A DNA stretch of 63,231 nucleotides, taken from the NCBI GenBank assembly GCA_944358865.1, contig CALVRV010000005.1, forward strand, positions 1 to 63,231. Reading direction: 5' to 3'. The DNA is from an uncultured Bacilli bacterium (GTDB lineage: Bacteria; Bacillota_I; Bacilli_A; RFN20; CAG-826). This document shows positions 1 through 63,231 of this stretch, piece by piece. Each line of letters begins with the position of its first letter. Within the stretch, counting starts at the first letter, position 1. Made by a program: the position numbers and the translations under genes. The notes beneath the pieces were generated by a model. The model searched no databases. It was not told the origin of the DNA and saw nothing but the letters and a program-made list of their open reading frames with translations.

Positions 1-142
1 ATTGGATAACTTAATTATAAGCGAGGACTATTTTTTATGCTTTAATTTAGTCTCACATCATTTGAATTAGTACAAAATTTATTCGCACGCATCAATTGTA
101 CATAATTCGTGTGCGTATACGCAAAAGATTAAACTATTTTGA

Positions 143-517
143 TTATCCCAAGAAAGGATAAAAACCTACAATCAAATGATATAATTCTAAAGTTAAAGCC
201 ATAATTAAAATGACTAAACAAGCGAAATAAAATGGTAAACATCTTTTCCAAGAAGATACGATAACTTCTTCATCTAATTTGTTATCCCAGTTCTTAGTTT
301 TTCTTCTAACATTAGCTTTATATAAATCTGACCAAATAAATCCAATTAAAAAATATAAAGCAATAATAGCCCATATGACATATGGATAACCAAAAAAACC
401 ATCGCTATTAAGTGATGGGATAGATAATATTCCTCCAATCGCTAATGGAATATATCCAATAACCGCTAGAATTGAGGCGATAATATATACTTTTTTGTCT
501 TTTAATGCTTTTTTCAT
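143..517 (-). CDS. small multi-pass membrane protein, unknown function
   Basis: ORF 143..595. I prefer the internal ATG at 517 (MKKALKDKK...) because the longer form overlaps the divergent ORF starting at 566. Hydrophobic helices run through the protein. Confidence 0.55.
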   Translation of the reverse strand: MKKALKDKKVYIIASILAVIGYIPLAIGGILSIPSLNSDGFFGYPYVIWAIIALYFLIGFIWSDLYKANVRRKTKNWDNKLDEEVIVSSWKRCLPFYFACLVILIMALTLELYHLIVGFYPFLG

Positions 518-565
518 ATTAAATACAATAACACAAAAAATAAAAAATTTAGTATACTTATTTTC

Positions 566-1459
566 ATGAATGAAAAAGTAACGCAAAAAAATCATTTAAA
601 ATACATTTTTGCTAATATGTTAAGAAAGCCAATTAAAGTATTATCAAAAAAATGGTATATCTCTTTAGAATATCGTTATATTACTCATCATAAACTCCAT
701 TGGTCTAATCCAATACGTTATACAGAAAAATTACAATATTTAAGATATTATGTTTACCCTAAAAATGATTTAGTAACTAAGTGTGCTGGTCGAGTAACAG
801 TAAGAGATTATTTAAAAGAAAACAATTTAAAAGATATATTAATTCCAATATATGGAGTATATGACAATTTTGATGATATTGACTTTAATAAATTACCAAA
901 TGAATTTGTCATGAAATGTTCTCATGCATGTGCTTTTAATGAGATAGTTTTAGATAAAAACAAATTAGATCTAAAAGCGTTAAAAGGTAAATTTAACAAA
1001 TGGTTAAAAACAAATTACGCAAAAAAAACATTAGAATTGCATTATTTTAAAATTAAACCGCAGATTATTATTGAAAAATATATGGGCAGTGATCTTTTAG
1101 AATATAAGATTCATGTTTTTAATGGAAAAGCCAAATATCTTTATTTAGTTTCTGGCCGTTTTAAAGATATAAGATATAACAACTATTACATTGACTTTAC
1201 TCCATTTGATGAAGCTCAATTCAATGGTTGGAAGAAAAAAGATTATGACTTTAAACCTCCATTAAATTATCAAGAAATGATTAATATAAGTGAAAAATTA
1301 GCTAAACCATTTCCTTTTGTTAGAGTGGATTTATATAACATTGATGGAAAAATTTATTTTAGTGAAATGACTTTTACACCCGCGAAAGGGACATTAATTT
1401 TTGATGATGATAAGGCTGATTTTATTATTGGTAATTGGCTAGATATTTCAAAATTATAA
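566..1459 (+). CDS. TupA-like ATP-grasp amidoligase family protein (surface glycopolymer modification)
   Basis: 297 aa. The layout KCSHACAFN...EYKIHVFNGKAKYLY...RVDLYNIDGKIYFSEMTFTPAKG matches my memory of the TupA-type ATP-grasp family. The start has no clear RBS. Confidence 0.6.
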   Translation: MNEKVTQKNHLKYIFANMLRKPIKVLSKKWYISLEYRYITHHKLHWSNPIRYTEKLQYLRYYVYPKNDLVTKCAGRVTVRDYLKENNLKDILIPIYGVYDNFDDIDFNKLPNEFVMKCSHACAFNEIVLDKNKLDLKALKGKFNKWLKTNYAKKTLELHYFKIKPQIIIEKYMGSDLLEYKIHVFNGKAKYLYLVSGRFKDIRYNNYYIDFTPFDEAQFNGWKKKDYDFKPPLNYQEMINISEKLAKPFPFVRVDLYNIDGKIYFSEMTFTPAKGTLIFDDDKADFIIGNWLDISKL

Positions 1460-2275
1460 CCAAGTTGAATTAGGAAATAAAACTTCATAAAGCATCAAAG
1501 CATATTCGCTTTCTTTATCTTTATTATTATCTAAAACTTCATCGCTTATATATTCATAGCTAATTGAATATCCACACAATCTTGTAAAATCGATGTTACG
1601 AAATGAGCTGTTATGCAAATCAAAAGCTAGAAAAATATAAGTTCTTGGAGAATTAGTTTCTACGGCATTAGTGGGAATATCATCTATATCAATAACGATA
1701 GGCACTTCAATAAAATTAATACCGTTTCGAATATAAAAAGATATTGTTAATTCGATATGTGAGGAATGACTACCAATAGGAGTATTATCATCAAAATTTG
1801 CCGCGCATTTAAAATTCATTGCAAAATAGTCATAAGTATATATTTCTTTATTAAATAATGTTGCAAAACCATCTTCATCAACTTGAACACGTGACAATTG
1901 AAAACGACCATTACAAAACATTTCACCATCATATAATTTTGATAGATATCCAAATTTAAAAGATTCATCTACATTAGATAATTTATATAAATCACCATAA
2001 GAAGTGTAGGCAGTTGAATATATGTTTTCATCTAAATAGAACAAACCATCCTCTTCATAAGATTTAAAAAAGTCCCCCTCACTTAATATGATTTCATCTT
2101 GCTTTATAATTTTATTTTCATCTTTTAATTCATCAGGCCTTTCACGATAATAATTTTCTTTAAAAATAGGATTATTATATTCATCACCATTAAAAATTTC
2201 ATTTAATTCCCCGCTACAACTAGTCAAAGTTAAACAAGTGAGTAAAATAAATGATTTTAAATATTTTTTAAACAT
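1454..2275 (-). CDS. lipoprotein, unknown function
   Basis: Signal peptide with lipobox LTLTSC. Strong RBS AAGGAG upstream of the ATG at 2275. Overlaps the start of the upstream gene's downstream partner by 8 nt. Confidence 0.7.
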   Translation of the reverse strand: MFKKYLKSFILLTCLTLTSCSGELNEIFNGDEYNNPIFKENYYRERPDELKDENKIIKQDEIILSEGDFFKSYEEDGLFYLDENIYSTAYTSYGDLYKLSNVDESFKFGYLSKLYDGEMFCNGRFQLSRVQVDEDGFATLFNKEIYTYDYFAMNFKCAANFDDNTPIGSHSSHIELTISFYIRNGINFIEVPIVIDIDDIPTNAVETNSPRTYIFLAFDLHNSSFRNIDFTRLCGYSISYEYISDEVLDNNKDKESEYALMLYEVLFPNSTWL

Positions 2276-3650
2276 TTTCTATCTCCTTTATATCTTTAAC
2301 TTCTGCATCTAGAACAAGGTTTTCTTTATTAAAAGCAATTTCTTTTTGTTTAACATTAAAAGTGTAGCCAATCAAAAATAAAACAATCAAAAATAATGGA
2401 TTTTGTGTAAATGGCATCGTATTCGCGTAAAAAGTGTAAGGTTGCATATCATAACCAATTAAACTATAAGCAAAAAAGATCATTACAAAACTATTAATAA
2501 GATTTTTAACTAATAAAGAATCTTTACTTAATTTGTTATAACGAACAATTGATAATATAGAAAATACTAAAAATGCAATAAAGCTAATAAAACCTAATCC
2601 ACCAGAAGTAATAAATAAATCAAAAAACCACGAACCACTTGAAGATAAATTATTTAAGTCGACATTAAAACCAAAAAATTTATCTAAACTAAATAATCCA
2701 TCTAATACTTCTTTATAAACAGTAGATAAACGATTACTATTAAAAAGCTTATTTAAAACAACGTTATTAGCGATAGCGTCTTGATAGCCTTTTAACCAGT
2801 CCCATGAACTTTGAGCATTTAAGAAAAATAATATAAATAAAAATCCTAAAATTCCTAAGATAACATAGATTGAAATTTTACATGCCTTATTATCTTTTTT
2901 AACAAAGGCTAAGAAAATTAAGCTAGCTAAAACAAGACACAAAGTAATTAAATTAACTTTGTTAATAGTGAATATTACACATAATAATCCTAATAAAGTA
3001 AAACCAATAAATGAGAAAAATAAAAACTTATCTTTTTTAAATGATACAAATTTTAATCCAATCGAAGAACTTAATAACATTGTTCCAAACAATTGGAAAA
3101 ATTGAACTGAAACATTTTCAAAACTAAATCCCATTAAAAATTTAATTGATTCGCTTATTAAATATCTATCACCATTATAATAAAAATATTTCCCTTCTAA
3201 TAACCATGGATAAAAAGGAAAATATCCAACAATAAAATAAATAAAGCAAATTAACATTAATAAAGAGAGTCCTAAATATATAACATATAAAGCAATTTTT
3301 ATGTTAAAAGATTTAAGATAATTTGACATATACCCTAAACAAATAAAACTAAGCAATGAGAAAAATACCAAAGTATTATTTAAAGGATCAATATTATTAA
3401 AAGCAAATCTAGAACAAACAGTAAAAATAGTAAATAAAATAAATGGAATTAAAAATAATAGGAATTGAAAATTCTTACGACGATTGTTTTTAATTTCATC
3501 GAAACAAAATAATAAAGTCACAAGCAACAATAAAAATCCAAATATCGCATATAAAATAAACGAATTAGCAAAATTAAAAGAAAGAAACGCTAGTAATTCA
3601 ATAATAAAGAATATACAAACTTCGCTATATGGACGGATTTTTTCTAACAT
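2268..3650 (-). CDS. polytopic membrane protein, O-antigen ligase/polymerase-like
   Basis: 460 aa and almost entirely TM helices, with one larger loop. Sits next to a lipoprotein and an ATP-grasp glycopolymer gene. The family assignment is tentative. Confidence 0.5.
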   Translation of the reverse strand: MLEKIRPYSEVCIFFIIELLAFLSFNFANSFILYAIFGFLLLLVTLLFCFDEIKNNRRKNFQFLLFLIPFILFTIFTVCSRFAFNNIDPLNNTLVFFSLLSFICLGYMSNYLKSFNIKIALYVIYLGLSLLMLICFIYFIVGYFPFYPWLLEGKYFYYNGDRYLISESIKFLMGFSFENVSVQFFQLFGTMLLSSSIGLKFVSFKKDKFLFFSFIGFTLLGLLCVIFTINKVNLITLCLVLASLIFLAFVKKDNKACKISIYVILGILGFLFILFFLNAQSSWDWLKGYQDAIANNVVLNKLFNSNRLSTVYKEVLDGLFSLDKFFGFNVDLNNLSSSGSWFFDLFITSGGLGFISFIAFLVFSILSIVRYNKLSKDSLLVKNLINSFVMIFFAYSLIGYDMQPYTFYANTMPFTQNPLFLIVLFLIGYTFNVKQKEIAFNKENLVLDAEVKDIKEIENV

Positions 3651-3829
3651 AATATCATTTCCTTACCATTTATTAATTATATAAATCTAAGAAATTTTGT
3701 GAAGTGTGTTTAAAAAATTTCATTAGAAAACGTATTATGAATTTAAATCTAAATAAAAAAAGCAAATATAAAAAAGCAATAAAAAAACACATCAACTAGA
3801 ACATATAAAAAATTATTCTTAGATGTGTC

Positions 3830-3955
3830 TTACATTACTAAAAAAGCATCTAATTCTTCATCATCGTCATCATCTTCTAATAATGCTTCTAATAATTCAA
3901 TTTTTTCATCTTCGCTGATGACATCATTTTTCTTACTTTCCAAAAGAAAATCCAT
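3830..3955 (-). CDS. 41-aa highly acidic small protein (MDFLLESKKNDVISEDEKIELLEALLEDDDDDEELDAFLVM)
   Basis: Hand-translated and below the ORF-track cutoff. ATG at 3955 is preceded by AAGGA, and the TAA is at 3830-3832. An imperfect hairpin plus T-run lies downstream at about 3781-3829. Confidence 0.3.
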   Translation of the reverse strand: MDFLLESKKNDVISEDEKIELLEALLEDDDDDEELDAFLVM

Positions 3956-3985
3956 AAAAATATAATCCTTTTTTGTGGTCAAATT

Positions 3986-4023
3986 ATCTTATAAGATTAC
4001 CACGTCATTAAGATAGCATCTTA
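3986..4023. promoter_or_regulatory. paired ATCTTA/TAAGAT palindromes in a divergent intergenic region (candidate operator)
   Basis: ATCTTATAAGAT at 3986-3997, flanked by GTGGT (3975-3979) and ACCAC (3999-4003). TAAGAT-agc-ATCTTA at 4009-4023. The site lies between the small acidic ORF and the XRE regulator gene. Confidence 0.35.
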
Positions 4024-4178
4024 TCAATACAAAAAAAAGAAAAATAAGGATGTTTTCTTAAACACTGTATAATCAAAAAAGTAAGCTCCATACTTAATAT
4101 GATTTTCAAAAGTAAGACTAGGACTATTTTTTAAAAATCAATGGTTGAAAAATTATTTTTTTTATTTAATATAAGGGC

Positions 4179-4877
4179 ATGAAAATTAAAAGCAAAGACG
4201 AACAACAAATATTAGCAAACAACTTAGCCTTCTATCGTAAAAACGCTAAGATGACACAATTAGATTTGGCTACTCATTTTAATTATTCAGATAAAGCTAT
4301 TTCAAAGTGGGAAAAAGGTGAAAGTGCCCCATCTATTTTTGTTTTACGTTCGCTTGCTAAATTTTATGGAATTACTGTTGATGATTTTTTTAATGAAGTT
4401 CCTAAAAAACCAATATTTAACAAAACTAGAAAACATATATTAATTACTATTTTATCAATGACACTTGTTTGGCTTGTGGTTACTGTTTTCTTTGTTTTAT
4501 TTACATATGTTTTTAATGAGATTCCTGCTTTTGAGAATAATGATTTTACCTGGTACATATGGGTTTTAGGTATCCCAATATGCGCAATATTAGGGATTGT
4601 GTTTTCTTGTTTATGGGGTAATCAAATTTTAACTACTATATCAATTTCTATATTAGTTTGGTCTGCAATATTATGCGTTTATTTACCATTAGAAATATTA
4701 ACTTATGTTTCTAATATGGGCTTATTATTTATCATCGGAGTGCCACTTCAAATAATGGTCATATTGTGGTATTTTTTAAGACTAAAAACAAAAAGACGCA
4801 ACCAACAAATAGTTACGCCTTCTAATGTTATTAATAAAAATCAAGATAATGAAAATAACGATGATAAAGAAGATTAA
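4179..4877 (+). CDS. XRE-family HTH transcriptional regulator with C-terminal multi-pass membrane domain
   Basis: N-terminal HTH_3-like segment (LAFYRKNAKMTQLDLATHFNYSDKAISKWEKGESAPS) followed by about 4 TM helices. Confidence 0.75.
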   Translation: MKIKSKDEQQILANNLAFYRKNAKMTQLDLATHFNYSDKAISKWEKGESAPSIFVLRSLAKFYGITVDDFFNEVPKKPIFNKTRKHILITILSMTLVWLVVTVFFVLFTYVFNEIPAFENNDFTWYIWVLGIPICAILGIVFSCLWGNQILTTISISILVWSAILCVYLPLEILTYVSNMGLLFIIGVPLQIMVILWYFLRLKTKRRNQQIVTPSNVINKNQDNENNDDKED

Positions 4878-5734
4878 TCGTGACCTTCATCACCATCATT
4901 AATATATAATATGCCTAAAGTTTTTTCACCACAGTGTGAAGTTATTGTCGCACCCGCAACAGTTTTATAAATTTTTTTAAATCCGGCTTTTTTTAATGCT
5001 TCAACACCGATTTCATATATTTCATCATCATATTTTGTCGCAGTAACAAATCCAATGCTATGATCTGGATTATTAAATTCATTTAAGGTGTCTTCACAAT
5101 ATTTTTTAACAACAACATTATCTTTGCCACGATATTTCTTGCCTGGACGCATTGCTCCATTATCAACAAGTATTTGAGGCCTTATTCCAATAATTTTTGC
5201 CGCTAATGCGCTTAATAAAGAGCATCTACCACCCTTATATAAATAATCTAATCTTGCTAAAACAAAACTTGCTTGAACATGAGGTATTCTTTTTTTACAT
5301 TTCTCCACTACTTCATCAATTGTGTATTTTTCTTTACGTACTAGTTCACTAGCATATATAGCTTGTAAAGCAATACCAGTTGATAAAGATAACGAATCAA
5401 TAATAAATACTTTACCATTAAATTCTTCGCTCGCCTTAATAGCGTTAGAGCAAGAAGATGAAATTTTGCTAGATAATGAAAAATGGATGACATAATCATA
5501 AGTTTCTAATAATTTAGAAAAATATTGATTGTATTGGTATTCATTGATCGCAGCGGTTTTAGGCAAGACATTAGTCTTACTAACATAATCAAAAATTTCA
5601 TCAGGTGTAATTTCACCATCAAGTCCTTCTTTATCTCCTAAAATGACAGTAAATGGAACAATAGATATTTCATAATCTTTTAATATTTCTTTTGGCAAAT
5701 CAATTGTTGATTCTGCACTGATAGCAATTTTCAT
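4874..5734 (-). CDS. DegV-family fatty-acid-binding protein (FakB-like)
   Basis: 286 aa with a typical DegV layout (MKIAISAESTIDLP..., ...ATITSHCGEKTLGILY). AGGAGG RBS. Confidence 0.85.
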   Translation of the reverse strand: MKIAISAESTIDLPKEILKDYEISIVPFTVILGDKEGLDGEITPDEIFDYVSKTNVLPKTAAINEYQYNQYFSKLLETYDYVIHFSLSSKISSSCSNAIKASEEFNGKVFIIDSLSLSTGIALQAIYASELVRKEKYTIDEVVEKCKKRIPHVQASFVLARLDYLYKGGRCSLLSALAAKIIGIRPQILVDNGAMRPGKKYRGKDNVVVKKYCEDTLNEFNNPDHSIGFVTATKYDDEIYEIGVEALKKAGFKKIYKTVAGATITSHCGEKTLGILYINDGDEGHD

Positions 5735-5798
5735 TTTTTTGTCCTCCTAACTTTAACTGATTATGATTATTTTAATTAAAAAACGGGTTTTTGCATAC

Positions 5799-7028
5799 TT
5801 ATTTTAATAATTTGATATCTTTTTTGTACACTTCTGCAAGAATATAAAAGATATTTAAGATTTCATCATTTCTTGTAAAATTAGATGGTTCTTCATCTTT
5901 ATTTACTAACTTTTGATACATTTTAGACAATTTGTTTTTAGCAGAATCAAATATAGATAATGGACTAGATTCATGTTTAATTGCTGCTTTTGAAATTAAT
6001 TTAAAAAAGTCTTTATGATTATAAACAATTGTATCATCTAATTCATAACTTTCCCCTAAGCTTTCTAATGCTAAAATTAAAAAAGAAACATTATCTGAAA
6101 GTGGGAAATTTTTATCTTTTACTTCATTGTATAAATATTCAATAGTTCTTTTAGCGTTACGATTGATATTCTTTATTAATAATTCTATAAATAGCGCAGC
6201 ATATTTTTCTAAATCTTCGCTTTTTTCAAAACTATATTTGTATCCTCTTAATTCATGCAAATATTTTTTAGCGTCGTTATATCCACGTTTCATATTTTTA
6301 ACAATTATTTCATGACTAAAGTCCATAAATGAACCAAGATCACACCTAGGTTTAATTACTTCAACATTTGGAAGCGACATTAAAAATGAATTTTGTGGTT
6401 TTAAACCAAACATGCCTAGATCAATTGCGATTATTTTTTCTGCACCAAGTTCAAAACAAAAATCGATTGGTAGATTATTACGATAAAATCCATCTACGTA
6501 TTTTTTATTATCAATTTCTTCGATTGGAAATACTGGAAAACAAGCACTAGAGGCATGAACAAATGGTAAAATATGGTCTTCATCCAATGTATGCATATCT
6601 ACTTTTACTTCTTGTAAAAGAGGGACAGTGACACAAATTGTGCCAAACTTAATTTTTGATTTTAATATTTCTTTTGGAAAAATATGTGCTTTACAAAGTT
6701 CTTTAAAAGGAGTGATGTCTGCCCCTTTATTTTGAGCGTAATTTTTTAAAAAAGATAAGATATTAGGATCTTCAAAATCGATACGAAAATCTTTGTTTAA
6801 ATTTACACCATCTTTCATAACTTTTTCTGGTGAGATTTCTAACCATAGTTTTTCTAAAGAATCGATATCATCCATACACACAAGACATCCGTTTATTGCA
6901 CCAACACTTGTGCCAGTGACAACATCGAAATGATATCCTTTTTCTTTTAATCTTTTTAATACGCCAACTTGATAAGCGCCTAAAGAACCTCCGCCTGCTA
7001 AAGCTAAACCTAATTTAATATTGCTCAT
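5799..7028 (-). CDS. patatin-like phospholipase
   Basis: GGGSLGAYQVG oxyanion block, GTSVG nucleophile elbow, and a DGF aspartate block. 4-nt overlap with the upstream paralogue. Confidence 0.8.
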   Translation of the reverse strand: MSNIKLGLALAGGGSLGAYQVGVLKRLKEKGYHFDVVTGTSVGAINGCLVCMDDIDSLEKLWLEISPEKVMKDGVNLNKDFRIDFEDPNILSFLKNYAQNKGADITPFKELCKAHIFPKEILKSKIKFGTICVTVPLLQEVKVDMHTLDEDHILPFVHASSACFPVFPIEEIDNKKYVDGFYRNNLPIDFCFELGAEKIIAIDLGMFGLKPQNSFLMSLPNVEVIKPRCDLGSFMDFSHEIIVKNMKRGYNDAKKYLHELRGYKYSFEKSEDLEKYAALFIELLIKNINRNAKRTIEYLYNEVKDKNFPLSDNVSFLILALESLGESYELDDTIVYNHKDFFKLISKAAIKHESSPLSIFDSAKNKLSKMYQKLVNKDEEPSNFTRNDEILNIFYILAEVYKKDIKLLK

Positions 7029-7873
7029 AACTTAAATCCCCTTGATTGCTGTAGTTTGTTAAAAAATACCGCTGCAGTAATTGTTACTTTAAGTTTTTTT
7101 CTTAATGGTATTTCGTCTCTAATAAATTCTTGGCATCTTTCTTTTAGATGTTCTTTATCACCTTTTAATACTTTTTCACCAAATTCTTCACCATATTTTT
7201 CACCAATATCAAAAATTTTTGTTAAATTTTTTGTTTCAAAAGAATAAGTACCAACATTATTTCCACATCTTGTTGAAACATCAATATCTACGACAGTGGT
7301 ATCACTATTTACTATTTCTGCTGGTGGTAAATATTTTGGATAGCAATGCAATATAATTAATAAATCAACATGATGCATTAAAAATGGGTATGTAGGAATG
7401 TTATCAGTTGCACCACCATCAAGATAAAATCTACCAAATTCATTTCTAAATAAGCCATTAACAAATGGAAAAGTAAGTGTGATATTAATTGCTTTTGATA
7501 CTTCATCAATGCTCTTATTTTTATCTAAATAGAAATAATGTGTCGATAAAGTATTAAGACAAGTTCCAGTAACATACATTGGAATTTCAATTTCATTTCC
7601 ACTTAAAGTGACATCTTTAATAACACGATCTACTAATTTATTTTTTAAATTAAATCTTAAGTTATGTAAGTCTTTAAAATTTAATGTCTTGTATATTTTT
7701 TCAGCTTCATCAATTTGGTTCATCGATAAACATAAACCATTTATTCCACCAATAGAAGAGCAAGAAATTAATGAAATATCTTTTCGATCAAGATACTTCA
7801 TCATCCCTTTTAAAAACCCCATTTGAGCAGAGCCTCTAGCAAAACCACCGCCTAATACAATTCCTATTTTCAT
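7025..7873 (-). CDS. patatin-like phospholipase paralogue with C-S-S-I-G in place of G-x-S-x-G
   Basis: GGGFARG oxyanion block, SCSSIGG elbow, and YLDGGATDN aspartate block. Confidence 0.75.
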   Translation of the reverse strand: MKIGIVLGGGFARGSAQMGFLKGMMKYLDRKDISLISCSSIGGINGLCLSMNQIDEAEKIYKTLNFKDLHNLRFNLKNKLVDRVIKDVTLSGNEIEIPMYVTGTCLNTLSTHYFYLDKNKSIDEVSKAINITLTFPFVNGLFRNEFGRFYLDGGATDNIPTYPFLMHHVDLLIILHCYPKYLPPAEIVNSDTTVVDIDVSTRCGNNVGTYSFETKNLTKIFDIGEKYGEEFGEKVLKGDKEHLKERCQEFIRDEIPLRKKLKVTITAAVFFNKLQQSRGFKL

Positions 7874-7876
7874 AAT

Positions 7877-8602
7877 CTAACTTTTTAAAGAAAATCTTGA
7901 TTTCATTCGATATATTGTAAAGACCAAAGCATTTAAAGAAAATATAATAGACACGGCAAAATTAATATAAATAAGTAATAATGCAATTGGTTCATTAACA
8001 AAAGGTAAAGTGTCAATAAAACTTAAAATAAACAAAATCAAAGAAAATATATCTAGCAATAAAATATAAAAGAAAGTAGAAAATACATTAAAATTTTTAA
8101 TAACTAATAATCTAATCGCACCAAAAACAAATCCACAAATAACCATAACAGGATAAAAATATCCAAATGTTAGTGTAAATAAATCTAAACCAAATAATTT
8201 AAATTCATCAGCGTTTATCCAGCTAGGATAAGATATCATCATTAAAATTGAAAAACCTAAACAATATCCAATATATTTTAAGAATAATAATCTATTCTTA
8301 TTTGCGCTTTTAAAAATAAGTTCATTAAATAAAAATAAAAATCCAAAAATACCTAAAAACCCATAAGGTGTTAAATGATAATTAATTTTAGGAACAGCGT
8401 AAATAAAAACTAAATCTAAAATGCAAAGTAAAGCAAACAAATTAAGGCAGACAATAAAAATAATTTGTCGAATAGAAATTTCAAAAGAATGAAAAACATA
8501 AAATTTTTGATCTATTTTATTATCTTGAACAAATTTTGCTCCACAATAAGGGCATTTTGTTTCTATCCCTTTAGTAATAAAACCACATTTTTGACAATAC
8601 AT
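7877..8602 (-). CDS. zinc-ribbon membrane protein, unknown function
   Basis: N-terminal CxxC-x12-CxxC motif (MYCQKCG...KCPYCG) followed by about 6 TM helices. Confidence 0.65.
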   Translation of the reverse strand: MYCQKCGFITKGIETKCPYCGAKFVQDNKIDQKFYVFHSFEISIRQIIFIVCLNLFALLCILDLVFIYAVPKINYHLTPYGFLGIFGFLFLFNELIFKSANKNRLLFLKYIGYCLGFSILMMISYPSWINADEFKLFGLDLFTLTFGYFYPVMVICGFVFGAIRLLVIKNFNVFSTFFYILLLDIFSLILFILSFIDTLPFVNEPIALLLIYINFAVSIIFSLNALVFTIYRMKSRFSLKS

Positions 8603-8614
8603 ATAGATCTTTCC

Positions 8615-8767
8615 TTAGTCTATTCTTCTAACAATAATAAATTGAATCTTGCATCCTTGATATTTAGATTCAATTAATTTTCTAACATTAGGTTCGCTAC
8701 TAGCTTTAATGTTTTCTTCTGTTAAAATACCATCAACACGAAACTTTGCAAAATAAGTAAAAAGCAT
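8615..8767 (-). CDS. 50-aa hypothetical protein (MLFTYFAKFRVDGILTEENIKASSEPNVRKLIESKYQGCKIQFIIVRRID)
   Basis: Hand-translated and below the ORF-track cutoff. AAGGAG RBS lies 6 nt upstream of the ATG at 8767. The TAA is at 8615-8617, 13 nt before the next gene. Confidence 0.45.
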   Translation of the reverse strand: MLFTYFAKFRVDGILTEENIKASSEPNVRKLIESKYQGCKIQFIIVRRID

Positions 8768-8847
8768 TTTCTTCTCCTTTTTTAAATTATAACATTATTA
8801 AAGCATGGTTTATATAAAAAGTAATATTTTTTACAATATTTTTATAA

Positions 8848-8872
8848 ATAAAAAGACCAATATTACTTGGTC
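8848..8872 (-). terminator. rho-independent terminator of ssrA
   Basis: On the minus strand the sequence reads GACCAA-gtaata-TTGGTC followed by TTTTT, directly after the tmRNA 3' end. Confidence 0.55.
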
Positions 8873-8886
8873 AATTGTGTGTTACT

Positions 8887-9252
8887 TGGTGGAGTAGGTG
8901 GAAATCGAATCCACGTCCAAGAACAAGCCCTCAAAGACATCTACAGCTTAGATGAATTTGAATATTTAATGTCTAAATTGTAATATCATCTAACATTAGA
9001 CACGAGACGTAAGATTTTCGACGCTATTATCCGTCATAACAACGCTTATCTTCTTTATATGACGCCATTTAGATGATAAGAAGCGAAATCATCTAAAGAC
9101 GATGCTCTTATTCGAGCCTAATAACTAAATAGTAAGATTAGGCGAGAGCATAACTGACTCTTTGATTGCCAGTTATTATTTTTTTGGTGTTTACGGCACC
9201 ACCCGACTGCATTCTTTGTCAGCCGTGTCCCTGTCGAAACCTGGACTACCCC
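8887..9252 (-). ncRNA. ssrA: tmRNA (SsrA), predicted tag peptide GNQRVSYALA
   Basis: The minus strand starts GGGGTAGTCCAGGTTTCGACAGGG. It ends GGACGTGGATTCGATTTCCACCTACTCCACCA, which gives the T-arm, acceptor stem and CCA. The internal reading frame GGC AAT CAA AGA GTC AGT TAT GCT CTC GCC TAA lies at 9138-9170. Confidence 0.9.
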
Positions 9253-9262
9253 ATATGAAATG

Positions 9263-9290
9263 ATTATAGCATAAATATTATTAGTGTGAA
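9263..9290 (-). promoter_or_regulatory. candidate ssrA promoter
   Basis: Minus strand reads TTCACA-16 nt-TGcTATAAT, about 10 nt upstream of the tmRNA 5' GGGG. Confidence 0.4.
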
Positions 9291-9318
9291 CAAATAAAAA
9301 ATAATTAACATTATTTTC

Positions 9319-9346
9319 TTGTTATGTTTTAAGATAAGAGTATAAT
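9319..9346 (+). promoter_or_regulatory. candidate promoter of the antiporter gene
   Basis: TTGTTA-16 nt-TATAAT. The predicted TSS near 9353 argues against the ATG at 9354 as the start codon. Confidence 0.4.
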
Positions 9347-9368
9347 CTAGCAAATGGAGAACGAAATT

Positions 9369-10703
9369 ATGTCAAATTTTATAAATATTCTTGCTGAAGA
9401 AACTACAAGTGGAAAACCATTTGAAATATTATTACCTCTAGCGTTAATTATTATAGTTGCTAAAATTTTATCTTTAATTTGTCGCAAAATTGGAATTCCT
9501 GCTGTTGTTGGATATTTATTAAGTGGTGTGATTTTAGGATTATTTACTTTTATTCCTGATCAAATATTATTTACTGATTTTACCATGGAAGGGATTAACG
9601 ATCTTGCTAAGATTGGTGTTGTTTTAATTATGTTTGGTGCTGGTATGGGCACTGATTTAAAGAAAATTAAAGAAACAGGAGTGTCTTCAATTGTTGTTAC
9701 AAGTTTAGGTGTCATTTTTCCATTATGTTTTGGTGCGGGACTTGCTTTTGCTTGTTTTGGTTATGAAAATACTCAAGATATTTGGACTAATATCTTTTAT
9801 GGAATATTATTAACAGCAACTTCAATATCAATTACTGTTACAGTTTTAAAAGAATTAGGTAAATTAAATACTAAAGTTGGTGCTTGTATTGAAAGTGCAG
9901 CAATATTAGATGATATTATCGGCATTGTCTTATTAAGTATTGTTCTATCATTAAGTGGCACAAGTTCTACAGATGGAAATATTACAAGTAATCTTCCTTT
10001 TGGCATTACCACTAATAACTCTGGATTAGATATTTTCTTATTAATCGTCTTTGTTATTGCCTTTTTTGCTTTATGTATTGCTTTATGGTGGCCAGTTAGA
10101 AAATTATTTAAATGGTTAAATGATAAATGGCCAATGCATAGAAGAATTCCAATATTTGGTTTTGGTCTTGCTTTTTTACTTGCATATGTAGCTGAAAAAT
10201 GTTTTGGAGTAGCAGATATTACTGGTGCTTTTATGGCTGGATTAATGCTATCAGGTTTAAAATCACAAGATTATCTAGATCATAAATTAGAAAGTGAAAC
10301 AGGTATTATTTTTGCTCCAGTTTTCTTTGCTAGCATTGGTTTAATGCTATTTACAGAAGAAATGAATTTTACTGACCCGATGATTATTTTATTTGGATTC
10401 TTATTTATAATTTTTGGACTTTTAGGAAAATTAATCGGTGCAGGTTTTGGAGGCATACTAACTAGATTTAAATTTAGACAATCACTGATCATTGGTGTGG
10501 GTATGATGGCTCGCGCTGAAGTAATTATAGTTACTGCACAAAAAGGAATTGATGCTGGAATTATATCTATTGAAATTATGCCATTTATTATTTTATTAAT
10601 TGTTATTTCATCTCTAATTACTCCGATTTTATTAAAACTTTTATATCGAAATTACAATGATCCAGAAGAAATATCGACAATAAATAGGCAAGAAGAAAAA
10701 TAA
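9369..10703 (+). CDS. cation:proton antiporter (CPA2-type Na+/K+-H+ exchanger)
   Basis: About 12 TM helices and a typical CPA N-terminal region (LLPLALIIIVAKILSLICRKIGIPAVVGYLLSGVILG). I prefer the ATG at 9369 because it has a GGAGA RBS. The ORF-track start is 9354. Confidence 0.8.
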   Translation: MSNFINILAEETTSGKPFEILLPLALIIIVAKILSLICRKIGIPAVVGYLLSGVILGLFTFIPDQILFTDFTMEGINDLAKIGVVLIMFGAGMGTDLKKIKETGVSSIVVTSLGVIFPLCFGAGLAFACFGYENTQDIWTNIFYGILLTATSISITVTVLKELGKLNTKVGACIESAAILDDIIGIVLLSIVLSLSGTSSTDGNITSNLPFGITTNNSGLDIFLLIVFVIAFFALCIALWWPVRKLFKWLNDKWPMHRRIPIFGFGLAFLLAYVAEKCFGVADITGAFMAGLMLSGLKSQDYLDHKLESETGIIFAPVFFASIGLMLFTEEMNFTDPMIILFGFLFIIFGLLGKLIGAGFGGILTRFKFRQSLIIGVGMMARAEVIIVTAQKGIDAGIISIEIMPFIILLIVISSLITPILLKLLYRNYNDPEEISTINRQEEK

Positions 10704-10749
10704 AACTATTTGATAAATAGTTATATTTAAAGTAAAATATCAAATTGCT

Positions 10750-11877
10750 ATGAAAAAGAAAAAGAATAAACAAACATTTCAAAAATTTAAACAACATACA
10801 CTGACAATACTTAAATCACTATTTTCTAACCAAACAGCGATTGATGGAGCAAGACACTATCCATGGTGGGTAGCGTTAATATTTTTTGTTTTATCAATAT
10901 GTCTTCCTACCATACCAGTTATTACAAGTAACTATAATGTCAGCGGTTCTGCCTTTATGGAAGGACAAACAAAAGGTTTTGATACTTATATCGCTGCGTT
11001 AGTGACTGATATGAAACAAAATGGTGTTGATTTAAAAGTAGAAGCTAGTGATGTCACCGGTCAACATCAACTTATTGATGTAAATGATTCTTGGAAAAAT
11101 TATTACAATAATTATTCACAAGACCGTCAATACGTCTATAAAAACACTAATTCTAATCAAATTGATTTTGTTGCCTATTATACACGTTTAAGTGGCAATG
11201 ATTTTGCTGAATTTAATAGTGATATTGCTTCTAGACAATATCGAGTTGGCACTGATCAACTCTATGTTGTTGGTGATGATACTTCAACAAGTGAAGGTGA
11301 AACAATAGAAATTTACACTCCAAGTTATATTTTATTTGGCTTAGATAATTACGTTGTTCAAATATTTAATCCAAATAGTATCACCGCTTTTTCTAATACT
11401 TCAGGTGATTACGCTCATATTGATGTTGGTACATCAATTGCAAGTTTTGCTCCTGATATAACTATACCTGAAGTAGAAGGTTTTATTGCTCCTTCTACGA
11501 ATGACTTATTAGCTGATGAAGAATATGTTTCTACTATTAATGGAAACTTTAGAAATTTCTTCTACCAAGGTTATATTACTAATCGTAATAATTCAACATT
11601 ATATTCAACACTTTTAACTCTAGGCATTTATATTGTTTTAGCCTTCTTTATGGGATTAATGATTTTCTTATTAACTAGAGGCAAAAAGAATATTATGCAT
11701 ATATTATCCTTCTATGTATGTCAAAAAATTAATGCTTGGTCAATGCTTTGCCCTGCAATATTAGGAATGATTCTTGGCTTTATTTTCCCTCAATTTGCAA
11801 TGGTTGGTTTTATATTGTTCCTTGGCGTAAGAATTATGTTTATGTCATTTAGACAATTAAGACCAGTAATGCGTTAA
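10750..11877 (+). CDS. membrane protein with a large extracytoplasmic domain, unknown function
   Basis: 375 aa with an N-terminal TM helix, a soluble region of about 230 aa, and 3 C-terminal TM helices. Confidence 0.55.
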   Translation: MKKKKNKQTFQKFKQHTLTILKSLFSNQTAIDGARHYPWWVALIFFVLSICLPTIPVITSNYNVSGSAFMEGQTKGFDTYIAALVTDMKQNGVDLKVEASDVTGQHQLIDVNDSWKNYYNNYSQDRQYVYKNTNSNQIDFVAYYTRLSGNDFAEFNSDIASRQYRVGTDQLYVVGDDTSTSEGETIEIYTPSYILFGLDNYVVQIFNPNSITAFSNTSGDYAHIDVGTSIASFAPDITIPEVEGFIAPSTNDLLADEEYVSTINGNFRNFFYQGYITNRNNSTLYSTLLTLGIYIVLAFFMGLMIFLLTRGKKNIMHILSFYVCQKINAWSMLCPAILGMILGFIFPQFAMVGFILFLGVRIMFMSFRQLRPVMR

Positions 11878-11900
11878 TAAATATATAAAAATGCAATTTA

Positions 11901-11928
11901 AAAGCGCGAGAACTCTCTCGTGCTTTTT
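11901..11928. terminator. bidirectional rho-independent terminator
   Basis: AGCGCGAGA-actc-TCTCGTGCT, 9 bp with one G-U pair, flanked by A- and T-runs. It lies between convergent genes. Confidence 0.65.
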
Positions 11929-11981
11929 ATAATATAAATCATAAGATTTATTGTGTTTAATTAAAATTTAAAAACAATTAT

Positions 11982-12323
11982 TTAATCGCCATAATCTGAT
12001 CCACGTGATTTATCTTCAACATAGATATTTAATGGATTAGTAATATCTTCTAGTTCTAAAAAGATATAACTATCATCAACTTCTGTTTGAGGGAATTCAA
12101 AATTGCCCACGAACACGACATGGTGATTTTTCTTTACAATTTCTTCCATCTTTTTTAATATGATTTCTTTTTTATCAGGATGGTGTGTTAGCATTGATTC
12201 TAATTTGCTATAAAATATTGGCTCAACATAAAATTTGTTGTTTTCATCATAAGCAAAAAAAGAGCAAAACGGATTATTATTATCTACAAGTTTAGTTAAA
12301 TTGTCCCAATAAATCATTTTCAT
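11982..12323 (-). CDS. hypothetical cytoplasmic protein, coupled to rlmH
   Basis: 113 aa. ATGA start/stop overlap with rlmH at 12320-12323. I recognise no motif. Confidence 0.55.
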   Translation of the reverse strand: MKMIYWDNLTKLVDNNNPFCSFFAYDENNKFYVEPIFYSKLESMLTHHPDKKEIILKKMEEIVKKNHHVVFVGNFEFPQTEVDDSYIFLELEDITNPLNIYVEDKSRGSDYGD

Positions 12324-12802
12324 TTATGATAAGTTTCTCCTTTATTAATTTTAAAAGCGCGATATATTTGTTCTAATAAAATAAGTCTTGTCATTTGATG
12401 TGTGAAAGTCATTTTTGATAAAGTGATTGAAGTATTTGCTTTTTGTTTAACACTGTTACTTAAGCCATAACTTCCACCAATAATAAAATATATATTATTA
12501 GAATAAATATCTATAGTTTTTTGCAAAAACCCTGCAAATTCCTCACTTGTTAATTGTTTTTGATTTAAATCTAGATTTATTATATAGCTTTTACTAGGTA
12601 TTCTTTTTAATATATTTTCACCCTCTAAATCTTTAAGTTTTTCTATTAGGGCTAAGGAAGGTTTATTATCATTATTAGATATATCTTCAACTTCAATAAT
12701 ATTAATTTTTGTATAAGAAGATAGACGCTTAATGTATTCATCTATTATATTTTTTAAATTAGTATCTTTTATTTTGCCAACAGCAATAATATTAATTGTC
12801 AT
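12320..12802 (-). CDS. rlmH: 23S rRNA (pseudouridine1915-N3)-methyltransferase RlmH
   Basis: SPOUT-type sequence (MTINIIAVGKIKD...FIIGGSYGLS...LSKMTFTHQMTRLILLEQIYRAF). Start moved to the ATG at 12802, which has an AGGTGG RBS. The ORF-track 5' extension would overlap the upstream gene by 119 nt. Confidence 0.9.
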   Translation of the reverse strand: MTINIIAVGKIKDTNLKNIIDEYIKRLSSYTKINIIEVEDISNNDNKPSLALIEKLKDLEGENILKRIPSKSYIINLDLNQKQLTSEEFAGFLQKTIDIYSNNIYFIIGGSYGLSNSVKQKANTSITLSKMTFTHQMTRLILLEQIYRAFKINKGETYHK

Positions 12803-13547
12803 AGTGGCCACCTGAGACACATTCATATTGTTTAGCAATAATGATTTTATAATCATCAATATTTTTATGACGATAAGAGAAAACTTTTCTATATGCTTGA
12901 AAAGCTTCATCTGTAGAATTACATTCTTCAGATATGTGCGCTAAAACGATTTCTTTAGTGTGTTTTCCTAACATATCACAAGCATAAAAAGCACTATCTT
13001 CATTATTTAAATGACCTAATTGCCCTCTGATTCTTCTTTTTAATATTTCTGGTCTTGTTGAATTCATAAGCATTGATAAATCATGGTTTGATTCTAAAAT
13101 TAAATATGTAGGGTCTTTACAAAGCTTTATTGTTTTTTCATCAATAAATCCAGTATCAGTAATATAAACTAATTTTTGATCATTAATTAAATCATAAATT
13201 ATATAACCACAAGAATCTTTTGCGTCATGATAAGTCTTAACTGGAGTTATTTCAAAAGTATTTATATAAAAAGTCTCATATAAATTAACACTATTATGTA
13301 TTGTTGGGATAGTGTTTTCTAATGCATAAGTCTTAAGATTTTTTAAAAAACGAATACCAGAAATATGATCGCTATGATCATGGGTAAATAAGCAAGCATC
13401 AATATCTTCTAAAGTTTTATCAATAGATTTTAGACCATTTTTTAATGTTGTTAGGCTTACTCCCATATCAATGAGAATTAAAGTATTATTATTATATATT
13501 AGTGTTGCATTACCTTTAGAACCAGAAGCAAGTATTTTAAAAAACAT
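12792..13547 (-). CDS. MBL-fold metallo-hydrolase (YycJ/WalJ-like)
   Basis: HDHSDH motif. Conserved position between dnaB and rlmH. Confidence 0.85.
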   Translation of the reverse strand: MFFKILASGSKGNATLIYNNNTLILIDMGVSLTTLKNGLKSIDKTLEDIDACLFTHDHSDHISGIRFLKNLKTYALENTIPTIHNSVNLYETFYINTFEITPVKTYHDAKDSCGYIIYDLINDQKLVYITDTGFIDEKTIKLCKDPTYLILESNHDLSMLMNSTRPEILKRRIRGQLGHLNNEDSAFYACDMLGKHTKEIVLAHISEECNSTDEAFQAYRKVFSYRHKNIDDYKIIIAKQYECVSGGHYDN

Positions 13548-13549
13548 GA

Positions 13550-15037
13550 TTAATCACCATCATCCGTTCTAATTTTATTCATTTCTTCAACCCAATTTTC
13601 ACTTGGTGGGTCAAAACGACCATATTCTTTAAAGAAAAATAAATCTACTTTTCCAGTCGAACCATTTCTATTTTTTGCAACATTTACTTCAACATAACTT
13701 GCACTTCCTGGAATAGCGTCTCCTAGTCTTTCTTTAGCTAATTCAAATTTATCTGATGTTGTTAATTGACCACCTTTTTTATTAGCAGCATTATTCTTTT
13801 TTTGATCTTTATAATAATCTGGACGATACAAAAGCATGACAACATCAGCGTCTTGTTCAATATCGCCTGAATCTCTTAAATCAGAAAGCATTGGTCTTTT
13901 AACATCTCTTTTTTCTGGACCACGTGATAATTGTGAAACAACAACAACTGGCACTTTTAAATCTTTAGCTAATCCTTTTATGGCCCCAGATATTTTTCTA
14001 ATTTCTTCAACACGATTATCACTAGAAGATTTTCCTACTCCATATTGAACTAAACCTAAATAGTCGATGACAATTAATCCTAAATCTGGATGTGCAGCTT
14101 GTAATTTACGTGCCTTAGCAATTAAGTCTATAACTTTAATTCCTGGTGTTTCATCAATAAAGATTGGAACATCTCTTAATTCTTTAATAGCGTGTGATAC
14201 TTTTGCTCTATCTCCACCTGAAAAATGACCTGTATTAATCGATTTTAAGTTTACACAGCTAACCATAGCAATTAATCTTTTTACTAATGAATCAGTTGAC
14301 ATTTCTAATGAAAATAAGGCAACAGGAACTTTAGAAACACTTGCAACATTATAGGCAAAATTTAAAGATAAAGCAGTCTTACCAACACTAGGACGTGCGG
14401 CAACAATTGTAACTTCTCCTTTTTGAAATCCTTGTGTCAAAGCATCAATTTGTGTATAACCACTTGAAAGCCCCACTACATCACTAGCAGGTAATTCTTT
14501 TTGATTATTTAGTTGTGTTTCAATAACTTTTGTTGCTTCATTTAAATCAGTAAAAGAAGAAATATGTCTTCTTGCGATTGATTCTTTAAATAAGGTTTCG
14601 CTTTCTAAAATAAAATCATTAACATTTTCAATGCCACCAGTTTTAAATTTATTATCAATATCGCGTATTGTTGAAAGCATTTTTCTTAAAACACTTTGAT
14701 CAACAACAATATCAATATAAAATTGTAGGTTAGCAAAACTAACAACTGTTTCACACAATTCTTGTAAATACTCAATAGAACCAACTGATTCTAATTGCTT
14801 CATATTTTCAAGCTCGCTTGACACTGTTAAGACATCAACAGCCATTTTTCTTTCCATTAGATTAATGATCGCATTAAAAATATATTTATGTTTGTATGTG
14901 TAAAAGTCTTCTTCTTGTAAAGAAGATGTAACATTATATAATGCATCTTCTTTTTGCATTGCCGCGCCTAAAACGACTTTTTCAGCATCATCATTATGAG
15001 GAAGTTCACCTTTTAAATAATTTTTATTTTTCGCCAT
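13550..15037 (-). CDS. dnaB: replicative DNA helicase DnaB
   Basis: Walker A ARPSVGKTA, plus IDYLGL and SQLSR motifs. Lies downstream of rplI. Confidence 0.95.
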   Translation of the reverse strand: MAKNKNYLKGELPHNDDAEKVVLGAAMQKEDALYNVTSSLQEEDFYTYKHKYIFNAIINLMERKMAVDVLTVSSELENMKQLESVGSIEYLQELCETVVSFANLQFYIDIVVDQSVLRKMLSTIRDIDNKFKTGGIENVNDFILESETLFKESIARRHISSFTDLNEATKVIETQLNNQKELPASDVVGLSSGYTQIDALTQGFQKGEVTIVAARPSVGKTALSLNFAYNVASVSKVPVALFSLEMSTDSLVKRLIAMVSCVNLKSINTGHFSGGDRAKVSHAIKELRDVPIFIDETPGIKVIDLIAKARKLQAAHPDLGLIVIDYLGLVQYGVGKSSSDNRVEEIRKISGAIKGLAKDLKVPVVVVSQLSRGPEKRDVKRPMLSDLRDSGDIEQDADVVMLLYRPDYYKDQKKNNAANKKGGQLTTSDKFELAKERLGDAIPGSASYVEVNVAKNRNGSTGKVDLFFFKEYGRFDPPSENWVEEMNKIRTDDGD

Positions 15038-15039
15038 AA

Positions 15040-15489
15040 TTATTGTTCCTCTGAAACATGGACACGAATATCAGCAATAACACCTTTATATAATTCATTT
15101 TGTAAAATAACCATTCCTAATGAATCAATAGGTGTCTTATTTATAAATTTTCTTTTATCAATTTCAATATCATATTTATCCTTTAGTTGTTCTTGAACTT
15201 GTTTTAATGATATTGTGCCAAACATTTTACCATCTTTTCCTGTTTTGGCTTTAAATTCTAAAGTGATATTTTTTAATTCTTCTTTTAATTTTTTAGCATT
15301 TTCTCTATTTTGATTATCTTTATCAATTCGATCTTGTTCTTGTTGTTTTAATATTTCTATAGATTTATCAGAGTACGCGACAGCAAGTTTTTTAGCAAAC
15401 AAATAATTATTAGCGTATCCAATTGATACTTCAACAATTTGATCTTTTTTTCCGACTTTATTAACATCTTTTAATAATATAACTTTCAT
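15040..15489 (-). CDS. rplI: 50S ribosomal protein L9
   Basis: MKVILLKDVNKVGKKDQIVEVSIGYANNYL. Confidence 0.95.
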   Translation of the reverse strand: MKVILLKDVNKVGKKDQIVEVSIGYANNYLFAKKLAVAYSDKSIEILKQQEQDRIDKDNQNRENAKKLKEELKNITLEFKAKTGKDGKMFGTISLKQVQEQLKDKYDIEIDKRKFINKTPIDSLGMVILQNELYKGVIADIRVHVSEEQ

Positions 15490-15492
15490 AAC

Positions 15493-17529
15493 TTATTCTC
15501 CTTTATCATCTTCAATTGGAATATCGTTTCTTGCTAGTGTTAAGAAATTAGATAAAACATTTTTTAAAGTTTCTTCAACGCTAGCAAAATCTTGGGTTGA
15601 AAATTTAACAGCAGCAACCGTAAAATGTCCACCACCGCCCATTTTTTCCGCTAGTAATTGAGTATTAATAGTGCCATCGCTACGACATGACATTTTAATA
15701 TCTTTATTATTAATTCTTCCAAAAACAAATGATGCATTAATTGATTTAACTTGTAACAATGCATTAGCAGCTTTTGCTAATGTTGCATCATCAAATATTT
15801 GATCAGGATTTGCAATAGCGTATACAACTCCAGGATATGGTGTAGAAATATTAGAAATAATTTTATTAACCATCATATGTTCTTCATAATCATCTTTTAA
15901 TAAATCATCTGCTTTAGCATTATCTGCACCAAATTCTTTTAAAAATGTACAAGCTTCAAAAGTACGAATTCCTACATTTTTGCTTCTAAAATATCCAGAA
16001 TCTAAAAATATACCAGATAACATAATAGTGGCATACATTGGAGGAATCTCAATATGAGGATTAATAGAAGCAAAATGGATAAATTCTGCAATTAATTCAC
16101 TCGCGCTGCTGGCACTTGGATCAATATGATTAAAGACAGGTGCTTCAATAATATCTTCTGTTCTTCTATGATGGTCAATGACCACTATTTTAGTTGCTTT
16201 ATCTAATAGTTCAGGTGCCATAACACGAGTAGGTTGATGGACATCCACTACAACAACTAAAGTATTGTGATTAATTTTACTTTCTGCTTCTTTTGGACTA
16301 ATCATTATTTTTTCTAATTCATCACGAGAAAAGCAAGATGTAATAGCAGCACGTGTTTTATATTCGGTCTTTTTTAAATCAAAAACGACACGTGATTGTT
16401 TTTCAAAACGATCACAAATACTTTTAATGCCAAGACAAGCACCTAAAGCATCCATATCAGCGGTCACATGTCCCATAATTAATACATTGCTAGAGGCATT
16501 AATTAATGATATTAAAGAATCCGCTAAAACACGAACTTTAACACGATTTCTTTTTTCTTGCGCTTCGGTTTTGCCTCCAAAAAATTCCATATCCGAACCA
16601 TATTTAGAAATTGCAACCTGGTCGCCGCCTCTTGACATAGCAATAGATAAAGCTTCCTCTGCTAAATCCGCTAATTTGACAACATCAGGAAAATCATGAG
16701 CAATACCAATAGATAAAGTTAATGGTATATCTTCTCCTTTTCCTTCTTCTCTTACTTTATCAACTAAAGAAAATTTATCTTTTTTCATTTTTTCTAAAGT
16801 AACGTAGTTAGTTAAAATAAAATAAGTATCATTACGATAACGTCTTAATAATATTCCCATATCTTTAGCGTATTGGAAAATAACGTTTTTTACTTTAGAT
16901 ATCGTATCATTAAAATCTTCTTCAGTACCGACTACATCAGAATAATTATCAATAGTTAATAAGCCCACAACAGGTGCTTGTTCTTTAGAATATTGAAACA
17001 TTTCTTCATAATCAGTATTGTCTTTAAAAATAAATAATCCTGCTTCACCAAGATATTTAACTTCGTATTGTCTATTACCATCTTTAATTTTTATTGTCTG
17101 TTTTTCATCTTGAACATCATATAACATTCTTAATTCTGGATGCCATTCATAAATATTAGAATCAATAATATTTATATTTCTATCTTTAAATAAATCATTT
17201 GTCCAAATAACAATATTATCATCATTAACAACCGCTAAACCAATCATCGCAAAGTTATATGCAGCCTGAATATCGCTACCTAAAACTTCTGCAGCTTTTA
17301 AATCTGATTGTTGCCTAATTTTTTCAACCTTAATAATTGCAAACCAAACAAATAAACTATCTACAAACACAAAAAGTAACGCTCCAAAAATAACAAAAAT
17401 AGAATCCATTACTTCTTGCATGTTAAAAAGGTTTGCAAAATAAAATATACAAAAAACAATTATGAATACTAATTGTATTAGGATGATAATAAAGGCGGCT
17501 GTTCTTAAACGTTGTAAATATTTTTCCAT
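15493..17529 (-). CDS. gdpP: GdpP-like DHH/DHHA1 phosphoesterase (cyclic-di-AMP phosphodiesterase)
   Basis: Two N-terminal TM helices, a degenerate GGDEF-like region, DHH (VVIDHHRR) and GGGH motifs. Conserved gdpP-rplI-dnaB order. Confidence 0.85.
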   Translation of the reverse strand: MEKYLQRLRTAAFIIILIQLVFIIVFCIFYFANLFNMQEVMDSIFVIFGALLFVFVDSLFVWFAIIKVEKIRQQSDLKAAEVLGSDIQAAYNFAMIGLAVVNDDNIVIWTNDLFKDRNINIIDSNIYEWHPELRMLYDVQDEKQTIKIKDGNRQYEVKYLGEAGLFIFKDNTDYEEMFQYSKEQAPVVGLLTIDNYSDVVGTEEDFNDTISKVKNVIFQYAKDMGILLRRYRNDTYFILTNYVTLEKMKKDKFSLVDKVREEGKGEDIPLTLSIGIAHDFPDVVKLADLAEEALSIAMSRGGDQVAISKYGSDMEFFGGKTEAQEKRNRVKVRVLADSLISLINASSNVLIMGHVTADMDALGACLGIKSICDRFEKQSRVVFDLKKTEYKTRAAITSCFSRDELEKIMISPKEAESKINHNTLVVVVDVHQPTRVMAPELLDKATKIVVIDHHRRTEDIIEAPVFNHIDPSASSASELIAEFIHFASINPHIEIPPMYATIMLSGIFLDSGYFRSKNVGIRTFEACTFLKEFGADNAKADDLLKDDYEEHMMVNKIISNISTPYPGVVYAIANPDQIFDDATLAKAANALLQVKSINASFVFGRINNKDIKMSCRSDGTINTQLLAEKMGGGGHFTVAAVKFSTQDFASVEETLKNVLSNFLTLARNDIPIEDDKGE

Positions 17530-17730
17530 AGAGATACCTGCTTAATATTATAAAATAAATGATAAGTATATAAAATACTTATTTTTGATTTTAAAAGTTA
17601 TTAAAAATTAAACCCATTTTAGTTACTTTACAAATAAAAAATTATTTTATTATATTTAAAGCAAGAAGAAAAAAATATAAAATAACCTAATTTTTACAGC
17701 TTTTTTATATTAATTTGCATAAATTATGCA

Positions 17731-17760
17731 AAATAAAAAGTAGCCTTTTATTAGCTACTT
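17731..17760 (-). terminator. rho-independent terminator after rpsR
   Basis: Minus strand reads AAGTAGC-taataaaag-GCTACTT followed by TTTATTTT. Confidence 0.5.
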
Positions 17761-17775
17761 ATTTATAAATTTTAT

Positions 17776-18003
17776 TTAGTCTGCTACGTATGGTAATAAA
17801 GCCATATAACGTGCATTTTTAATTGCTCTAGCTAATTCTCTTTGATGACGAGCGCATGTTCCTGTTGAACGTCTAGAAGCAATTTTGCCGTTAGAAGAGA
17901 TAAACATTTTTAACATTTCGACATCTTTATAATCAATATGTTTAATGTTATTCTTTTTAAAATAACAAAATTTTTTATGTGGTCTAACTTTTTTAAAAGC
18001 CAT
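17776..18003 (-). CDS. rpsR: 30S ribosomal protein S18
   Basis: [24 protein letters not shown]...[12 protein letters not shown]. Confidence 0.95.
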
Positions 18004-18018
18004 TTTTATATTTCCTTT

Positions 18019-18459
18019 CTAGAATGGTAAGTCTTCATCTGGAAAATCAATTGATTCCAAATTTTTTGAATCATCAACTGGTGATTCTTGTGATAAATTT
18101 AATGTATCATTGTTGTCAGAATTAACTCCAGTTTGGCTTGATTTAGGTTCTAAAAATTGAACGGAATCACATATTATTTCAAATGTGCTTCCTTTAGTGC
18201 CATCTTTTCTTGTAAATGTTCTTTGTGTTAAACGTCCATCAACACCAACAAGTGAACCTTTTCTAGCATATTTAGAAACATTTTCAGCGCTTTGATTAAA
18301 GACAGTGCAAGGTATAAATGATGCTGTTCTATTTCCTTCAGCATCTTTTTGCCAATTATCAACCGCTACTGTAAATGAAGCGACACTATTACCAGAGTTT
18401 GTTTTTCTAAGTTCTGGATCACGAGTTAAGCGACCCACGAGTACAACACGATTAAGCAT
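18019..18459 (-). CDS. ssb: single-stranded DNA-binding protein
   Basis: MLNRVVLVGRLTRDPELRKT OB fold and an acidic C-terminal tip DEDLPF. Confidence 0.95.
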   Translation of the reverse strand: MLNRVVLVGRLTRDPELRKTNSGNSVASFTVAVDNWQKDAEGNRTASFIPCTVFNQSAENVSKYARKGSLVGVDGRLTQRTFTRKDGTKGSTFEIICDSVQFLEPKSSQTGVNSDNNDTLNLSQESPVDDSKNLESIDFPDEDLPF

Positions 18460-18474
18460 ATTTTTTATTCTCCT

Positions 18475-18768
18475 TTAGTTATTTTCATCGACAAGAATGA
18501 TATGACGTAAGACATTACGATTAATCTTAACTAAACGATTGAATTCGCTGGTAGCTTTAGTATCAGCACTTACTTTTAAGACGACATAATAACCTTTAAC
18601 TTCATCCTTAATAGGATAAGCAAGGTCACGTAATCCCATTGATTCATCGACATTTTTAACTTCAGCACCATTATTAGTTAAAATAGCACTTAAAGCGTCG
18701 ATAGCTTCTTTTCTTGAAGCTTCATCAAGGTCTGCTCTTAAAATGTACATAATCTCATAGTTTTTCAT
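18475..18768 (-). CDS. rpsF: 30S ribosomal protein S6
   Basis: MKNYEIMYILRADLDE... Confidence 0.95.
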   Translation of the reverse strand: MKNYEIMYILRADLDEASRKEAIDALSAILTNNGAEVKNVDESMGLRDLAYPIKDEVKGYYVVLKVSADTKATSEFNRLVKINRNVLRHIILVDENN

Positions 18769-18878
18769 CTATCTGTACACCTCCCTTTGGTCTTCTGGCT
18801 AATTTCTTAAGAAATAGCAGAGAGTATTAATGCCTAAATGGCATTTATATATTATACACACGGGCGCGTTTTAGTAAA
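18769..18878 (-). promoter_or_regulatory. rpsF promoter plus structured 5' leader (possible S6:S18 autoregulatory leader)
   Basis: Minus strand reads TTTACT-16 nt-TATAAT (18851-18878). Two hairpins follow, ATGCC-attta-GGCAT and CTATTTCTT/AAGAAATTAG, before a GGGAGG RBS. Confidence 0.35.
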
Positions 18879-18933
18879 GATTTTTATATCATCCTCACTA
18901 TACTTATAGTCATTTTTTATTAAAATAACTAAA

Positions 18934-20427
18934 TTATTTTTTATTATCGCGCATTGTTGGGAATAAAATTACTTCACGAATAGAAGATTGATTTGTTAAT
19001 AACATAACTAGACGATCAATACCCATACCTAAACCTCCTGCTGGTGGCATACCATACTCAAGAGCGTTTAAAAAATCATAATCCATCTCGTTAGCCTCAT
19101 CATCACCTAATTCTTTTGCTTTAAGTTGGGCAATAAATCTTTCTTTTTGATCGATTGGATCATTTAATTCGGTATAAGCATTTGCTAATTCTTTTCCATT
19201 AACAAAAAGTTCAAAACGTTCAGTAAATCTTTCATCTTTTCCTTTCTTAGTTAAAGGAGATACTTCAATTGGATAAGAATAAACAAATGTTGGTTGTATT
19301 AAATCATCTTGACATAATTGTTCAAAAAATTCGTTAACGATATATCCATAAGAATTTTTAAATTTATCAAGTTGTATATGATAAGAATCTGCAAGAGCCT
19401 TAGCTTCTTCATAAGACATTTGTTTAGAAAAATCAATTCCTGTTTTTTCTTTAATTAAATCAACCATTGATATCCATTTAAATGGTTTAGAAAAATCAAT
19501 AATTTTATCTTGATAGGTGACTTTTGCAGTGTTTAATAATTTTTTTGCCACAAAACGAATCATTTTTTCAACGATATGACGCATAGAATTTAAATCACCA
19601 TAAGCTTGATAAAGTTCAATAGTGGTAAATTCTGGATTGTGTGTTGTATCCATTCCTTCGTTTCTAAAAAGACGGCCAATTTCATACACTCTTTCCATAC
19701 CTCCAACAAGTAATTTTTTAAGAGGTAATTCGGTTGCAATACGTAAATAAAAATCTTTATCTAAAGTATTGTGATGAGTAATAAATGGTCTTGCATTTGC
19801 GCCACCTAATATTGGAGATAAAACACTTGTTTCAACTTCAACAAATCCTTGATTATCTAAAAATTCTTGAATAGCTCTTATAATTTTAGGTCTAGCAAAA
19901 GCTGTTTTTTTTGCATCTTCATTCATGATTAAATCAACATAACGATGACGATATCTTTCTTCAACATCTGTTAAACCATGGAATTTTTCTGGAAGTGGGT
20001 TTAAAGATTTACAAAGGTGAGTAAATTTTAATGTTTTAATTGTCAATTCACCTGTTCTTGTTGTCATTAATAAGCCTTTGACACCGACAATATCTCCAAT
20101 GTCAGCCATTTTAAAAAGTTCATATTGTTTTTCACCAACATCATTGATTCCAATATAAAATTGCATTTTTCCAGTTTTATCTTGCAAATTAAAAAAGGAT
20201 GCTTTACCCATTTTTCTTATTGCCATAATTCTTCCAGCAACAGAAACATGTAAATCTAATCTTTTAATTCCGTTAGGTGTTTTTTTATTGCAAAGATCTC
20301 TTATCTGTTGAAAATTATGACTAACTTTATAAGATTGGCCAAATGGATCAACTTTTAATTGACGATATTTTTCTAGTTTTGCTCTTCTTGCTAATTGTTG
20401 ATCGTTTAATTGTTGAATATCCGACAT
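18934..20427 (-). CDS. lysS: lysine--tRNA ligase (class II)
   Basis: 497 aa with class II motifs (RFRNEGMDTTHNPEFT; GGLGMGIDRLVMLL). Confidence 0.95.
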   Translation of the reverse strand: MSDIQQLNDQQLARRAKLEKYRQLKVDPFGQSYKVSHNFQQIRDLCNKKTPNGIKRLDLHVSVAGRIMAIRKMGKASFFNLQDKTGKMQFYIGINDVGEKQYELFKMADIGDIVGVKGLLMTTRTGELTIKTLKFTHLCKSLNPLPEKFHGLTDVEERYRHRYVDLIMNEDAKKTAFARPKIIRAIQEFLDNQGFVEVETSVLSPILGGANARPFITHHNTLDKDFYLRIATELPLKKLLVGGMERVYEIGRLFRNEGMDTTHNPEFTTIELYQAYGDLNSMRHIVEKMIRFVAKKLLNTAKVTYQDKIIDFSKPFKWISMVDLIKEKTGIDFSKQMSYEEAKALADSYHIQLDKFKNSYGYIVNEFFEQLCQDDLIQPTFVYSYPIEVSPLTKKGKDERFTERFELFVNGKELANAYTELNDPIDQKERFIAQLKAKELGDDEANEMDYDFLNALEYGMPPAGGLGMGIDRLVMLLTNQSSIREVILFPTMRDNKK

Positions 20428-20472
20428 AATAAGTTTTCCTCCAAGTCAAAATCATTATAGCAAAATAAATAT

Positions 20473-21444
20473 TTATTTTGTTTGAAAATTTTTAACTTCC
20501 TCTTCTAATTCCTTAAAGGTTGTTATTTTGCTCGCTATATTAATGCGTATTTTTTTAGAATTAGCAAAGCCTTTAAAAAAATGGGGTCCAATAGAGCGAA
20601 ATAATTTCATTGCTTGCTCTTCACCTTTATCTAAAACCATCATTTTTGCTAATTTAAGACAATATTCTTTTTGCATTTCTAAAGTTGCATCCTCTAATCT
20701 TGTGCCGTCTTTAAAATATGTATTGATTTGCGTTATTAAATGTGGGTTACCTACCCCTCCTCTTGCTATCATTACACCATCAGCGTTAGTGATTTTTAAT
20801 GCATTAATAGCGTCATCTAAGGTAAAGATATCTCCAGATACAATTAATGGAATATTTACTAGAGATTTTATGTTTTCTAATAATTCATAATGTGGTTTAC
20901 CGCTATACATTTGTTTTGCGCTTCTAGCGTGAATAGCGATTAATTTTACACCGCAGGATTGCAATATCTTTATTACTTGTTTGAAATTTAAATTATCATC
21001 ATCAAAACCTAATCGAATCTTACAAGTGATTGGATAAGGAGAATAATTAACAATATCGCTAATAAAATCTTTTAAATAATCTAAATCTTTTAATAGAGCA
21101 CTTCCGGCACCATTTTTAGTAACTTTTTTAACAGGACACGCTAAATTTAAATCAATAAAATCACATTTAACATTTTCTTTTTTAATAATATCGATTGCTT
21201 TTTTTATTGTTTTAGAATCATGTCCAAATAATTGAATACCGAATGGATGTTCATTATCATCAGTTTTTAAATATGATAAGGTATTTAAATTTTCATATAT
21301 CAAACCATGATCAGAAACCATTTCTGAATAAGAAATACCAACACCAAATTCTTGCATAAATTTGCGGTATGAATAAAATGTATAACCCGCCATAGGCGCT
21401 AATATTACTTTACTATTAATTTTATAATCTAAAAAATCAAACAT
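20473..21444 (-). CDS. dusB: tRNA-dihydrouridine synthase
   Basis: LAPMAGYT, NLACPVKKV and HARS blocks. Confidence 0.9.
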   Translation of the reverse strand: MFDFLDYKINSKVILAPMAGYTFYSYRKFMQEFGVGISYSEMVSDHGLIYENLNTLSYLKTDDNEHPFGIQLFGHDSKTIKKAIDIIKKENVKCDFIDLNLACPVKKVTKNGAGSALLKDLDYLKDFISDIVNYSPYPITCKIRLGFDDDNLNFKQVIKILQSCGVKLIAIHARSAKQMYSGKPHYELLENIKSLVNIPLIVSGDIFTLDDAINALKITNADGVMIARGGVGNPHLITQINTYFKDGTRLEDATLEMQKEYCLKLAKMMVLDKGEEQAMKLFRSIGPHFFKGFANSKKIRINIASKITTFKELEEEVKNFQTK

Positions 21445-21461
21445 CTTTTAAAAAGGAAGGT

Positions 21462-23561
21462 TTATTCGCCTTCCTTTGATTCTCCTTTTTCTTCTTGCTT
21501 TTGATTGTCGCTTGGCTTTTCTTCTTTAACTTCATTAACCACTGGTTCGGTTGTTTGTTCTTCTTTTACTTCAGCCTCGACAACTTTCTTTTTGCTAGGA
21601 AGAGCTCTATCACGCAACAAGATATCAATTTCTTCAGCGGTAATAGTTTCATTTTCAAGCAACGTATTAGCAATTAAAATAACATCTTCTTTATGTTCTT
21701 CTAAAATTTGACGAGCCTTATCATGTGAACTTTCGACAATTAAACGAATTTGTTTATCAATTTCTAAGGCTACTTGGCTAGAGAAATTCTTTTGACTGGA
21801 AGTATAATCTCTTCCTAAGAAAACTGAACCAGTATCCTTTTCATATTGAATAGGTCCTAAAGAAGACATACCTAATTCGGTAACCATCATACGAGCGATT
21901 CTAGTAGCCATTTCAATATCGTTTTGAGCGCCGGTAGAAATATCATCAAAGAAAATTTCTTCACTTGTACGTCCACCTAAATAACCAACGATACGCGCTT
22001 CTAATTCTTTTTTAGTTAATAAGAAACGATCATCTTCAGGTGTCATTAAGACATGACCACCAGTATTTCCTCTAGGAATAATGGTAATTTTTTGTACTTT
22101 ATCTGAATGAGGTAAGAATATACCAATTACAGCATGACCTGCTTCATGATATGCGACTGTTTTTCTTTCTTGCTCAGACATTGAACGTGAAGTTTTTGCA
22201 GGTCCAGAAATTCTTCTATCGATGGCTTCATCAATATCATCAACACTGATAGAAGTTTCTTTTTTACGAACAGCAAGTATGGCTGCTTCATTTAAAACGT
22301 TAGCAAGGTCAGCGCCAGAAAAACCAACTGTCCTTTTTGCTATTTGAGCAAAGTCAACATTTGGATCAATAATTTTATTTCTAGCGTGAACTTTTAATAT
22401 TTCTTCACGACCTTTTTTATCTGGTAATGAAACAGTTATTTTTCTATCAAAACGACCCGCTCTTAGTAAGGCAGGATCTAATACGTCATCTCTATTAGTA
22501 GCAGCGATAACAATAATACCACTATTATCAGAGAAGCCATCCATTTCGACTAATAATTGGTTAAGTGTTTGTTCTCTTTCGTCGTTTCCACCACCAAGAC
22601 CTGCTCCTCTTTGACGACCAACTGCATCAATTTCATCAATAAATACAATACATGGAGCGTTTTCTTTAGCAATTCTAAACATGTCACGAACACGTCCAGC
22701 ACCAACACCAACAAACATTTCGACAAAGTCAGAACCACTTATTGAATAAAATGGTACACCAGCCTCACCTGCAACAGCTTTAGCAAGTAATGTTTTACCA
22801 CAACCTGGTGGCCCAACTAATAAGACGCCTTTTGGTAATTTTGCACCAAATTTTGAATATTTTTTTGGTTCTTTTAAATAATCAACCAATTCACGCATCT
22901 CAAGTTTTTCTTCATCAGCGCCAGCAACATCACTGAATTTAACTTTAGAAGTGTTTTCTCTTCTTGCGCGGCTGCGATTAAATTCAAGAGCTTTGTTATT
23001 TGCGCCTCCGACACTTCTAGAGAAAACAGAAAATAAGATAACAACAATAATAATAGAAACAATTCCAAGAATAATTGTAGGACCCCAAGTATCCCAAAAA
23101 TTAGTTACATATGGGTCATTAATTGTGATGTTTCCATCATTAACATAAGTGTAAGTTAATTGTGATAAATTATATTCACCTTCTATTTGAATATAAACAG
23201 GATTTTCCTCAGTTGAACCGTCTTGTAAAATATCAGTATAAGTTCTAGGAGTAGTTGACCATTCATCCCAAGTAACAGTCAAAGTAAAATTATAAGTAGT
23301 ATTGCTTGCATTAGGATTATCAGAATCATATCTTCTATAACGTCCATCAATAACAGCAAGAGTCTCTTCTTTAGGTGTAACAGTTACTTCTGTAATTCGA
23401 TCATTAGCAAGAGCGGTAACATAATCATCTAATGTAAACCTTTCAATTGGAGCGCTAGAAAAAAACATCCAATATATAAGTAAACCTAATATACCAATAA
23501 CAACAACGAAGGAGAGTATAAATCCCCATGAGCTTCTTTTTCTTTGTGGATTATCTGCCAT
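21462..23561 (-). CDS. ftsH: ATP-dependent zinc metalloprotease FtsH
   Basis: Walker [12 protein letters not shown] region, and HEAGH zinc site. Start moved to the ATG at 23561 (MADNPQ...), which has an AAGGAGG RBS. Confidence 0.95.
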
Positions 23562-23606
23562 GACAATCCTCCTTTCTGTCACTAATAAGAATTAGTGAAT
23601 GAATTA

Positions 23607-23634
23607 ATTATATAGAAAAGGGTCGATAATGCAA
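23607..23634 (-). promoter_or_regulatory. candidate ftsH promoter
   Basis: Minus strand reads TTGCAT-16 nt-TATAAT. The -35 is part of the inverted repeat AATGCAA-tttatt-TTGCATT. Confidence 0.45.
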
Positions 23635-23703
23635 AATAAATTGCATTTGATAAGACACCTTATTAAAAAGTGTATCAAAATTACATTTTAAATAAAATCA
23701 AAA

Positions 23704-24921
23704 TTACATTTTGACATAAAAATTTAATTCGTCATTCAATTTAAAGTTTTTTCTATAACGAGGGATATAGATAACAGTGCCGCTTTTATTAACTATGACA
23801 GGCCATTTTTTACGAACTGATAACGGCATTTTCCAATCAATAAATAATCGTCTAGCTCTACAAACATAATTGTTAATTCTTATTTCGTCATCTTCTTTTG
23901 CGTTTCTTATTGTCAAAGGATAATCATCTAAAGTTATCTTTTTATCTCCATGACCATTAGTAAAATCTAAATAAAAATATTGAGTTTCTAATTTCCCTGG
24001 CGATTGTAAAACATAAGAGTAGTCGCTGGTTTTTTCATCTTTTATAAAAGAAACCCAATCATATTCTTTATTAAATATTAAATTATTACTTACCTTGAAA
24101 TAGACATTAGGTTTTTCACTAATTAATATTTTTTTAATTTCTTCAGATAATTTACTTGATATACTTGCATCTTGTTTAATTTGTCTTGCTAAAAATACTA
24201 AAGCTCGCTGAAATTCTTCATCATTTAATTTTAATAAAGTTGCTTTGTCATTTATATTTAAAGAAGCAAGTTTTTTATTAATAGCCGCAATATTTTGATT
24301 TAAGGAATTGATTTCGTTAATTGTATTTTCTCTTTCACTTTGACTCATTTTACTAACAATGTTATGGCGAATTACATTTCTTGAAAAATCGTCACTTGAA
24401 TTACTTGAATCAATCGCGTAAGGAACATGATTATCTAAACAATATTGTAAAAGTTCTTGCTTACTATAATCTAATAAAGGTCGAATTGTTATCATATCAA
24501 AGACTTTAACTTCTCTAACAATTCCAAAATTATCAAAATATCCACCTCTTTTTTGCTGCAAGAAATAAGTTTCAATAACATCATCTTGTTGATGTGCGAC
24601 AAGAAGTGCATCGATATTATTTTTATAATAGATTTCTTTAAAAAAATTGTAACGAATATCACGCGCTTTAGATTCAAAATTTCCAGAAAAAATTGAGAAT
24701 TTGCAGGAATATATTTCTATTTCGATATCATTTTGTGCACATATGGCATTCAAAGTATCGGTTTCATATTTTGCTTCTGGCCTAACGTTATAATTAACAT
24801 GTGCAACCATAAAATTATAGCCTTGAACTTTTAACATATGAAATAACGCCATTGAGTCAGGGCCAAAAGAACATGCAAGTAAATATTTTTTATTTTTATC
24901 TAAATCAAGTGGTTTTATCAT
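23704..24921 (-). CDS. tilS: tRNA(Ile)-lysidine synthetase TilS
   Basis: PP-loop region LLACSFGPDSMAL. Its size and its position upstream of ftsH are typical. Confidence 0.85.
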   Translation of the reverse strand: MIKPLDLDKNKKYLLACSFGPDSMALFHMLKVQGYNFMVAHVNYNVRPEAKYETDTLNAICAQNDIEIEIYSCKFSIFSGNFESKARDIRYNFFKEIYYKNNIDALLVAHQQDDVIETYFLQQKRGGYFDNFGIVREVKVFDMITIRPLLDYSKQELLQYCLDNHVPYAIDSSNSSDDFSRNVIRHNIVSKMSQSERENTINEINSLNQNIAAINKKLASLNINDKATLLKLNDEEFQRALVFLARQIKQDASISSKLSEEIKKILISEKPNVYFKVSNNLIFNKEYDWVSFIKDEKTSDYSYVLQSPGKLETQYFYLDFTNGHGDKKITLDDYPLTIRNAKEDDEIRINNYVCRARRLFIDWKMPLSVRKKWPVIVNKSGTVIYIPRYRKNFKLNDELNFYVKM

Positions 24922-25163
24922 ATCGATTTTGCCTCTTTTTTAATAATTTCATATTCACAATTATTTTTATTGTCAAGTTTAGTTACTAACACCTCTAATT
25001 TTATTAAAGGTAAATCTAAAATTATTTTATCGTTTACTTTAACATCACTTGACGCTTTAGCTTGTTTGTTATTAATGTAGCAATTGCCTTTTTCTATTAG
25101 TTCTTTTGCAATGATTCTTCTTTTTATAATTCGCGCGCTTTTTAAATATAAATCTAATCTCAT
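24918..25163 (-). CDS. S4-domain RNA-binding protein (YabO/Hsp15-like)
   Basis: MRLDLYLKSARIIKRR. 4-nt overlap with tilS. Confidence 0.8.
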   Translation of the reverse strand: MRLDLYLKSARIIKRRIIAKELIEKGNCYINNKQAKASSDVKVNDKIILDLPLIKLEVLVTKLDNKNNCEYEIIKKEAKSI

Positions 25164-25167
25164 AATA

Positions 25168-28100
25168 TTATCCTACTATTTTTAATAAATCTTTTAATAC
25201 TTTTTTTAATGTAACAATCCAGTCATCATCTTTAATCATATTAATTTTAAACACACCTTGTTGATAAGTAATACGACAATATTTAATATATGGCATCATT
25301 AATTCAAATAAAATATTTCCAATACCTTTAATTTGTAAATATTTATTAGATAAAATAATATCATAATAATTTTTATAAATTTTAAGGTCATCAATTTGAC
25401 TTAATTTGACTAATATATCTATTTCTTGTTTATCAAAAAGCAAGGAAACATTTTTAGGTAATGGTCCATAAATATCTCTAATATCAGATTTTAATTTAGC
25501 TAAATCATCAAGGTTATCACATTTTTCTATTTGTTGATAAAGTTCTATTTTATCTCCTTCTTTTGCGTATTTATCATCAATATAGGCATCAATATTTAAA
25601 TCAATAGATATATTTTTAGTCTCTATTTTTGATTCTACTTCATCAATTGGATTAATTTTATTTTTAACGGCTTCATTTAAAAGCTTAATATACATATCTA
25701 AACCAATCGAATCAATATAACCAGCTTGATTTGGACCTAATATATCACCTGCTCCTCTTATTAATAAATCTCTTTGTGCAATTTTATAGCCACTTCCTAA
25801 TGTTGCAAATTCTTTTATCGCTTTTAATCTTTTTTTAGCAGTGTCAGTTAACTTTTTTTCGTTATTATAGAAAAGATATGCGTAAGCAATACGATCACTT
25901 CTACCAACACGTCCTTTAATTTGGTATAGTTGAGAAAGACCATACGTATCAGCGTTTTGAACAATTATCATATTTGCGTTACTAACATCAATACCATTTT
26001 CTATAATTGTTGTGCAGACAAGAATATCAATTTCACCATTATAAAATTTCATCATAACGTCTTCTATTTCGTTTTTGCTCATCTGACCATGTCCAACAGC
26101 AATACGCGCTTGAGGAATTTCTTTTTGCAAACGATTTGAAATTTCATAAAGTTTGTCAACTCGATTATATAAATAGAAAACTTGGCCTTGCCTAGACAAT
26201 TCTCTTAAAATCAATTCTTTTACAACACTAAATTTATATGGCAAGACATATGTTTGAACAGGCATTCTATCTTTTATAGGAGTGTTGATTAAAGAAAGGC
26301 TACGCATACCAAGTAAAGAAATTTGTAATGTACGAGGTATTGGTGTCGCACTTAAAGTTAAAACATCAACATTATTTTTTAATTCTTTTAATCTTTCTTT
26401 TTGTTCGACACCAAATCTTTGTTCTTCATCAATAATTAACAATCCTAAATTAGAAAAAGAAACATCTTTTGAAAGTAATCTATGCGTCCCTATGATTAAA
26501 TGAATCGAACCATTTCTTACACCTTCAATATAATCTTTTTGTCTACTTAAGTTAATTAAACGCGAAAATATTGCAATTTTTACGTCGTATTTGCTAAAAC
26601 GAGACAAAGCAAGCTGATAATGTTGTCTAGCTAAGATGGTCGTTGGACATAATATTGCAACTTGTTTTCCAGATAAAATAGCCTTAAAAGCCGCACGGAA
26701 AGCAATTTCAGTTTTGCCAAATCCGACATCACCACATAATAAGCGATCCATAGGATAAGGTGACTCCATATCTTTTTTTATCTCATCTAAGGATGATTGT
26801 TGGTCTTTTGTTAATTCATACGGAAAATCATTTTCAAATGCTTGTTGTAATTCGTCGTCTTTATAAAATCTAAAGCCTTCAATTTTGCTTCTTTCTTGGT
26901 ATAAATTATATAGACGATTTGCTAAGTCATTAATTTTTTCTTTTATTTTCTTTTTTGTTTTTTCCCAATCCGAAGAATGCAATTTGGTAAGTTTAGGTTT
27001 AGCACCTTCTCTTGCCATATATTTTCTTACTAATTGGAACTGAGATAATGGAACATATAAGATTTCTTCATTTGCGTATTGTAATTTTAAATAATCTTTA
27101 TGCACTCCATCAACTTCTAGAGTAGATATTTCTAAAAATTGTCCAATGCCTTGAAATTCATGAACAACATAGTCTCCTGCTTGTAATTCTTCATATGATT
27201 TTAAAATTGTTCCTTCTTTAAATCTTGATGAATAACGATAGGAATGGGTCTTTCCATTAAATAGTTCTTTAGCAGTTAAAATAACTATTTTTTCTTTTTC
27301 AAATATAACTCCATATGGAAGATCAATTACATTAATTGAAATATTTTTACGTGGTAAAGAAAAATCAACAAATCGATCGTATGGTAAATTTTCTTTTTCT
27401 AATAATTCTTCTAAAGTATTAATTTTATCTAAACTAGATATAGCAATCATTATTGTATAATCACGATTTAAAAATGTCTTAATAATATCACAAATAGATT
27501 TTTCATCATTGGCTAAAACCATTACCTGACTACCATTTAGATTTAATGCTTCAACATTAAAAGGTGATTCATATATATCAATATGTTGTTTAAAATTTAA
27601 AACTGAATTTAAATCATAATAAAAATCAACACAATCAAGCGCTAGATGTTGACTGATTAGTTCTTTTTTAAATTCACTAGCTTCAAAATTTAATAAGGAA
27701 TTTTGCGAGTCATTGCCTTCTTTATCTATGTAAATAATTTTAAAATCTTGGCAAAAATCAAATAAATTTGTAGTTTTATCGCTTAAATAATGGAAATATT
27801 TATATAAAGAAGCATCAAAATCAAATTCTAAAATTTTATTAATAACTTCATCTATATTATCTTTTAATGTTTCAAAATTTAATAAAGATAAAGATGGTTT
27901 TACTTTAGCTAATTTGTCATTTAATTTATTTGGTGCGTTTTTTATTTCCTCTAAATTAAATAAAACATCGCTTCCTGGTAAGACTATTACTTCTTCAACA
28001 TTTTTATTTGATAGTTGGGTTGCGATATCAAAAAAACGAATCGATTCAATTTCATTATCAAATAATTCAATACGCACTGGTGAATCTAAGTTTAAAGAAA

Positions 28101-28641
28101 AAATATCGATAATATCTCCACGTATAGCAAATTGCAATGATTGATCAATTTTATTGACAAGATGATATCCACTGGAAATTAAATCTAATCTTAATTTTTC
28201 AATATTTATTTTTTGATTGAGCTTAAACTTAAATATATTTTTTCTAAATATTTCTTTATTTGGTAAATACCTAATCAAAGAAGCAACATTTGTTATAACA
28301 ATATCACATCTTTTTTCTAATATTTGATATAAAGCATAAACTCTTTCACTTGATAGATCTTTACTTTGTGTAAGAGCTTCAACACGAATTAATTCATCAC
28401 CTGGGAACAAAACAATTTTATCTTTATCGCTACTTAAAAATTCTAATAAAAAACTATATAGTTGTTGTGCTTTATATAGATTAGGAACCACTAATAAATA
28501 TTTTTCTTTTTTAATTTTATAAGCAGAGGCAATACAAAAAGCACTTAATAAAACATCTTCAATAATAAATTTGCCGTTATTGTCATTAACTATATTTTTA
28601 ACAACATTATTTTCTTTTAAAAGATCAAATAGATTCTTCAT
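25168..28641 (-). CDS. mfd: transcription-repair coupling factor Mfd
   Basis: CGDVGFGKTE Walker A, DEEQRFG, and TRG-region motifs. I prefer the ATG at 28641. The ORF-track start at 28650 is a GTG. Confidence 0.95.
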   Translation of the reverse strand: MKNLFDLLKENNVVKNIVNDNNGKFIIEDVLLSAFCIASAYKIKKEKYLLVVPNLYKAQQLYSFLLEFLSSDKDKIVLFPGDELIRVEALTQSKDLSSERVYALYQILEKRCDIVITNVASLIRYLPNKEIFRKNIFKFKLNQKINIEKLRLDLISSGYHLVNKIDQSLQFAIRGDIIDIFSLNLDSPVRIELFDNEIESIRFFDIATQLSNKNVEEVIVLPGSDVLFNLEEIKNAPNKLNDKLAKVKPSLSLLNFETLKDNIDEVINKILEFDFDASLYKYFHYLSDKTTNLFDFCQDFKIIYIDKEGNDSQNSLLNFEASEFKKELISQHLALDCVDFYYDLNSVLNFKQHIDIYESPFNVEALNLNGSQVMVLANDEKSICDIIKTFLNRDYTIMIAISSLDKINTLEELLEKENLPYDRFVDFSLPRKNISINVIDLPYGVIFEKEKIVILTAKELFNGKTHSYRYSSRFKEGTILKSYEELQAGDYVVHEFQGIGQFLEISTLEVDGVHKDYLKLQYANEEILYVPLSQFQLVRKYMAREGAKPKLTKLHSSDWEKTKKKIKEKINDLANRLYNLYQERSKIEGFRFYKDDELQQAFENDFPYELTKDQQSSLDEIKKDMESPYPMDRLLCGDVGFGKTEIAFRAAFKAILSGKQVAILCPTTILARQHYQLALSRFSKYDVKIAIFSRLINLSRQKDYIEGVRNGSIHLIIGTHRLLSKDVSFSNLGLLIIDEEQRFGVEQKERLKELKNNVDVLTLSATPIPRTLQISLLGMRSLSLINTPIKDRMPVQTYVLPYKFSVVKELILRELSRQGQVFYLYNRVDKLYEISNRLQKEIPQARIAVGHGQMSKNEIEDVMMKFYNGEIDILVCTTIIENGIDVSNANMIIVQNADTYGLSQLYQIKGRVGRSDRIAYAYLFYNNEKKLTDTAKKRLKAIKEFATLGSGYKIAQRDLLIRGAGDILGPNQAGYIDSIGLDMYIKLLNEAVKNKINPIDEVESKIETKNISIDLNIDAYIDDKYAKEGDKIELYQQIEKCDNLDDLAKLKSDIRDIYGPLPKNVSLLFDKQEIDILVKLSQIDDLKIYKNYYDIILSNKYLQIKGIGNILFELMMPYIKYCRITYQQGVFKINMIKDDDWIVTLKKVLKDLLKIVG

Positions 28642-29200
28642 GATTATCACTATTATATAAAGACATTGCTTTTTTAAAATTTGATTTTAAAATCTCTTTT
28701 AAGGCATTACTTGCTCGATTAATCGCATAATCAATTAATTGTTTTTCTTCATCATAAGGTTTACCTAAGACATGATCTATTCCATCATATTTTGGTTCAC
28801 CAATACCAATTCTAATGCGTTTGATTTGATCGCTTTTTAAAAGGTCGATGATATTTTGCATTCCTTTTTGTCCACCACTTGAGCCAGATTCTCTTAATCG
28901 AATTACACCAGGTGGTAAGGCCATATCATCATAAATAACAACAATATCTTCTAAGCTAATTTTAAAATAATTAACGATTTGAATTACTGCTGTACCACTT
29001 AAATTCATATATGTTGTTGGTTTAAATAAAAAGACGTCTTCATCAAAAATTTTTCCTCTTCCTAGTAAACCATTAAACAATTCTTTATCAACATCTATCT
29101 TAGATATTAAAGAGAAAGCATCAATAACCATGAACCCCATGTTATGACGGGTTCCTTCATATTTTTTCCCAGGATTTCCTAAACCGACAATTAACTTCAT
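28625..29200 (-). CDS. pth: peptidyl-tRNA hydrolase
   Basis: MKLIVGLGNPGKKYEGTRHNMGF. Confidence 0.95.
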   Translation of the reverse strand: MKLIVGLGNPGKKYEGTRHNMGFMVIDAFSLISKIDVDKELFNGLLGRGKIFDEDVFLFKPTTYMNLSGTAVIQIVNYFKISLEDIVVIYDDMALPPGVIRLRESGSSGGQKGMQNIIDLLKSDQIKRIRIGIGEPKYDGIDHVLGKPYDEEKQLIDYAINRASNALKEILKSNFKKAMSLYNSDNHEESI

Positions 29201-29314
29201 AGCCTTAATATTATATCATTTAAATTTTATATATAAATATAAAACATCTAAAAAATGAATTGCTATATAGATAACATTTTATATAATAATTATGCTTTAA
29301 AAAGGAGAAAAAAC

Positions 29315-30586
29315 ATGGAAACAAAATATTATTTAAATCAAACGACAAATTATCAAATTTTTGTAAGAAACCATTCTAAAGAAGGAACCTTTAAAGAAGT
29401 AACAAAAGACTTACCAAGAATAAAAGAATTAGGTGTAGATATGATTCAACTTTTACCTATTCACCCAATTGGAAAAAAGGATAGAAAAGGCACTTATGGA
29501 TCACCTTATTCAGTAAAAGATTATTATAAAATCAGTGACGATTTAGGAACATTAGAAGATTTTAAAGAACTAGTTAAAGAAACACACAAATTAGGAATGA
29601 AAATTATCCTAGATATGGTTTTTAATCATACTGCGAAAGACAGTGTTGTTTTTGATGAACATCCTGAATTTTATTACTATCATGATAATAAACCCGCAAA
29701 CAAACTTGGTGATTGGTCAGATGTTATTGATTTAAGAATGGATTTAATTCCTGTTCAAGACTATTTTATCAATGTTTTAGCGTATTGGCTAAATCTAGGA
29801 GTTGATGGATTTAGATTTGATGTTGCTAGTTTAATTCCAATGACATTTTTTAAACGTGCAAGAGAAAAACTTGGTGAAAAGCCAATATTTTTTGCAGAAT
29901 CTATACATAGAGAATTTACTGATTATATATTAACCACTAATTTTTATGTTACTTTAGATAAAGATTTATACCCTACTTTTGATTCTTCATATAACTATAA
30001 TACTTACACTGCGTTATTTGATTTTTTAAATGGTAAGACAAACTCTATTAAGAAGTACATATCTCAATTATTAGAGCAAGAAAAAACTTTTCCTAAAACT
30101 TATAACAAATCAACAACATTAGAAAATCATGATCAAAAACGTATTGCTGAAGTTTGTAAAAACGAATTAACATTAAAAAATATTGTTGCTTTTTCGTTTA
30201 TAAATAAAGGAATGGCTTTCGTCTATGAAGGCGAAGAATATAAATTAACCCATCAACCTGAATTATTTGAAAAAGATGTTATAGAATTTAAATTGACAGA
30301 TGAGTCTTATTATCAATATATCAAAGATTTAATCGCGCTTAAAAAACATCCGGCCTTTTTACATTATGATAATTTCCTTTATCATGATGGTGATGATTCT
30401 ACAATAGAAATCAGTTTTGATGACATTGATAAAAAATCATTACATGGCTTATTTAACTTAAGTGGAGAAAATCATAAATATCATTTTGAAAATGGCACTT
30501 ATTACGATTTAATATCTAAAACAAATATTGTTGTAACAAACAATCTAATCGAACTAAAAGAACCATTACTTTTAAAAAAGATTTAA
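29315..30586 (+). CDS. cytoplasmic GH13 alpha-amylase-family glycosidase
   Basis: DMVFNHT, GVDGFRFDVA, FFAES and LENHDQ blocks, with no signal peptide. Start moved to the ATG at 29315, which has an AAGGAG RBS. Confidence 0.8.
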   Translation: METKYYLNQTTNYQIFVRNHSKEGTFKEVTKDLPRIKELGVDMIQLLPIHPIGKKDRKGTYGSPYSVKDYYKISDDLGTLEDFKELVKETHKLGMKIILDMVFNHTAKDSVVFDEHPEFYYYHDNKPANKLGDWSDVIDLRMDLIPVQDYFINVLAYWLNLGVDGFRFDVASLIPMTFFKRAREKLGEKPIFFAESIHREFTDYILTTNFYVTLDKDLYPTFDSSYNYNTYTALFDFLNGKTNSIKKYISQLLEQEKTFPKTYNKSTTLENHDQKRIAEVCKNELTLKNIVAFSFINKGMAFVYEGEEYKLTHQPELFEKDVIEFKLTDESYYQYIKDLIALKKHPAFLHYDNFLYHDGDDSTIEISFDDIDKKSLHGLFNLSGENHKYHFENGTYYDLISKTNIVVTNNLIELKEPLLLKKI

Positions 30587-31848
30587 AAATCTTTATCTGT
30601 TTTTAAAACTGCATGAAGCAAAGTGGTCGCTAATTTGTGACAATGATCTAAAGATGTATATTCTTCGTCACAATGTGAACGACCATTTTTTGATGGAGCA
30701 AAAATCATTGTTGTTGGTAACATGTACGAAGCAAATTGTGCATCATGACCTGCACCTGAATTGATAAATTGATTTTTATAACCTAATTCATCAGCGCTAG
30801 ACTTAACAAAATTAACTAATCTAGGATCAAAATAAGTTGTATCGCGCGACCAATTTAATTTAGTTTTAACTAAACAACCATCTAACTTTAATCCATCAAA
30901 AGAATTAATAATGTCGGCAACACGTTTTAATACTACATGATCTATATGACGAACATCTATCATTATTTCTGCATAACTTGGAATGACTGTATGAACATTA
31001 GGTTTTACACATATTTGACCGTTTGTGTAAACCAAATCATCAATTTTTAATTCGTCAATTTTATTGTGTAACTCTACTAATATTTTGCTTAACGTTAATA
31101 GCGCATCTTTACGATATTTCATTGGTGTTGTTCCAGCATGATTTGCTTGGCCTTCAACAATAATAGAATAATTAACCATTCCTAAAACACATCTAACCAC
31201 TCCAATATCATTGCCACTTGTTTCTAATATTGGTCCTTGTTCAATATGAGCTTCAAACATTGCTAAATAATCATGTGGGTTTAATCTATTTTTGTATTCT
31301 CCTTTATATTTAAATTTATCTAAAGCTTCTTTAAAAGTTGTTTTATTTGTTAATATATCTTTACTTGAAAACATTTTATCTTCATCGTAATTACTAGCAA
31401 TATTTTCAGGTAAATATTTTTTACAAAGCATACCAGAAACCATTATTGCAGGTGGATATAAAGATCCTTCCTCATTTGTCCAAATCATCGCTACAACATC
31501 ATGTTTATGTGGAATGTTTTCTTTTTTAATTGTTTCTAATACTTCCATCGCGCATATAACACCAAGTATTCCATCATAATTTCCACCATTTAAAACTGAA
31601 TCACAATGAGATGCCATGACTATTTTCTTATGTAAAGAATCGCTCCCTTTTAAAATAGCATACATATTTGCATAGTCATCAAAAACTACTTCAGCACCAA
31701 TACTTTCCATTCTAGTTTTAAAATATGTTCTTGCTAATTCATCTTCTTTAGATAAAGCATACCTAGTAATTCCACCATTTTTATCATCACCAAATGTTGA
31801 AAAAGTTTTGATTTTATCTTCAATTCTATTAATATCACACTTAATCAT
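30583..31848 (-). CDS. M20-family amidohydrolase (N-carbamoyl-amino-acid / allantoate / beta-ureidopropionate hydrolase type)
   Basis: SHCDSVLNGGNYDGILGV metal-binding block. 421 aa. Confidence 0.8.
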   Translation of the reverse strand: MIKCDINRIEDKIKTFSTFGDDKNGGITRYALSKEDELARTYFKTRMESIGAEVVFDDYANMYAILKGSDSLHKKIVMASHCDSVLNGGNYDGILGVICAMEVLETIKKENIPHKHDVVAMIWTNEEGSLYPPAIMVSGMLCKKYLPENIASNYDEDKMFSSKDILTNKTTFKEALDKFKYKGEYKNRLNPHDYLAMFEAHIEQGPILETSGNDIGVVRCVLGMVNYSIIVEGQANHAGTTPMKYRKDALLTLSKILVELHNKIDELKIDDLVYTNGQICVKPNVHTVIPSYAEIMIDVRHIDHVVLKRVADIINSFDGLKLDGCLVKTKLNWSRDTTYFDPRLVNFVKSSADELGYKNQFINSGAGHDAQFASYMLPTTMIFAPSKNGRSHCDEEYTSLDHCHKLATTLLHAVLKTDKDF

Positions 31849-31850
31849 AA

Positions 31851-33209
31851 TTAGCCTCTTTTGATATATTTACCAAAACCAATTTTTGCAAGTGGTGTAT
31901 TATTTTTTAATAAAAATTCGCCTCGTAAAATAACAGTTTCAATTTTACCGCTATACTCATAACCTTCCCAAATTGAATAATCGGATTTTGAAAAAGACAT
32001 TTCTTCTTTATTAAAAACATATTTATTTCTTGGATTATAAATGACAATATCCGCGTCATTATTAACTTTTATTTCACCTTTAAAAAGAATATTAAATATC
32101 TTTGCAGGATTATAGGAAACAAGTCTTGCAGCGTCAAGATATGAGATAACACCACGATTAGCTTTATCTAGCATATAAGGATATAAATTTTCTATACCAT
32201 CACAACCATTTGGAGTTTTTCTAAAATCATTTATTCCCCATAATTTTTCTTTTAATAAAAATGGGCAATGATCAGTTGCAACAACATCAATTGTTTTATC
32301 ATAGATTGCATCCCAAAGTGCAAGTTGGCTTTCTTTATTTTTGATTGCTGGTGAACAAACATAATTTTGTGAATCTTCTTTTTTATAAACATCGCTTGTA
32401 AAATTTAAATATTGTGGACATGTTTCAGCATAGACAATTTGACCTTGTTCTTTTGCTTTACGTATTGCGTTAATTCCATCTTTACAGGCGTTATGAACTA
32501 TATATATTGGAGCGTCAGCCTCTTTTGCAATTTTTAATGCTTTTAATACTCCTTCATATTCAACTTGCTCATCTCTAGATAAATAATGATAATAATTATT
32601 TAATTTATTTTCTTTAACAAAAGTTTCAATGTTTTTATCTATTTCATCTACATTTTCTGCGTGAATATTTACTAAAAGATTGCAAGTCTTGGCTTTTTTT
32701 AAAATTTTTAATAAATTATCATCACTTATCATCATGTTTTCTTTTTTATAGACCATAAAACATTTAAAAGATGATATTCCAAGATCTTTTGCACTTTCCA
32801 TTTCTTTTAAAATATCATTATCAGCCCGTGTTAAAGCAATATGAAAACCATAATCCGTATAAGAATTTTTACTTAATTGTAATTTCTTATCTAATAATTC
32901 TTTAAACGTTTTTTCTTTTTTCATTATGGCATAATCTAAATATGTTGTTATTCCATTTATCGCACCGGCAAGAGATCCTGATACATAATCATCGCTTGAA
33001 TATGTACCACCAAAATCCATATGAAAATGAGTGTGAACATCAATGCCACCAGGTAAAACATATTTACCTCTTGCATTAATATATTTATAATCTTTGGTTT
33101 GCTTGATATCTTTTCCTATCTCAACAATTTTTTCACCATCAATTACAATATCTAAAACTTCTATTTTGTCATTTAAAACAACGTTCCCGTTTTTAATTAA
33201 TATTTTCAT
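31851..33209 (-). CDS. dihydropyrimidinase / D-hydantoinase
   Basis: GGIDVHTHF, SSFKCFM (carboxylated-Lys block), and VATDHCPF. Confidence 0.85.
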   Translation of the reverse strand: MKILIKNGNVVLNDKIEVLDIVIDGEKIVEIGKDIKQTKDYKYINARGKYVLPGGIDVHTHFHMDFGGTYSSDDYVSGSLAGAINGITTYLDYAIMKKEKTFKELLDKKLQLSKNSYTDYGFHIALTRADNDILKEMESAKDLGISSFKCFMVYKKENMMISDDNLLKILKKAKTCNLLVNIHAENVDEIDKNIETFVKENKLNNYYHYLSRDEQVEYEGVLKALKIAKEADAPIYIVHNACKDGINAIRKAKEQGQIVYAETCPQYLNFTSDVYKKEDSQNYVCSPAIKNKESQLALWDAIYDKTIDVVATDHCPFLLKEKLWGINDFRKTPNGCDGIENLYPYMLDKANRGVISYLDAARLVSYNPAKIFNILFKGEIKVNNDADIVIYNPRNKYVFNKEEMSFSKSDYSIWEGYEYSGKIETVILRGEFLLKNNTPLAKIGFGKYIKRG

Positions 33210-33227
33210 ATGTTTTATCCTTTTTTA

Positions 33228-33605
33228 TTATTTGTTATTTTTTATAATTAAATCCGCTGTTGCTTTATTTGTTGCAATTGGAATATCATAAACAACCGCA
33301 ATTCTTAATAAAGCCTTAACATCAGGATCATGAGGTTGAGCTTCTAATGGATCCCAAAAGAATATAACCATATCAATTTCTTTTTCAGCAATATGAGCCC
33401 CTATTTGTTGATCGCCACCTAGTGGTCCACTTAAATAGGCTTTAACAGTTAGCCCTGTAGCCCTACTTATCAGATTAGCGGTATGACCTGTTCCACATAA
33501 ATTAAAATCTTTTAAAATTTCTTTGTTTTTTAATGCCCACACTACTATTTCTTCTTTTTTATGATCGTGAGCTATCAATGCAATTGTTTTCTTTTTAGTT
33601 TTCAT
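33228..33605 (-). CDS. mgsA: methylglyoxal synthase
   Basis: [10 protein letters not shown]...GGDQQIGA...DPL..QPHDPDV. Confidence 0.9.
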
Positions 33606-33639
33606 GTATATATTTTAACAAACAAAATAATATTGTAAT

Positions 33640-33666
33640 AGACTAAATTAATAGAAAAATTAGATT
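33640..33666 (+). repeat. left copy of the 27-bp perfect direct repeat AGACTAAATTAATAGAAAAATTAGATT bounding the BREX island
   Basis: Identical to 48484-48510. The flanking bases differ on both sides. Confidence 0.9.
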
Positions 33667-33731
33667 CTGTTAAGTGACAAAGTCAATGCAACTCTAACTG
33701 TTTTATAACTACTATTTCTTTTTTGTATAAT

Positions 33732-33960
33732 ATGTTTGTCTTCTTTGCTTATTAGGAACTAGAAATGGCGAATTATAAAAAACAAGCAAAGAAAAAGACT
33801 GGCAATTAAATCTTTAGGATATTTATCAGAATTAAAAAAGATTTATGATAATCATATTCGCGTTTTAAAGAAGTTACTAAAAGACGACTATAGAAAAGAA
33901 ACAAAAAAAACGATATACAGACAATAAAGATTGATTATTCATTGGATGCTAGAGAATTTC
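33732..33960 (+). mobile_element. decayed IS1634-like transposase N-terminal remnant (left)
   Basis: Broken frames read MFVFFAY*, then ...RIIKNKQRKRLAIKSLGYLSELKKIYDNHIRVLKKLL...*. This parallels the right-hand remnant (KLSELKKEYDDPIAYFK). Confidence 0.5.
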
Positions 33961-34134
33961 TTCTTTTAAAATAGGTAACCTTTTTATTCAAAAAATACTT
34001 AAGAAAAAGTTTTTTAAAAACAATGGTAGACTAACTACAAAAATTTGTAAAAATAAAATTTAAAAAAGTCCCAATGTATCTAAGAAAATATACTTTTTCT
34101 TTTATTTTTTGTCAAAGATGGGTTGTTAAATCTT

Positions 34135-34167
34135 CTTTCTCTTTGATTTGCAAGAGAGAAAGTTTTC
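34135..34167 (+). terminator. hairpin plus T-run
   Basis: CTTTCTCT-12 nt-AGAGAAAG followed by TTTT, located between the IS remnant and the end of the BREX operon. Confidence 0.3.
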
Positions 34168-34235
34168 ATTGTATGGCCTAATTGGCATTAACAAACGATA
34201 ACTGTTTATAATAAAATATTCATTTTCTTCGTTTG

Positions 34236-34952
34236 TCATAATCCTTTGGTTAAAAAATAAACTATAAGACCACTAGCGACAGCAGAAACAATGCCCACAA
34301 TTATAGGAACTATAATCTGCCACAAAATTTTGTTTTCTTTCTTTGGTATCGTAAATGTTTTGCCATTAACAATGATGGCATCATATATCTCTTTGTTCAA
34401 ATTTTTAATTGATTGCCCGTTTTTCTTGATATCAAGATTATCGAGGTCAACTCCTGCATCTTCAAACGAACAAATTAAATTAATAACTCTTGTTTTCACA
34501 GCAGCGTAAACCCTGGAATAAAACTCTGGGTTAATAAGTTGCTTAATTGATGTACATTGGATTCCGTCTGTGTTTTTATATATTTCTGATGCAAGAACAG
34601 TTAAATCCCTATACATTTGCTGTTTTTCATCTTTTTTCTTTTCGACATCGTAAATATTTTCAAAAATACCAATACTTTCAACTTGTTTTAAGGTATTTTC
34701 GCTTAAATATCCAGCTTGAATTGGTGTGTTTGTTATTTGCAACATTCCAGCTAAGCCCGAATAAATTATGTTCCTAGACGAATATTTTCTATATGAAGGC
34801 AACGTATTGAAGCCTTGATATCCATTCAATTCATTCATGCACCAAGCAGATAAATCGCTATTATTCGTTTTCTTTGAAATGATTAAAAGCCTTTCCAAGC
34901 ACTCAGAAAGCTTAATTAATCCACTTGTTAATTCGTTTAGTATTTTGGACAT
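34236..34952 (-). CDS. AbiTii-like protein with C-terminal TM anchor, coupled to brxL
   Basis: The ATG at 34952 lies 1 nt after the brxL TAA. The ORF-track start at 34961 is a TTG that overlaps brxL. The motif W-CMN-ELNGY-x9-YRK is as I remember it for the AbiTii family. C-terminal helix ILWQIIVPIIVGIVSAVASGLIVYFLT. Confidence 0.5.
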   Translation of the reverse strand: MSKILNELTSGLIKLSECLERLLIISKKTNNSDLSAWCMNELNGYQGFNTLPSYRKYSSRNIIYSGLAGMLQITNTPIQAGYLSENTLKQVESIGIFENIYDVEKKKDEKQQMYRDLTVLASEIYKNTDGIQCTSIKQLINPEFYSRVYAAVKTRVINLICSFEDAGVDLDNLDIKKNGQSIKNLNKEIYDAIIVNGKTFTIPKKENKILWQIIVPIIVGIVSAVASGLIVYFLTKGL

Positions 34953-34953
34953 A

Positions 34954-36972
34954 TTATTCAATACCTAAGGCCTTAATAGCAGCATCCTCTGGAGATGTAT
35001 AGAAGCTTGTTTGGAACTTGGCAAATAATTCGCTTGGAACGGTCGCTATATCCACTGCGTTACTCATCGGTAAAAGAATCTTCTTAGCTCCTGCATCAAA
35101 ACAAACTTGTAGGGAATCCGCTAAATTATCAACTTTACTGATTGTACCACCAATAGTCATAGAGCCAAGAACCATCATTTGAGATGATAATGATCTACCT
35201 AAAGCAGCACTGATATACGAAATATAAACAGCTAAACTAATTGATGAATCAATACCAATTCCATGACAATCTTCGACATGCATCAAATAATCCTTTTGTT
35301 CTAAGGAGATGGTTTGACTAATATGTTTAGCATTGGCTTTGAAATAGTTTTGAGCAGTTTTCACTGATTCTTTTAATTCTTTAGAATTGCTTAAACCTGT
35401 AACTTCAAATTTGCCACCACCTTTTTCATTTAATGAACATTCGATTCTAGCAACTCCAATTGTGGTTGCACTACTGCAAGTCGTATAAATCGTTCCAGCT
35501 GGTGAATTGCCTTCTGGAATTAATTTGCCACCGCCTTGTTCTTTAACAGATACGAACTTCTCTTCCATTGTTTCTAAATCGATGTATGAGAATTGTGTGT
35601 CATAGAATTCCATGCCACCTAATTTCTTAAGCTGTTCTTTGACTCTTCTTCTACCCTCTAATGCATAGACAAGGATTTCTTCAATATCTTCTTTAGAATA
35701 ATTTTCATCTGGATAAAGGAGTTTACACATAGCAGAAACCATCTTATTGACCGCCATAGTATCTCTTTGGTTAAGACATCTGCCTAATTTGAAGAATCTA
35801 TGGTAGCAATCAGCGTCGCTTCTTTTTCTCATTTCTCTGAGGAATTCAGCGAAATAATCAGAAATAAAGCCCCAATTATCAGTGAAATATTCTGGTCTTA
35901 ATTTAGGAACTTCCCATCCTGGTAAATAGAAATGCATTCTATCTAAGAAAGCAGTATCAATCATCGCTTCTGGAAATGGTTCAAACAGTGTTGATGTTTT
36001 TAATAATGATTCAACGCTTTGGTTAATATTTCCTTCAAAAACCATAGAGGCCTTAGCAATGATGGATTCCTTGCCTCTAACAAACGATCCACTATTCATG
36101 TAGTCTTTCATGATTTGGATACCATCTTTATCTTTAAAGTTAATACCTGCAACTTCATCAAAAGCTACAACATCCCACATACCAACTAAACCAACAGTTT
36201 TTCTTCCCATGTTGTAGAAAAGATTGGCCACTGTGGTCTGTCCGCCGGAAAGAAGGATGGAGTTTGGCGACAATTCTTTATAAATATGTGATTTTCCAGT
36301 ACTTCTAGGACCCAATTCACATAAATTCATATTAGATTCTATCATCGGTGCAATTCGAGCCAAGAGATGCCATTTTACGCGTTTATCAAAATAAGCTGGC
36401 TCCATGCCACAGCTTCTAATAATCAAATCAATCCATTCTTCTTTAGCAAAGTCTTTTCTAGCTTCGATAATTTCATTCAAATCAAAGCCAGGCATTTGGA
36501 TTGGAGTAATGTCGTCGATATGGAACGCTCCACCATCATCATCGTTATATTTATATGAAAGTTGAATAATGCACCAAATACCATCACTCAATAATCTTTC
36601 GTTATCTTTAATGTAATGGTCATCGATAATATCGCTGATACCCATGTTATGAAGATTGCCGTAATAGACGTTATGTCTTTCATCAAATCTGGCATCAACA
36701 ACATCAATAACGTTGTATGTTTCATTATCTCTGATTCTTGATTTAATCAAATTGACTTCATCGTTTCTGACATAGTTCTCGGCTAAAATCTTTTTAACTT
36801 GCTCGATGCCTTTATCAATTTCTTTTTCATCATCAGAGGAACAATAAGTGCCTAAAAGATATTCCAAAACATATGTTGGAACATTGGATACACCTTTAAT
36901 CAATTTGGTTGCACCTTTTTTAACTACTCGCCCAGCAAATGATTCATAAGCTTTTCTATCTAAATCATCCAT
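34954..36972 (-). CDS. brxL: BREX Lon-like protease BrxL
   Basis: 672 aa. Walker A GPRSTGKSH, a Lon-protease-like C-terminal domain, and the last position of a type 1 BREX operon. AGGAGG RBS. Confidence 0.85.
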   Translation of the reverse strand: MDDLDRKAYESFAGRVVKKGATKLIKGVSNVPTYVLEYLLGTYCSSDDEKEIDKGIEQVKKILAENYVRNDEVNLIKSRIRDNETYNVIDVVDARFDERHNVYYGNLHNMGISDIIDDHYIKDNERLLSDGIWCIIQLSYKYNDDDGGAFHIDDITPIQMPGFDLNEIIEARKDFAKEEWIDLIIRSCGMEPAYFDKRVKWHLLARIAPMIESNMNLCELGPRSTGKSHIYKELSPNSILLSGGQTTVANLFYNMGRKTVGLVGMWDVVAFDEVAGINFKDKDGIQIMKDYMNSGSFVRGKESIIAKASMVFEGNINQSVESLLKTSTLFEPFPEAMIDTAFLDRMHFYLPGWEVPKLRPEYFTDNWGFISDYFAEFLREMRKRSDADCYHRFFKLGRCLNQRDTMAVNKMVSAMCKLLYPDENYSKEDIEEILVYALEGRRRVKEQLKKLGGMEFYDTQFSYIDLETMEEKFVSVKEQGGGKLIPEGNSPAGTIYTTCSSATTIGVARIECSLNEKGGGKFEVTGLSNSKELKESVKTAQNYFKANAKHISQTISLEQKDYLMHVEDCHGIGIDSSISLAVYISYISAALGRSLSSQMMVLGSMTIGGTISKVDNLADSLQVCFDAGAKKILLPMSNAVDIATVPSELFAKFQTSFYTSPEDAAIKALGIE

Positions 36973-36986
36973 AAAATTTATTCCTC

Positions 36987-39506
36987 CTAGAACATCTTGA
37001 AGCCAATGATATCGATGATAAATTGAATTTCTTCAATGGTTTCTCCGCTGTCGTTATCTTCTATTACAAGGTAATATCTCTTGTTTCTATCGTAAGTTTG
37101 ATTCTTTAGCAAGAATCTCATATCAATAATTCTTTCAGCTGGATCATCTGTTGATTTATTAGCAATAAGAATCTTCTTTTCACTGATTTCGTTGTGTTCG
37201 TCATCAACAAAATAAACCATCAATGTTGCAGGCGTTTTCTTACCATCAACTTTTTCCATCTGCTCAAATTGAAGTGAGAAAGATTTATTCATAATCTTGT
37301 GAGTTGAAGTTTTAAGTCTAACCTTGACTGGTTCTGCAACCTTATCTAAAGCTTTACTTCTCATTTCAGAAAGTGTGATGATTGGTGTGACTAATTCTTG
37401 TAACGAGGCACCACCATGGATGTATTGAATACCACCACCAGCTTTTCTAAATAAATCATAAGAATATGGGGAATATACTTTTTGATGGTAACTACCTAAA
37501 TACTCCAGATCAAATGTATTGGTATCGGTTAAATCTAAGTTGTTATCAACAACTGCATATCTTTGTGAATAATCATCAAGGCCTAAGCCTGCAAATGAAT
37601 TATATTTGCTAGATGCATCAATCTTCTTATTTCTATAAATGAATCCATGATCGCTTGTGACCATGTAATTTGAAATTTGAAGAGTGTTATATAACTTTCT
37701 GATTAAATCAATAATTTCTTTAATGGCAGTATTGCATGCTTCGAATACATCTGTATCGTGTTCACCAGCATTATCAATTGTATTGTGAAAGATATAAACA
37801 AGGGACTTATCATCCATATAACGACGAAGTGTTTCTTTGTTCATCTTAATAATATCTACATATTGAATAGCAGCATATGATTGCGATCTTGATTTAAGAA
37901 TCTTGTCTCTATTATCAGTTCCGCTACTTGGCTTTCCATCTACAAAGACTTGTTTGTTTTCGTAAGATATGATTTCGTTTGGAAGAAGTGAGGCCATACC
38001 AAACGTGGTAATGGATGGAAGAGTTGTAACTTGATATTCAAGTTTAGCTAAACCATTAAACTTATCAGCGCGATTAAGTTGTCTTACTAATTCCGCACCA
38101 ACCTCGTATCTAAGAGCGTCAGAAACGATAATAAATTGCTTCTTAGCAAGTCTCTTTATTCTGTTCTTAAAGAAATATTTAGATAATTCAACAGAACCAA
38201 ATGAATAATGTGGTTCAATTGTTTTTAGACTACTGGAGAATGTTCCACCCAATTTGGATAAGAATTTATTTTCATAAGTGTTATCCACAACATTAACCAA
38301 CGCCATCTGATTGTCATCCGGTTCAACGATTTTGGAATAAGCGTTGATGGCGTGTCTATAATTGCTATCCACCTCATAATAACTTTCGCAATATTTGGAA
38401 ATATAATCGGAAGGTGTTAATCCTTGTTCAATGGATATATCCGCTGTTTTCTTTAATTGAATGGCGTATTTTAAGAAATCATATTGGTTCTCGAATTCGC
38501 TATACCACTCTGTTGTTAAACGATAATCATTAATGACTTTAAGATAGAAATCAAAATCATATGATCCACTAACTAATGAATTAGTTATTGTTTTGATAAT
38601 GTGCCTATCAAAGTCCTTGAATTCATCGCTAAAGGCGAGAGTATCAATTCCTCTAGATTTAATAATTTCTTTAATTCTTAATTTCTTTGAATATTCCTCT
38701 TGGAGTCCATCATAACGTTTATCTTTCTTTAATATTGCATTTACAAAGTAAAGAATAGATTCGGGGGAATCTTTGATAATTAATTTATTCCATAGAGGAC
38801 TATCAATCTTAAAGTTTTTATTTTGAGTAACTGAGGTCATTAAGAAGGATCTAATTAATGTATCAACGTTTTCTTCACCGCTATAGAAGAATTGTTCTGA
38901 CACCATTGTCCAGAATTCATTCTTAAAATTGAATTTTTCTAATTCTTTATATTTCTTGCCAGTTTCAACATCAAAGATGACTTCTAATAAGATGTGGTCA
39001 ATCTTCGGATAATCAGCTTTCACTAAAGAAGCCATCATATTAAGTTCCAATTCGGCTGGTTGGATTGAATCATTAATAGGATATTTCTTAGTTAAATCCC
39101 CAACTCTTTGTTTACTTTCAAAGAACGATAAATGTCTTTGGATAACTTCTCTAAGTTTAGATGTTTCTAACCCTAGATTTCTCATTGTTAAAGCAACAAC
39201 GTCAGCGTAATATTCTTCGCTATATAAAAGAGTGTCTAACAGCCAATTCTCAACATCAGATGGTCTTTTACATGGAAAATAAATAAGATAATTTGATGTT
39301 TTATCTTCGATTTCTAATAAAGTTTTAATTGAGAATGGGTTGTTTTCATAGATGATGACTTTAGCATTATCAAACGAATCATTTTTAATCTCTTCTATGA
39401 ATGTTTGCATTTCATCATACCAAAAGATTATATGTCGAAAATCAGATGGCTTATTAAACATCTTTATAAGTTGCAACTTAGCTTCTTGATAACTACTGTC
39501 GTTCAT
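36987..39506 (-). CDS. pglZ: BREX alkaline-phosphatase-family protein PglZ
   Basis: 839 aa. PglZ-type core (SDALRYEVG...TSDHGF). Lies between pglX and brxL. Confidence 0.85.
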   Translation of the reverse strand: MNDSSYQEAKLQLIKMFNKPSDFRHIIFWYDEMQTFIEEIKNDSFDNAKVIIYENNPFSIKTLLEIEDKTSNYLIYFPCKRPSDVENWLLDTLLYSEEYYADVVALTMRNLGLETSKLREVIQRHLSFFESKQRVGDLTKKYPINDSIQPAELELNMMASLVKADYPKIDHILLEVIFDVETGKKYKELEKFNFKNEFWTMVSEQFFYSGEENVDTLIRSFLMTSVTQNKNFKIDSPLWNKLIIKDSPESILYFVNAILKKDKRYDGLQEEYSKKLRIKEIIKSRGIDTLAFSDEFKDFDRHIIKTITNSLVSGSYDFDFYLKVINDYRLTTEWYSEFENQYDFLKYAIQLKKTADISIEQGLTPSDYISKYCESYYEVDSNYRHAINAYSKIVEPDDNQMALVNVVDNTYENKFLSKLGGTFSSSLKTIEPHYSFGSVELSKYFFKNRIKRLAKKQFIIVSDALRYEVGAELVRQLNRADKFNGLAKLEYQVTTLPSITTFGMASLLPNEIISYENKQVFVDGKPSSGTDNRDKILKSRSQSYAAIQYVDIIKMNKETLRRYMDDKSLVYIFHNTIDNAGEHDTDVFEACNTAIKEIIDLIRKLYNTLQISNYMVTSDHGFIYRNKKIDASSKYNSFAGLGLDDYSQRYAVVDNNLDLTDTNTFDLEYLGSYHQKVYSPYSYDLFRKAGGGIQYIHGGASLQELVTPIITLSEMRSKALDKVAEPVKVRLKTSTHKIMNKSFSLQFEQMEKVDGKKTPATLMVYFVDDEHNEISEKKILIANKSTDDPAERIIDMRFLLKNQTYDRNKRYYLVIEDNDSGETIEEIQFIIDIIGFKMF

Positions 39507-39515
39507 AGCACCCTC

Positions 39516-42500
39516 CTATTTCTTCTTCTCCAGACCAAATGGCACAAGTAAATCTTTTTTGATAGTTGCGCCATTGACTTGGATGGATATTCCTTGGAAT
39601 TTAACATAATTGACCTTAACACCATCATCTAAATCGATATCGATATATTGGTTAGCCATATGGTCTAAGACTTGGCCATAGATTTGGAGTTCTTCTTCTG
39701 CTAATTCGATTTTGGATAACTGGTTTTCAATCTTCTTTCTTTGAGCAATGTCCGCTCTAGTAAGCTGGTCAGTTAATCTTTCTCTTTCGGTCTTATACAT
39801 CGCTGTTCTTGGTAGGAAGTACTTAGCATTAATTTTTGCTAATGTATTTTTGTCATAACGATGCAAATAGACTAAGCATTTGAAAGCACCTTGTTTGCCA
39901 CTACTAAACATCCAATAGATTGGTCTATTTTGATATACCTTCAAATGGTCTTTATAAAATTCATCATTAAGGTATCTATTGATAGCTTCTTCGGCACCTT
40001 CGTCAGTTTTCCTTCCTAAAGCATCCGCGATGAAATTAAGATTATCACGATAATATTTATCACCATAAACACGTTTTACTAATTTGCATATTGATTGTGT
40101 TAAACCATCATTAATTCCTATAAATGGATAAATCGGAAGAATTCCATCTTCATCTACATAATTCCTATATTTGGTTGGATCAAATTGTCCGCCAGCGTAA
40201 ATCAGCCCTTCTTGTTCAAGAGAATAACGTCCCATTAAACAGCCAATAAAATAAGATATTAGCGATTTAATTGAGGTTGATGTATCAACTTTTCTGATAG
40301 AAACATTTTTGTCCAAAACTGAAGAGTCGACTTCATCAGACAAACCATACATTTCAGCTACGATGGCATTTATTCTCTCTTCATTATTTTTCATCTTGGA
40401 AAACATTGTTTCTGTTTTGTTTTTCCATACAACAAAAGCATCTGATATCTTCGAATTGCTAAGCGAAACAAGCGGATGAACAAAGAAATCCCATGAATCT
40501 TCATAACTGTCCCATTCATCTTTAGATATATCTATATTGGACTGTGCCAATTCTCTAATTTCGTCCTCTCTATCATAAATAATTGGTAACGCAGCAATTT
40601 GACCAACTTCATAATTTAATGTTGGGGCGGTTGCTTTTAAAATCGTTTGAATAACATTCGAATTAACAACACCGATTAAATAAATGAGGTTTTCATGGCT
40701 TCCAAAAATGCTACAACCAGCAACATCAAAAACATGTCCAAATGGTTTATAGCGAAAAGCGATATTACCCGAGGAGATTTTTGACCAAGAAATCGACTCG
40801 ATTAAGTATTGCGCAGAGTTCTGGAAGCGTGATCCGTAACTCTGCGCAATCGCCTTGCCAAAATCCTTAAAATACACAACACAATCATTATTTCCATACC
40901 ATTTTCTAAATAATCCACCTTTGTTATACGGAACAAATTTTTTGTTTGCTTTTATGCTTTCGTCTCTTGATTTGCTATTCAAATATTCATCAGTATATGA
41001 TGGTTCCCACCAATAGCGGACAAACTTTCCGTTATCGCCGGTTTGCAAGCCGACGCAAGGCATGGCAACCGGCGATAACGCAGGCGCTGTCGCCAAAACG
41101 TTTATTAATTTATCACTTATCCAATAAGAAATTGTTTGAGCAGGAATAGATAGTAAACTTCTATTTCGTTTCACATAGACATAATCACAATCACAATTAT
41201 TCACCGCTTCTAAAAATTTCTGATTCTGAACAGCCATACCACCTTTAAATTCTGTCAATCTGAAGTAAGTTCCATTGAAATTTAATTCACTATTACGACA
41301 TATAAATGTACATAACGGGACAATGGCTTCTTCAAGAGCCGAATATTCTAACTGAGCAAGAGTCACAATATGTTTATCACACAATATGTAGTCTCTTAAA
41401 TCATTGTATGATTTAATAAACATCCATACATATGGTGTCATAAAAGCAGTGAATCCGTTTTCTTTTGTTATTTCGAAAGAATGCCAAATAAACATGGAAA
41501 ACATATCTGATTTTGCACTTAAGTAATTCTTGTTCGCATATTTTTTCATTAAATCTTCGAGATTGTTTAAATTGACATATGGAGGGTTGGTGATCATCGC
41601 ATCATACTTTCTAGCCAACACTCTTGCTACGCGTGCCAAATATCTAAGTCTTCTTAAACCTTGATTGTAGAAATCTTGTTCAAACAAACCAGGATTCTCT
41701 GTTTCTTTACATCTCTTGATGTCATCAATTAAAGGTGTATAATCTTTTCCAACTACTTTAAGTAATGAACCAATGACCTTTCCATGTTCAAATGTATTAA
41801 CTAAATATTCAGCTAATTCGATTGATTTAGCGGAGAAATGCAATGATTTCATTGCTTCTTTATAATTCAAAGCAATTAACAATTGACTATCTTTAATTTC
41901 ATAGACTCTTGGGTTAACAAATCTATCTTCGTTGAAGAATCTGTTATCAATTGATCTTGCTTTCATAATCAAAGAGAATTTGGCTAATTGAGCCGCTCTC
42001 TTATCAACATCAAGACCGTATAAGTTGTTCTTTAAAATTAATCCAGGGATGTCACGTTTGTTGTATCCTTTTTCTAAGTACATATTTAAAAGTAAATCAA
42101 AGACATAAACCAAGATATGACCACTACCACAGCATGGTTCAATTACTTTAATTTCTTCTGGGCTAACATTCTTATATTTAATTTCGTCTAATTTCTTTTG
42201 AGTTTCTTCATCTTGTTTAGCGTCATCAACATAATATTTGAGTGATTGTTTTAAAGATGAATTAGGATACGATTCAAGCCACAATCTGCCAACTGAGTTA
42301 TCAGCCATATATCTGACAATCCAGTCAGGAGTAAATAATTGGGTAACAGCTGGTAATGTATCTTTAGTAATTGTTTCTTTAGATGCAAAAACCTCATCTT
42401 TTTTAACTGAATTATAGAATTGATATAACCACCCAACCACTTCAACATCATTCATGAAGTCTTCTTCTGGGATTAATTCAATTTTTCTAATGACTGAATC

Positions 42501-43067
42501 CTGAGATAAAAGATTGTTTGGTAATAAAAGCTCTAGATATGATTCTGTTCCATCAAAGATGTCTGGAATAATTTTGCTTAAAGCAGAACATTGTTTAACA
42601 AAAACATATCTATAGAGTTCTTCTGTTTTGTTTTGATCTTTTAACAAACGAACGATATCTTCTTCTAACTTTAATTCGTTAGCGACATAAGAGAGGTTGG
42701 AAAGAATCTCTGGTTCATAGGAGCCGTCTCTACTCGTTAAAACGCGGAAACCATGTGAAAAATAATCATGGACTTCCATAAATCTAATGGCCACAATTCT
42801 GTTGAACCATGTATAAGCAAATTCTTCAACCACAGTTTCAAACTTTTCACCATTTTCAAAATGCTGACTTAACATGATTTTTCTTAAGCCATGAACACGT
42901 TTTGGCAATGAATCTGGATTGCCTTCGATGATTGTATAATCACCAACCACATTAGACTTTAATATTCTATCTTTATAGATACCTAATTTATTAAGGCCTA
43001 AAGCGATTTGGGTTTCTAATTCTTTTCTCGCAAATAATGCGTAATCAAGTAGAGCTTTTTTGTTCAT
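39516..43067 (-). CDS. pglX: BREX N6-adenine DNA methyltransferase PglX
   Basis: 1183 aa. SAM-binding block EPCCGSGHIL and catalytic block ITNPPYV. Confidence 0.9.
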   Translation of the reverse strand: MNKKALLDYALFARKELETQIALGLNKLGIYKDRILKSNVVGDYTIIEGNPDSLPKRVHGLRKIMLSQHFENGEKFETVVEEFAYTWFNRIVAIRFMEVHDYFSHGFRVLTSRDGSYEPEILSNLSYVANELKLEEDIVRLLKDQNKTEELYRYVFVKQCSALSKIIPDIFDGTESYLELLLPNNLLSQDSVIRKIELIPEEDFMNDVEVVGWLYQFYNSVKKDEVFASKETITKDTLPAVTQLFTPDWIVRYMADNSVGRLWLESYPNSSLKQSLKYYVDDAKQDEETQKKLDEIKYKNVSPEEIKVIEPCCGSGHILVYVFDLLLNMYLEKGYNKRDIPGLILKNNLYGLDVDKRAAQLAKFSLIMKARSIDNRFFNEDRFVNPRVYEIKDSQLLIALNYKEAMKSLHFSAKSIELAEYLVNTFEHGKVIGSLLKVVGKDYTPLIDDIKRCKETENPGLFEQDFYNQGLRRLRYLARVARVLARKYDAMITNPPYVNLNNLEDLMKKYANKNYLSAKSDMFSMFIWHSFEITKENGFTAFMTPYVWMFIKSYNDLRDYILCDKHIVTLAQLEYSALEEAIVPLCTFICRNSELNFNGTYFRLTEFKGGMAVQNQKFLEAVNNCDCDYVYVKRNRSLLSIPAQTISYWISDKLINVLATAPALSPVAMPCVGLQTGDNGKFVRYWWEPSYTDEYLNSKSRDESIKANKKFVPYNKGGLFRKWYGNNDCVVYFKDFGKAIAQSYGSRFQNSAQYLIESISWSKISSGNIAFRYKPFGHVFDVAGCSIFGSHENLIYLIGVVNSNVIQTILKATAPTLNYEVGQIAALPIIYDREDEIRELAQSNIDISKDEWDSYEDSWDFFVHPLVSLSNSKISDAFVVWKNKTETMFSKMKNNEERINAIVAEMYGLSDEVDSSVLDKNVSIRKVDTSTSIKSLISYFIGCLMGRYSLEQEGLIYAGGQFDPTKYRNYVDEDGILPIYPFIGINDGLTQSICKLVKRVYGDKYYRDNLNFIADALGRKTDEGAEEAINRYLNDEFYKDHLKVYQNRPIYWMFSSGKQGAFKCLVYLHRYDKNTLAKINAKYFLPRTAMYKTERERLTDQLTRADIAQRKKIENQLSKIELAEEELQIYGQVLDHMANQYIDIDLDDGVKVNYVKFQGISIQVNGATIKKDLLVPFGLEKKK
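40808..40850. repeat. perfect 13-bp inverted repeat inside pglX
   Basis: ATTGCGCAGAGTT at 40808-40820 and AACTCTGCGCAAT at 40838-40850, with a 17-nt spacer. Confidence 0.9.
41030..41080. repeat. perfect 14-bp GC-rich inverted repeat inside pglX
   Basis: CGTTATCGCCGGTT at 41030-41043 and AACCGGCGATAACG at 41067-41080, with a 23-nt spacer. Confidence 0.9.
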
Positions 43068-43078
43068 ACTCTTCCCTC

Positions 43079-46000
43079 CTAGTCAATGTCGATTTCGTCG
43101 TTATTATCTAACAATCCTTCTAATGTGTTTTTAATGTTATCTAAAAGACGTCTAACATCTTCTTGAGATTTAATCTTTCTATTAGCAACAGGAATCAAAT
43201 TAGAGGCTCTGATACTAGTTCTTCTAACTTTTGGTTGAGGTTGACCACCTTGACCATCTTCTCTAATGATTTTTGCTAATTCGCTTCTAAATGTATCGAT
43301 TTCAAGTTTTGCTCTGCTCTTAGCGGAAGAAATCTTTTCAAATGAATCTAGAGTGCCTAACAATCTATCAAATACTTCTTTTTCATCTTCATATAATTTA
43401 TCAATCTTGCCTCTTGTTTCTTCTTTTTGGAATGATTGAGTGAGTGTTTCATTATATTCTCTAGTGATGGCATATAATGACTTATTGATATCTTTCTTAG
43501 CAACATCAGCATTGGCTTTTAATAATTCGCTCTGCTTATTATTAGCATCCGCTACTAATTGAGCAAGTTTAGGCATCATATTAAATGGTTCAGCCATGGC
43601 TAAGATATCGCTAATATCTTTGATAATTTCTGATAATGCACCTAATTCAGGAACAAATAAGATGTTATCTTCGTAATATTTGCAAAGTCTTTTAGCGGCT
43701 TGCCATGTTTTGAGTTGAGAACCATTCTCGCTATGGAAGTTAATAATCATATCCAATTTATCGCCACATTCGATTAAGTCATTTTCTCTAGAGATAATCT
43801 TATCAAACACGGTCTCAGAATCAGATGAAGCTGTAATTGTGGAGAAAATAGAAAGCATCTTATCCACTAATTCTTTGCCAGGATACATTCCACTATTTCT
43901 ATAGCTGATTTGTCTTAATGATTCTAATTTGCCTTTAAAGAAATATAGAGATTGGTCACGTAATTCGACTTCTTTAAGTTCAATTGTTAAGTCAAATGCA
44001 TCCTTCATGATGCGTTTCACTTTATTAAGTTTTTGTGGATCAATTTCAGTTTGAATTTCCACTACCATTCTTTCATCTTGGCTTCCTCTAGAGAATTCCC
44101 AGACAAAGTTTTGACTATTGATAGCTTGTAATTGGTCAGCAACTTTAATTTTTAATTTATTGTTAACTAATAAGAACGCAACAACACATCTTACATCAAT
44201 GGGTCTAAAGCCATAAGGTGCTTTACCAAACTTAGTTATAAGAGATGACATAGTGACTCTTCTACCCCAGTTCTTTTCGTCCTTAACAAAGTTATAGATT
44301 TCTTTAGAAGCTAAGTTATTGATATCAGCTCCTGAATCAAAAGCATCAACACCCATGCCTAAAGGTACTTCTCTTAAAGTTGCAGAAACATCATCGTTTT
44401 TAGTAGCAAATGATTTAATATATCCAATTTTGTTATATTTACTTGTAACGACTCTTTCTAAACCTTCAGAGATTCTTTTTTTTGGATCATTAGAAGTGAA
44501 TGTCAATTGTGTACCGTTTTGATAAATTGGGCATTCTTTTAAACATGAGACAATATTCTTTTCAGCACGTTTAACAGCTTCATCAGCTTCCGCTCTCTTC
44601 TTGGCTAAAATGTCAATCATCGTAGAATCAGCGCCAGAAGCATTGTTTCTATCATAAGTTTGAATTCTATTAGCTTGGATTAATTCTTCTAGATATTGGC
44701 CGTTTGTTAAATCAATGACCAATGCATCGGATGACATAGAAACAACAGCCATATCGCTTACATCGTTTTTAGACCATGGTGTAAAGATTTTAATTGACAA
44801 GTTATCTGGCGATTCGGTGCCTTGGATATTGTTATCAATGAATCTATTTAAGCCAAATTGATATTTGCCATAAATGAATTTATTTCCAATGGCGGCAACA
44901 TTATCAAAGATAATATTTCTAACCTGTGTAAGAACTTCCGCTGTTGAATAAGTGGCTTTTTTAATGTCTCTATTAACATCTTGTTCTTTATTGGTTAAGA
45001 ATTCATATCTTTCACCATTGCGTTGCGCTAATGTTTCATCAACCAATCTATCTAATGATTCTTTAATTCTATCTTTAAGGACTTTTTTGTCTTGTTTAAT
45101 ATCAGAAACCATTAAAGTAGCAATTCTTTCAAGAGTTGGCTCCATTTCTTTGACGTTTTTTAGCATGAATAAAACTTTCAAAACTTCTAAGTCGAATGGA
45201 TTATCCGATCTTTTAGAAGCACGGGCAAAAATCTGTTTAATGTCGTGGTCCATGAATTCTTCGATGGTTTCATAAAAAGCGTTAAATGGTATTAATAATC
45301 CGTCTGGTTTATCTGCTCTTAAAACAGCACTCTTTTGGAAAGCGTTCATCAAGCTTCTTTCACCAGAAGAGATATGTTTGCCTTCTGACATACCACTTTC
45401 TCTAATAGCAGTGAATGTCATTTGCAATAATTCAAATTGATAATTAACGAATGGATAGCAATCCACGAATTGTGTTTCATCTTGATATCCAGTCCATTTT
45501 GGTTTTTGTGGGAACATCAATAGATTATTTAATCTATCTTTATTTTGTTGGAACAATGTGCCTAAATAGTTTCTAGCATCATCTGTTTTATCCAATAATC
45601 TCTTTTTAATAACTTCATCGGCGTTGCTAGATGACATCATTAATCTAGTGGCGAAACGTCCTTGAATCTTGGAGAAATCCATTTGAGCGTTTCTATTAGC
45701 GCCATCAATAAGGTCTTTAATTTCTTGTTGAGATGTGACAGCAATCCACGCTTTGCCTTTACAGGCTTTCCCTAATTCTTCTTCAACCGTCTGTAAACCA
45801 AGCATTAATTCACCACGCGAACCAATAAATTGACCAACTTCGTCAATTAAGAAAATAACGCGTCTACCAGTTTTATTAATGTATTCACTAATGATTCTAG
45901 AGAATTCTTCAATGGACAACGAGAAATTGTTTTGAGCGTCTTTAATATATGCAAGAGCAGAATCTTTTGTAATATCTTTTAATTCAGAAAGAATATTAGC

Positions 46001-46621
46001 AATTTGGTCTGTATGAAGGAGAGCGATTCTTCTAGCGTCAGCCCATTCTTTACCAGTTCTTTCTTTAAATTTGACCTTGAATGAATCATATAAGCCGTCG
46101 TTATCAAGATTTCTTTCAAATTCAGCTAACCATGGGAGCGAACCAAAATAACCAAGCTTTTCATTAAACGCACCAAGCATTGTTTCCATGATGGATGCAT
46201 TTTTGTTTTTCGCATTAACAGATGCCTTAGCATCAATATTAAATAACACGACCAAATTATTCTGTTTAGCGGATAATTCGATATCAGCCTTAATGGTCGC
46301 ATCTTGAATCTTATCATCAAAATATTCAATCGCGTGTTTACCTGCCACTACCTCATTAGACAATAAGTATCCTAATATTTTTAAGAAGTGGGATTTACCA
46401 GAACCAAAGAAGCCAGTAATCCAAACGCCAATATTCTCAGTTGGTTGAGCAATGGATTTGCGATAAGCAGAAAAGAAGCTTCTGAAGTTTTTAACTATTT
46501 CATTAGTACAAACGTATTCTTCTAATTCTTGTTTTTTACGAGATTCTTCTTCGTTACCGATAGTAACAACACCTTGAATTTCTCTTGTTATATCCTTTTT
46601 GAACAGTTTCTTGATTTCCAT
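43079..46621 (-). CDS. brxC: BREX ATPase BrxC
   Basis: 1180 aa. Walker A GFFGSGKSH and Walker B-like FLIDEVGQ. Position and size are typical of BrxC/PglY. Confidence 0.85.
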   Translation of the reverse strand: MEIKKLFKKDITREIQGVVTIGNEEESRKKQELEEYVCTNEIVKNFRSFFSAYRKSIAQPTENIGVWITGFFGSGKSHFLKILGYLLSNEVVAGKHAIEYFDDKIQDATIKADIELSAKQNNLVVLFNIDAKASVNAKNKNASIMETMLGAFNEKLGYFGSLPWLAEFERNLDNDGLYDSFKVKFKERTGKEWADARRIALLHTDQIANILSELKDITKDSALAYIKDAQNNFSLSIEEFSRIISEYINKTGRRVIFLIDEVGQFIGSRGELMLGLQTVEEELGKACKGKAWIAVTSQQEIKDLIDGANRNAQMDFSKIQGRFATRLMMSSSNADEVIKKRLLDKTDDARNYLGTLFQQNKDRLNNLLMFPQKPKWTGYQDETQFVDCYPFVNYQFELLQMTFTAIRESGMSEGKHISSGERSLMNAFQKSAVLRADKPDGLLIPFNAFYETIEEFMDHDIKQIFARASKRSDNPFDLEVLKVLFMLKNVKEMEPTLERIATLMVSDIKQDKKVLKDRIKESLDRLVDETLAQRNGERYEFLTNKEQDVNRDIKKATYSTAEVLTQVRNIIFDNVAAIGNKFIYGKYQFGLNRFIDNNIQGTESPDNLSIKIFTPWSKNDVSDMAVVSMSSDALVIDLTNGQYLEELIQANRIQTYDRNNASGADSTMIDILAKKRAEADEAVKRAEKNIVSCLKECPIYQNGTQLTFTSNDPKKRISEGLERVVTSKYNKIGYIKSFATKNDDVSATLREVPLGMGVDAFDSGADINNLASKEIYNFVKDEKNWGRRVTMSSLITKFGKAPYGFRPIDVRCVVAFLLVNNKLKIKVADQLQAINSQNFVWEFSRGSQDERMVVEIQTEIDPQKLNKVKRIMKDAFDLTIELKEVELRDQSLYFFKGKLESLRQISYRNSGMYPGKELVDKMLSIFSTITASSDSETVFDKIISRENDLIECGDKLDMIINFHSENGSQLKTWQAAKRLCKYYEDNILFVPELGALSEIIKDISDILAMAEPFNMMPKLAQLVADANNKQSELLKANADVAKKDINKSLYAITREYNETLTQSFQKEETRGKIDKLYEDEKEVFDRLLGTLDSFEKISSAKSRAKLEIDTFRSELAKIIREDGQGGQPQPKVRRTSIRASNLIPVANRKIKSQEDVRRLLDNIKNTLEGLLDNNDEIDID

Positions 46622-46624
46622 ATT

Positions 46625-47227
46625 CTACTTACCAATCCTTTCTTCGAGTGGGAACGCTCTATAATAATTGTCATCTTCTAATTTATCAAATAACCTTAGA
46701 CACATCGTGTGACTTAAGTCATATCTCCCTGGATACATCATCACAACCGGATTTTTTTTGATTATTGGTTGCAATTTATTAAGTATTGTGTGGCTCCTAA
46801 TTATTGGATAAGCCTTGCCAACACCAGTAATGAGAATGATGTGATTTCCATCATCAATAACGTTATCCTTCATATATTGCATAACAGGATTGTTATCTTC
46901 TTCTAGAGCCAAGAATGGTTTAAAGAGTTGATTGAGAAGGATTTCGTTATCATATTGCTTCTCATATTCCTTGACAGTATCGATATATCCTTCGTGTGTC
47001 AGAAGTTCCACTACCACATCGAACAAATCTATTTCTTGAATATTTGGATTATTCTTTTTAAGCTTTTCAATTTCATCTCTAACTTTTAATTCATCCTTAG
47101 GATCATAATCGAAGATGAAGAATGGAAGTTCGTTGGCTTTACCTTTTTCTAATAAGATACGTGCGTCTGCTAATTGTTTTTCAATTTCCACGAATCGAGT
47201 AGTAAGTGATCTTTCGTTTTCCATCAT
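46625..47227 (-). CDS. brxB: BREX protein BrxB (DUF1788-like)
   Basis: 200 aa. Second gene of the operon, with an ATGA overlap with brxA. Confidence 0.7.
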   Translation of the reverse strand: MMENERSLTTRFVEIEKQLADARILLEKGKANELPFFIFDYDPKDELKVRDEIEKLKKNNPNIQEIDLFDVVVELLTHEGYIDTVKEYEKQYDNEILLNQLFKPFLALEEDNNPVMQYMKDNVIDDGNHIILITGVGKAYPIIRSHTILNKLQPIIKKNPVVMMYPGRYDLSHTMCLRLFDKLEDDNYYRAFPLEERIGK

Positions 47228-47823
47228 TTCACCCCCAGAACAGCTTGTAGGAATGGCTTCCCGCCTCTAGATTCAATATGTTTCACTACAGTTGGATTAA
47301 TAATCGGTTTATCAACAAATATGTTTTTCTTAATTCTTTTGCCTAGGCCTGATTCAACAAGAATGTTTCTATAGCCTCCAGCTAATTGGGTTAATGTTGT
47401 TTTGCCCCAAGAAGCCACTACTGGTATCTTTTCCTTTTCTAAAGCAAAGAAATCATCAAAGTCAGAAATGGAAATGTATCTCTTTCCAAACAAAGCTTCT
47501 CTATATTGGATTAACAAAAATTCCATAAACAATGGGTCTGTATCGGCAATTGCGTATACAAGAATGAATTTGCTAGTTGAAATGCTGCTATTAATAAATT
47601 CGTTTAACAAAAAATTGTCTAAAGATACTAATCTATCATAGACAACATTAAACACTTCTTTTCTTCTTTGATCAGAAACGATTGGCAATTCATTATCAAT
47701 TACACACTTTTTAAACATTTCGTCATATATCAAACCACTTTTCATTATCTCGGCGATTTGTTTAGAACGAAGATATTCAAAAGGAGTCTTTTTTATAGCT
47801 GAAGAATACTCTTTTTTGTTCAT
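47224..47823 (-). CDS. brxA: BREX protein BrxA (DUF1819-like)
   Basis: 199 aa. First gene of the operon, with an AGGAGG RBS. Confidence 0.7.
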   Translation of the reverse strand: MNKKEYSSAIKKTPFEYLRSKQIAEIMKSGLIYDEMFKKCVIDNELPIVSDQRRKEVFNVVYDRLVSLDNFLLNEFINSSISTSKFILVYAIADTDPLFMEFLLIQYREALFGKRYISISDFDDFFALEKEKIPVVASWGKTTLTQLAGGYRNILVESGLGKRIKKNIFVDKPIINPTVVKHIESRGGKPFLQAVLGVK

Positions 47824-47858
47824 CAGATGCCTCCTATATTTTATAAAATTGCACTTTA

Positions 47859-47887
47859 ATTATATTAGACGTTTGTCGTGTCGTCAA
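47859..47887 (-). promoter_or_regulatory. near-consensus sigma-70-type promoter of the BREX operon
   Basis: Minus strand reads TTGACG-17 nt-TATAAT. The spacer contains GACG-n10-CGTC. The -10 lies 36 nt upstream of the brxA ATG. Confidence 0.6.
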
Positions 47888-48003
47888 ATAAAAACTCTTC
47901 CGTTTGAGATGGCATTACGCTGAACTTAGACAAAAATCATTACTTTTACAGAATTTAGTCTAATTTAAGCATAATTTTTAATATTTAACTATGTTATATA
48001 AAT

Positions 48004-48027
48004 AATTCACGTGCCAAATCGTGAATT
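48004..48027 (+). repeat. 8-bp perfect hairpin followed by a T-run at the inner edge of the right IS remnant
   Basis: AATTCACG-tgccaaat-CGTGAATT, then TATTTTT. Confidence 0.4.
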
Positions 48028-48055
48028 TATTTTTACAGTAAAAAGATATTAAAGT

Positions 48056-48510
48056 ATGCAATTAAGTGTTATTAAGTATGGAAATGAGATGTTTCTATAT
48101 ATCGTAAAGAAATATAGAAGAAATGGTAAATCTACAACTACCATAGTTAAAAAAATGTGGTAAATTATCTGAATTAAAAAAAGAATATGATGATCCTATT
48201 GCTTATTTTAAATTAAAGAAACAACCGAAAAGATGAGTAAAGAAGATAAAAACTGATGAAGCTTTTTTTGTTGGTTTTATGTAAAGAAATATAATTAAAA
48301 AATATAAAGAAATCTTATTAAATGGAGGTTTTCTTTTCTTAAGAAAAATATATACTGCTTTGCAATTGAATAATTATATTAAAAAGATTACTAGATAATA
48401 CGATTTAAATAAAATATTACGAGATTTGATGATATATACAAGAATACTCAATCTTGGTAGTAAATTATCCTCTTTTGAAGATAAGACTAAATTAATAGAA
48501 AAATTAGATT
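48056..48510 (+). mobile_element. decayed, 3'-truncated IS1634-like transposase gene remnant (right)
   Basis: Three frames must be stitched together. They read MQLSVIKYGNEMFLYIVKKYRRNGKSTTTIVKKMW*, then GKLSELKKEYDDPIAYFKLKK..*. They continue NGGFLFLRKIYTALQLNNYIKKITR*, then YDLNKILRDLMIYTRILNLGSKLSSFEDKTKLIEKLD*. The remnant ends abruptly at the stop codon of the neighbouring gene. Confidence 0.6.
48484..48510 (+). repeat. right copy of the 27-bp direct repeat
   Basis: Identical to 33640-33666. Its last two bases belong to the stop codon of the sugar-transferase gene. Confidence 0.9.
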
Positions 48511-49129
48511 AAACTTTTTTAGTAAAGACATACGCTATAGTTAAAAAGAATATTTTACAATCTAATAAAAACGACATGTTCTTTACATATTCACTATCAA
48601 GTTTAGCTTTAATGTTGATATCATGTGTTCGGTGTCCTTTAACAATGCTATATGAAGATATACCAGGTTTAACATCAAAAGCATTAGGATTATAACTTAA
48701 TCTAATAATTTTTAAATCCTCTTCATTGTGAGCCATTTGAGGACGTGGCCCAATAAAAGACATTTGCCCAGCCAAAACATTAAATAAATTAGGTATTTCA
48801 TCAATAGAAGTTTTTCTAATAAAAGATCCAAAAGGATATACCAATTTCTTTTCATCGCCCTCTTTAAAATAAAATGGACTGATTTCAGGCGCATCTATCT
48901 TCATCGAACGGAATTTAATTAATTTGTATACTTTTAAATTTTTCCCATATCTTTCTTGAATGAAAAAAACAGGTCCTTTAGAAGTACACTTAATAATTAT
49001 AGCGGTGACTAACATAATTGGTGATAAAACAATAATACCTACAATAGAACCAAAAATATCAATTGTTCTTTTAAAAAAACAATATACTTTTTGTCTTTTA
49101 TTAAAAACGCTTCGTTTCTTATCAGTCAT
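48509..49129 (-). CDS. small monotopic phosphoglycosyl (bacterial sugar) transferase, priming enzyme
   Basis: KRTIDIFGSIVGIIVLSPIMLV re-entrant helix, FRSM, and DEIPNLFNVLAGQMSFIGPRP. The start is uncertain: ATG at 49129 or 49144. The ORF-track start at 49177 is a TTG. Confidence 0.8.
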   Translation of the reverse strand: MTDKKRSVFNKRQKVYCFFKRTIDIFGSIVGIIVLSPIMLVTAIIIKCTSKGPVFFIQERYGKNLKVYKLIKFRSMKIDAPEISPFYFKEGDEKKLVYPFGSFIRKTSIDEIPNLFNVLAGQMSFIGPRPQMAHNEEDLKIIRLSYNPNAFDVKPGISSYSIVKGHRTHDINIKAKLDSEYVKNMSFLLDCKIFFLTIAYVFTKKV

Positions 49130-49167
49130 AATTAAGCCCAACATTATTAAAATATAAAAGTCAAAAC

Positions 49168-49195
49168 AAAAAAGCAATTACATATTTGCTTTTTT
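49168..49195. terminator. AT-rich bidirectional hairpin after ugd
   Basis: AAAAAAGCAA-ttacatat-TTGCTTTTTT. Confidence 0.45.
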
Positions 49196-49207
49196 ATTAA
49201 TTCAAAT

Positions 49208-50419
49208 CTAGTCGCGTTTAAATAAATCTCTAGTAAACACCTTATTAGAAACATCATTTAATTCGCTATTAAAGCGATTAGCGATAATTAATTTACTTTT
49301 TTTCTTAAATAAATCTAAATCATTAATTACTTCACTGTTGAAAAAATATTTTTCTTTATAAGTAGGTTCATAAACAATAACATTAATGCCTTTAGCTTTT
49401 AATCTTTTCATAATTCCTTGTATTGAAGAAGTCTTATAATTATCAGAACCACTTTTCATAGTTAAACGATAAACACCAACAGTGACATTATCATCATGTC
49501 CATCATTTTTAAAACCGATAATTTTTAATATTTGTTCGCTGATAACATCTTTTCTGGTTCGATTAGAATCAACAACCGCACTGATAAGATTATTTGGAAC
49601 ATCATCAAAATTAGCTTTAAGTTGTTTAGTATCTTTAGGAAGACAATATCCACCATAACCAAAACTTGGATTATTATAAAAATCTCCAATGCGTGGATCA
49701 TCACAAACACCTTCAATAATTTCTTGAGCATTTAACCCTTTAAATAGAGCGTACGAATCTAATTCATTAAAAAAGGATATTCTTGTTGCTAAATAGGTAT
49801 TAGCAAATAGTTTTACAGCCTCGGCTTCATCATATTTAAAAATATGTGTTTTTACATCTTCTTTTAGGCTACTTTTTTTAAGCAAATCAATAAGTTTTTT
49901 TGCAAAATCAATATATTTTTCTTCTTTTTGATAAACACCAACAATTATTCTAGAAGGATAAAGACAGTCATGTAAAGCTTTACCTTCTTTTAAAAATTCT
50001 GGTACAAAATATATATCAGTGTAGTTATATTTTTTAACTAGACTATTACAATATCCAACAGGAATAGTTGATTTAACAACTATCTTTGCATTTTTATTAA
50101 CATTTAAAATATCATTAATTGTTGTTTCTACACTTGATGTATCAAAATAGTTTTTATTTGGATCATAATTTGTAGGTGTAGCAATAAAAATAATATCAGC
50201 ATCTTTATAATGCTTGCTTCCATTAACATAAGCTTTCAAATTTAAGTCTTTGTTTTTATAAAAATCAATAATGTCAGGATCATAAAAATGGGCTTTTCTT
50301 TTATTAATACAATTAACAACATTTTCATTTATATCAATAGCGATGACTTCATGTTTTAAAGCAAACATTACTGCATTTGAAAGCCCAACATATCCTGTAC
50401 CTACTACGACAATTTTCAT
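49208..50419 (-). CDS. ugd: UDP-glucose 6-dehydrogenase
   Basis: [12 protein letters not shown] Rossmann fold and the [10 protein letters not shown] catalytic Cys block. Start moved to the ATG at 50419, which has a GGAGA RBS. Confidence 0.9.
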
Positions 50420-50432
50420 TGTTTTCTCCAAT

Positions 50433-51440
50433 CTATTTTAAATAATAATCCTTATACCATCTAGCGTATTTAGTTAATCCATCTTTTAAAGAAGTTGATG
50501 GTTTAAAATCAAAATCTTTCCTTAGTTTTGTTGTGTCTGCATATGTTTGATATACATCACCTTTTTGCATTTCTGCATATTTAGGTTCTATTTTTTCATC
50601 TATAATGCCTTGATCAATTAAACATTCACACAGCGTATCATAAAATTCTTTTAATGATACTGGATTATGATTTCCGATATTATAAATCTGATATGGTAAT
50701 TTATCATCATTTAGTTTTACATCACTTTCAATAATTTTACTTATTGTAATGCATATATCATCAATATAGGTAAAGTCACGATACATATCACCATAATTAA
50801 ATAAAGTAACAGGTTCTTTTTTTCTTAATTTATTAGTAAAGCTAAAATAAGCCATATCAGGTCTACCATATGGACCATATACAGTAAAAAATCTTAAACC
50901 AGTCATCGGTATTTTATAAAGTTTACAATATGAATAGGCAAATAATTCATTACTTAATTTACTCGCTGCATACAATGATACGGGTTTTGTTACTTTATCT
51001 TCTTCACTATATGGAACTTTTTTATTTCCACCATAAACAGAAGAACTAGAAGCATAAATTAAATGTTTGACATTGTGATGTCTTACGCATTCTAAAATAT
51101 TAAAAAACCCTATGACATTACTTTGAATATAAGCATCAGGATTTGTAATTGAATATCTAACCCCCGCTTGCGCTGCTAAATTAATGACAATATCAAAATT
51201 GTATTTGTTGAATAAATTTATCATTTCTTCTTTATTAGAAATATCTAACTTTAAAAAACGAAAATTAGAATATTTTTTTAAAACTTCTAGCCGAGCATTT
51301 TTTAAATTAACATCATAATAATCATTTAAATTATCAATACCTACTACGTTGTATGTAACACCGTTTTTAAATAAATAATCGACAAGCGAAAAGCCTATAA
51401 AACCAGCTGCACCGGTAATTAAAATTGTTTTATTTTTCAT
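50433..51440 (-). CDS. NAD-dependent epimerase (UDP-glucuronate 4-epimerase-like)
   Basis: [17 protein letters not shown] and YAASK motifs. Adjacent to ugd. Confidence 0.8.
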
Positions 51441-51894
51441 CTTGTTTCTCTTTTCTTATTAAAAATACATTGGTTAATAAACTTAACACAATGTTTGAAA
51501 CATTAAACAAGGCATAAATTATAAAAATTAAAATTACAATAACAGCAGAAGTAGAAATATAAGCATCAGTTAAGGTATTATTAGAAGAGACAATTTCTAT
51601 ATAGCCATTAATTATTTGAATAGCGTAAAATGCACTGACAATAAAAGCTGATAAAGAACCAAATATAGAATAATATTTAAATTTAATAAATGATGCACCA
51701 ACAACTGTGCCAAGACTTAAAATTAATAAAATAATTAAAAAATAATCAAAATTATTATAAATAAAATATTGGTTTATTAAAAAACTGTTTGTGTAACCGC
51801 TAAGCATTGAATTCTGTAGTAAAAACATTATTATCAATAAGAAAATAGGCATGCATATTGCAACCATAGTCATTATTTTGGATATTAATTTCAT
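51430..51894 (-). CDS. 4-TM membrane protein, unknown function
   Basis: 154 aa. Overlaps the epimerase start by 11 nt and the upstream stop by 4 nt. Confidence 0.6.
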   Translation of the reverse strand: MKLISKIMTMVAICMPIFLLIIMFLLQNSMLSGYTNSFLINQYFIYNNFDYFLIILLILSLGTVVGASFIKFKYYSIFGSLSAFIVSAFYAIQIINGYIEIVSSNNTLTDAYISTSAVIVILIFIIYALFNVSNIVLSLLTNVFLIRKEKQDEK

Positions 51895-52472
51895 TTTAAT
51901 AAATCCTTTTTAAATTGATCGAATTCTTCATCGCTTATTTTGTTTGTATCGTGCAATACAACAAGTTTTTCTAATGCTTCTACTTTTGTTTCGCTATTTT
52001 GAACTTTAGATAATTTTAAAAGAAATTCAGAAATAAAATTGTTATATAAAAGTTGTATAACAGCAATTATAAAAAACATTAAACTAGCGCTGAAATATAA
52101 AATAAGACCACCAGTTGAAACTCCAGTTAAATTTGAACTACTAAATAATGAGCCATAATAACTAAATAAATATCCACTTAACGCTAAGCACGCTCCTGCA
52201 ACTGATGTTCCAATTAAAGAAACGATTTTGTTTTTAAAAAACACTAGTAATATTCCAATAAAAGTAACTACTGTAACTAATAAAGAATTAAATAAATTAG
52301 ACCCAGCAATACCAGAACTAGAAGATGTTTCAATGCTTAAAAGATTGAATATATAAACATTTTCGTTTTCTGCTTTTAAAATTGGTATAAAAAACGAAAT
52401 AAAAATTAAAACAGCAAACAAAACTAATAATGATTTAAAAACAATATTTAAAATTTTATCAAGTGTTTTCAT
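51891..52472 (-). CDS. multi-pass membrane protein with a SHOCT-like C-terminal tail
   Basis: 193 aa. The C-terminus is KVEALEKLVVLHDTNKISDEEFDQFKKDLLK. Confidence 0.6.
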   Translation of the reverse strand: MKTLDKILNIVFKSLLVLFAVLIFISFFIPILKAENENVYIFNLLSIETSSSSGIAGSNLFNSLLVTVVTFIGILLVFFKNKIVSLIGTSVAGACLALSGYLFSYYGSLFSSSNLTGVSTGGLILYFSASLMFFIIAVIQLLYNNFISEFLLKLSKVQNSETKVEALEKLVVLHDTNKISDEEFDQFKKDLLK

Positions 52473-53137
52473 TAAAAGAATACGCCTCTTGCTTGTTGTT
52501 TAATTTCGCTTGTTGTGGCAAATGGGATACGAGTTGTATAACCTTGTTTGGCCGCTACAATCATTTTAGTTGGCCAAGCATTAATATCTCTATTCCAAGC
52601 ATTTACAGTGTCATTATATACTTCTCTAGCTGCAGTAATTTCTTTTTGAAGGTAAGCATTTTGTTGTAAACAATCTGCGATTTCATTATGAGCTTTTAAA
52701 TCGGGATAATTTTCAAAAGCTAAATTAATTTTGTTACCAATTGATTCCATTTTAGTAGCGATTTCGTTTCTTTGTTCATCGCTATTATTTGTGCCACCAC
52801 GATAAGCTGCGATTTGTGTCATTGTTTCTTTATCTAAGTCAATGGCTTTGTCTAATAATTTAGCAGCGTTAGATAAAATCATCACACGTTGTTCAAGATA
52901 ATTATCAATTTGAGAAGCATCGTGTTGGATTCTTTGTTCGAGTTGTCTTAAATAATTTCCTGCACTAATTTTCATAAATAAGAAAATAACTCCAGGAATA
53001 ATTCCTAAGACCCAAAGCATAACTTCAAAAAATTTACTTCCCCAGCCTACTTTAACAGGGATTTGTTTTGCAATGACATTAACATCTCTTCCTTGTTCAA
53101 GGGTTGGTCCAGTCATTTCATCTAATTGATTGCCCAT
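52472..53137 (-). CDS. lemA: LemA-family protein
   Basis: One TM helix followed by LemA-type helical repeats (...AAREVYNDTVNAWNRDINAWPTKMIVAAKQGY...). The stop shares 1 nt with the next start. Confidence 0.8.
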   Translation of the reverse strand: MGNQLDEMTGPTLEQGRDVNVIAKQIPVKVGWGSKFFEVMLWVLGIIPGVIFLFMKISAGNYLRQLEQRIQHDASQIDNYLEQRVMILSNAAKLLDKAIDLDKETMTQIAAYRGGTNNSDEQRNEIATKMESIGNKINLAFENYPDLKAHNEIADCLQQNAYLQKEITAAREVYNDTVNAWNRDINAWPTKMIVAAKQGYTTRIPFATTSEIKQQARGVFF

Positions 53138-53139
53138 AA

Positions 53140-55014
53140 TTATAATTCCTCCTTTTTATGGTTATTAACTATTGTTGAATCAAATAGTTGGTTCAATTGT
53201 TTGTCATCCTCATCATTATAATCATTATTATAAACATTATTTGTTAAAAACGCTAATAATCCTCTTTCGAAATGATATTTAGAATCGCTATTAAATTTAG
53301 CAAAATATTGTCTAAGTTGATTTGACATCGAATTCATTTTAACACCATCTGTATCAACTTTTTTAACACCAATAGTGCTACTATTTTCTAAAGGAGTATA
53401 TTCAATCCATTCAACAGGAACTTGATGTAGTCTTCCATCATTTCCAGTCATAGGTACTAGATCAATTTTCTTTTCTCCTTTAAAAGAATAGGCCGTGACA
53501 TTGATTTTGTCTATGCTACCATCACTTCCAATATATGATGTTTTTAAAATAGCTCTAGTTGCACTATCTTTATGTTTAAAACATTCATCACCTAAACGAT
53601 TAGCTAAAACTTCATCCTCATAATTAGTGTAATTTTGATTAAACTTTTTCTTATAAATATATTCAACAGGTTTTGTATGTTGATATAAAGGAATAGACAA
53701 AAGAGGAGCAAAATCAAAAAACATTCCTTCGAAATATTTTGTAATGTAATTAACAAAATTGCTTTTTATTAAATCAAAATCAAGACCATAAAAATTTTCA
53801 GGATAAGCATATAAATTATATCTTTGAGTATGGTCAGAAACAATAAAGTTTAAGCATTTTCTTTTTTCAAAAATAAAATCATCACCAAAAGGTTTTTGAC
53901 TAGATAAAAGTTCAACAAAATTTTGCTGTGCAAGGGGTGTAAAAAGTAAACGATATTCAACTTCGTTATCACGATTTGTACAATTAAATAATGCTTCAAA
54001 ATCACCATTACTCATTGCAGTAAAAGATGAGCCTTTTCCAATCGCTTTTTGACTCATTTTAATAAAATCTTCTGTTCGATTTTTGATTAATTTTTCAATT
54101 TGTTCCTTGTTTTTGCCTTTTGCACCAGATGGATTACGGCTAAAAGATAAATTAGGCGCCGCATCATTACCATAAACTAAATATGTATTATAATTATATT
54201 GAGGACATGGTTTTCTAACAGAAGCCGTTAAAGTTTGGGTTCTAGTTTCCATATGATAACCTTCATTATCTCTAACACGTACCGTATAAGTAATAACAAT
54301 TGATCCATAATATGTTTTAAACCCCATGTTTTGAACATGATTTCTAACAAATAAAAACGGGTTCCCATTAATTGTTCCAGATAAATTAAAGACAGTAGAA
54401 ACGTTTTTATCTAAGATGTTACCAAACCCATATTTTTCATTTAAATAAGTAAATCTTTCAATATTAAAATTATCATCAATTTGAATCAATGGTGTTGTTT
54501 TTCTTATTATTTTTGCAGGCATATTATAATCAAAAAGAGATAAAAGAGGTCCGATTTGCGTAATTATATTGTTTTTTTGACGTCTTATTTCTGCTTCACA
54601 TTTATCTTTTTTTGTTTGAAGTTGCTTTTTATTGTTTCTAACAACAGTTAATAAAATTACAATACCAATAACAATAAACGCTATACCAAATATAAAGCAA
54701 AGAAGAGGAACAAAAGAAGGTACACTATCAAGTTCTAATAGATGTAATAAGGCCCCTACAATAATTGTTATTCCACCAAGAACAATAAGCACAATCATAA
54801 ATGCTTTTAAAACGTTATTTTTTGTGATTTCTTTATTAATTTTTTCTAAATGTTTTAATTCTTGGTTATACTTTTTATTCAATTTTCTATTTAAATCGAT
54901 ATCGACATTTGATTGCTTTGCAAGCGCATCAAAATATTGATTTGTGTTTTCGATTAGTTTTTCTTTTAAAGAAGGATAAAGTTTAAAAGGCTCTAATATC
55001 GAATTATCGTTCAT
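53140..55014 (-). CDS. large membrane protein of unknown function, LemA-associated
   Basis: 624 aa. N-terminal coiled coil, a TM hairpin at about aa 70-125, and a C-terminal domain of about 480 aa in which I recognise no motifs. Confidence 0.6.
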   Translation of the reverse strand: MNDNSILEPFKLYPSLKEKLIENTNQYFDALAKQSNVDIDLNRKLNKKYNQELKHLEKINKEITKNNVLKAFMIVLIVLGGITIIVGALLHLLELDSVPSFVPLLCFIFGIAFIVIGIVILLTVVRNNKKQLQTKKDKCEAEIRRQKNNIITQIGPLLSLFDYNMPAKIIRKTTPLIQIDDNFNIERFTYLNEKYGFGNILDKNVSTVFNLSGTINGNPFLFVRNHVQNMGFKTYYGSIVITYTVRVRDNEGYHMETRTQTLTASVRKPCPQYNYNTYLVYGNDAAPNLSFSRNPSGAKGKNKEQIEKLIKNRTEDFIKMSQKAIGKGSSFTAMSNGDFEALFNCTNRDNEVEYRLLFTPLAQQNFVELLSSQKPFGDDFIFEKRKCLNFIVSDHTQRYNLYAYPENFYGLDFDLIKSNFVNYITKYFEGMFFDFAPLLSIPLYQHTKPVEYIYKKKFNQNYTNYEDEVLANRLGDECFKHKDSATRAILKTSYIGSDGSIDKINVTAYSFKGEKKIDLVPMTGNDGRLHQVPVEWIEYTPLENSSTIGVKKVDTDGVKMNSMSNQLRQYFAKFNSDSKYHFERGLLAFLTNNVYNNDYNDEDDKQLNQLFDSTIVNNHKKEEL

Positions 55015-55113
55015 AAAAATAGTATAATCTTAAATGAAATAAAGATAAATGCTATTTATTAATTAATTGTAGATTAATCTTAATCTAGAAATTAAAATAT
55101 TATTGTTTATGAG

Positions 55114-55830
55114 GTGCTTATGATTAAATATGTTTTCTTTGACTTAGATGGAACACTATTACCTATGGATCAAGATTTATTTATAAATAAATATTTTGGT
55201 GAATTAGTCAATACTTTTAAACCACTAGGATATGATAGTAAAAAATTAATTGATACTGTTGCAAAAGGTACGTTTGCAATGATTAAAAACGATGGTAAAG
55301 TCTCTAATGAGGACGTTTTTTGGGACGTTGCAGCGAGTTTATATGGAAAAGAAATACTAGATGATAAAGATAAATTTGAAGATTTTTATAAAACCAGATT
55401 CCAAGACGTTAGAAGCTCTTGTGGCTTTAATCCAAAAGCTAAAGTAATTATTGATTATTTAAAAAGTAAAAATGTAAAAATGGTATTAGCTACGAATCCT
55501 TTATTTCCTAAAATTGCAACCGCTTCTCGTATAAAATGGGCAGGTTTAGATCCTAATGATTTTATTCTTTACACTACTTATGAAAATTCATATCATTGTA
55601 AACCTAATTTACAATATTATGATGACATATGTTCTTTATTAAATATTAGCCCAAAAGAAGTCTTGATGGTGGGTAATGATGTTGGAGAAGATATGTGTGT
55701 TGATAAATTAGGAATGGATACATTTCTTTTGACAGATTGTCTTATAAATAGAAAAAACATCGATATTGATTTATATAAACATGGTGATTTTGATAGTCTT
55801 TTAAATTACTTGAAGAGTATATTTAAATAA
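55114..55830 (+). CDS. HAD-superfamily hydrolase
   Basis: FFDLDGTL motif I and MVGNDVGEDM motif IV. The ORF-track start is a GTG, and an alternative ATG lies at 55120. Confidence 0.8.
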   Translation: MLMIKYVFFDLDGTLLPMDQDLFINKYFGELVNTFKPLGYDSKKLIDTVAKGTFAMIKNDGKVSNEDVFWDVAASLYGKEILDDKDKFEDFYKTRFQDVRSSCGFNPKAKVIIDYLKSKNVKMVLATNPLFPKIATASRIKWAGLDPNDFILYTTYENSYHCKPNLQYYDDICSLLNISPKEVLMVGNDVGEDMCVDKLGMDTFLLTDCLINRKNIDIDLYKHGDFDSLLNYLKSIFK

Positions 55831-55882
55831 TATACATTTTTTAAAAAAATGTCTTATATTGAATTTTAGAATAATTTTCGTA

Positions 55883-55934
55883 TTGACTAATTTAATTTCT
55901 AGTGTTAAAAAACTATTGTTGACTAATTAGTCAA
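55883..55934. promoter_or_regulatory. candidate TetR operator and promoter
   Basis: Perfect 16-bp palindrome TTGACTAATTAGTCAA at 55919-55934. An extra TTGACTAATT half-site at 55883-55892 doubles as a -35-like hexamer. Confidence 0.5.
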
Positions 55935-55943
55935 TTAAAAATT

Positions 55944-56564
55944 ATGCCACGTTCAAAAGAAGATTTTAAAGAAATTACTCTAAAAAGAAAAAACACCATC
56001 TTAGAAACAGCACTAAGATTATTTTCCTTATATGGTTATGACACAATATCCATAGATCAAATAACAAAAGAAAGTAAGTGCTCACATGGTCTTTTTTACC
56101 ATTATTTTAATAGCAAACAAGATTTATTAGATCAATTGTTAAAAACAGTTATTCATTATTGGAATAAAGAAATTGAACAAATTGATTTAACACAAAACCC
56201 TTTATTTGCTTTAAAAGATTTAAATGTTTTTGTCACCAATTATTTAAAAGATGATGTAAAAACATATATTCTATATTTATTTTTAACTTTCCATTTACAA
56301 AAAAATATCCCTGTCCCTAAAATTAAAAACAAAGAAAAATTTAAAAATAATCGGCCTTTTGCAAAGTTATTTGAAATAATTAACAAAGGACAAGAACTTG
56401 GCGTTTTTGTAGAAGGAGATCCATTAGATTATATAAGAATTTATTTTTCTGCCTTACAAGGTTTAGCGTATAGCAGAATTCATTTAGGAGCTAAAAAATT
56501 CAAACCTGTTAATATTGATGCATTAACAAATATATTTTTAAAAAAGGAGGAATATCATGTTTAA
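55944..56564 (+). CDS. TetR/AcrR-family transcriptional regulator
   Basis: N-terminal HTH ILETALRLFSLYGYDTISIDQITKESKCSHGLFYHYFNSKQDLL. Confidence 0.9.
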   Translation: MPRSKEDFKEITLKRKNTILETALRLFSLYGYDTISIDQITKESKCSHGLFYHYFNSKQDLLDQLLKTVIHYWNKEIEQIDLTQNPLFALKDLNVFVTNYLKDDVKTYILYLFLTFHLQKNIPVPKIKNKEKFKNNRPFAKLFEIINKGQELGVFVEGDPLDYIRIYFSALQGLAYSRIHLGAKKFKPVNIDALTNIFLKKEEYHV

Positions 56565-58383
56565 ATTAGTTAAGTACATTAAAAACTTATGGTGGGTATT
56601 ATTACTTAATACTGGAATAATTGTTTGCCAAGCATGGTTACAATTAACATTACCTGACTATATGCAAAAAATATTAAATACCATGCAAGATGTTGGATTA
56701 ACTTATGATAAAAAGATGTCAGAAATATGGTCTTGTGGCGGGATAATGCTAGCGATATGTCTTGGCATTTTGATTTGCGCTGTTGCAATCGGTATTTTAA
56801 ATTCTGTTATTGGCGCAATATATGCTAGAAACATTAGAAACGAAATGTTTAAAAAGATTATGTCTTTTTCTTTATTTGAATTTAACCAATTTGGTACAGC
56901 AACATTATTGACAAGAACCACTAATGATATAAATACATTAAAAGATACATTTACATCATTTTGCCGAACAGTAGTGTTCTCCCCTGTCATGTTAATTGTT
57001 GCAATTATTAAATCGGTAATGATCGATTGGCAAATGTCGTTAGTGTTTGTTGTCGCGTTACCAATTTTAGCTATAACTATAATTGTTATCTTTACTTTAT
57101 CATCACCATTATTTAGTGAAATTCAAACAAGATTAGATAATGTTACAGTCGTTTTAAGAGAAGGCTTAACTGGTGTTCGTGTCGTTAGAGCTTTTAATCA
57201 ACAAGAACAAGAATTTGCAAAATTTACTGATCGAAATCAAAAAATGACAAATGCAATTATTAAAGTTAATCGTACTTTATCTTTTGTAAGTCCAATTATT
57301 AATATAGTATTTAATTTTACTTATCTTGCTGTCTTCTTTGTTGGTTTTGCTCTTTTAGATGGAGTTTTAATGAATGAATCAAGCGCTGAAACATTTACAA
57401 ATGTTATTGTGATTAGTAACTATTCAAGTAATATCATGATGTCATTTTTGATGTTAGGTATGATATTTATTCAACTACCAAACGCTAATGCGTGTGCAAA
57501 ACGTATTCAGGCTGTATTAGATACAAAACCAAACATTGTTGACCCAGAAAGTCCAATTGATGTTTCAACAATCAAAGAAGAAGATAAAAACACTGTGGAA
57601 TTTAAAAATGTTACATTTACATTCCCAGATGCTACTGAGCCAACTTTAAAAGATATTAACTTTAAAGTAAAGCCAGGTCAAACAACCGCTATTATTGGAT
57701 CGACAGGTTCTGGCAAATCTTCAATTATTAATTTAATTCCTCGATTCTTTGATACCACAATCGGAGAAGTTTTGGTCGATGGAGTTAATGTAAAAAAATA
57801 TTCTCAAAAAGATTTAAGAGATAAGATTGGTTTTGTTCCACAACAAGCACGTCTATTTACAGGAACAATTCGTGATAATTTATTATTTGGAAATCCAAAT
57901 GCTAGCGAGGAAGACTTACAAAAAGCTTTACAAGTTTCTCAATCCGCTCATTTTGTTGGTAAAAAAGAAAATGGTATTGATTCTTTTGTTTCTCAGGGTG
58001 GTAAAAACTTCTCTGGCGGGCAAAAACAAAGACTATCTATTGCTCGTGCTTTAGTCAAAAAGCCAGAAATATATGTTTTTGATGATAGTTTTAGTGCACT
58101 TGACTTTAAGACAGATATTAGATTAAGAACTGCTTTAAAATCATATGTCGGCAATTCTTCTGTCATCGTTGTTGCACAACGTGTTTCTTCTATTTTAGAT
58201 GCTGACAATATTGTTGTCTTAAATGATGGTATGATTGCGGGTCAAGGCACTCATGATGAATTATTGTTGAATTGCCCTGTTTATCAACAAATTGTTAAAT
58301 CTCAATTAGATAAAGACGAAATTGAAAAAACTATAAAAATGAAACAGCAAATTCTTGCTAGTAAAGAAGAGGAGGATGATTAA
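56557..58383 (+). CDS. ABC exporter, fused permease/ATPase subunit A
   Basis: 6-TM domain, Walker A GSTGSGKSS, signature FSGGQKQR, and Walker B IYVFDD. AAGGAGG RBS. Confidence 0.9.
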   Translation: MFKLVKYIKNLWWVLLLNTGIIVCQAWLQLTLPDYMQKILNTMQDVGLTYDKKMSEIWSCGGIMLAICLGILICAVAIGILNSVIGAIYARNIRNEMFKKIMSFSLFEFNQFGTATLLTRTTNDINTLKDTFTSFCRTVVFSPVMLIVAIIKSVMIDWQMSLVFVVALPILAITIIVIFTLSSPLFSEIQTRLDNVTVVLREGLTGVRVVRAFNQQEQEFAKFTDRNQKMTNAIIKVNRTLSFVSPIINIVFNFTYLAVFFVGFALLDGVLMNESSAETFTNVIVISNYSSNIMMSFLMLGMIFIQLPNANACAKRIQAVLDTKPNIVDPESPIDVSTIKEEDKNTVEFKNVTFTFPDATEPTLKDINFKVKPGQTTAIIGSTGSGKSSIINLIPRFFDTTIGEVLVDGVNVKKYSQKDLRDKIGFVPQQARLFTGTIRDNLLFGNPNASEEDLQKALQVSQSAHFVGKKENGIDSFVSQGGKNFSGGQKQRLSIARALVKKPEIYVFDDSFSALDFKTDIRLRTALKSYVGNSSVIVVAQRVSSILDADNIVVLNDGMIAGQGTHDELLLNCPVYQQIVKSQLDKDEIEKTIKMKQQILASKEEEDD

Positions 58384-58384
58384 T

Positions 58385-60277
58385 ATGCCACCAAAAGGAA
58401 AACACCATGGTATGGGTACTACCTATAAAGTGAAAAACTTTAAAGGTACTGGAAAACGCTTATTATTAGAATTTAAACCTCTTTTAGCTTCGTTTATATT
58501 TGTCGCTATTATTTTAATTTGTGCTTCAATTTTAAACGCCATTTCTCCTATGTATTTAAGAAACATCATTAATGGTGTTGCATTAGACGCTAGTCAAGCT
58601 GCTGCAAGTGGAGGTTCATATGATGGCGAATATATCCACATCATGAATGGTATTATTAGCATTCATTGGGGTTCATTATGGAAATCATTTGGTATAATAA
58701 TGGCTTTTTATGCTTCTAGTGCTTTGATTTCTTGGATAGCAGAATGGACTGTTGCCAAAATAAGTGCAAATTATGCTTTTGAATTACGACAAAAAATAAA
58801 AGCAAAATTAGACAAACTACCACTTTCATTTTTTGATAGACAAACTGTTGGTGAAATATTATCTAGAGGAACAAATGATGTTGATACAATATCAAGATCT
58901 ATGTCTATGATAATTAATCAAACTATTTCTGGTATTGCTTTATTTATTGCAGTAGTAGTTATTATGTTTGTTGTTTCTTGGGAATTATCTTTAGTAGTTT
59001 TGTGTACCCTTCCACTTAGTTTAACAATCACCATTGTAATTGCTAAAACATCTCAAAAACAATTTGCAACATATCAAAGCAAATTAGGTGCAGTAGAAGG
59101 ATATGCCGAAGAACAATATGCAGGATTTACGGTTATTAAATTATTTAATAAAGAAGACGATTCACAAAAACAATTTAACACTATTTCTGAAGATATGAAA
59201 AACGCTGACTGGAAAGCAAGATGGTTATCATTTTTAATCTTCCCATTGATTAGATTTGTAAATAACATTGGTTATGTCGCCGTTTGTGTTGTTGGAGGCG
59301 CAACTAAATCAGCCGAAGAAATTGGCACTATCGCTGTATTCTTTATCTATTTAAATTTATTCCAACAACCATTCCAACAAATTGGTGAAATTGCTAGCAC
59401 CATACAAAGTGTTGTCGCTGCAGCGGAACGTATCTTTGAAATATTAGATGAAGTTGAAGAACCAAAAGAAGATGAAGACGCTATTTCTAGTGAAGATAAT
59501 ATTGTTGGTAATATCGACATTACACATGTTGACTTTAGTTATGATCAATCAAAAGAATTAATTAAAGATATGAATTTAGTAGTCCATCAAGGTGATTCTG
59601 TCGCTATTGTTGGACCAACAGGTGCAGGTAAAACAACAATTGTAAACTTGTTAATGCGTTTTTATGATGTTAACGCTGGTTCAATAACTTTAGATGGTTA
59701 TGATATTCGCCATTACACAAGAAAAGCTTTAAGAGGCTCTGTTGGTATGGTTTTACAAGATACATGGCTATTTGAAGGAACAATTAAAGAAAACATTCGC
59801 TACGGAAGAAGCGATGCAACAGACGAAGAAATCATTCAAGCTGCAAAAGCCGCTCACGCCCATCATTTTATTAAAACTCTTCCAAACAATTATGATTTTA
59901 TGTTAAATGAGGATGGAACAAACATTTCTCAAGGGCAACGTCAATTAATTACAATCGCACGAGCGTTTGTTTCACAACCAAAAATTCTTATTCTTGATGA
60001 AGCTACTTCAAGTGTTGATACAAGAACTGAAATGCAGATTCAAGACGCTATGGATAAATTGATGGAAAATAAAACCGCATTTGTTATTGCGCATAGATTG
60101 TCCACTATTAAAAACGCTAAACTTATTATTGTTATGAATAAAGGCTCTATCATTGAAAGCGGTAATCATGAGCAACTTCTTAAAAAAGGTGGATTTTATG
60201 CCGATCTATATAATTCACAATTCGCGGGTATCAATCCAATGGCAAAAGAAGAAATTATTGAACAAACAAATTCATAA
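58385..60277 (+). CDS. ABC exporter, fused permease/ATPase subunit B
   Basis: Walker A GPTGAGKTT, signature ISQGQRQL, and Walker B LILDEA. Start moved to the ATG at 58385, which has a GAGGAGG RBS. Confidence 0.9.
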   Translation: MPPKGKHHGMGTTYKVKNFKGTGKRLLLEFKPLLASFIFVAIILICASILNAISPMYLRNIINGVALDASQAAASGGSYDGEYIHIMNGIISIHWGSLWKSFGIIMAFYASSALISWIAEWTVAKISANYAFELRQKIKAKLDKLPLSFFDRQTVGEILSRGTNDVDTISRSMSMIINQTISGIALFIAVVVIMFVVSWELSLVVLCTLPLSLTITIVIAKTSQKQFATYQSKLGAVEGYAEEQYAGFTVIKLFNKEDDSQKQFNTISEDMKNADWKARWLSFLIFPLIRFVNNIGYVAVCVVGGATKSAEEIGTIAVFFIYLNLFQQPFQQIGEIASTIQSVVAAAERIFEILDEVEEPKEDEDAISSEDNIVGNIDITHVDFSYDQSKELIKDMNLVVHQGDSVAIVGPTGAGKTTIVNLLMRFYDVNAGSITLDGYDIRHYTRKALRGSVGMVLQDTWLFEGTIKENIRYGRSDATDEEIIQAAKAAHAHHFIKTLPNNYDFMLNEDGTNISQGQRQLITIARAFVSQPKILILDEATSSVDTRTEMQIQDAMDKLMENKTAFVIAHRLSTIKNAKLIIVMNKGSIIESGNHEQLLKKGGFYADLYNSQFAGINPMAKEEIIEQTNS

Positions 60278-60324
60278 TCTAACAAAAAAGATGAGTTTTG
60301 CTTAATAATTAATAAAATTTGCTT

Positions 60325-60360
60325 AAATAACAGTCAAAAATCGTTTGGCTGTTATTTTTT
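60325..60360 (+). terminator. rho-independent terminator of the ABC operon
   Basis: AAATAACAG(TC)-loop-(GG)CTGTTATTT followed by a T-run. Confidence 0.65.
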
Positions 60361-60480
60361 AAGATTAAAAATATTTAAAATATTTTTTAATATTTATGGC
60401 TAGTCTTTATTATCTATGATAATATATTAAACGTAAGTTCTGACGTATCAAATGTCAGACAAGTACTAAGGAGGTACTAT

Positions 60481-63111
60481 ATGTCAAAAAAATATGTCTA
60501 CTCCTTTAAAGAAGCTCATGGTTTAGGTAAAGAACTTCTTGGGGGTAAAGGTGCTGGCTTAGCAGAAATGACTTCTATTGGTGTTCCAATTCCACCAGGA
60601 TTTACAGTCACTACAGAAGCTTGCACATTGTATTATCAAAATCACAAAGAGTTGCCAGACTATCTTGTCAAAGAAGTCGACAACGCCATTAAAGGTATTG
60701 AAAAAGAAACCGGAAAAACATTTGGTGGAGAACACAATCCATTACTTGTTTCAGTTAGAAGTGGCGCCCGTGTTTCAATGCCTGGTATGATGGATACCAT
60801 TTTAAACTTAGGTTTAAACGATCAAACTTGTAACGCTTTAGCAAGAGAAACAAACAACGAAAGATTTGCTTATGACTGCTATCGTCGTTTTATCTTAATG
60901 TTTACAAACATCGCTAAAGGTCATCCACGTACTGACATGGATAAAATGCTTGATGATTTAAAAGAAAGTCGTGGGTATAAATTAGATACCGAAGTTACCG
61001 CAGAAGAATTAAAAGATTTAGTCCAAAGATATAAAGACTATTACAAAAAAACATTCAATGAAGACTTCCCTTCTGACCCATATGTTCAATTAATCGAAGC
61101 TGTTACTGCTGTATTTAGATCTTGGGATAACCCACGTGCTAATACATATCGTAAAATGAACAGCATTCCTTATGAATGGGGAACCGCTGTTAACGTTCAA
61201 TCAATGGCTTTTGGTAACAAAGGCGAAACATCAGGAACTGGTGTTGCTTTCTCTCGTAGCCCATCAACTGGTGAAAAGAAAATTTTTGCTGAATATTTAC
61301 CAAACGCACAAGGTGAAGACGTTGTTGCAGGTATTCGTACTCCTCTCCATATTGAAGAATTACAAGCAAGAATGCCTGATGTTTATAAACAATTTGTTGA
61401 AACCATTAAAAATATGGAACACCACTATCGCGATATGCAAGATATGGAATTTACCGTTGAAGAAGGGAAATTATATTTCTTGCAAACAAGAAACGGTAAA
61501 AGAACCGCTGCTGCTGCATTAAAAATTGCTTGCGATTTAGTGGATGAAGGTTTAATTAGTGAACAAGAAGCTGTTTTACGTGTTGAACCACAAGCTTTAG
61601 ATAGTTTATTACACAAAACATTTGATCCAGCCGAATTAAAGAAAGTTGAACCTATCGGTGTTGGTTTACCTGCTTCTCCAGGTGCTGGCTCTGGTAAGAT
61701 TGCTTTCTCTGCTAACGAAGCAAAATCTAGACATGAAGCTGGAGAAAAAGTTGTTTTAGTCCGTGCCGAAACATCACCTGAAGATATCGATGGTATGGTT
61801 TCTAGTGAAGGTATTCTCACAATGCGTGGCGGTATGACATCACACGCTGCTGTCGTTGCTCGTGGTATGGGCAAATGCTGTGTTGCAGGTTGTTCTGCTG
61901 CTGTTATCGATGAAGAAAAACGCACTTTAACATTAGGTGGCAAAACATATACTAGCGATGATGTTATTTCTTTAGATGGTTCTACTGGAAGTGTCTACGC
62001 TGGTGATATTAAAAAAGTTGATCCAGAATTAGGTGGTTATTTCAAACGTGTCATGGATTGGGCAGACAAATATCGCCGCTTACATGTTCGTGCTAACGCT
62101 GATACACCACGTGATGCTGAAACTGCTGCAAAATTTGGTGCAGAAGGTATCGGATTATGCCGTACCGAACATATGTTCTTCGCACCAGAAAGAATTTTCC
62201 ATATGAGAAAAATGATTCTTTCTGAAGAAGTTAAAGATAGAGAAGCAGCTTTAAGTGAATTATTACCATATCAAAGAGATGACTTCTATCACTTATATAT
62301 GTCCATGAAAGGCATGAATGTTAATATTCGTTTATTAGATCCACCACTACACGAATTCTTACCTCAAGAAGAAGATAAGATTGAAGAATTAGCCAAAGCA
62401 ATGAATATGACTGTTCAACACGTCAAAGAAAGAATTGCTTATTTACATGAATTCAATCCTATGATGGGTCACCGTGGTTGCCGTCTTGACGTTTCTTATC
62501 CAGAAATTGGACGTATGCAAGCTAGAGCAATCACTGAAGCTGCTATTAAAGCTCAAAAAGATTTAGGCAAAAAATTAACTGCTGAAATCATGATTCCATT
62601 AACCTTAGATGTTAAAGAATTTAAATATGTAAAAGAAATTCTTGTTGAAGAAATCGAAAAAGTCATTAAAGAAAACAATGTTGAATTAAATTATCATGTT
62701 GGTACCATGATTGAAATCCCAAGAGCGGCTTTATTATCTAAAGAAATCGCTCCAGAAGCAAAATTCTATTCATTTGGTACAAACGATTTAACTCAAATGA
62801 CATTTGGTTTCTCTCGTGATGATGCAGGCAAATTCTTACCAGATTATTATTCTAAAAAGATTTTAGAACAAGATCCATTTGCCCACGTTGATACTAAAGG
62901 TGTCGGTCGTTTAATTCAAATCGCTTCTGATGAAGGTCGCGCTGCAAATAAAGACTTACACATTGGTGTCTGTGGCGAACATGGTGGTGACCCGTTATCT
63001 ATCCAATTCTTTGATAAAGTTGGTTTAGATTATGTTTCTTGCTCACCATATCGTGTCCCAATTGCAAGACTTGCTGCTGCACAAGCTGCAATTACTAATT
63101 CTAAAAAATAA
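60481..63111 (+). CDS. ppdK: pyruvate, phosphate dikinase
   Basis: 876 aa. Phosphohistidine block GGMTSHAAVVARG and the C-terminal CGEHGGDP PEP-utilising block. AAGGAGG RBS. Confidence 0.95.
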   Translation: MSKKYVYSFKEAHGLGKELLGGKGAGLAEMTSIGVPIPPGFTVTTEACTLYYQNHKELPDYLVKEVDNAIKGIEKETGKTFGGEHNPLLVSVRSGARVSMPGMMDTILNLGLNDQTCNALARETNNERFAYDCYRRFILMFTNIAKGHPRTDMDKMLDDLKESRGYKLDTEVTAEELKDLVQRYKDYYKKTFNEDFPSDPYVQLIEAVTAVFRSWDNPRANTYRKMNSIPYEWGTAVNVQSMAFGNKGETSGTGVAFSRSPSTGEKKIFAEYLPNAQGEDVVAGIRTPLHIEELQARMPDVYKQFVETIKNMEHHYRDMQDMEFTVEEGKLYFLQTRNGKRTAAAALKIACDLVDEGLISEQEAVLRVEPQALDSLLHKTFDPAELKKVEPIGVGLPASPGAGSGKIAFSANEAKSRHEAGEKVVLVRAETSPEDIDGMVSSEGILTMRGGMTSHAAVVARGMGKCCVAGCSAAVIDEEKRTLTLGGKTYTSDDVISLDGSTGSVYAGDIKKVDPELGGYFKRVMDWADKYRRLHVRANADTPRDAETAAKFGAEGIGLCRTEHMFFAPERIFHMRKMILSEEVKDREAALSELLPYQRDDFYHLYMSMKGMNVNIRLLDPPLHEFLPQEEDKIEELAKAMNMTVQHVKERIAYLHEFNPMMGHRGCRLDVSYPEIGRMQARAITEAAIKAQKDLGKKLTAEIMIPLTLDVKEFKYVKEILVEEIEKVIKENNVELNYHVGTMIEIPRAALLSKEIAPEAKFYSFGTNDLTQMTFGFSRDDAGKFLPDYYSKKILEQDPFAHVDTKGVGRLIQIASDEGRAANKDLHIGVCGEHGGDPLSIQFFDKVGLDYVSCSPYRVPIARLAAAQAAITNSKK

Positions 63112-63231
63112 ATAGAATTAAAATAAAATAAACAAAAAACTCGTTTCAATTGAGTGATGGGTACCCAGTTTCCTAGACATTAAATGTTTGTTAACTGGAT
63201 TATATCATAAGACTAACATGGATGCTTCCCT

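Follow-up and report, generated by a model that had tools for sequence, protein, structure and literature searches.

A tail-anchored AbiTii-family protein encoded directly behind brxL: a mobile gene at the tails of defense operons and a candidate single-gene abortive-infection module

The effector step of BREX and the fallback layers behind it are still debated, and brxL is the last canonical gene of type 1 BREX operons. Which function, then, should be assigned to a further open reading frame that begins a single nucleotide past brxL, and does such a gene belong to BREX at all? The locus in question lies on a contig of 63,231 nucleotides from an uncultured Bacilli bacterium, the whole of which we refer to as the window. 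Its type 1 BREX operon is complete, with brxA (47224-47823), brxB (46625-47227), brxC (43079-46621), pglX (39516-43067) and pglZ (36987-39506) each giving strong Pfam and PADLOC matches, followed by brxL (34954..36972; Pfam BrxL_N, BrxL_ATPase and Lon_C; PADLOC BrxL, 1015 bits). All six genes are on the minus strand, as is the gene behind them (34236..34952), which we call AbiTii-TM on the basis of its Pfam PF18864 and PADLOC AbiTii matches, its hydropathy and its AlphaFold2 (AF2) model, and whose transcript the BREX operon presumably supplies. The GC content of the operon region is 32-36%, compared to 23-27% in the flanks.

At the junction (34952..34956, minus strand), the brxL stop codon TAA (34956-34954) is followed by one base and then by an ATG with its first base at 34952, as the earlier note had described. 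Two starts are possible on this strand, a TTG (34236..34961) and the ATG (34236..34952). Since every homologue begins with MSKIL, aligned with the ATG of the window, the ATG is the true start and the protein has 238 residues; of the range of 238-241 residues given earlier, the lower value holds and the alternative TTG falls away. The sole Shine-Dalgarno-like sequence ahead of the gene is an AGGT 11 nt upstream, and the two genes are probably connected by termination-reinitiation coupling. Two relatives (L034 and L019) share the same 1-2-nt junction, and relatives of a second clade (clade B) have gaps of 11-14 nt, with AGGTGA or AGGAGG ahead of the gene. Measured from brxL, the gaps are 1 nt in the window and L034, 11 nt in L006, 13 nt in L038 and 14 nt in L002. 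The earlier argument that no promoter fits is correct for the 1-nt gap, but a promoter inside brxL is possible: a weak match (9/12) is found at 35168-35141. Since shuffled sequence gives at least as many promoter matches as this region, the scan speaks neither for nor against an internal promoter. On the 3' side, the candidate terminator hairpin at 34135-34162 does not stand out from shuffled controls (z -1.07), and it has no U-tail on the minus strand. An Rfam scan of the whole window returned only a tmRNA at 8887-9252 and nothing near the AbiTii-TM gene or in the 630-nt spacer.

By profile comparison and hydropathy, the gene after brxL encodes a real AbiTii-family protein with a predicted membrane anchor. 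Residues 2-184 match positions 4-185 of the 189 in the Pfam AbiTii profile PF18864 (score 76 bits, cut-off 27.6; E 5.6e-21), and the PADLOC AbiTii model matches with an E value of 1e-22, which upholds the family assignment that the earlier note had made from a sequence signature. The signature itself, LSAW-x3-ELNGY-xn-YRK, is present, with a spacer of eight residues rather than nine. W37, E41, G44, Y45, P52, Y54 and R55 are invariant. E41 is so across 70 aligned sequences and probably corresponds to the "highly conserved glutamate" of PMC3710099. The AF2 model (pLDDT 86) contains mixed helices and strands, and a Foldseek search with it gave no hit with an E value under 0.5 in either the PDB or BFVD. 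Because the AbiTii fold is thus without a solved or viral structural relative, the reading of this domain as a sensor derives from architecture alone.

The protein can be divided into the AbiTii domain (about residues 1-165/184), a variable Lys-rich linker (166-207), a juxtamembrane KKENKxxW segment, a transmembrane (TM) helix at about 213-233 and a tail of five residues. The hydropathy profile has a single peak, with a 19-residue Kyte-Doolittle maximum of 2.71 over residues 213-231; the AF2 model places a helix at 208-237, and the basic residues of KKENK lie on the N-terminal side of the hydrophobic segment. With one hydrophobic helix near the C terminus and no second hydrophobic peak, the protein has the layout of a tail-anchored protein. 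The Lys-rich linker (7 Lys in 42 residues) and single C-terminal TM helix described in the earlier note are therefore borne out. About 40 full-length homologues from gut metagenomes and metagenome-assembled genomes of uncultured Bacilli keep the TM tail. Its residues are conserved to the same degree as those of the N-terminal domain, the linker being variable: W211 and P216 are invariant in 41 homologues, and the helix also has a highly conserved Gly as well as small residues. More broadly, a C-terminal TM segment occurs in 31 of 148 scored representatives of the nearest 150 clusters (50% identity), and most of these segments start with [ILV][ILV]P[ILV][ILV]. The nearest soluble relatives, of 205-226 residues, lack the helix, and other AbiTii proteins carry a CAP12/Pycsar TIR, TIR_2 or DUF4145/HEPN domain at the position of the TM helix; fusions of AbiTii to HEPN (c2405, Ymh) were described by Anantharaman et al. 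in 2013 (PMC3710099). We found no description of the TM-tailed architecture in the searchable literature, common though it is.

Is the gene then a component of BREX, as the earlier note proposed? Its linkage to BREX does recur: of 15 distinct contexts in which the upstream gene is known, AbiTii-TM lies behind brxL in seven, and one more context keeps a brxL remnant. The contexts were counted on metagenomic contigs of related gut Bacilli, so they lack phylogenetic independence. A scan with a narrow alignment gave no more than 4 loci in genomes and 7 in metagenomes, and the neighborhood statistics accordingly draw on about 16 distinct contexts. All 11 contigs examined that encode the identical protein have it behind brxL (6 places listed). 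On the same strand as brxL, adjacent to it and recurrent in several BREX lineages, AbiTii-TM behaves as an operon-linked accessory gene. However, it is also found after the Druantia gene druE and after a type I restriction-modification (RM)-like specificity gene; elsewhere it is the first gene of a Dcm/HATPase cluster, or a solitary gene with GmrSD, Schlafen or HNH genes nearby. In most cases it points the same way as its upstream neighbor and starts 1-41 nt past the stop codon of the latter. A 183-residue Zn-ribbon gene separates it from brxL in L003, L005 and L020 (in L005 and L020, AbiTii-TM begins 11 nt past this gene), and an 82%-identical copy is retained at a locus whose BREX operon has been lost except for the final 39 codons of brxL. 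Relatives of the window locus also contain NERD, DUF2971, GmrSD and Schlafen genes, and all identifiable neighbors are defense genes. In the L034-type tail, AbiTii-TM is accompanied by DUF2971, a gene for 188 residues and NERD. The AbiTii-TM gene is a mobile add-on at the tails of several unrelated defense operons and is not specific to BREX.

The substitution pattern speaks to the same point. Against a close relative, dS is 0.68 for brxL and about 3.4 for AbiTii-TM, and its dN/dS is about 0.03-0.09, an approximate value because dS is saturated. By these numbers, the gene is functional but was exchanged independently of brxL. The two genes do not coevolve, which argues against the tethering or regulation of BrxL that the earlier note had considered. 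Nucleotide identity falls sharply at the AbiTii-TM start codon, the homology breakpoints being located at or just before it, and the BREX-linked copies form two clades that are 53-58% identical to each other, with brxL genes that are 85% identical. Its occurrence without BREX and its discordant divergence from brxL set it apart from the core components of type 1 BREX, and it is not mentioned in the main text and part of the supplements of the 2026 survey of BREX neighborhoods (PMC12839542). These portions of the survey describe no AbiTii beside BREX, in line with the earlier statement that no AbiTii-type BREX component is known. Some copies are broken: L003 carries a one-base nonsense allele of a gene that is intact in L005, and the copy in L008-L011 has both a frameshift and a nonsense codon. 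The reading of the latter stop as TGA for Gly (genetic code 25) was rejected because neighboring long open reading frames are intact under code 11 and the frameshift is also present. It is possible that the broken copies reflect a cost of the gene, by analogy with toxic Abi genes.

The downstream side of the locus bears on whether AbiTii-TM acts with a partner. In the window, it is followed by an open reading frame of 37 codons (34126..34239, minus strand), whose ATG overlaps the AbiTii-TM stop by 4 nt (ATGA), and then by an MGS-like gene. The short frame is identical at 16 of 36 positions to the N terminus of a 368-residue protein of L034 (E 4e-7), and the blastn homology between the two loci stops at 34211. 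Judged by this alignment, it is the remnant of a DUF2971/PDC-S31 (Aristaios-like ADP-ribosyltransferase) gene, intact versions of which, in relatives, encode 345-368 residues and overlap the AbiTii-TM stop by the same 4 nt. In one of the two clades (clade A: the window, L034 and L019), this gene or its stub always follows; outside clade A, the downstream neighbors are Cyclophil_like2, proteins of 206-213 residues without an assigned family, Schlafen, GmrSD, or nothing. PADLOC found no AbiTi among the neighboring proteins scanned, a set without the 37-codon stub, and the upstream neighbor is brxL. The earlier note was accordingly right that AbiTi is not beside the gene, but it overlooked the remnant that overlaps its stop.

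Which function do these observations favor? In our preferred explanation, which we consider somewhat better than an even bet, the tail-anchored AbiTii protein would be a self-contained, single-gene defense module of the abortive-infection type, translated from the final cistron of the BREX mRNA. The cytoplasmic AbiTii domain (residues 1-165) would be a sensor or adaptor, as in the TIR and HEPN fusion relatives, and the C-terminal helix, oriented N-in and with its invariant Trp and Pro, would take the effector position. Upon a phage cue, the protein would oligomerize and permeabilize or depolarize the membrane, and this damage would stop an infection that BREX had failed to stop. A shared transcript and a shared island would tie it to BREX genetically and in regulation, but not physically. 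The second-layer abortive effector suggested in the earlier note remains the best reading, although the module would act autonomously and would not be wired to BREX. A pore-former needs at least one TM helix, and most known TM effectors in defense have two or more; the single helix here therefore counts against the preferred explanation. So do the requirement of lactococcal AbiTii for its partner AbiTi (PMC13064643) and the constant company of the DUF2971 gene or stub in clade A, where the pair might act together.

AbiTii-TM could instead form a two-gene module with the coupled DUF2971 gene, contributing the sensor or anchor while DUF2971 contributes the effector. The loss of DUF2971 from the window would then leave AbiTii-TM orphaned and barely active, or inactive, on its own. 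The 4-nt overlap with DUF2971/PDC-S31 in L034/36/37 and L019, whether BREX is intact or deleted, the window's retention of the ATGA overlap and the first 36 codons of DUF2971, and the two-gene nature of lactococcal AbiT (PMC13064643) fit such a pair. Nevertheless, we regard it as unlikely, given that DUF2971 alone provides phage resistance as Aristaios (PMC11381338) and is listed by PADLOC under its PDC-S31 candidate family, that other neighbors replace it outside clade A, and that all 11 contigs examined encode the window protein intact and without a change. The idea of an accessory dedicated to BREX, which would anchor BrxL or the BREX complex to the membrane or regulate it there, draws on the 1-nt coupling and on brxL being the commonest upstream neighbor across two divergent allele clades. 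It appears the most improbable of the readings in view of the copies without BREX (after Druantia or RM operons, or alone), the copy kept after BREX deletion, the discordant dS and breakpoints, the intervening Zn-ribbon gene and the many type 1 BREX loci, indeed most, that do without it.

Alternatively, AbiTii-TM might guard modification-based immunity: the AbiTii domain would detect the anti-restriction factors of phages, for instance DNA mimics or enzymes that deplete SAM, and the TM helix would kill the cell, as PARIS does in response to Ocr. Such a role would explain why the gene sits at the tails of BREX, RM and Druantia operons, and it agrees with upstream neighbors that comprise BREX, an RM-like operon, Druantia and GmrSD, as well as with the concept of backup effectors beside BREX, which is established for nucleases (PMC12839542). 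Yet escape mutations to lactococcal AbiT map to capsid and early genes and not to anti-restriction genes (PMC13064643), some contexts are not modification systems, and defense genes cluster in islands anyway; we therefore think a guard improbable. A wider version, for which we see a slightly better but still slim chance, is that TM-tailed AbiTii proteins might be widespread single-gene "operon-tail" guards. They would attach to innate systems that are large or act by modification (BREX, RM, Druantia), be exchanged at 3' junctions as allelic cassettes, and kill by a single-helix membrane effector once phage counter-defense bypasses or inhibits the system upstream of them. Finally, promiscuous contexts and pseudogenized copies would also be expected of a passenger without a defense role, for example a membrane protein or addiction-type gene that hitchhikes at operon ends on mobile islands. 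This is very improbable, considering the defense identity of every recognizable neighbor, the founder of the family as a proven Abi component (PMC13064643), the AbiTii fusions to TIR and HEPN, and strong purifying selection.

How does the window protein compare with known systems? Lactococcal AbiT consists of AbiTi and AbiTii, encoded on plasmid pED1, and blocks phage DNA replication and capsid production, whereupon infected cells die (PMC13064643). The window protein resembles it in the N-terminal ~180 residues within PF18864, the W-x3-ELNGY...YR motif, the defense context and the low-GC Firmicutes background. Unlike the lactococcal two-gene operon, the window locus has no AbiTi gene and expresses its AbiTii from the operon tail of another system. 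The protein has its own conserved TM helix, which the nearest soluble relatives lack. The hydrophobic C terminus of AbiTi is reportedly essential, a point that is not used as evidence here. With the AbiTii fusions to HEPN (PMC3710099) and to TIR (found here), the protein shares a sensor-effector layout of N-terminal AbiTii and a variable second module, but this module is a single TM helix and not an enzyme. A TM segment in place of the TIR domain of sister proteins is likewise seen in Pycsar PycTM, CBASS Cap14/Cap15 and type II Thoeris and recalls single-helix toxins and holins; its occurrence in the slot of a CAP12/Pycsar-type TIR suggests, by analogy, membrane disruption as the output. However, TM effectors of signaling-based defense have two to four TM helices and the window protein one, and no cyclic-nucleotide sensor domain or cyclase is found near its gene. 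Auxiliary or backup effectors beside BREX, as given in the main text and part of the supplements of the 2026 survey (PMC12839542), include BrxU/GmrSD, PARIS-like OLD-TOPRIM, HEPN, Schlafen and PIN proteins. The locus is similar to these in having a second, probably abortive, defense gene next to or inside a BREX operon, but its product is not a nuclease and is not restricted to BREX. To the purely nuclease-type backups in those portions of the survey, the window thus adds a non-nuclease, membrane-anchored candidate.

Further searches showed no match to the protein in a phage collection (tblastn) and, with three queries, no TM-tailed AbiTii in a plasmid collection; the AbiTii proteins of that collection are all soluble or longer, belong to Enterococcus and Lactococcus, and have RM or TIR genes around them. 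At the 3' junction of brxL, AbiTii-TM is swapped as a cassette and stacked with other Abi modules of one gene each (DUF2971/Aristaios, NERD). The AbiTii domain, itself poorly understood, gains a simple architecture, a putative sensor plus one TM helix, in about one-fifth of its closest relatives, which could reveal what the domain senses. Even if the protein should be inactive alone, the locus documents the gain and loss of tail-end passengers by defense operons.

Our comparisons show that the gene directly 3' of brxL, here termed the AbiTii-TM gene (34236-34952, minus strand; ORF of 238 codons), encodes a tail-anchored, AbiTii-family protein that is under purifying selection and found at the ends of defense operons. 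The assignment to AbiTii, which the earlier note had based on a signature, is borne out by Pfam PF18864, which covers aa 2-184 and thus nearly the whole profile at 76 bits (gathering score 27.6); the PADLOC AbiTii model matches as well (E 1e-22). The signature is real except for its spacing, which reads LSAW-x3-ELNGY-x8-YRK, not x9. Across 70 aligned relatives, W37, E41, L42, G44, Y45, P52, Y54, and R55 are invariant, and E41 probably corresponds to the "highly conserved glutamate" that the domain definition points out (PMC3710099). Residues 213-231 are hydrophobic (Kyte-Doolittle mean 2.71) and preceded by KKENK, which fits the membrane anchoring proposed earlier, with a tail anchor and a cytoplasmic N-terminal domain. 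The AlphaFold2 model (pLDDT 86, pTM 0.75) predicts an alpha+beta domain that reaches to about residue 165, a lower-confidence linker, and a helix at 208-237. A Foldseek search with this model found no relative in PDB or BFVD; lactococcal AbiTii is likewise without a structural match according to a 2026 review (PMC13064643).

We then considered whether the membrane tail is shared beyond the window. All 74 proteins returned by a database search carry PF18864, and about 40 of them are full-length homologues with the same TM tail (47-84% identity, 233-248 aa), while more distant relatives in this set (205-226 aa) are soluble. A profile search against 1.84 billion cluster representatives yielded 5207 AbiTii proteins at E <= 1e-3; of the best 150, 148 representatives were scored, and 31 of these (21%) carry a C-terminal TM helix, most of them with [ILV][ILV]-P-[ILV][ILV] at its start. 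In the tail of the AbiTii-TM subfamily, W211 and P216 are invariant, and K208 (95%) and G228 (83%) are highly conserved; the TM segment is conserved to the level of the N-domain, and the linker is variable. The TM tail is a feature of the family, not an accident, and a passive anchor would not need such conservation. Since other AbiTii proteins place a C-terminal CAP12/Pycsar-type TIR, an N-terminal TIR_2, or a DUF4145/HEPN module instead of the TM (AbiTii-HEPN fusions are described in PMC3710099), we infer that the helix occupies a position that is elsewhere an effector slot.

In the window, the type 1 BREX operon is complete on the minus strand, with strong Pfam and PADLOC matches for each gene: brxA (47224-47823), brxB (46625-47227), brxC (43079-46621), pglX (39516-43067), pglZ (36987-39506), and brxL (34954-36972). 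As claimed earlier, the AbiTii-TM ORF starts 1 nt past the brxL stop (TAA 34956-34954, one base, ATG 34952), whereas the alternative TTG start at 34961 is unlikely because every homologue begins with MSKIL at the position of the ATG. The only Shine-Dalgarno-like sequence is an AGGT 11 nt upstream; copies of clade B (BREX-linked alleles other than those of clade A, which comprises the window, L034, and L019) have proper ones. The 1-nt gap and the lone AGGT suggest that the gene would be expressed from the BREX mRNA by termination-reinitiation. GC content is 32-36% in the BREX genes, 31.7% in the AbiTii-TM gene, and 23-27% in the flanks, with a polysaccharide-synthesis cluster on one side of the island (47824-52472; Bac_transf, UDP-glucose dehydrogenase, and epimerase) and housekeeping genes on the other (28000-33605; MGS-like, amidohydrolase, and M20 peptidase genes). 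The surrounding genome has about 25-28% GC, and a tmRNA gene at 8887-9252 (minus strand; RF00023, 130.8 bits), the sole Rfam match in the window, indicates a chromosomal context.

The linkage to BREX, as proposed in the earlier note, stands only in part: among about 16 distinct contexts obtained, with upstream neighbors counted over 15 (the L041 contig lacks the region upstream of the gene), brxL is the commonest upstream neighbor (7/15), but not the sole one. The gap to brxL is 1 nt in the window, where the identical protein follows brxL in 11/11 contigs read that carry this allele, and in L034/36/37 (brxL 97% identical to the window's), 11 nt in L006, 13 nt in L038-40, and 14 nt, with a TTG start, in L002; in L003/L005 and L020/21, a 183-aa Zn-ribbon ORF intervenes. 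This ORF (9438-9989) has a topoisomerase-type C4 zinc ribbon (PF01396) and belongs to one BREX lineage. Elsewhere, the gene lies 30 nt past DruE of a type I Druantia system (L001/12/13; PADLOC 1692 bits), 26 nt past the specificity subunit of an RM-like operon (L042), alone with GmrSD downstream (L025), alone next to Schlafen, DUF2357, or HNH genes (L017/18 and L004), or, pseudogenised, downstream of a GmrSD gene (L008-11). As a rule, the gene reads in the same direction as a larger defense operon and lies 1-41 nt past its last gene. Within polysaccharide loci (L014-16, L022-24), it heads a conserved five-gene cluster (L014 10748-15514; L022 10750-15042), followed by two unknown proteins (206-213 aa, and 235-242 aa with a weak Abi_2/AbiD, HEPN-like match), a Dcm-type methylase, and a HATPase_c_3 protein, which may be an unnamed defense system.

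The AbiTii-TM gene also has a history separate from that of brxL. Nucleotide identity between the window and L034 runs at 82-94% in brxL and drops to 70-82% at the AbiTii-TM start codon, and dS (Nei-Gojobori) is 0.68 for brxL and about 3.4, hence saturated, for AbiTii-TM, with dN/dS of about 0.03 for both (for AbiTii-TM on the saturated dS). The low dN/dS places the gene under purifying selection, yet the higher dS shows that its allele stems from a more distant lineage, which implies that a cassette was exchanged at the brxL junction. Likewise, the BREX-linked copies split into two clades with 53-58% identity between them, against 85% between their brxL genes, and the homology of L005 and L008 sets in 44 nt ahead of the start codon, with unrelated sequence further upstream. 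L019 has an 82%-identical copy behind a chimeric ORF (9501-9998, 165 aa) that retains only the last 39 brxL codons (residues 127-165) and whose residues 1-127 resemble part of a 326-aa protein whose gene lies downstream of AbiTii-TM in L005 and L008; the ORF marks a deletion or recombination scar, with BREX lost and the AbiTii-TM gene kept. Together, these observations argue against a protein that co-evolves with BrxL and against the earlier idea that it tethers or regulates BrxL.

In L034/36/37 and L019, the AbiTii-TM stop overlaps the start of a 345-368-aa DUF2971 gene (PADLOC PDC-S31) by 4 nt (ATGA), followed in L034 by a 188-aa protein and a NERD nuclease, both absent from the window. Aristaios, a lactococcal antiphage system made of one gene, is built on DUF2971 (PMC11381338), a predicted DarT-like ADP-ribosyltransferase (PMC12522546). 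As a remnant of this gene, the window keeps a 37-codon stub (34126-34239, minus strand) whose ATG overlaps the AbiTii-TM stop in the same way and whose product matches the L034 DUF2971 N-terminus (16/36 identical, E 4e-7); homology to L034 stops at 34211, and the window locus is thus a shortened form of a longer tail in which Abi-type genes are stacked. It is tempting to read the recurrent overlap and the retained stub as signs that the AbiTii-TM gene needs a DUF2971 partner, lost here, but we consider this unlikely, as DUF2971 works by itself in Lactococcus and as the gene's downstream neighbors differ widely in other clades or are missing there. The deletion left a 630-nt spacer (23.5% GC), in which Rfam finds no element and which contains a near-consensus sigma-70-type promoter-like site (34087-34115, minus strand; TTGACA-17-TATATT, 11 of 12) about 480 nt upstream of the MGS-like gene.

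For the abortive effector suggested by the earlier note, the cytoplasmic AbiTii domain would act as a sensor, and the conserved TM helix would oligomerize, damage the membrane, and abort infection; both the membrane-effector and the guard role are hypothetical ideas. Escape mutations from lactococcal AbiT, in the major capsid protein and early genes (PMC13064643), hint at the kind of trigger. Inactivated alleles in near-identical loci, with one TTA-to-TGA nonsense change in L003 relative to L005 and a frameshift plus stop codon in L008-11, are consistent with the gene being costly and toxic. Assigning the family is routine, and AbiTii and its HEPN fusions have been described before, as have backup abortive effectors beside BREX, although the catalogued ones are nucleases, unlike AbiTii-TM. 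The text and accessible supplements of a 2026 BREX survey (PMC12839542) do not mention AbiTii, and our literature search found no paper tying AbiT to BREX mechanistically; no description seems to exist so far of the TM-tailed architecture, the operon-tail habit, or the exchange of alleles at the brxL junction.

Two plasmids carry soluble homologues: one of 208 aa in E. faecium (NZ_CP142416.1, L027 4992-6189), overlapping a 192-aa ORF beside RM and DUF262 genes, and one of 299 aa with an unassigned C-terminal extension in L. lactis (NZ_CP042409.1, L026 3992-4891), adjoining a divergently oriented TIR-domain gene. Finally, pglX is one intact gene (1183 aa) in the window, while its C-terminal part is repeated after pglX as partial copies (residues ~640-867 and 641-1180) in L002 (226-5385), L003/L005 (536-4837), and L020 (547-4846), the last with pglX split into ORFs of 621, 243, 241, and 315 aa, which looks like target-recognition-domain shuffling or phase variation.
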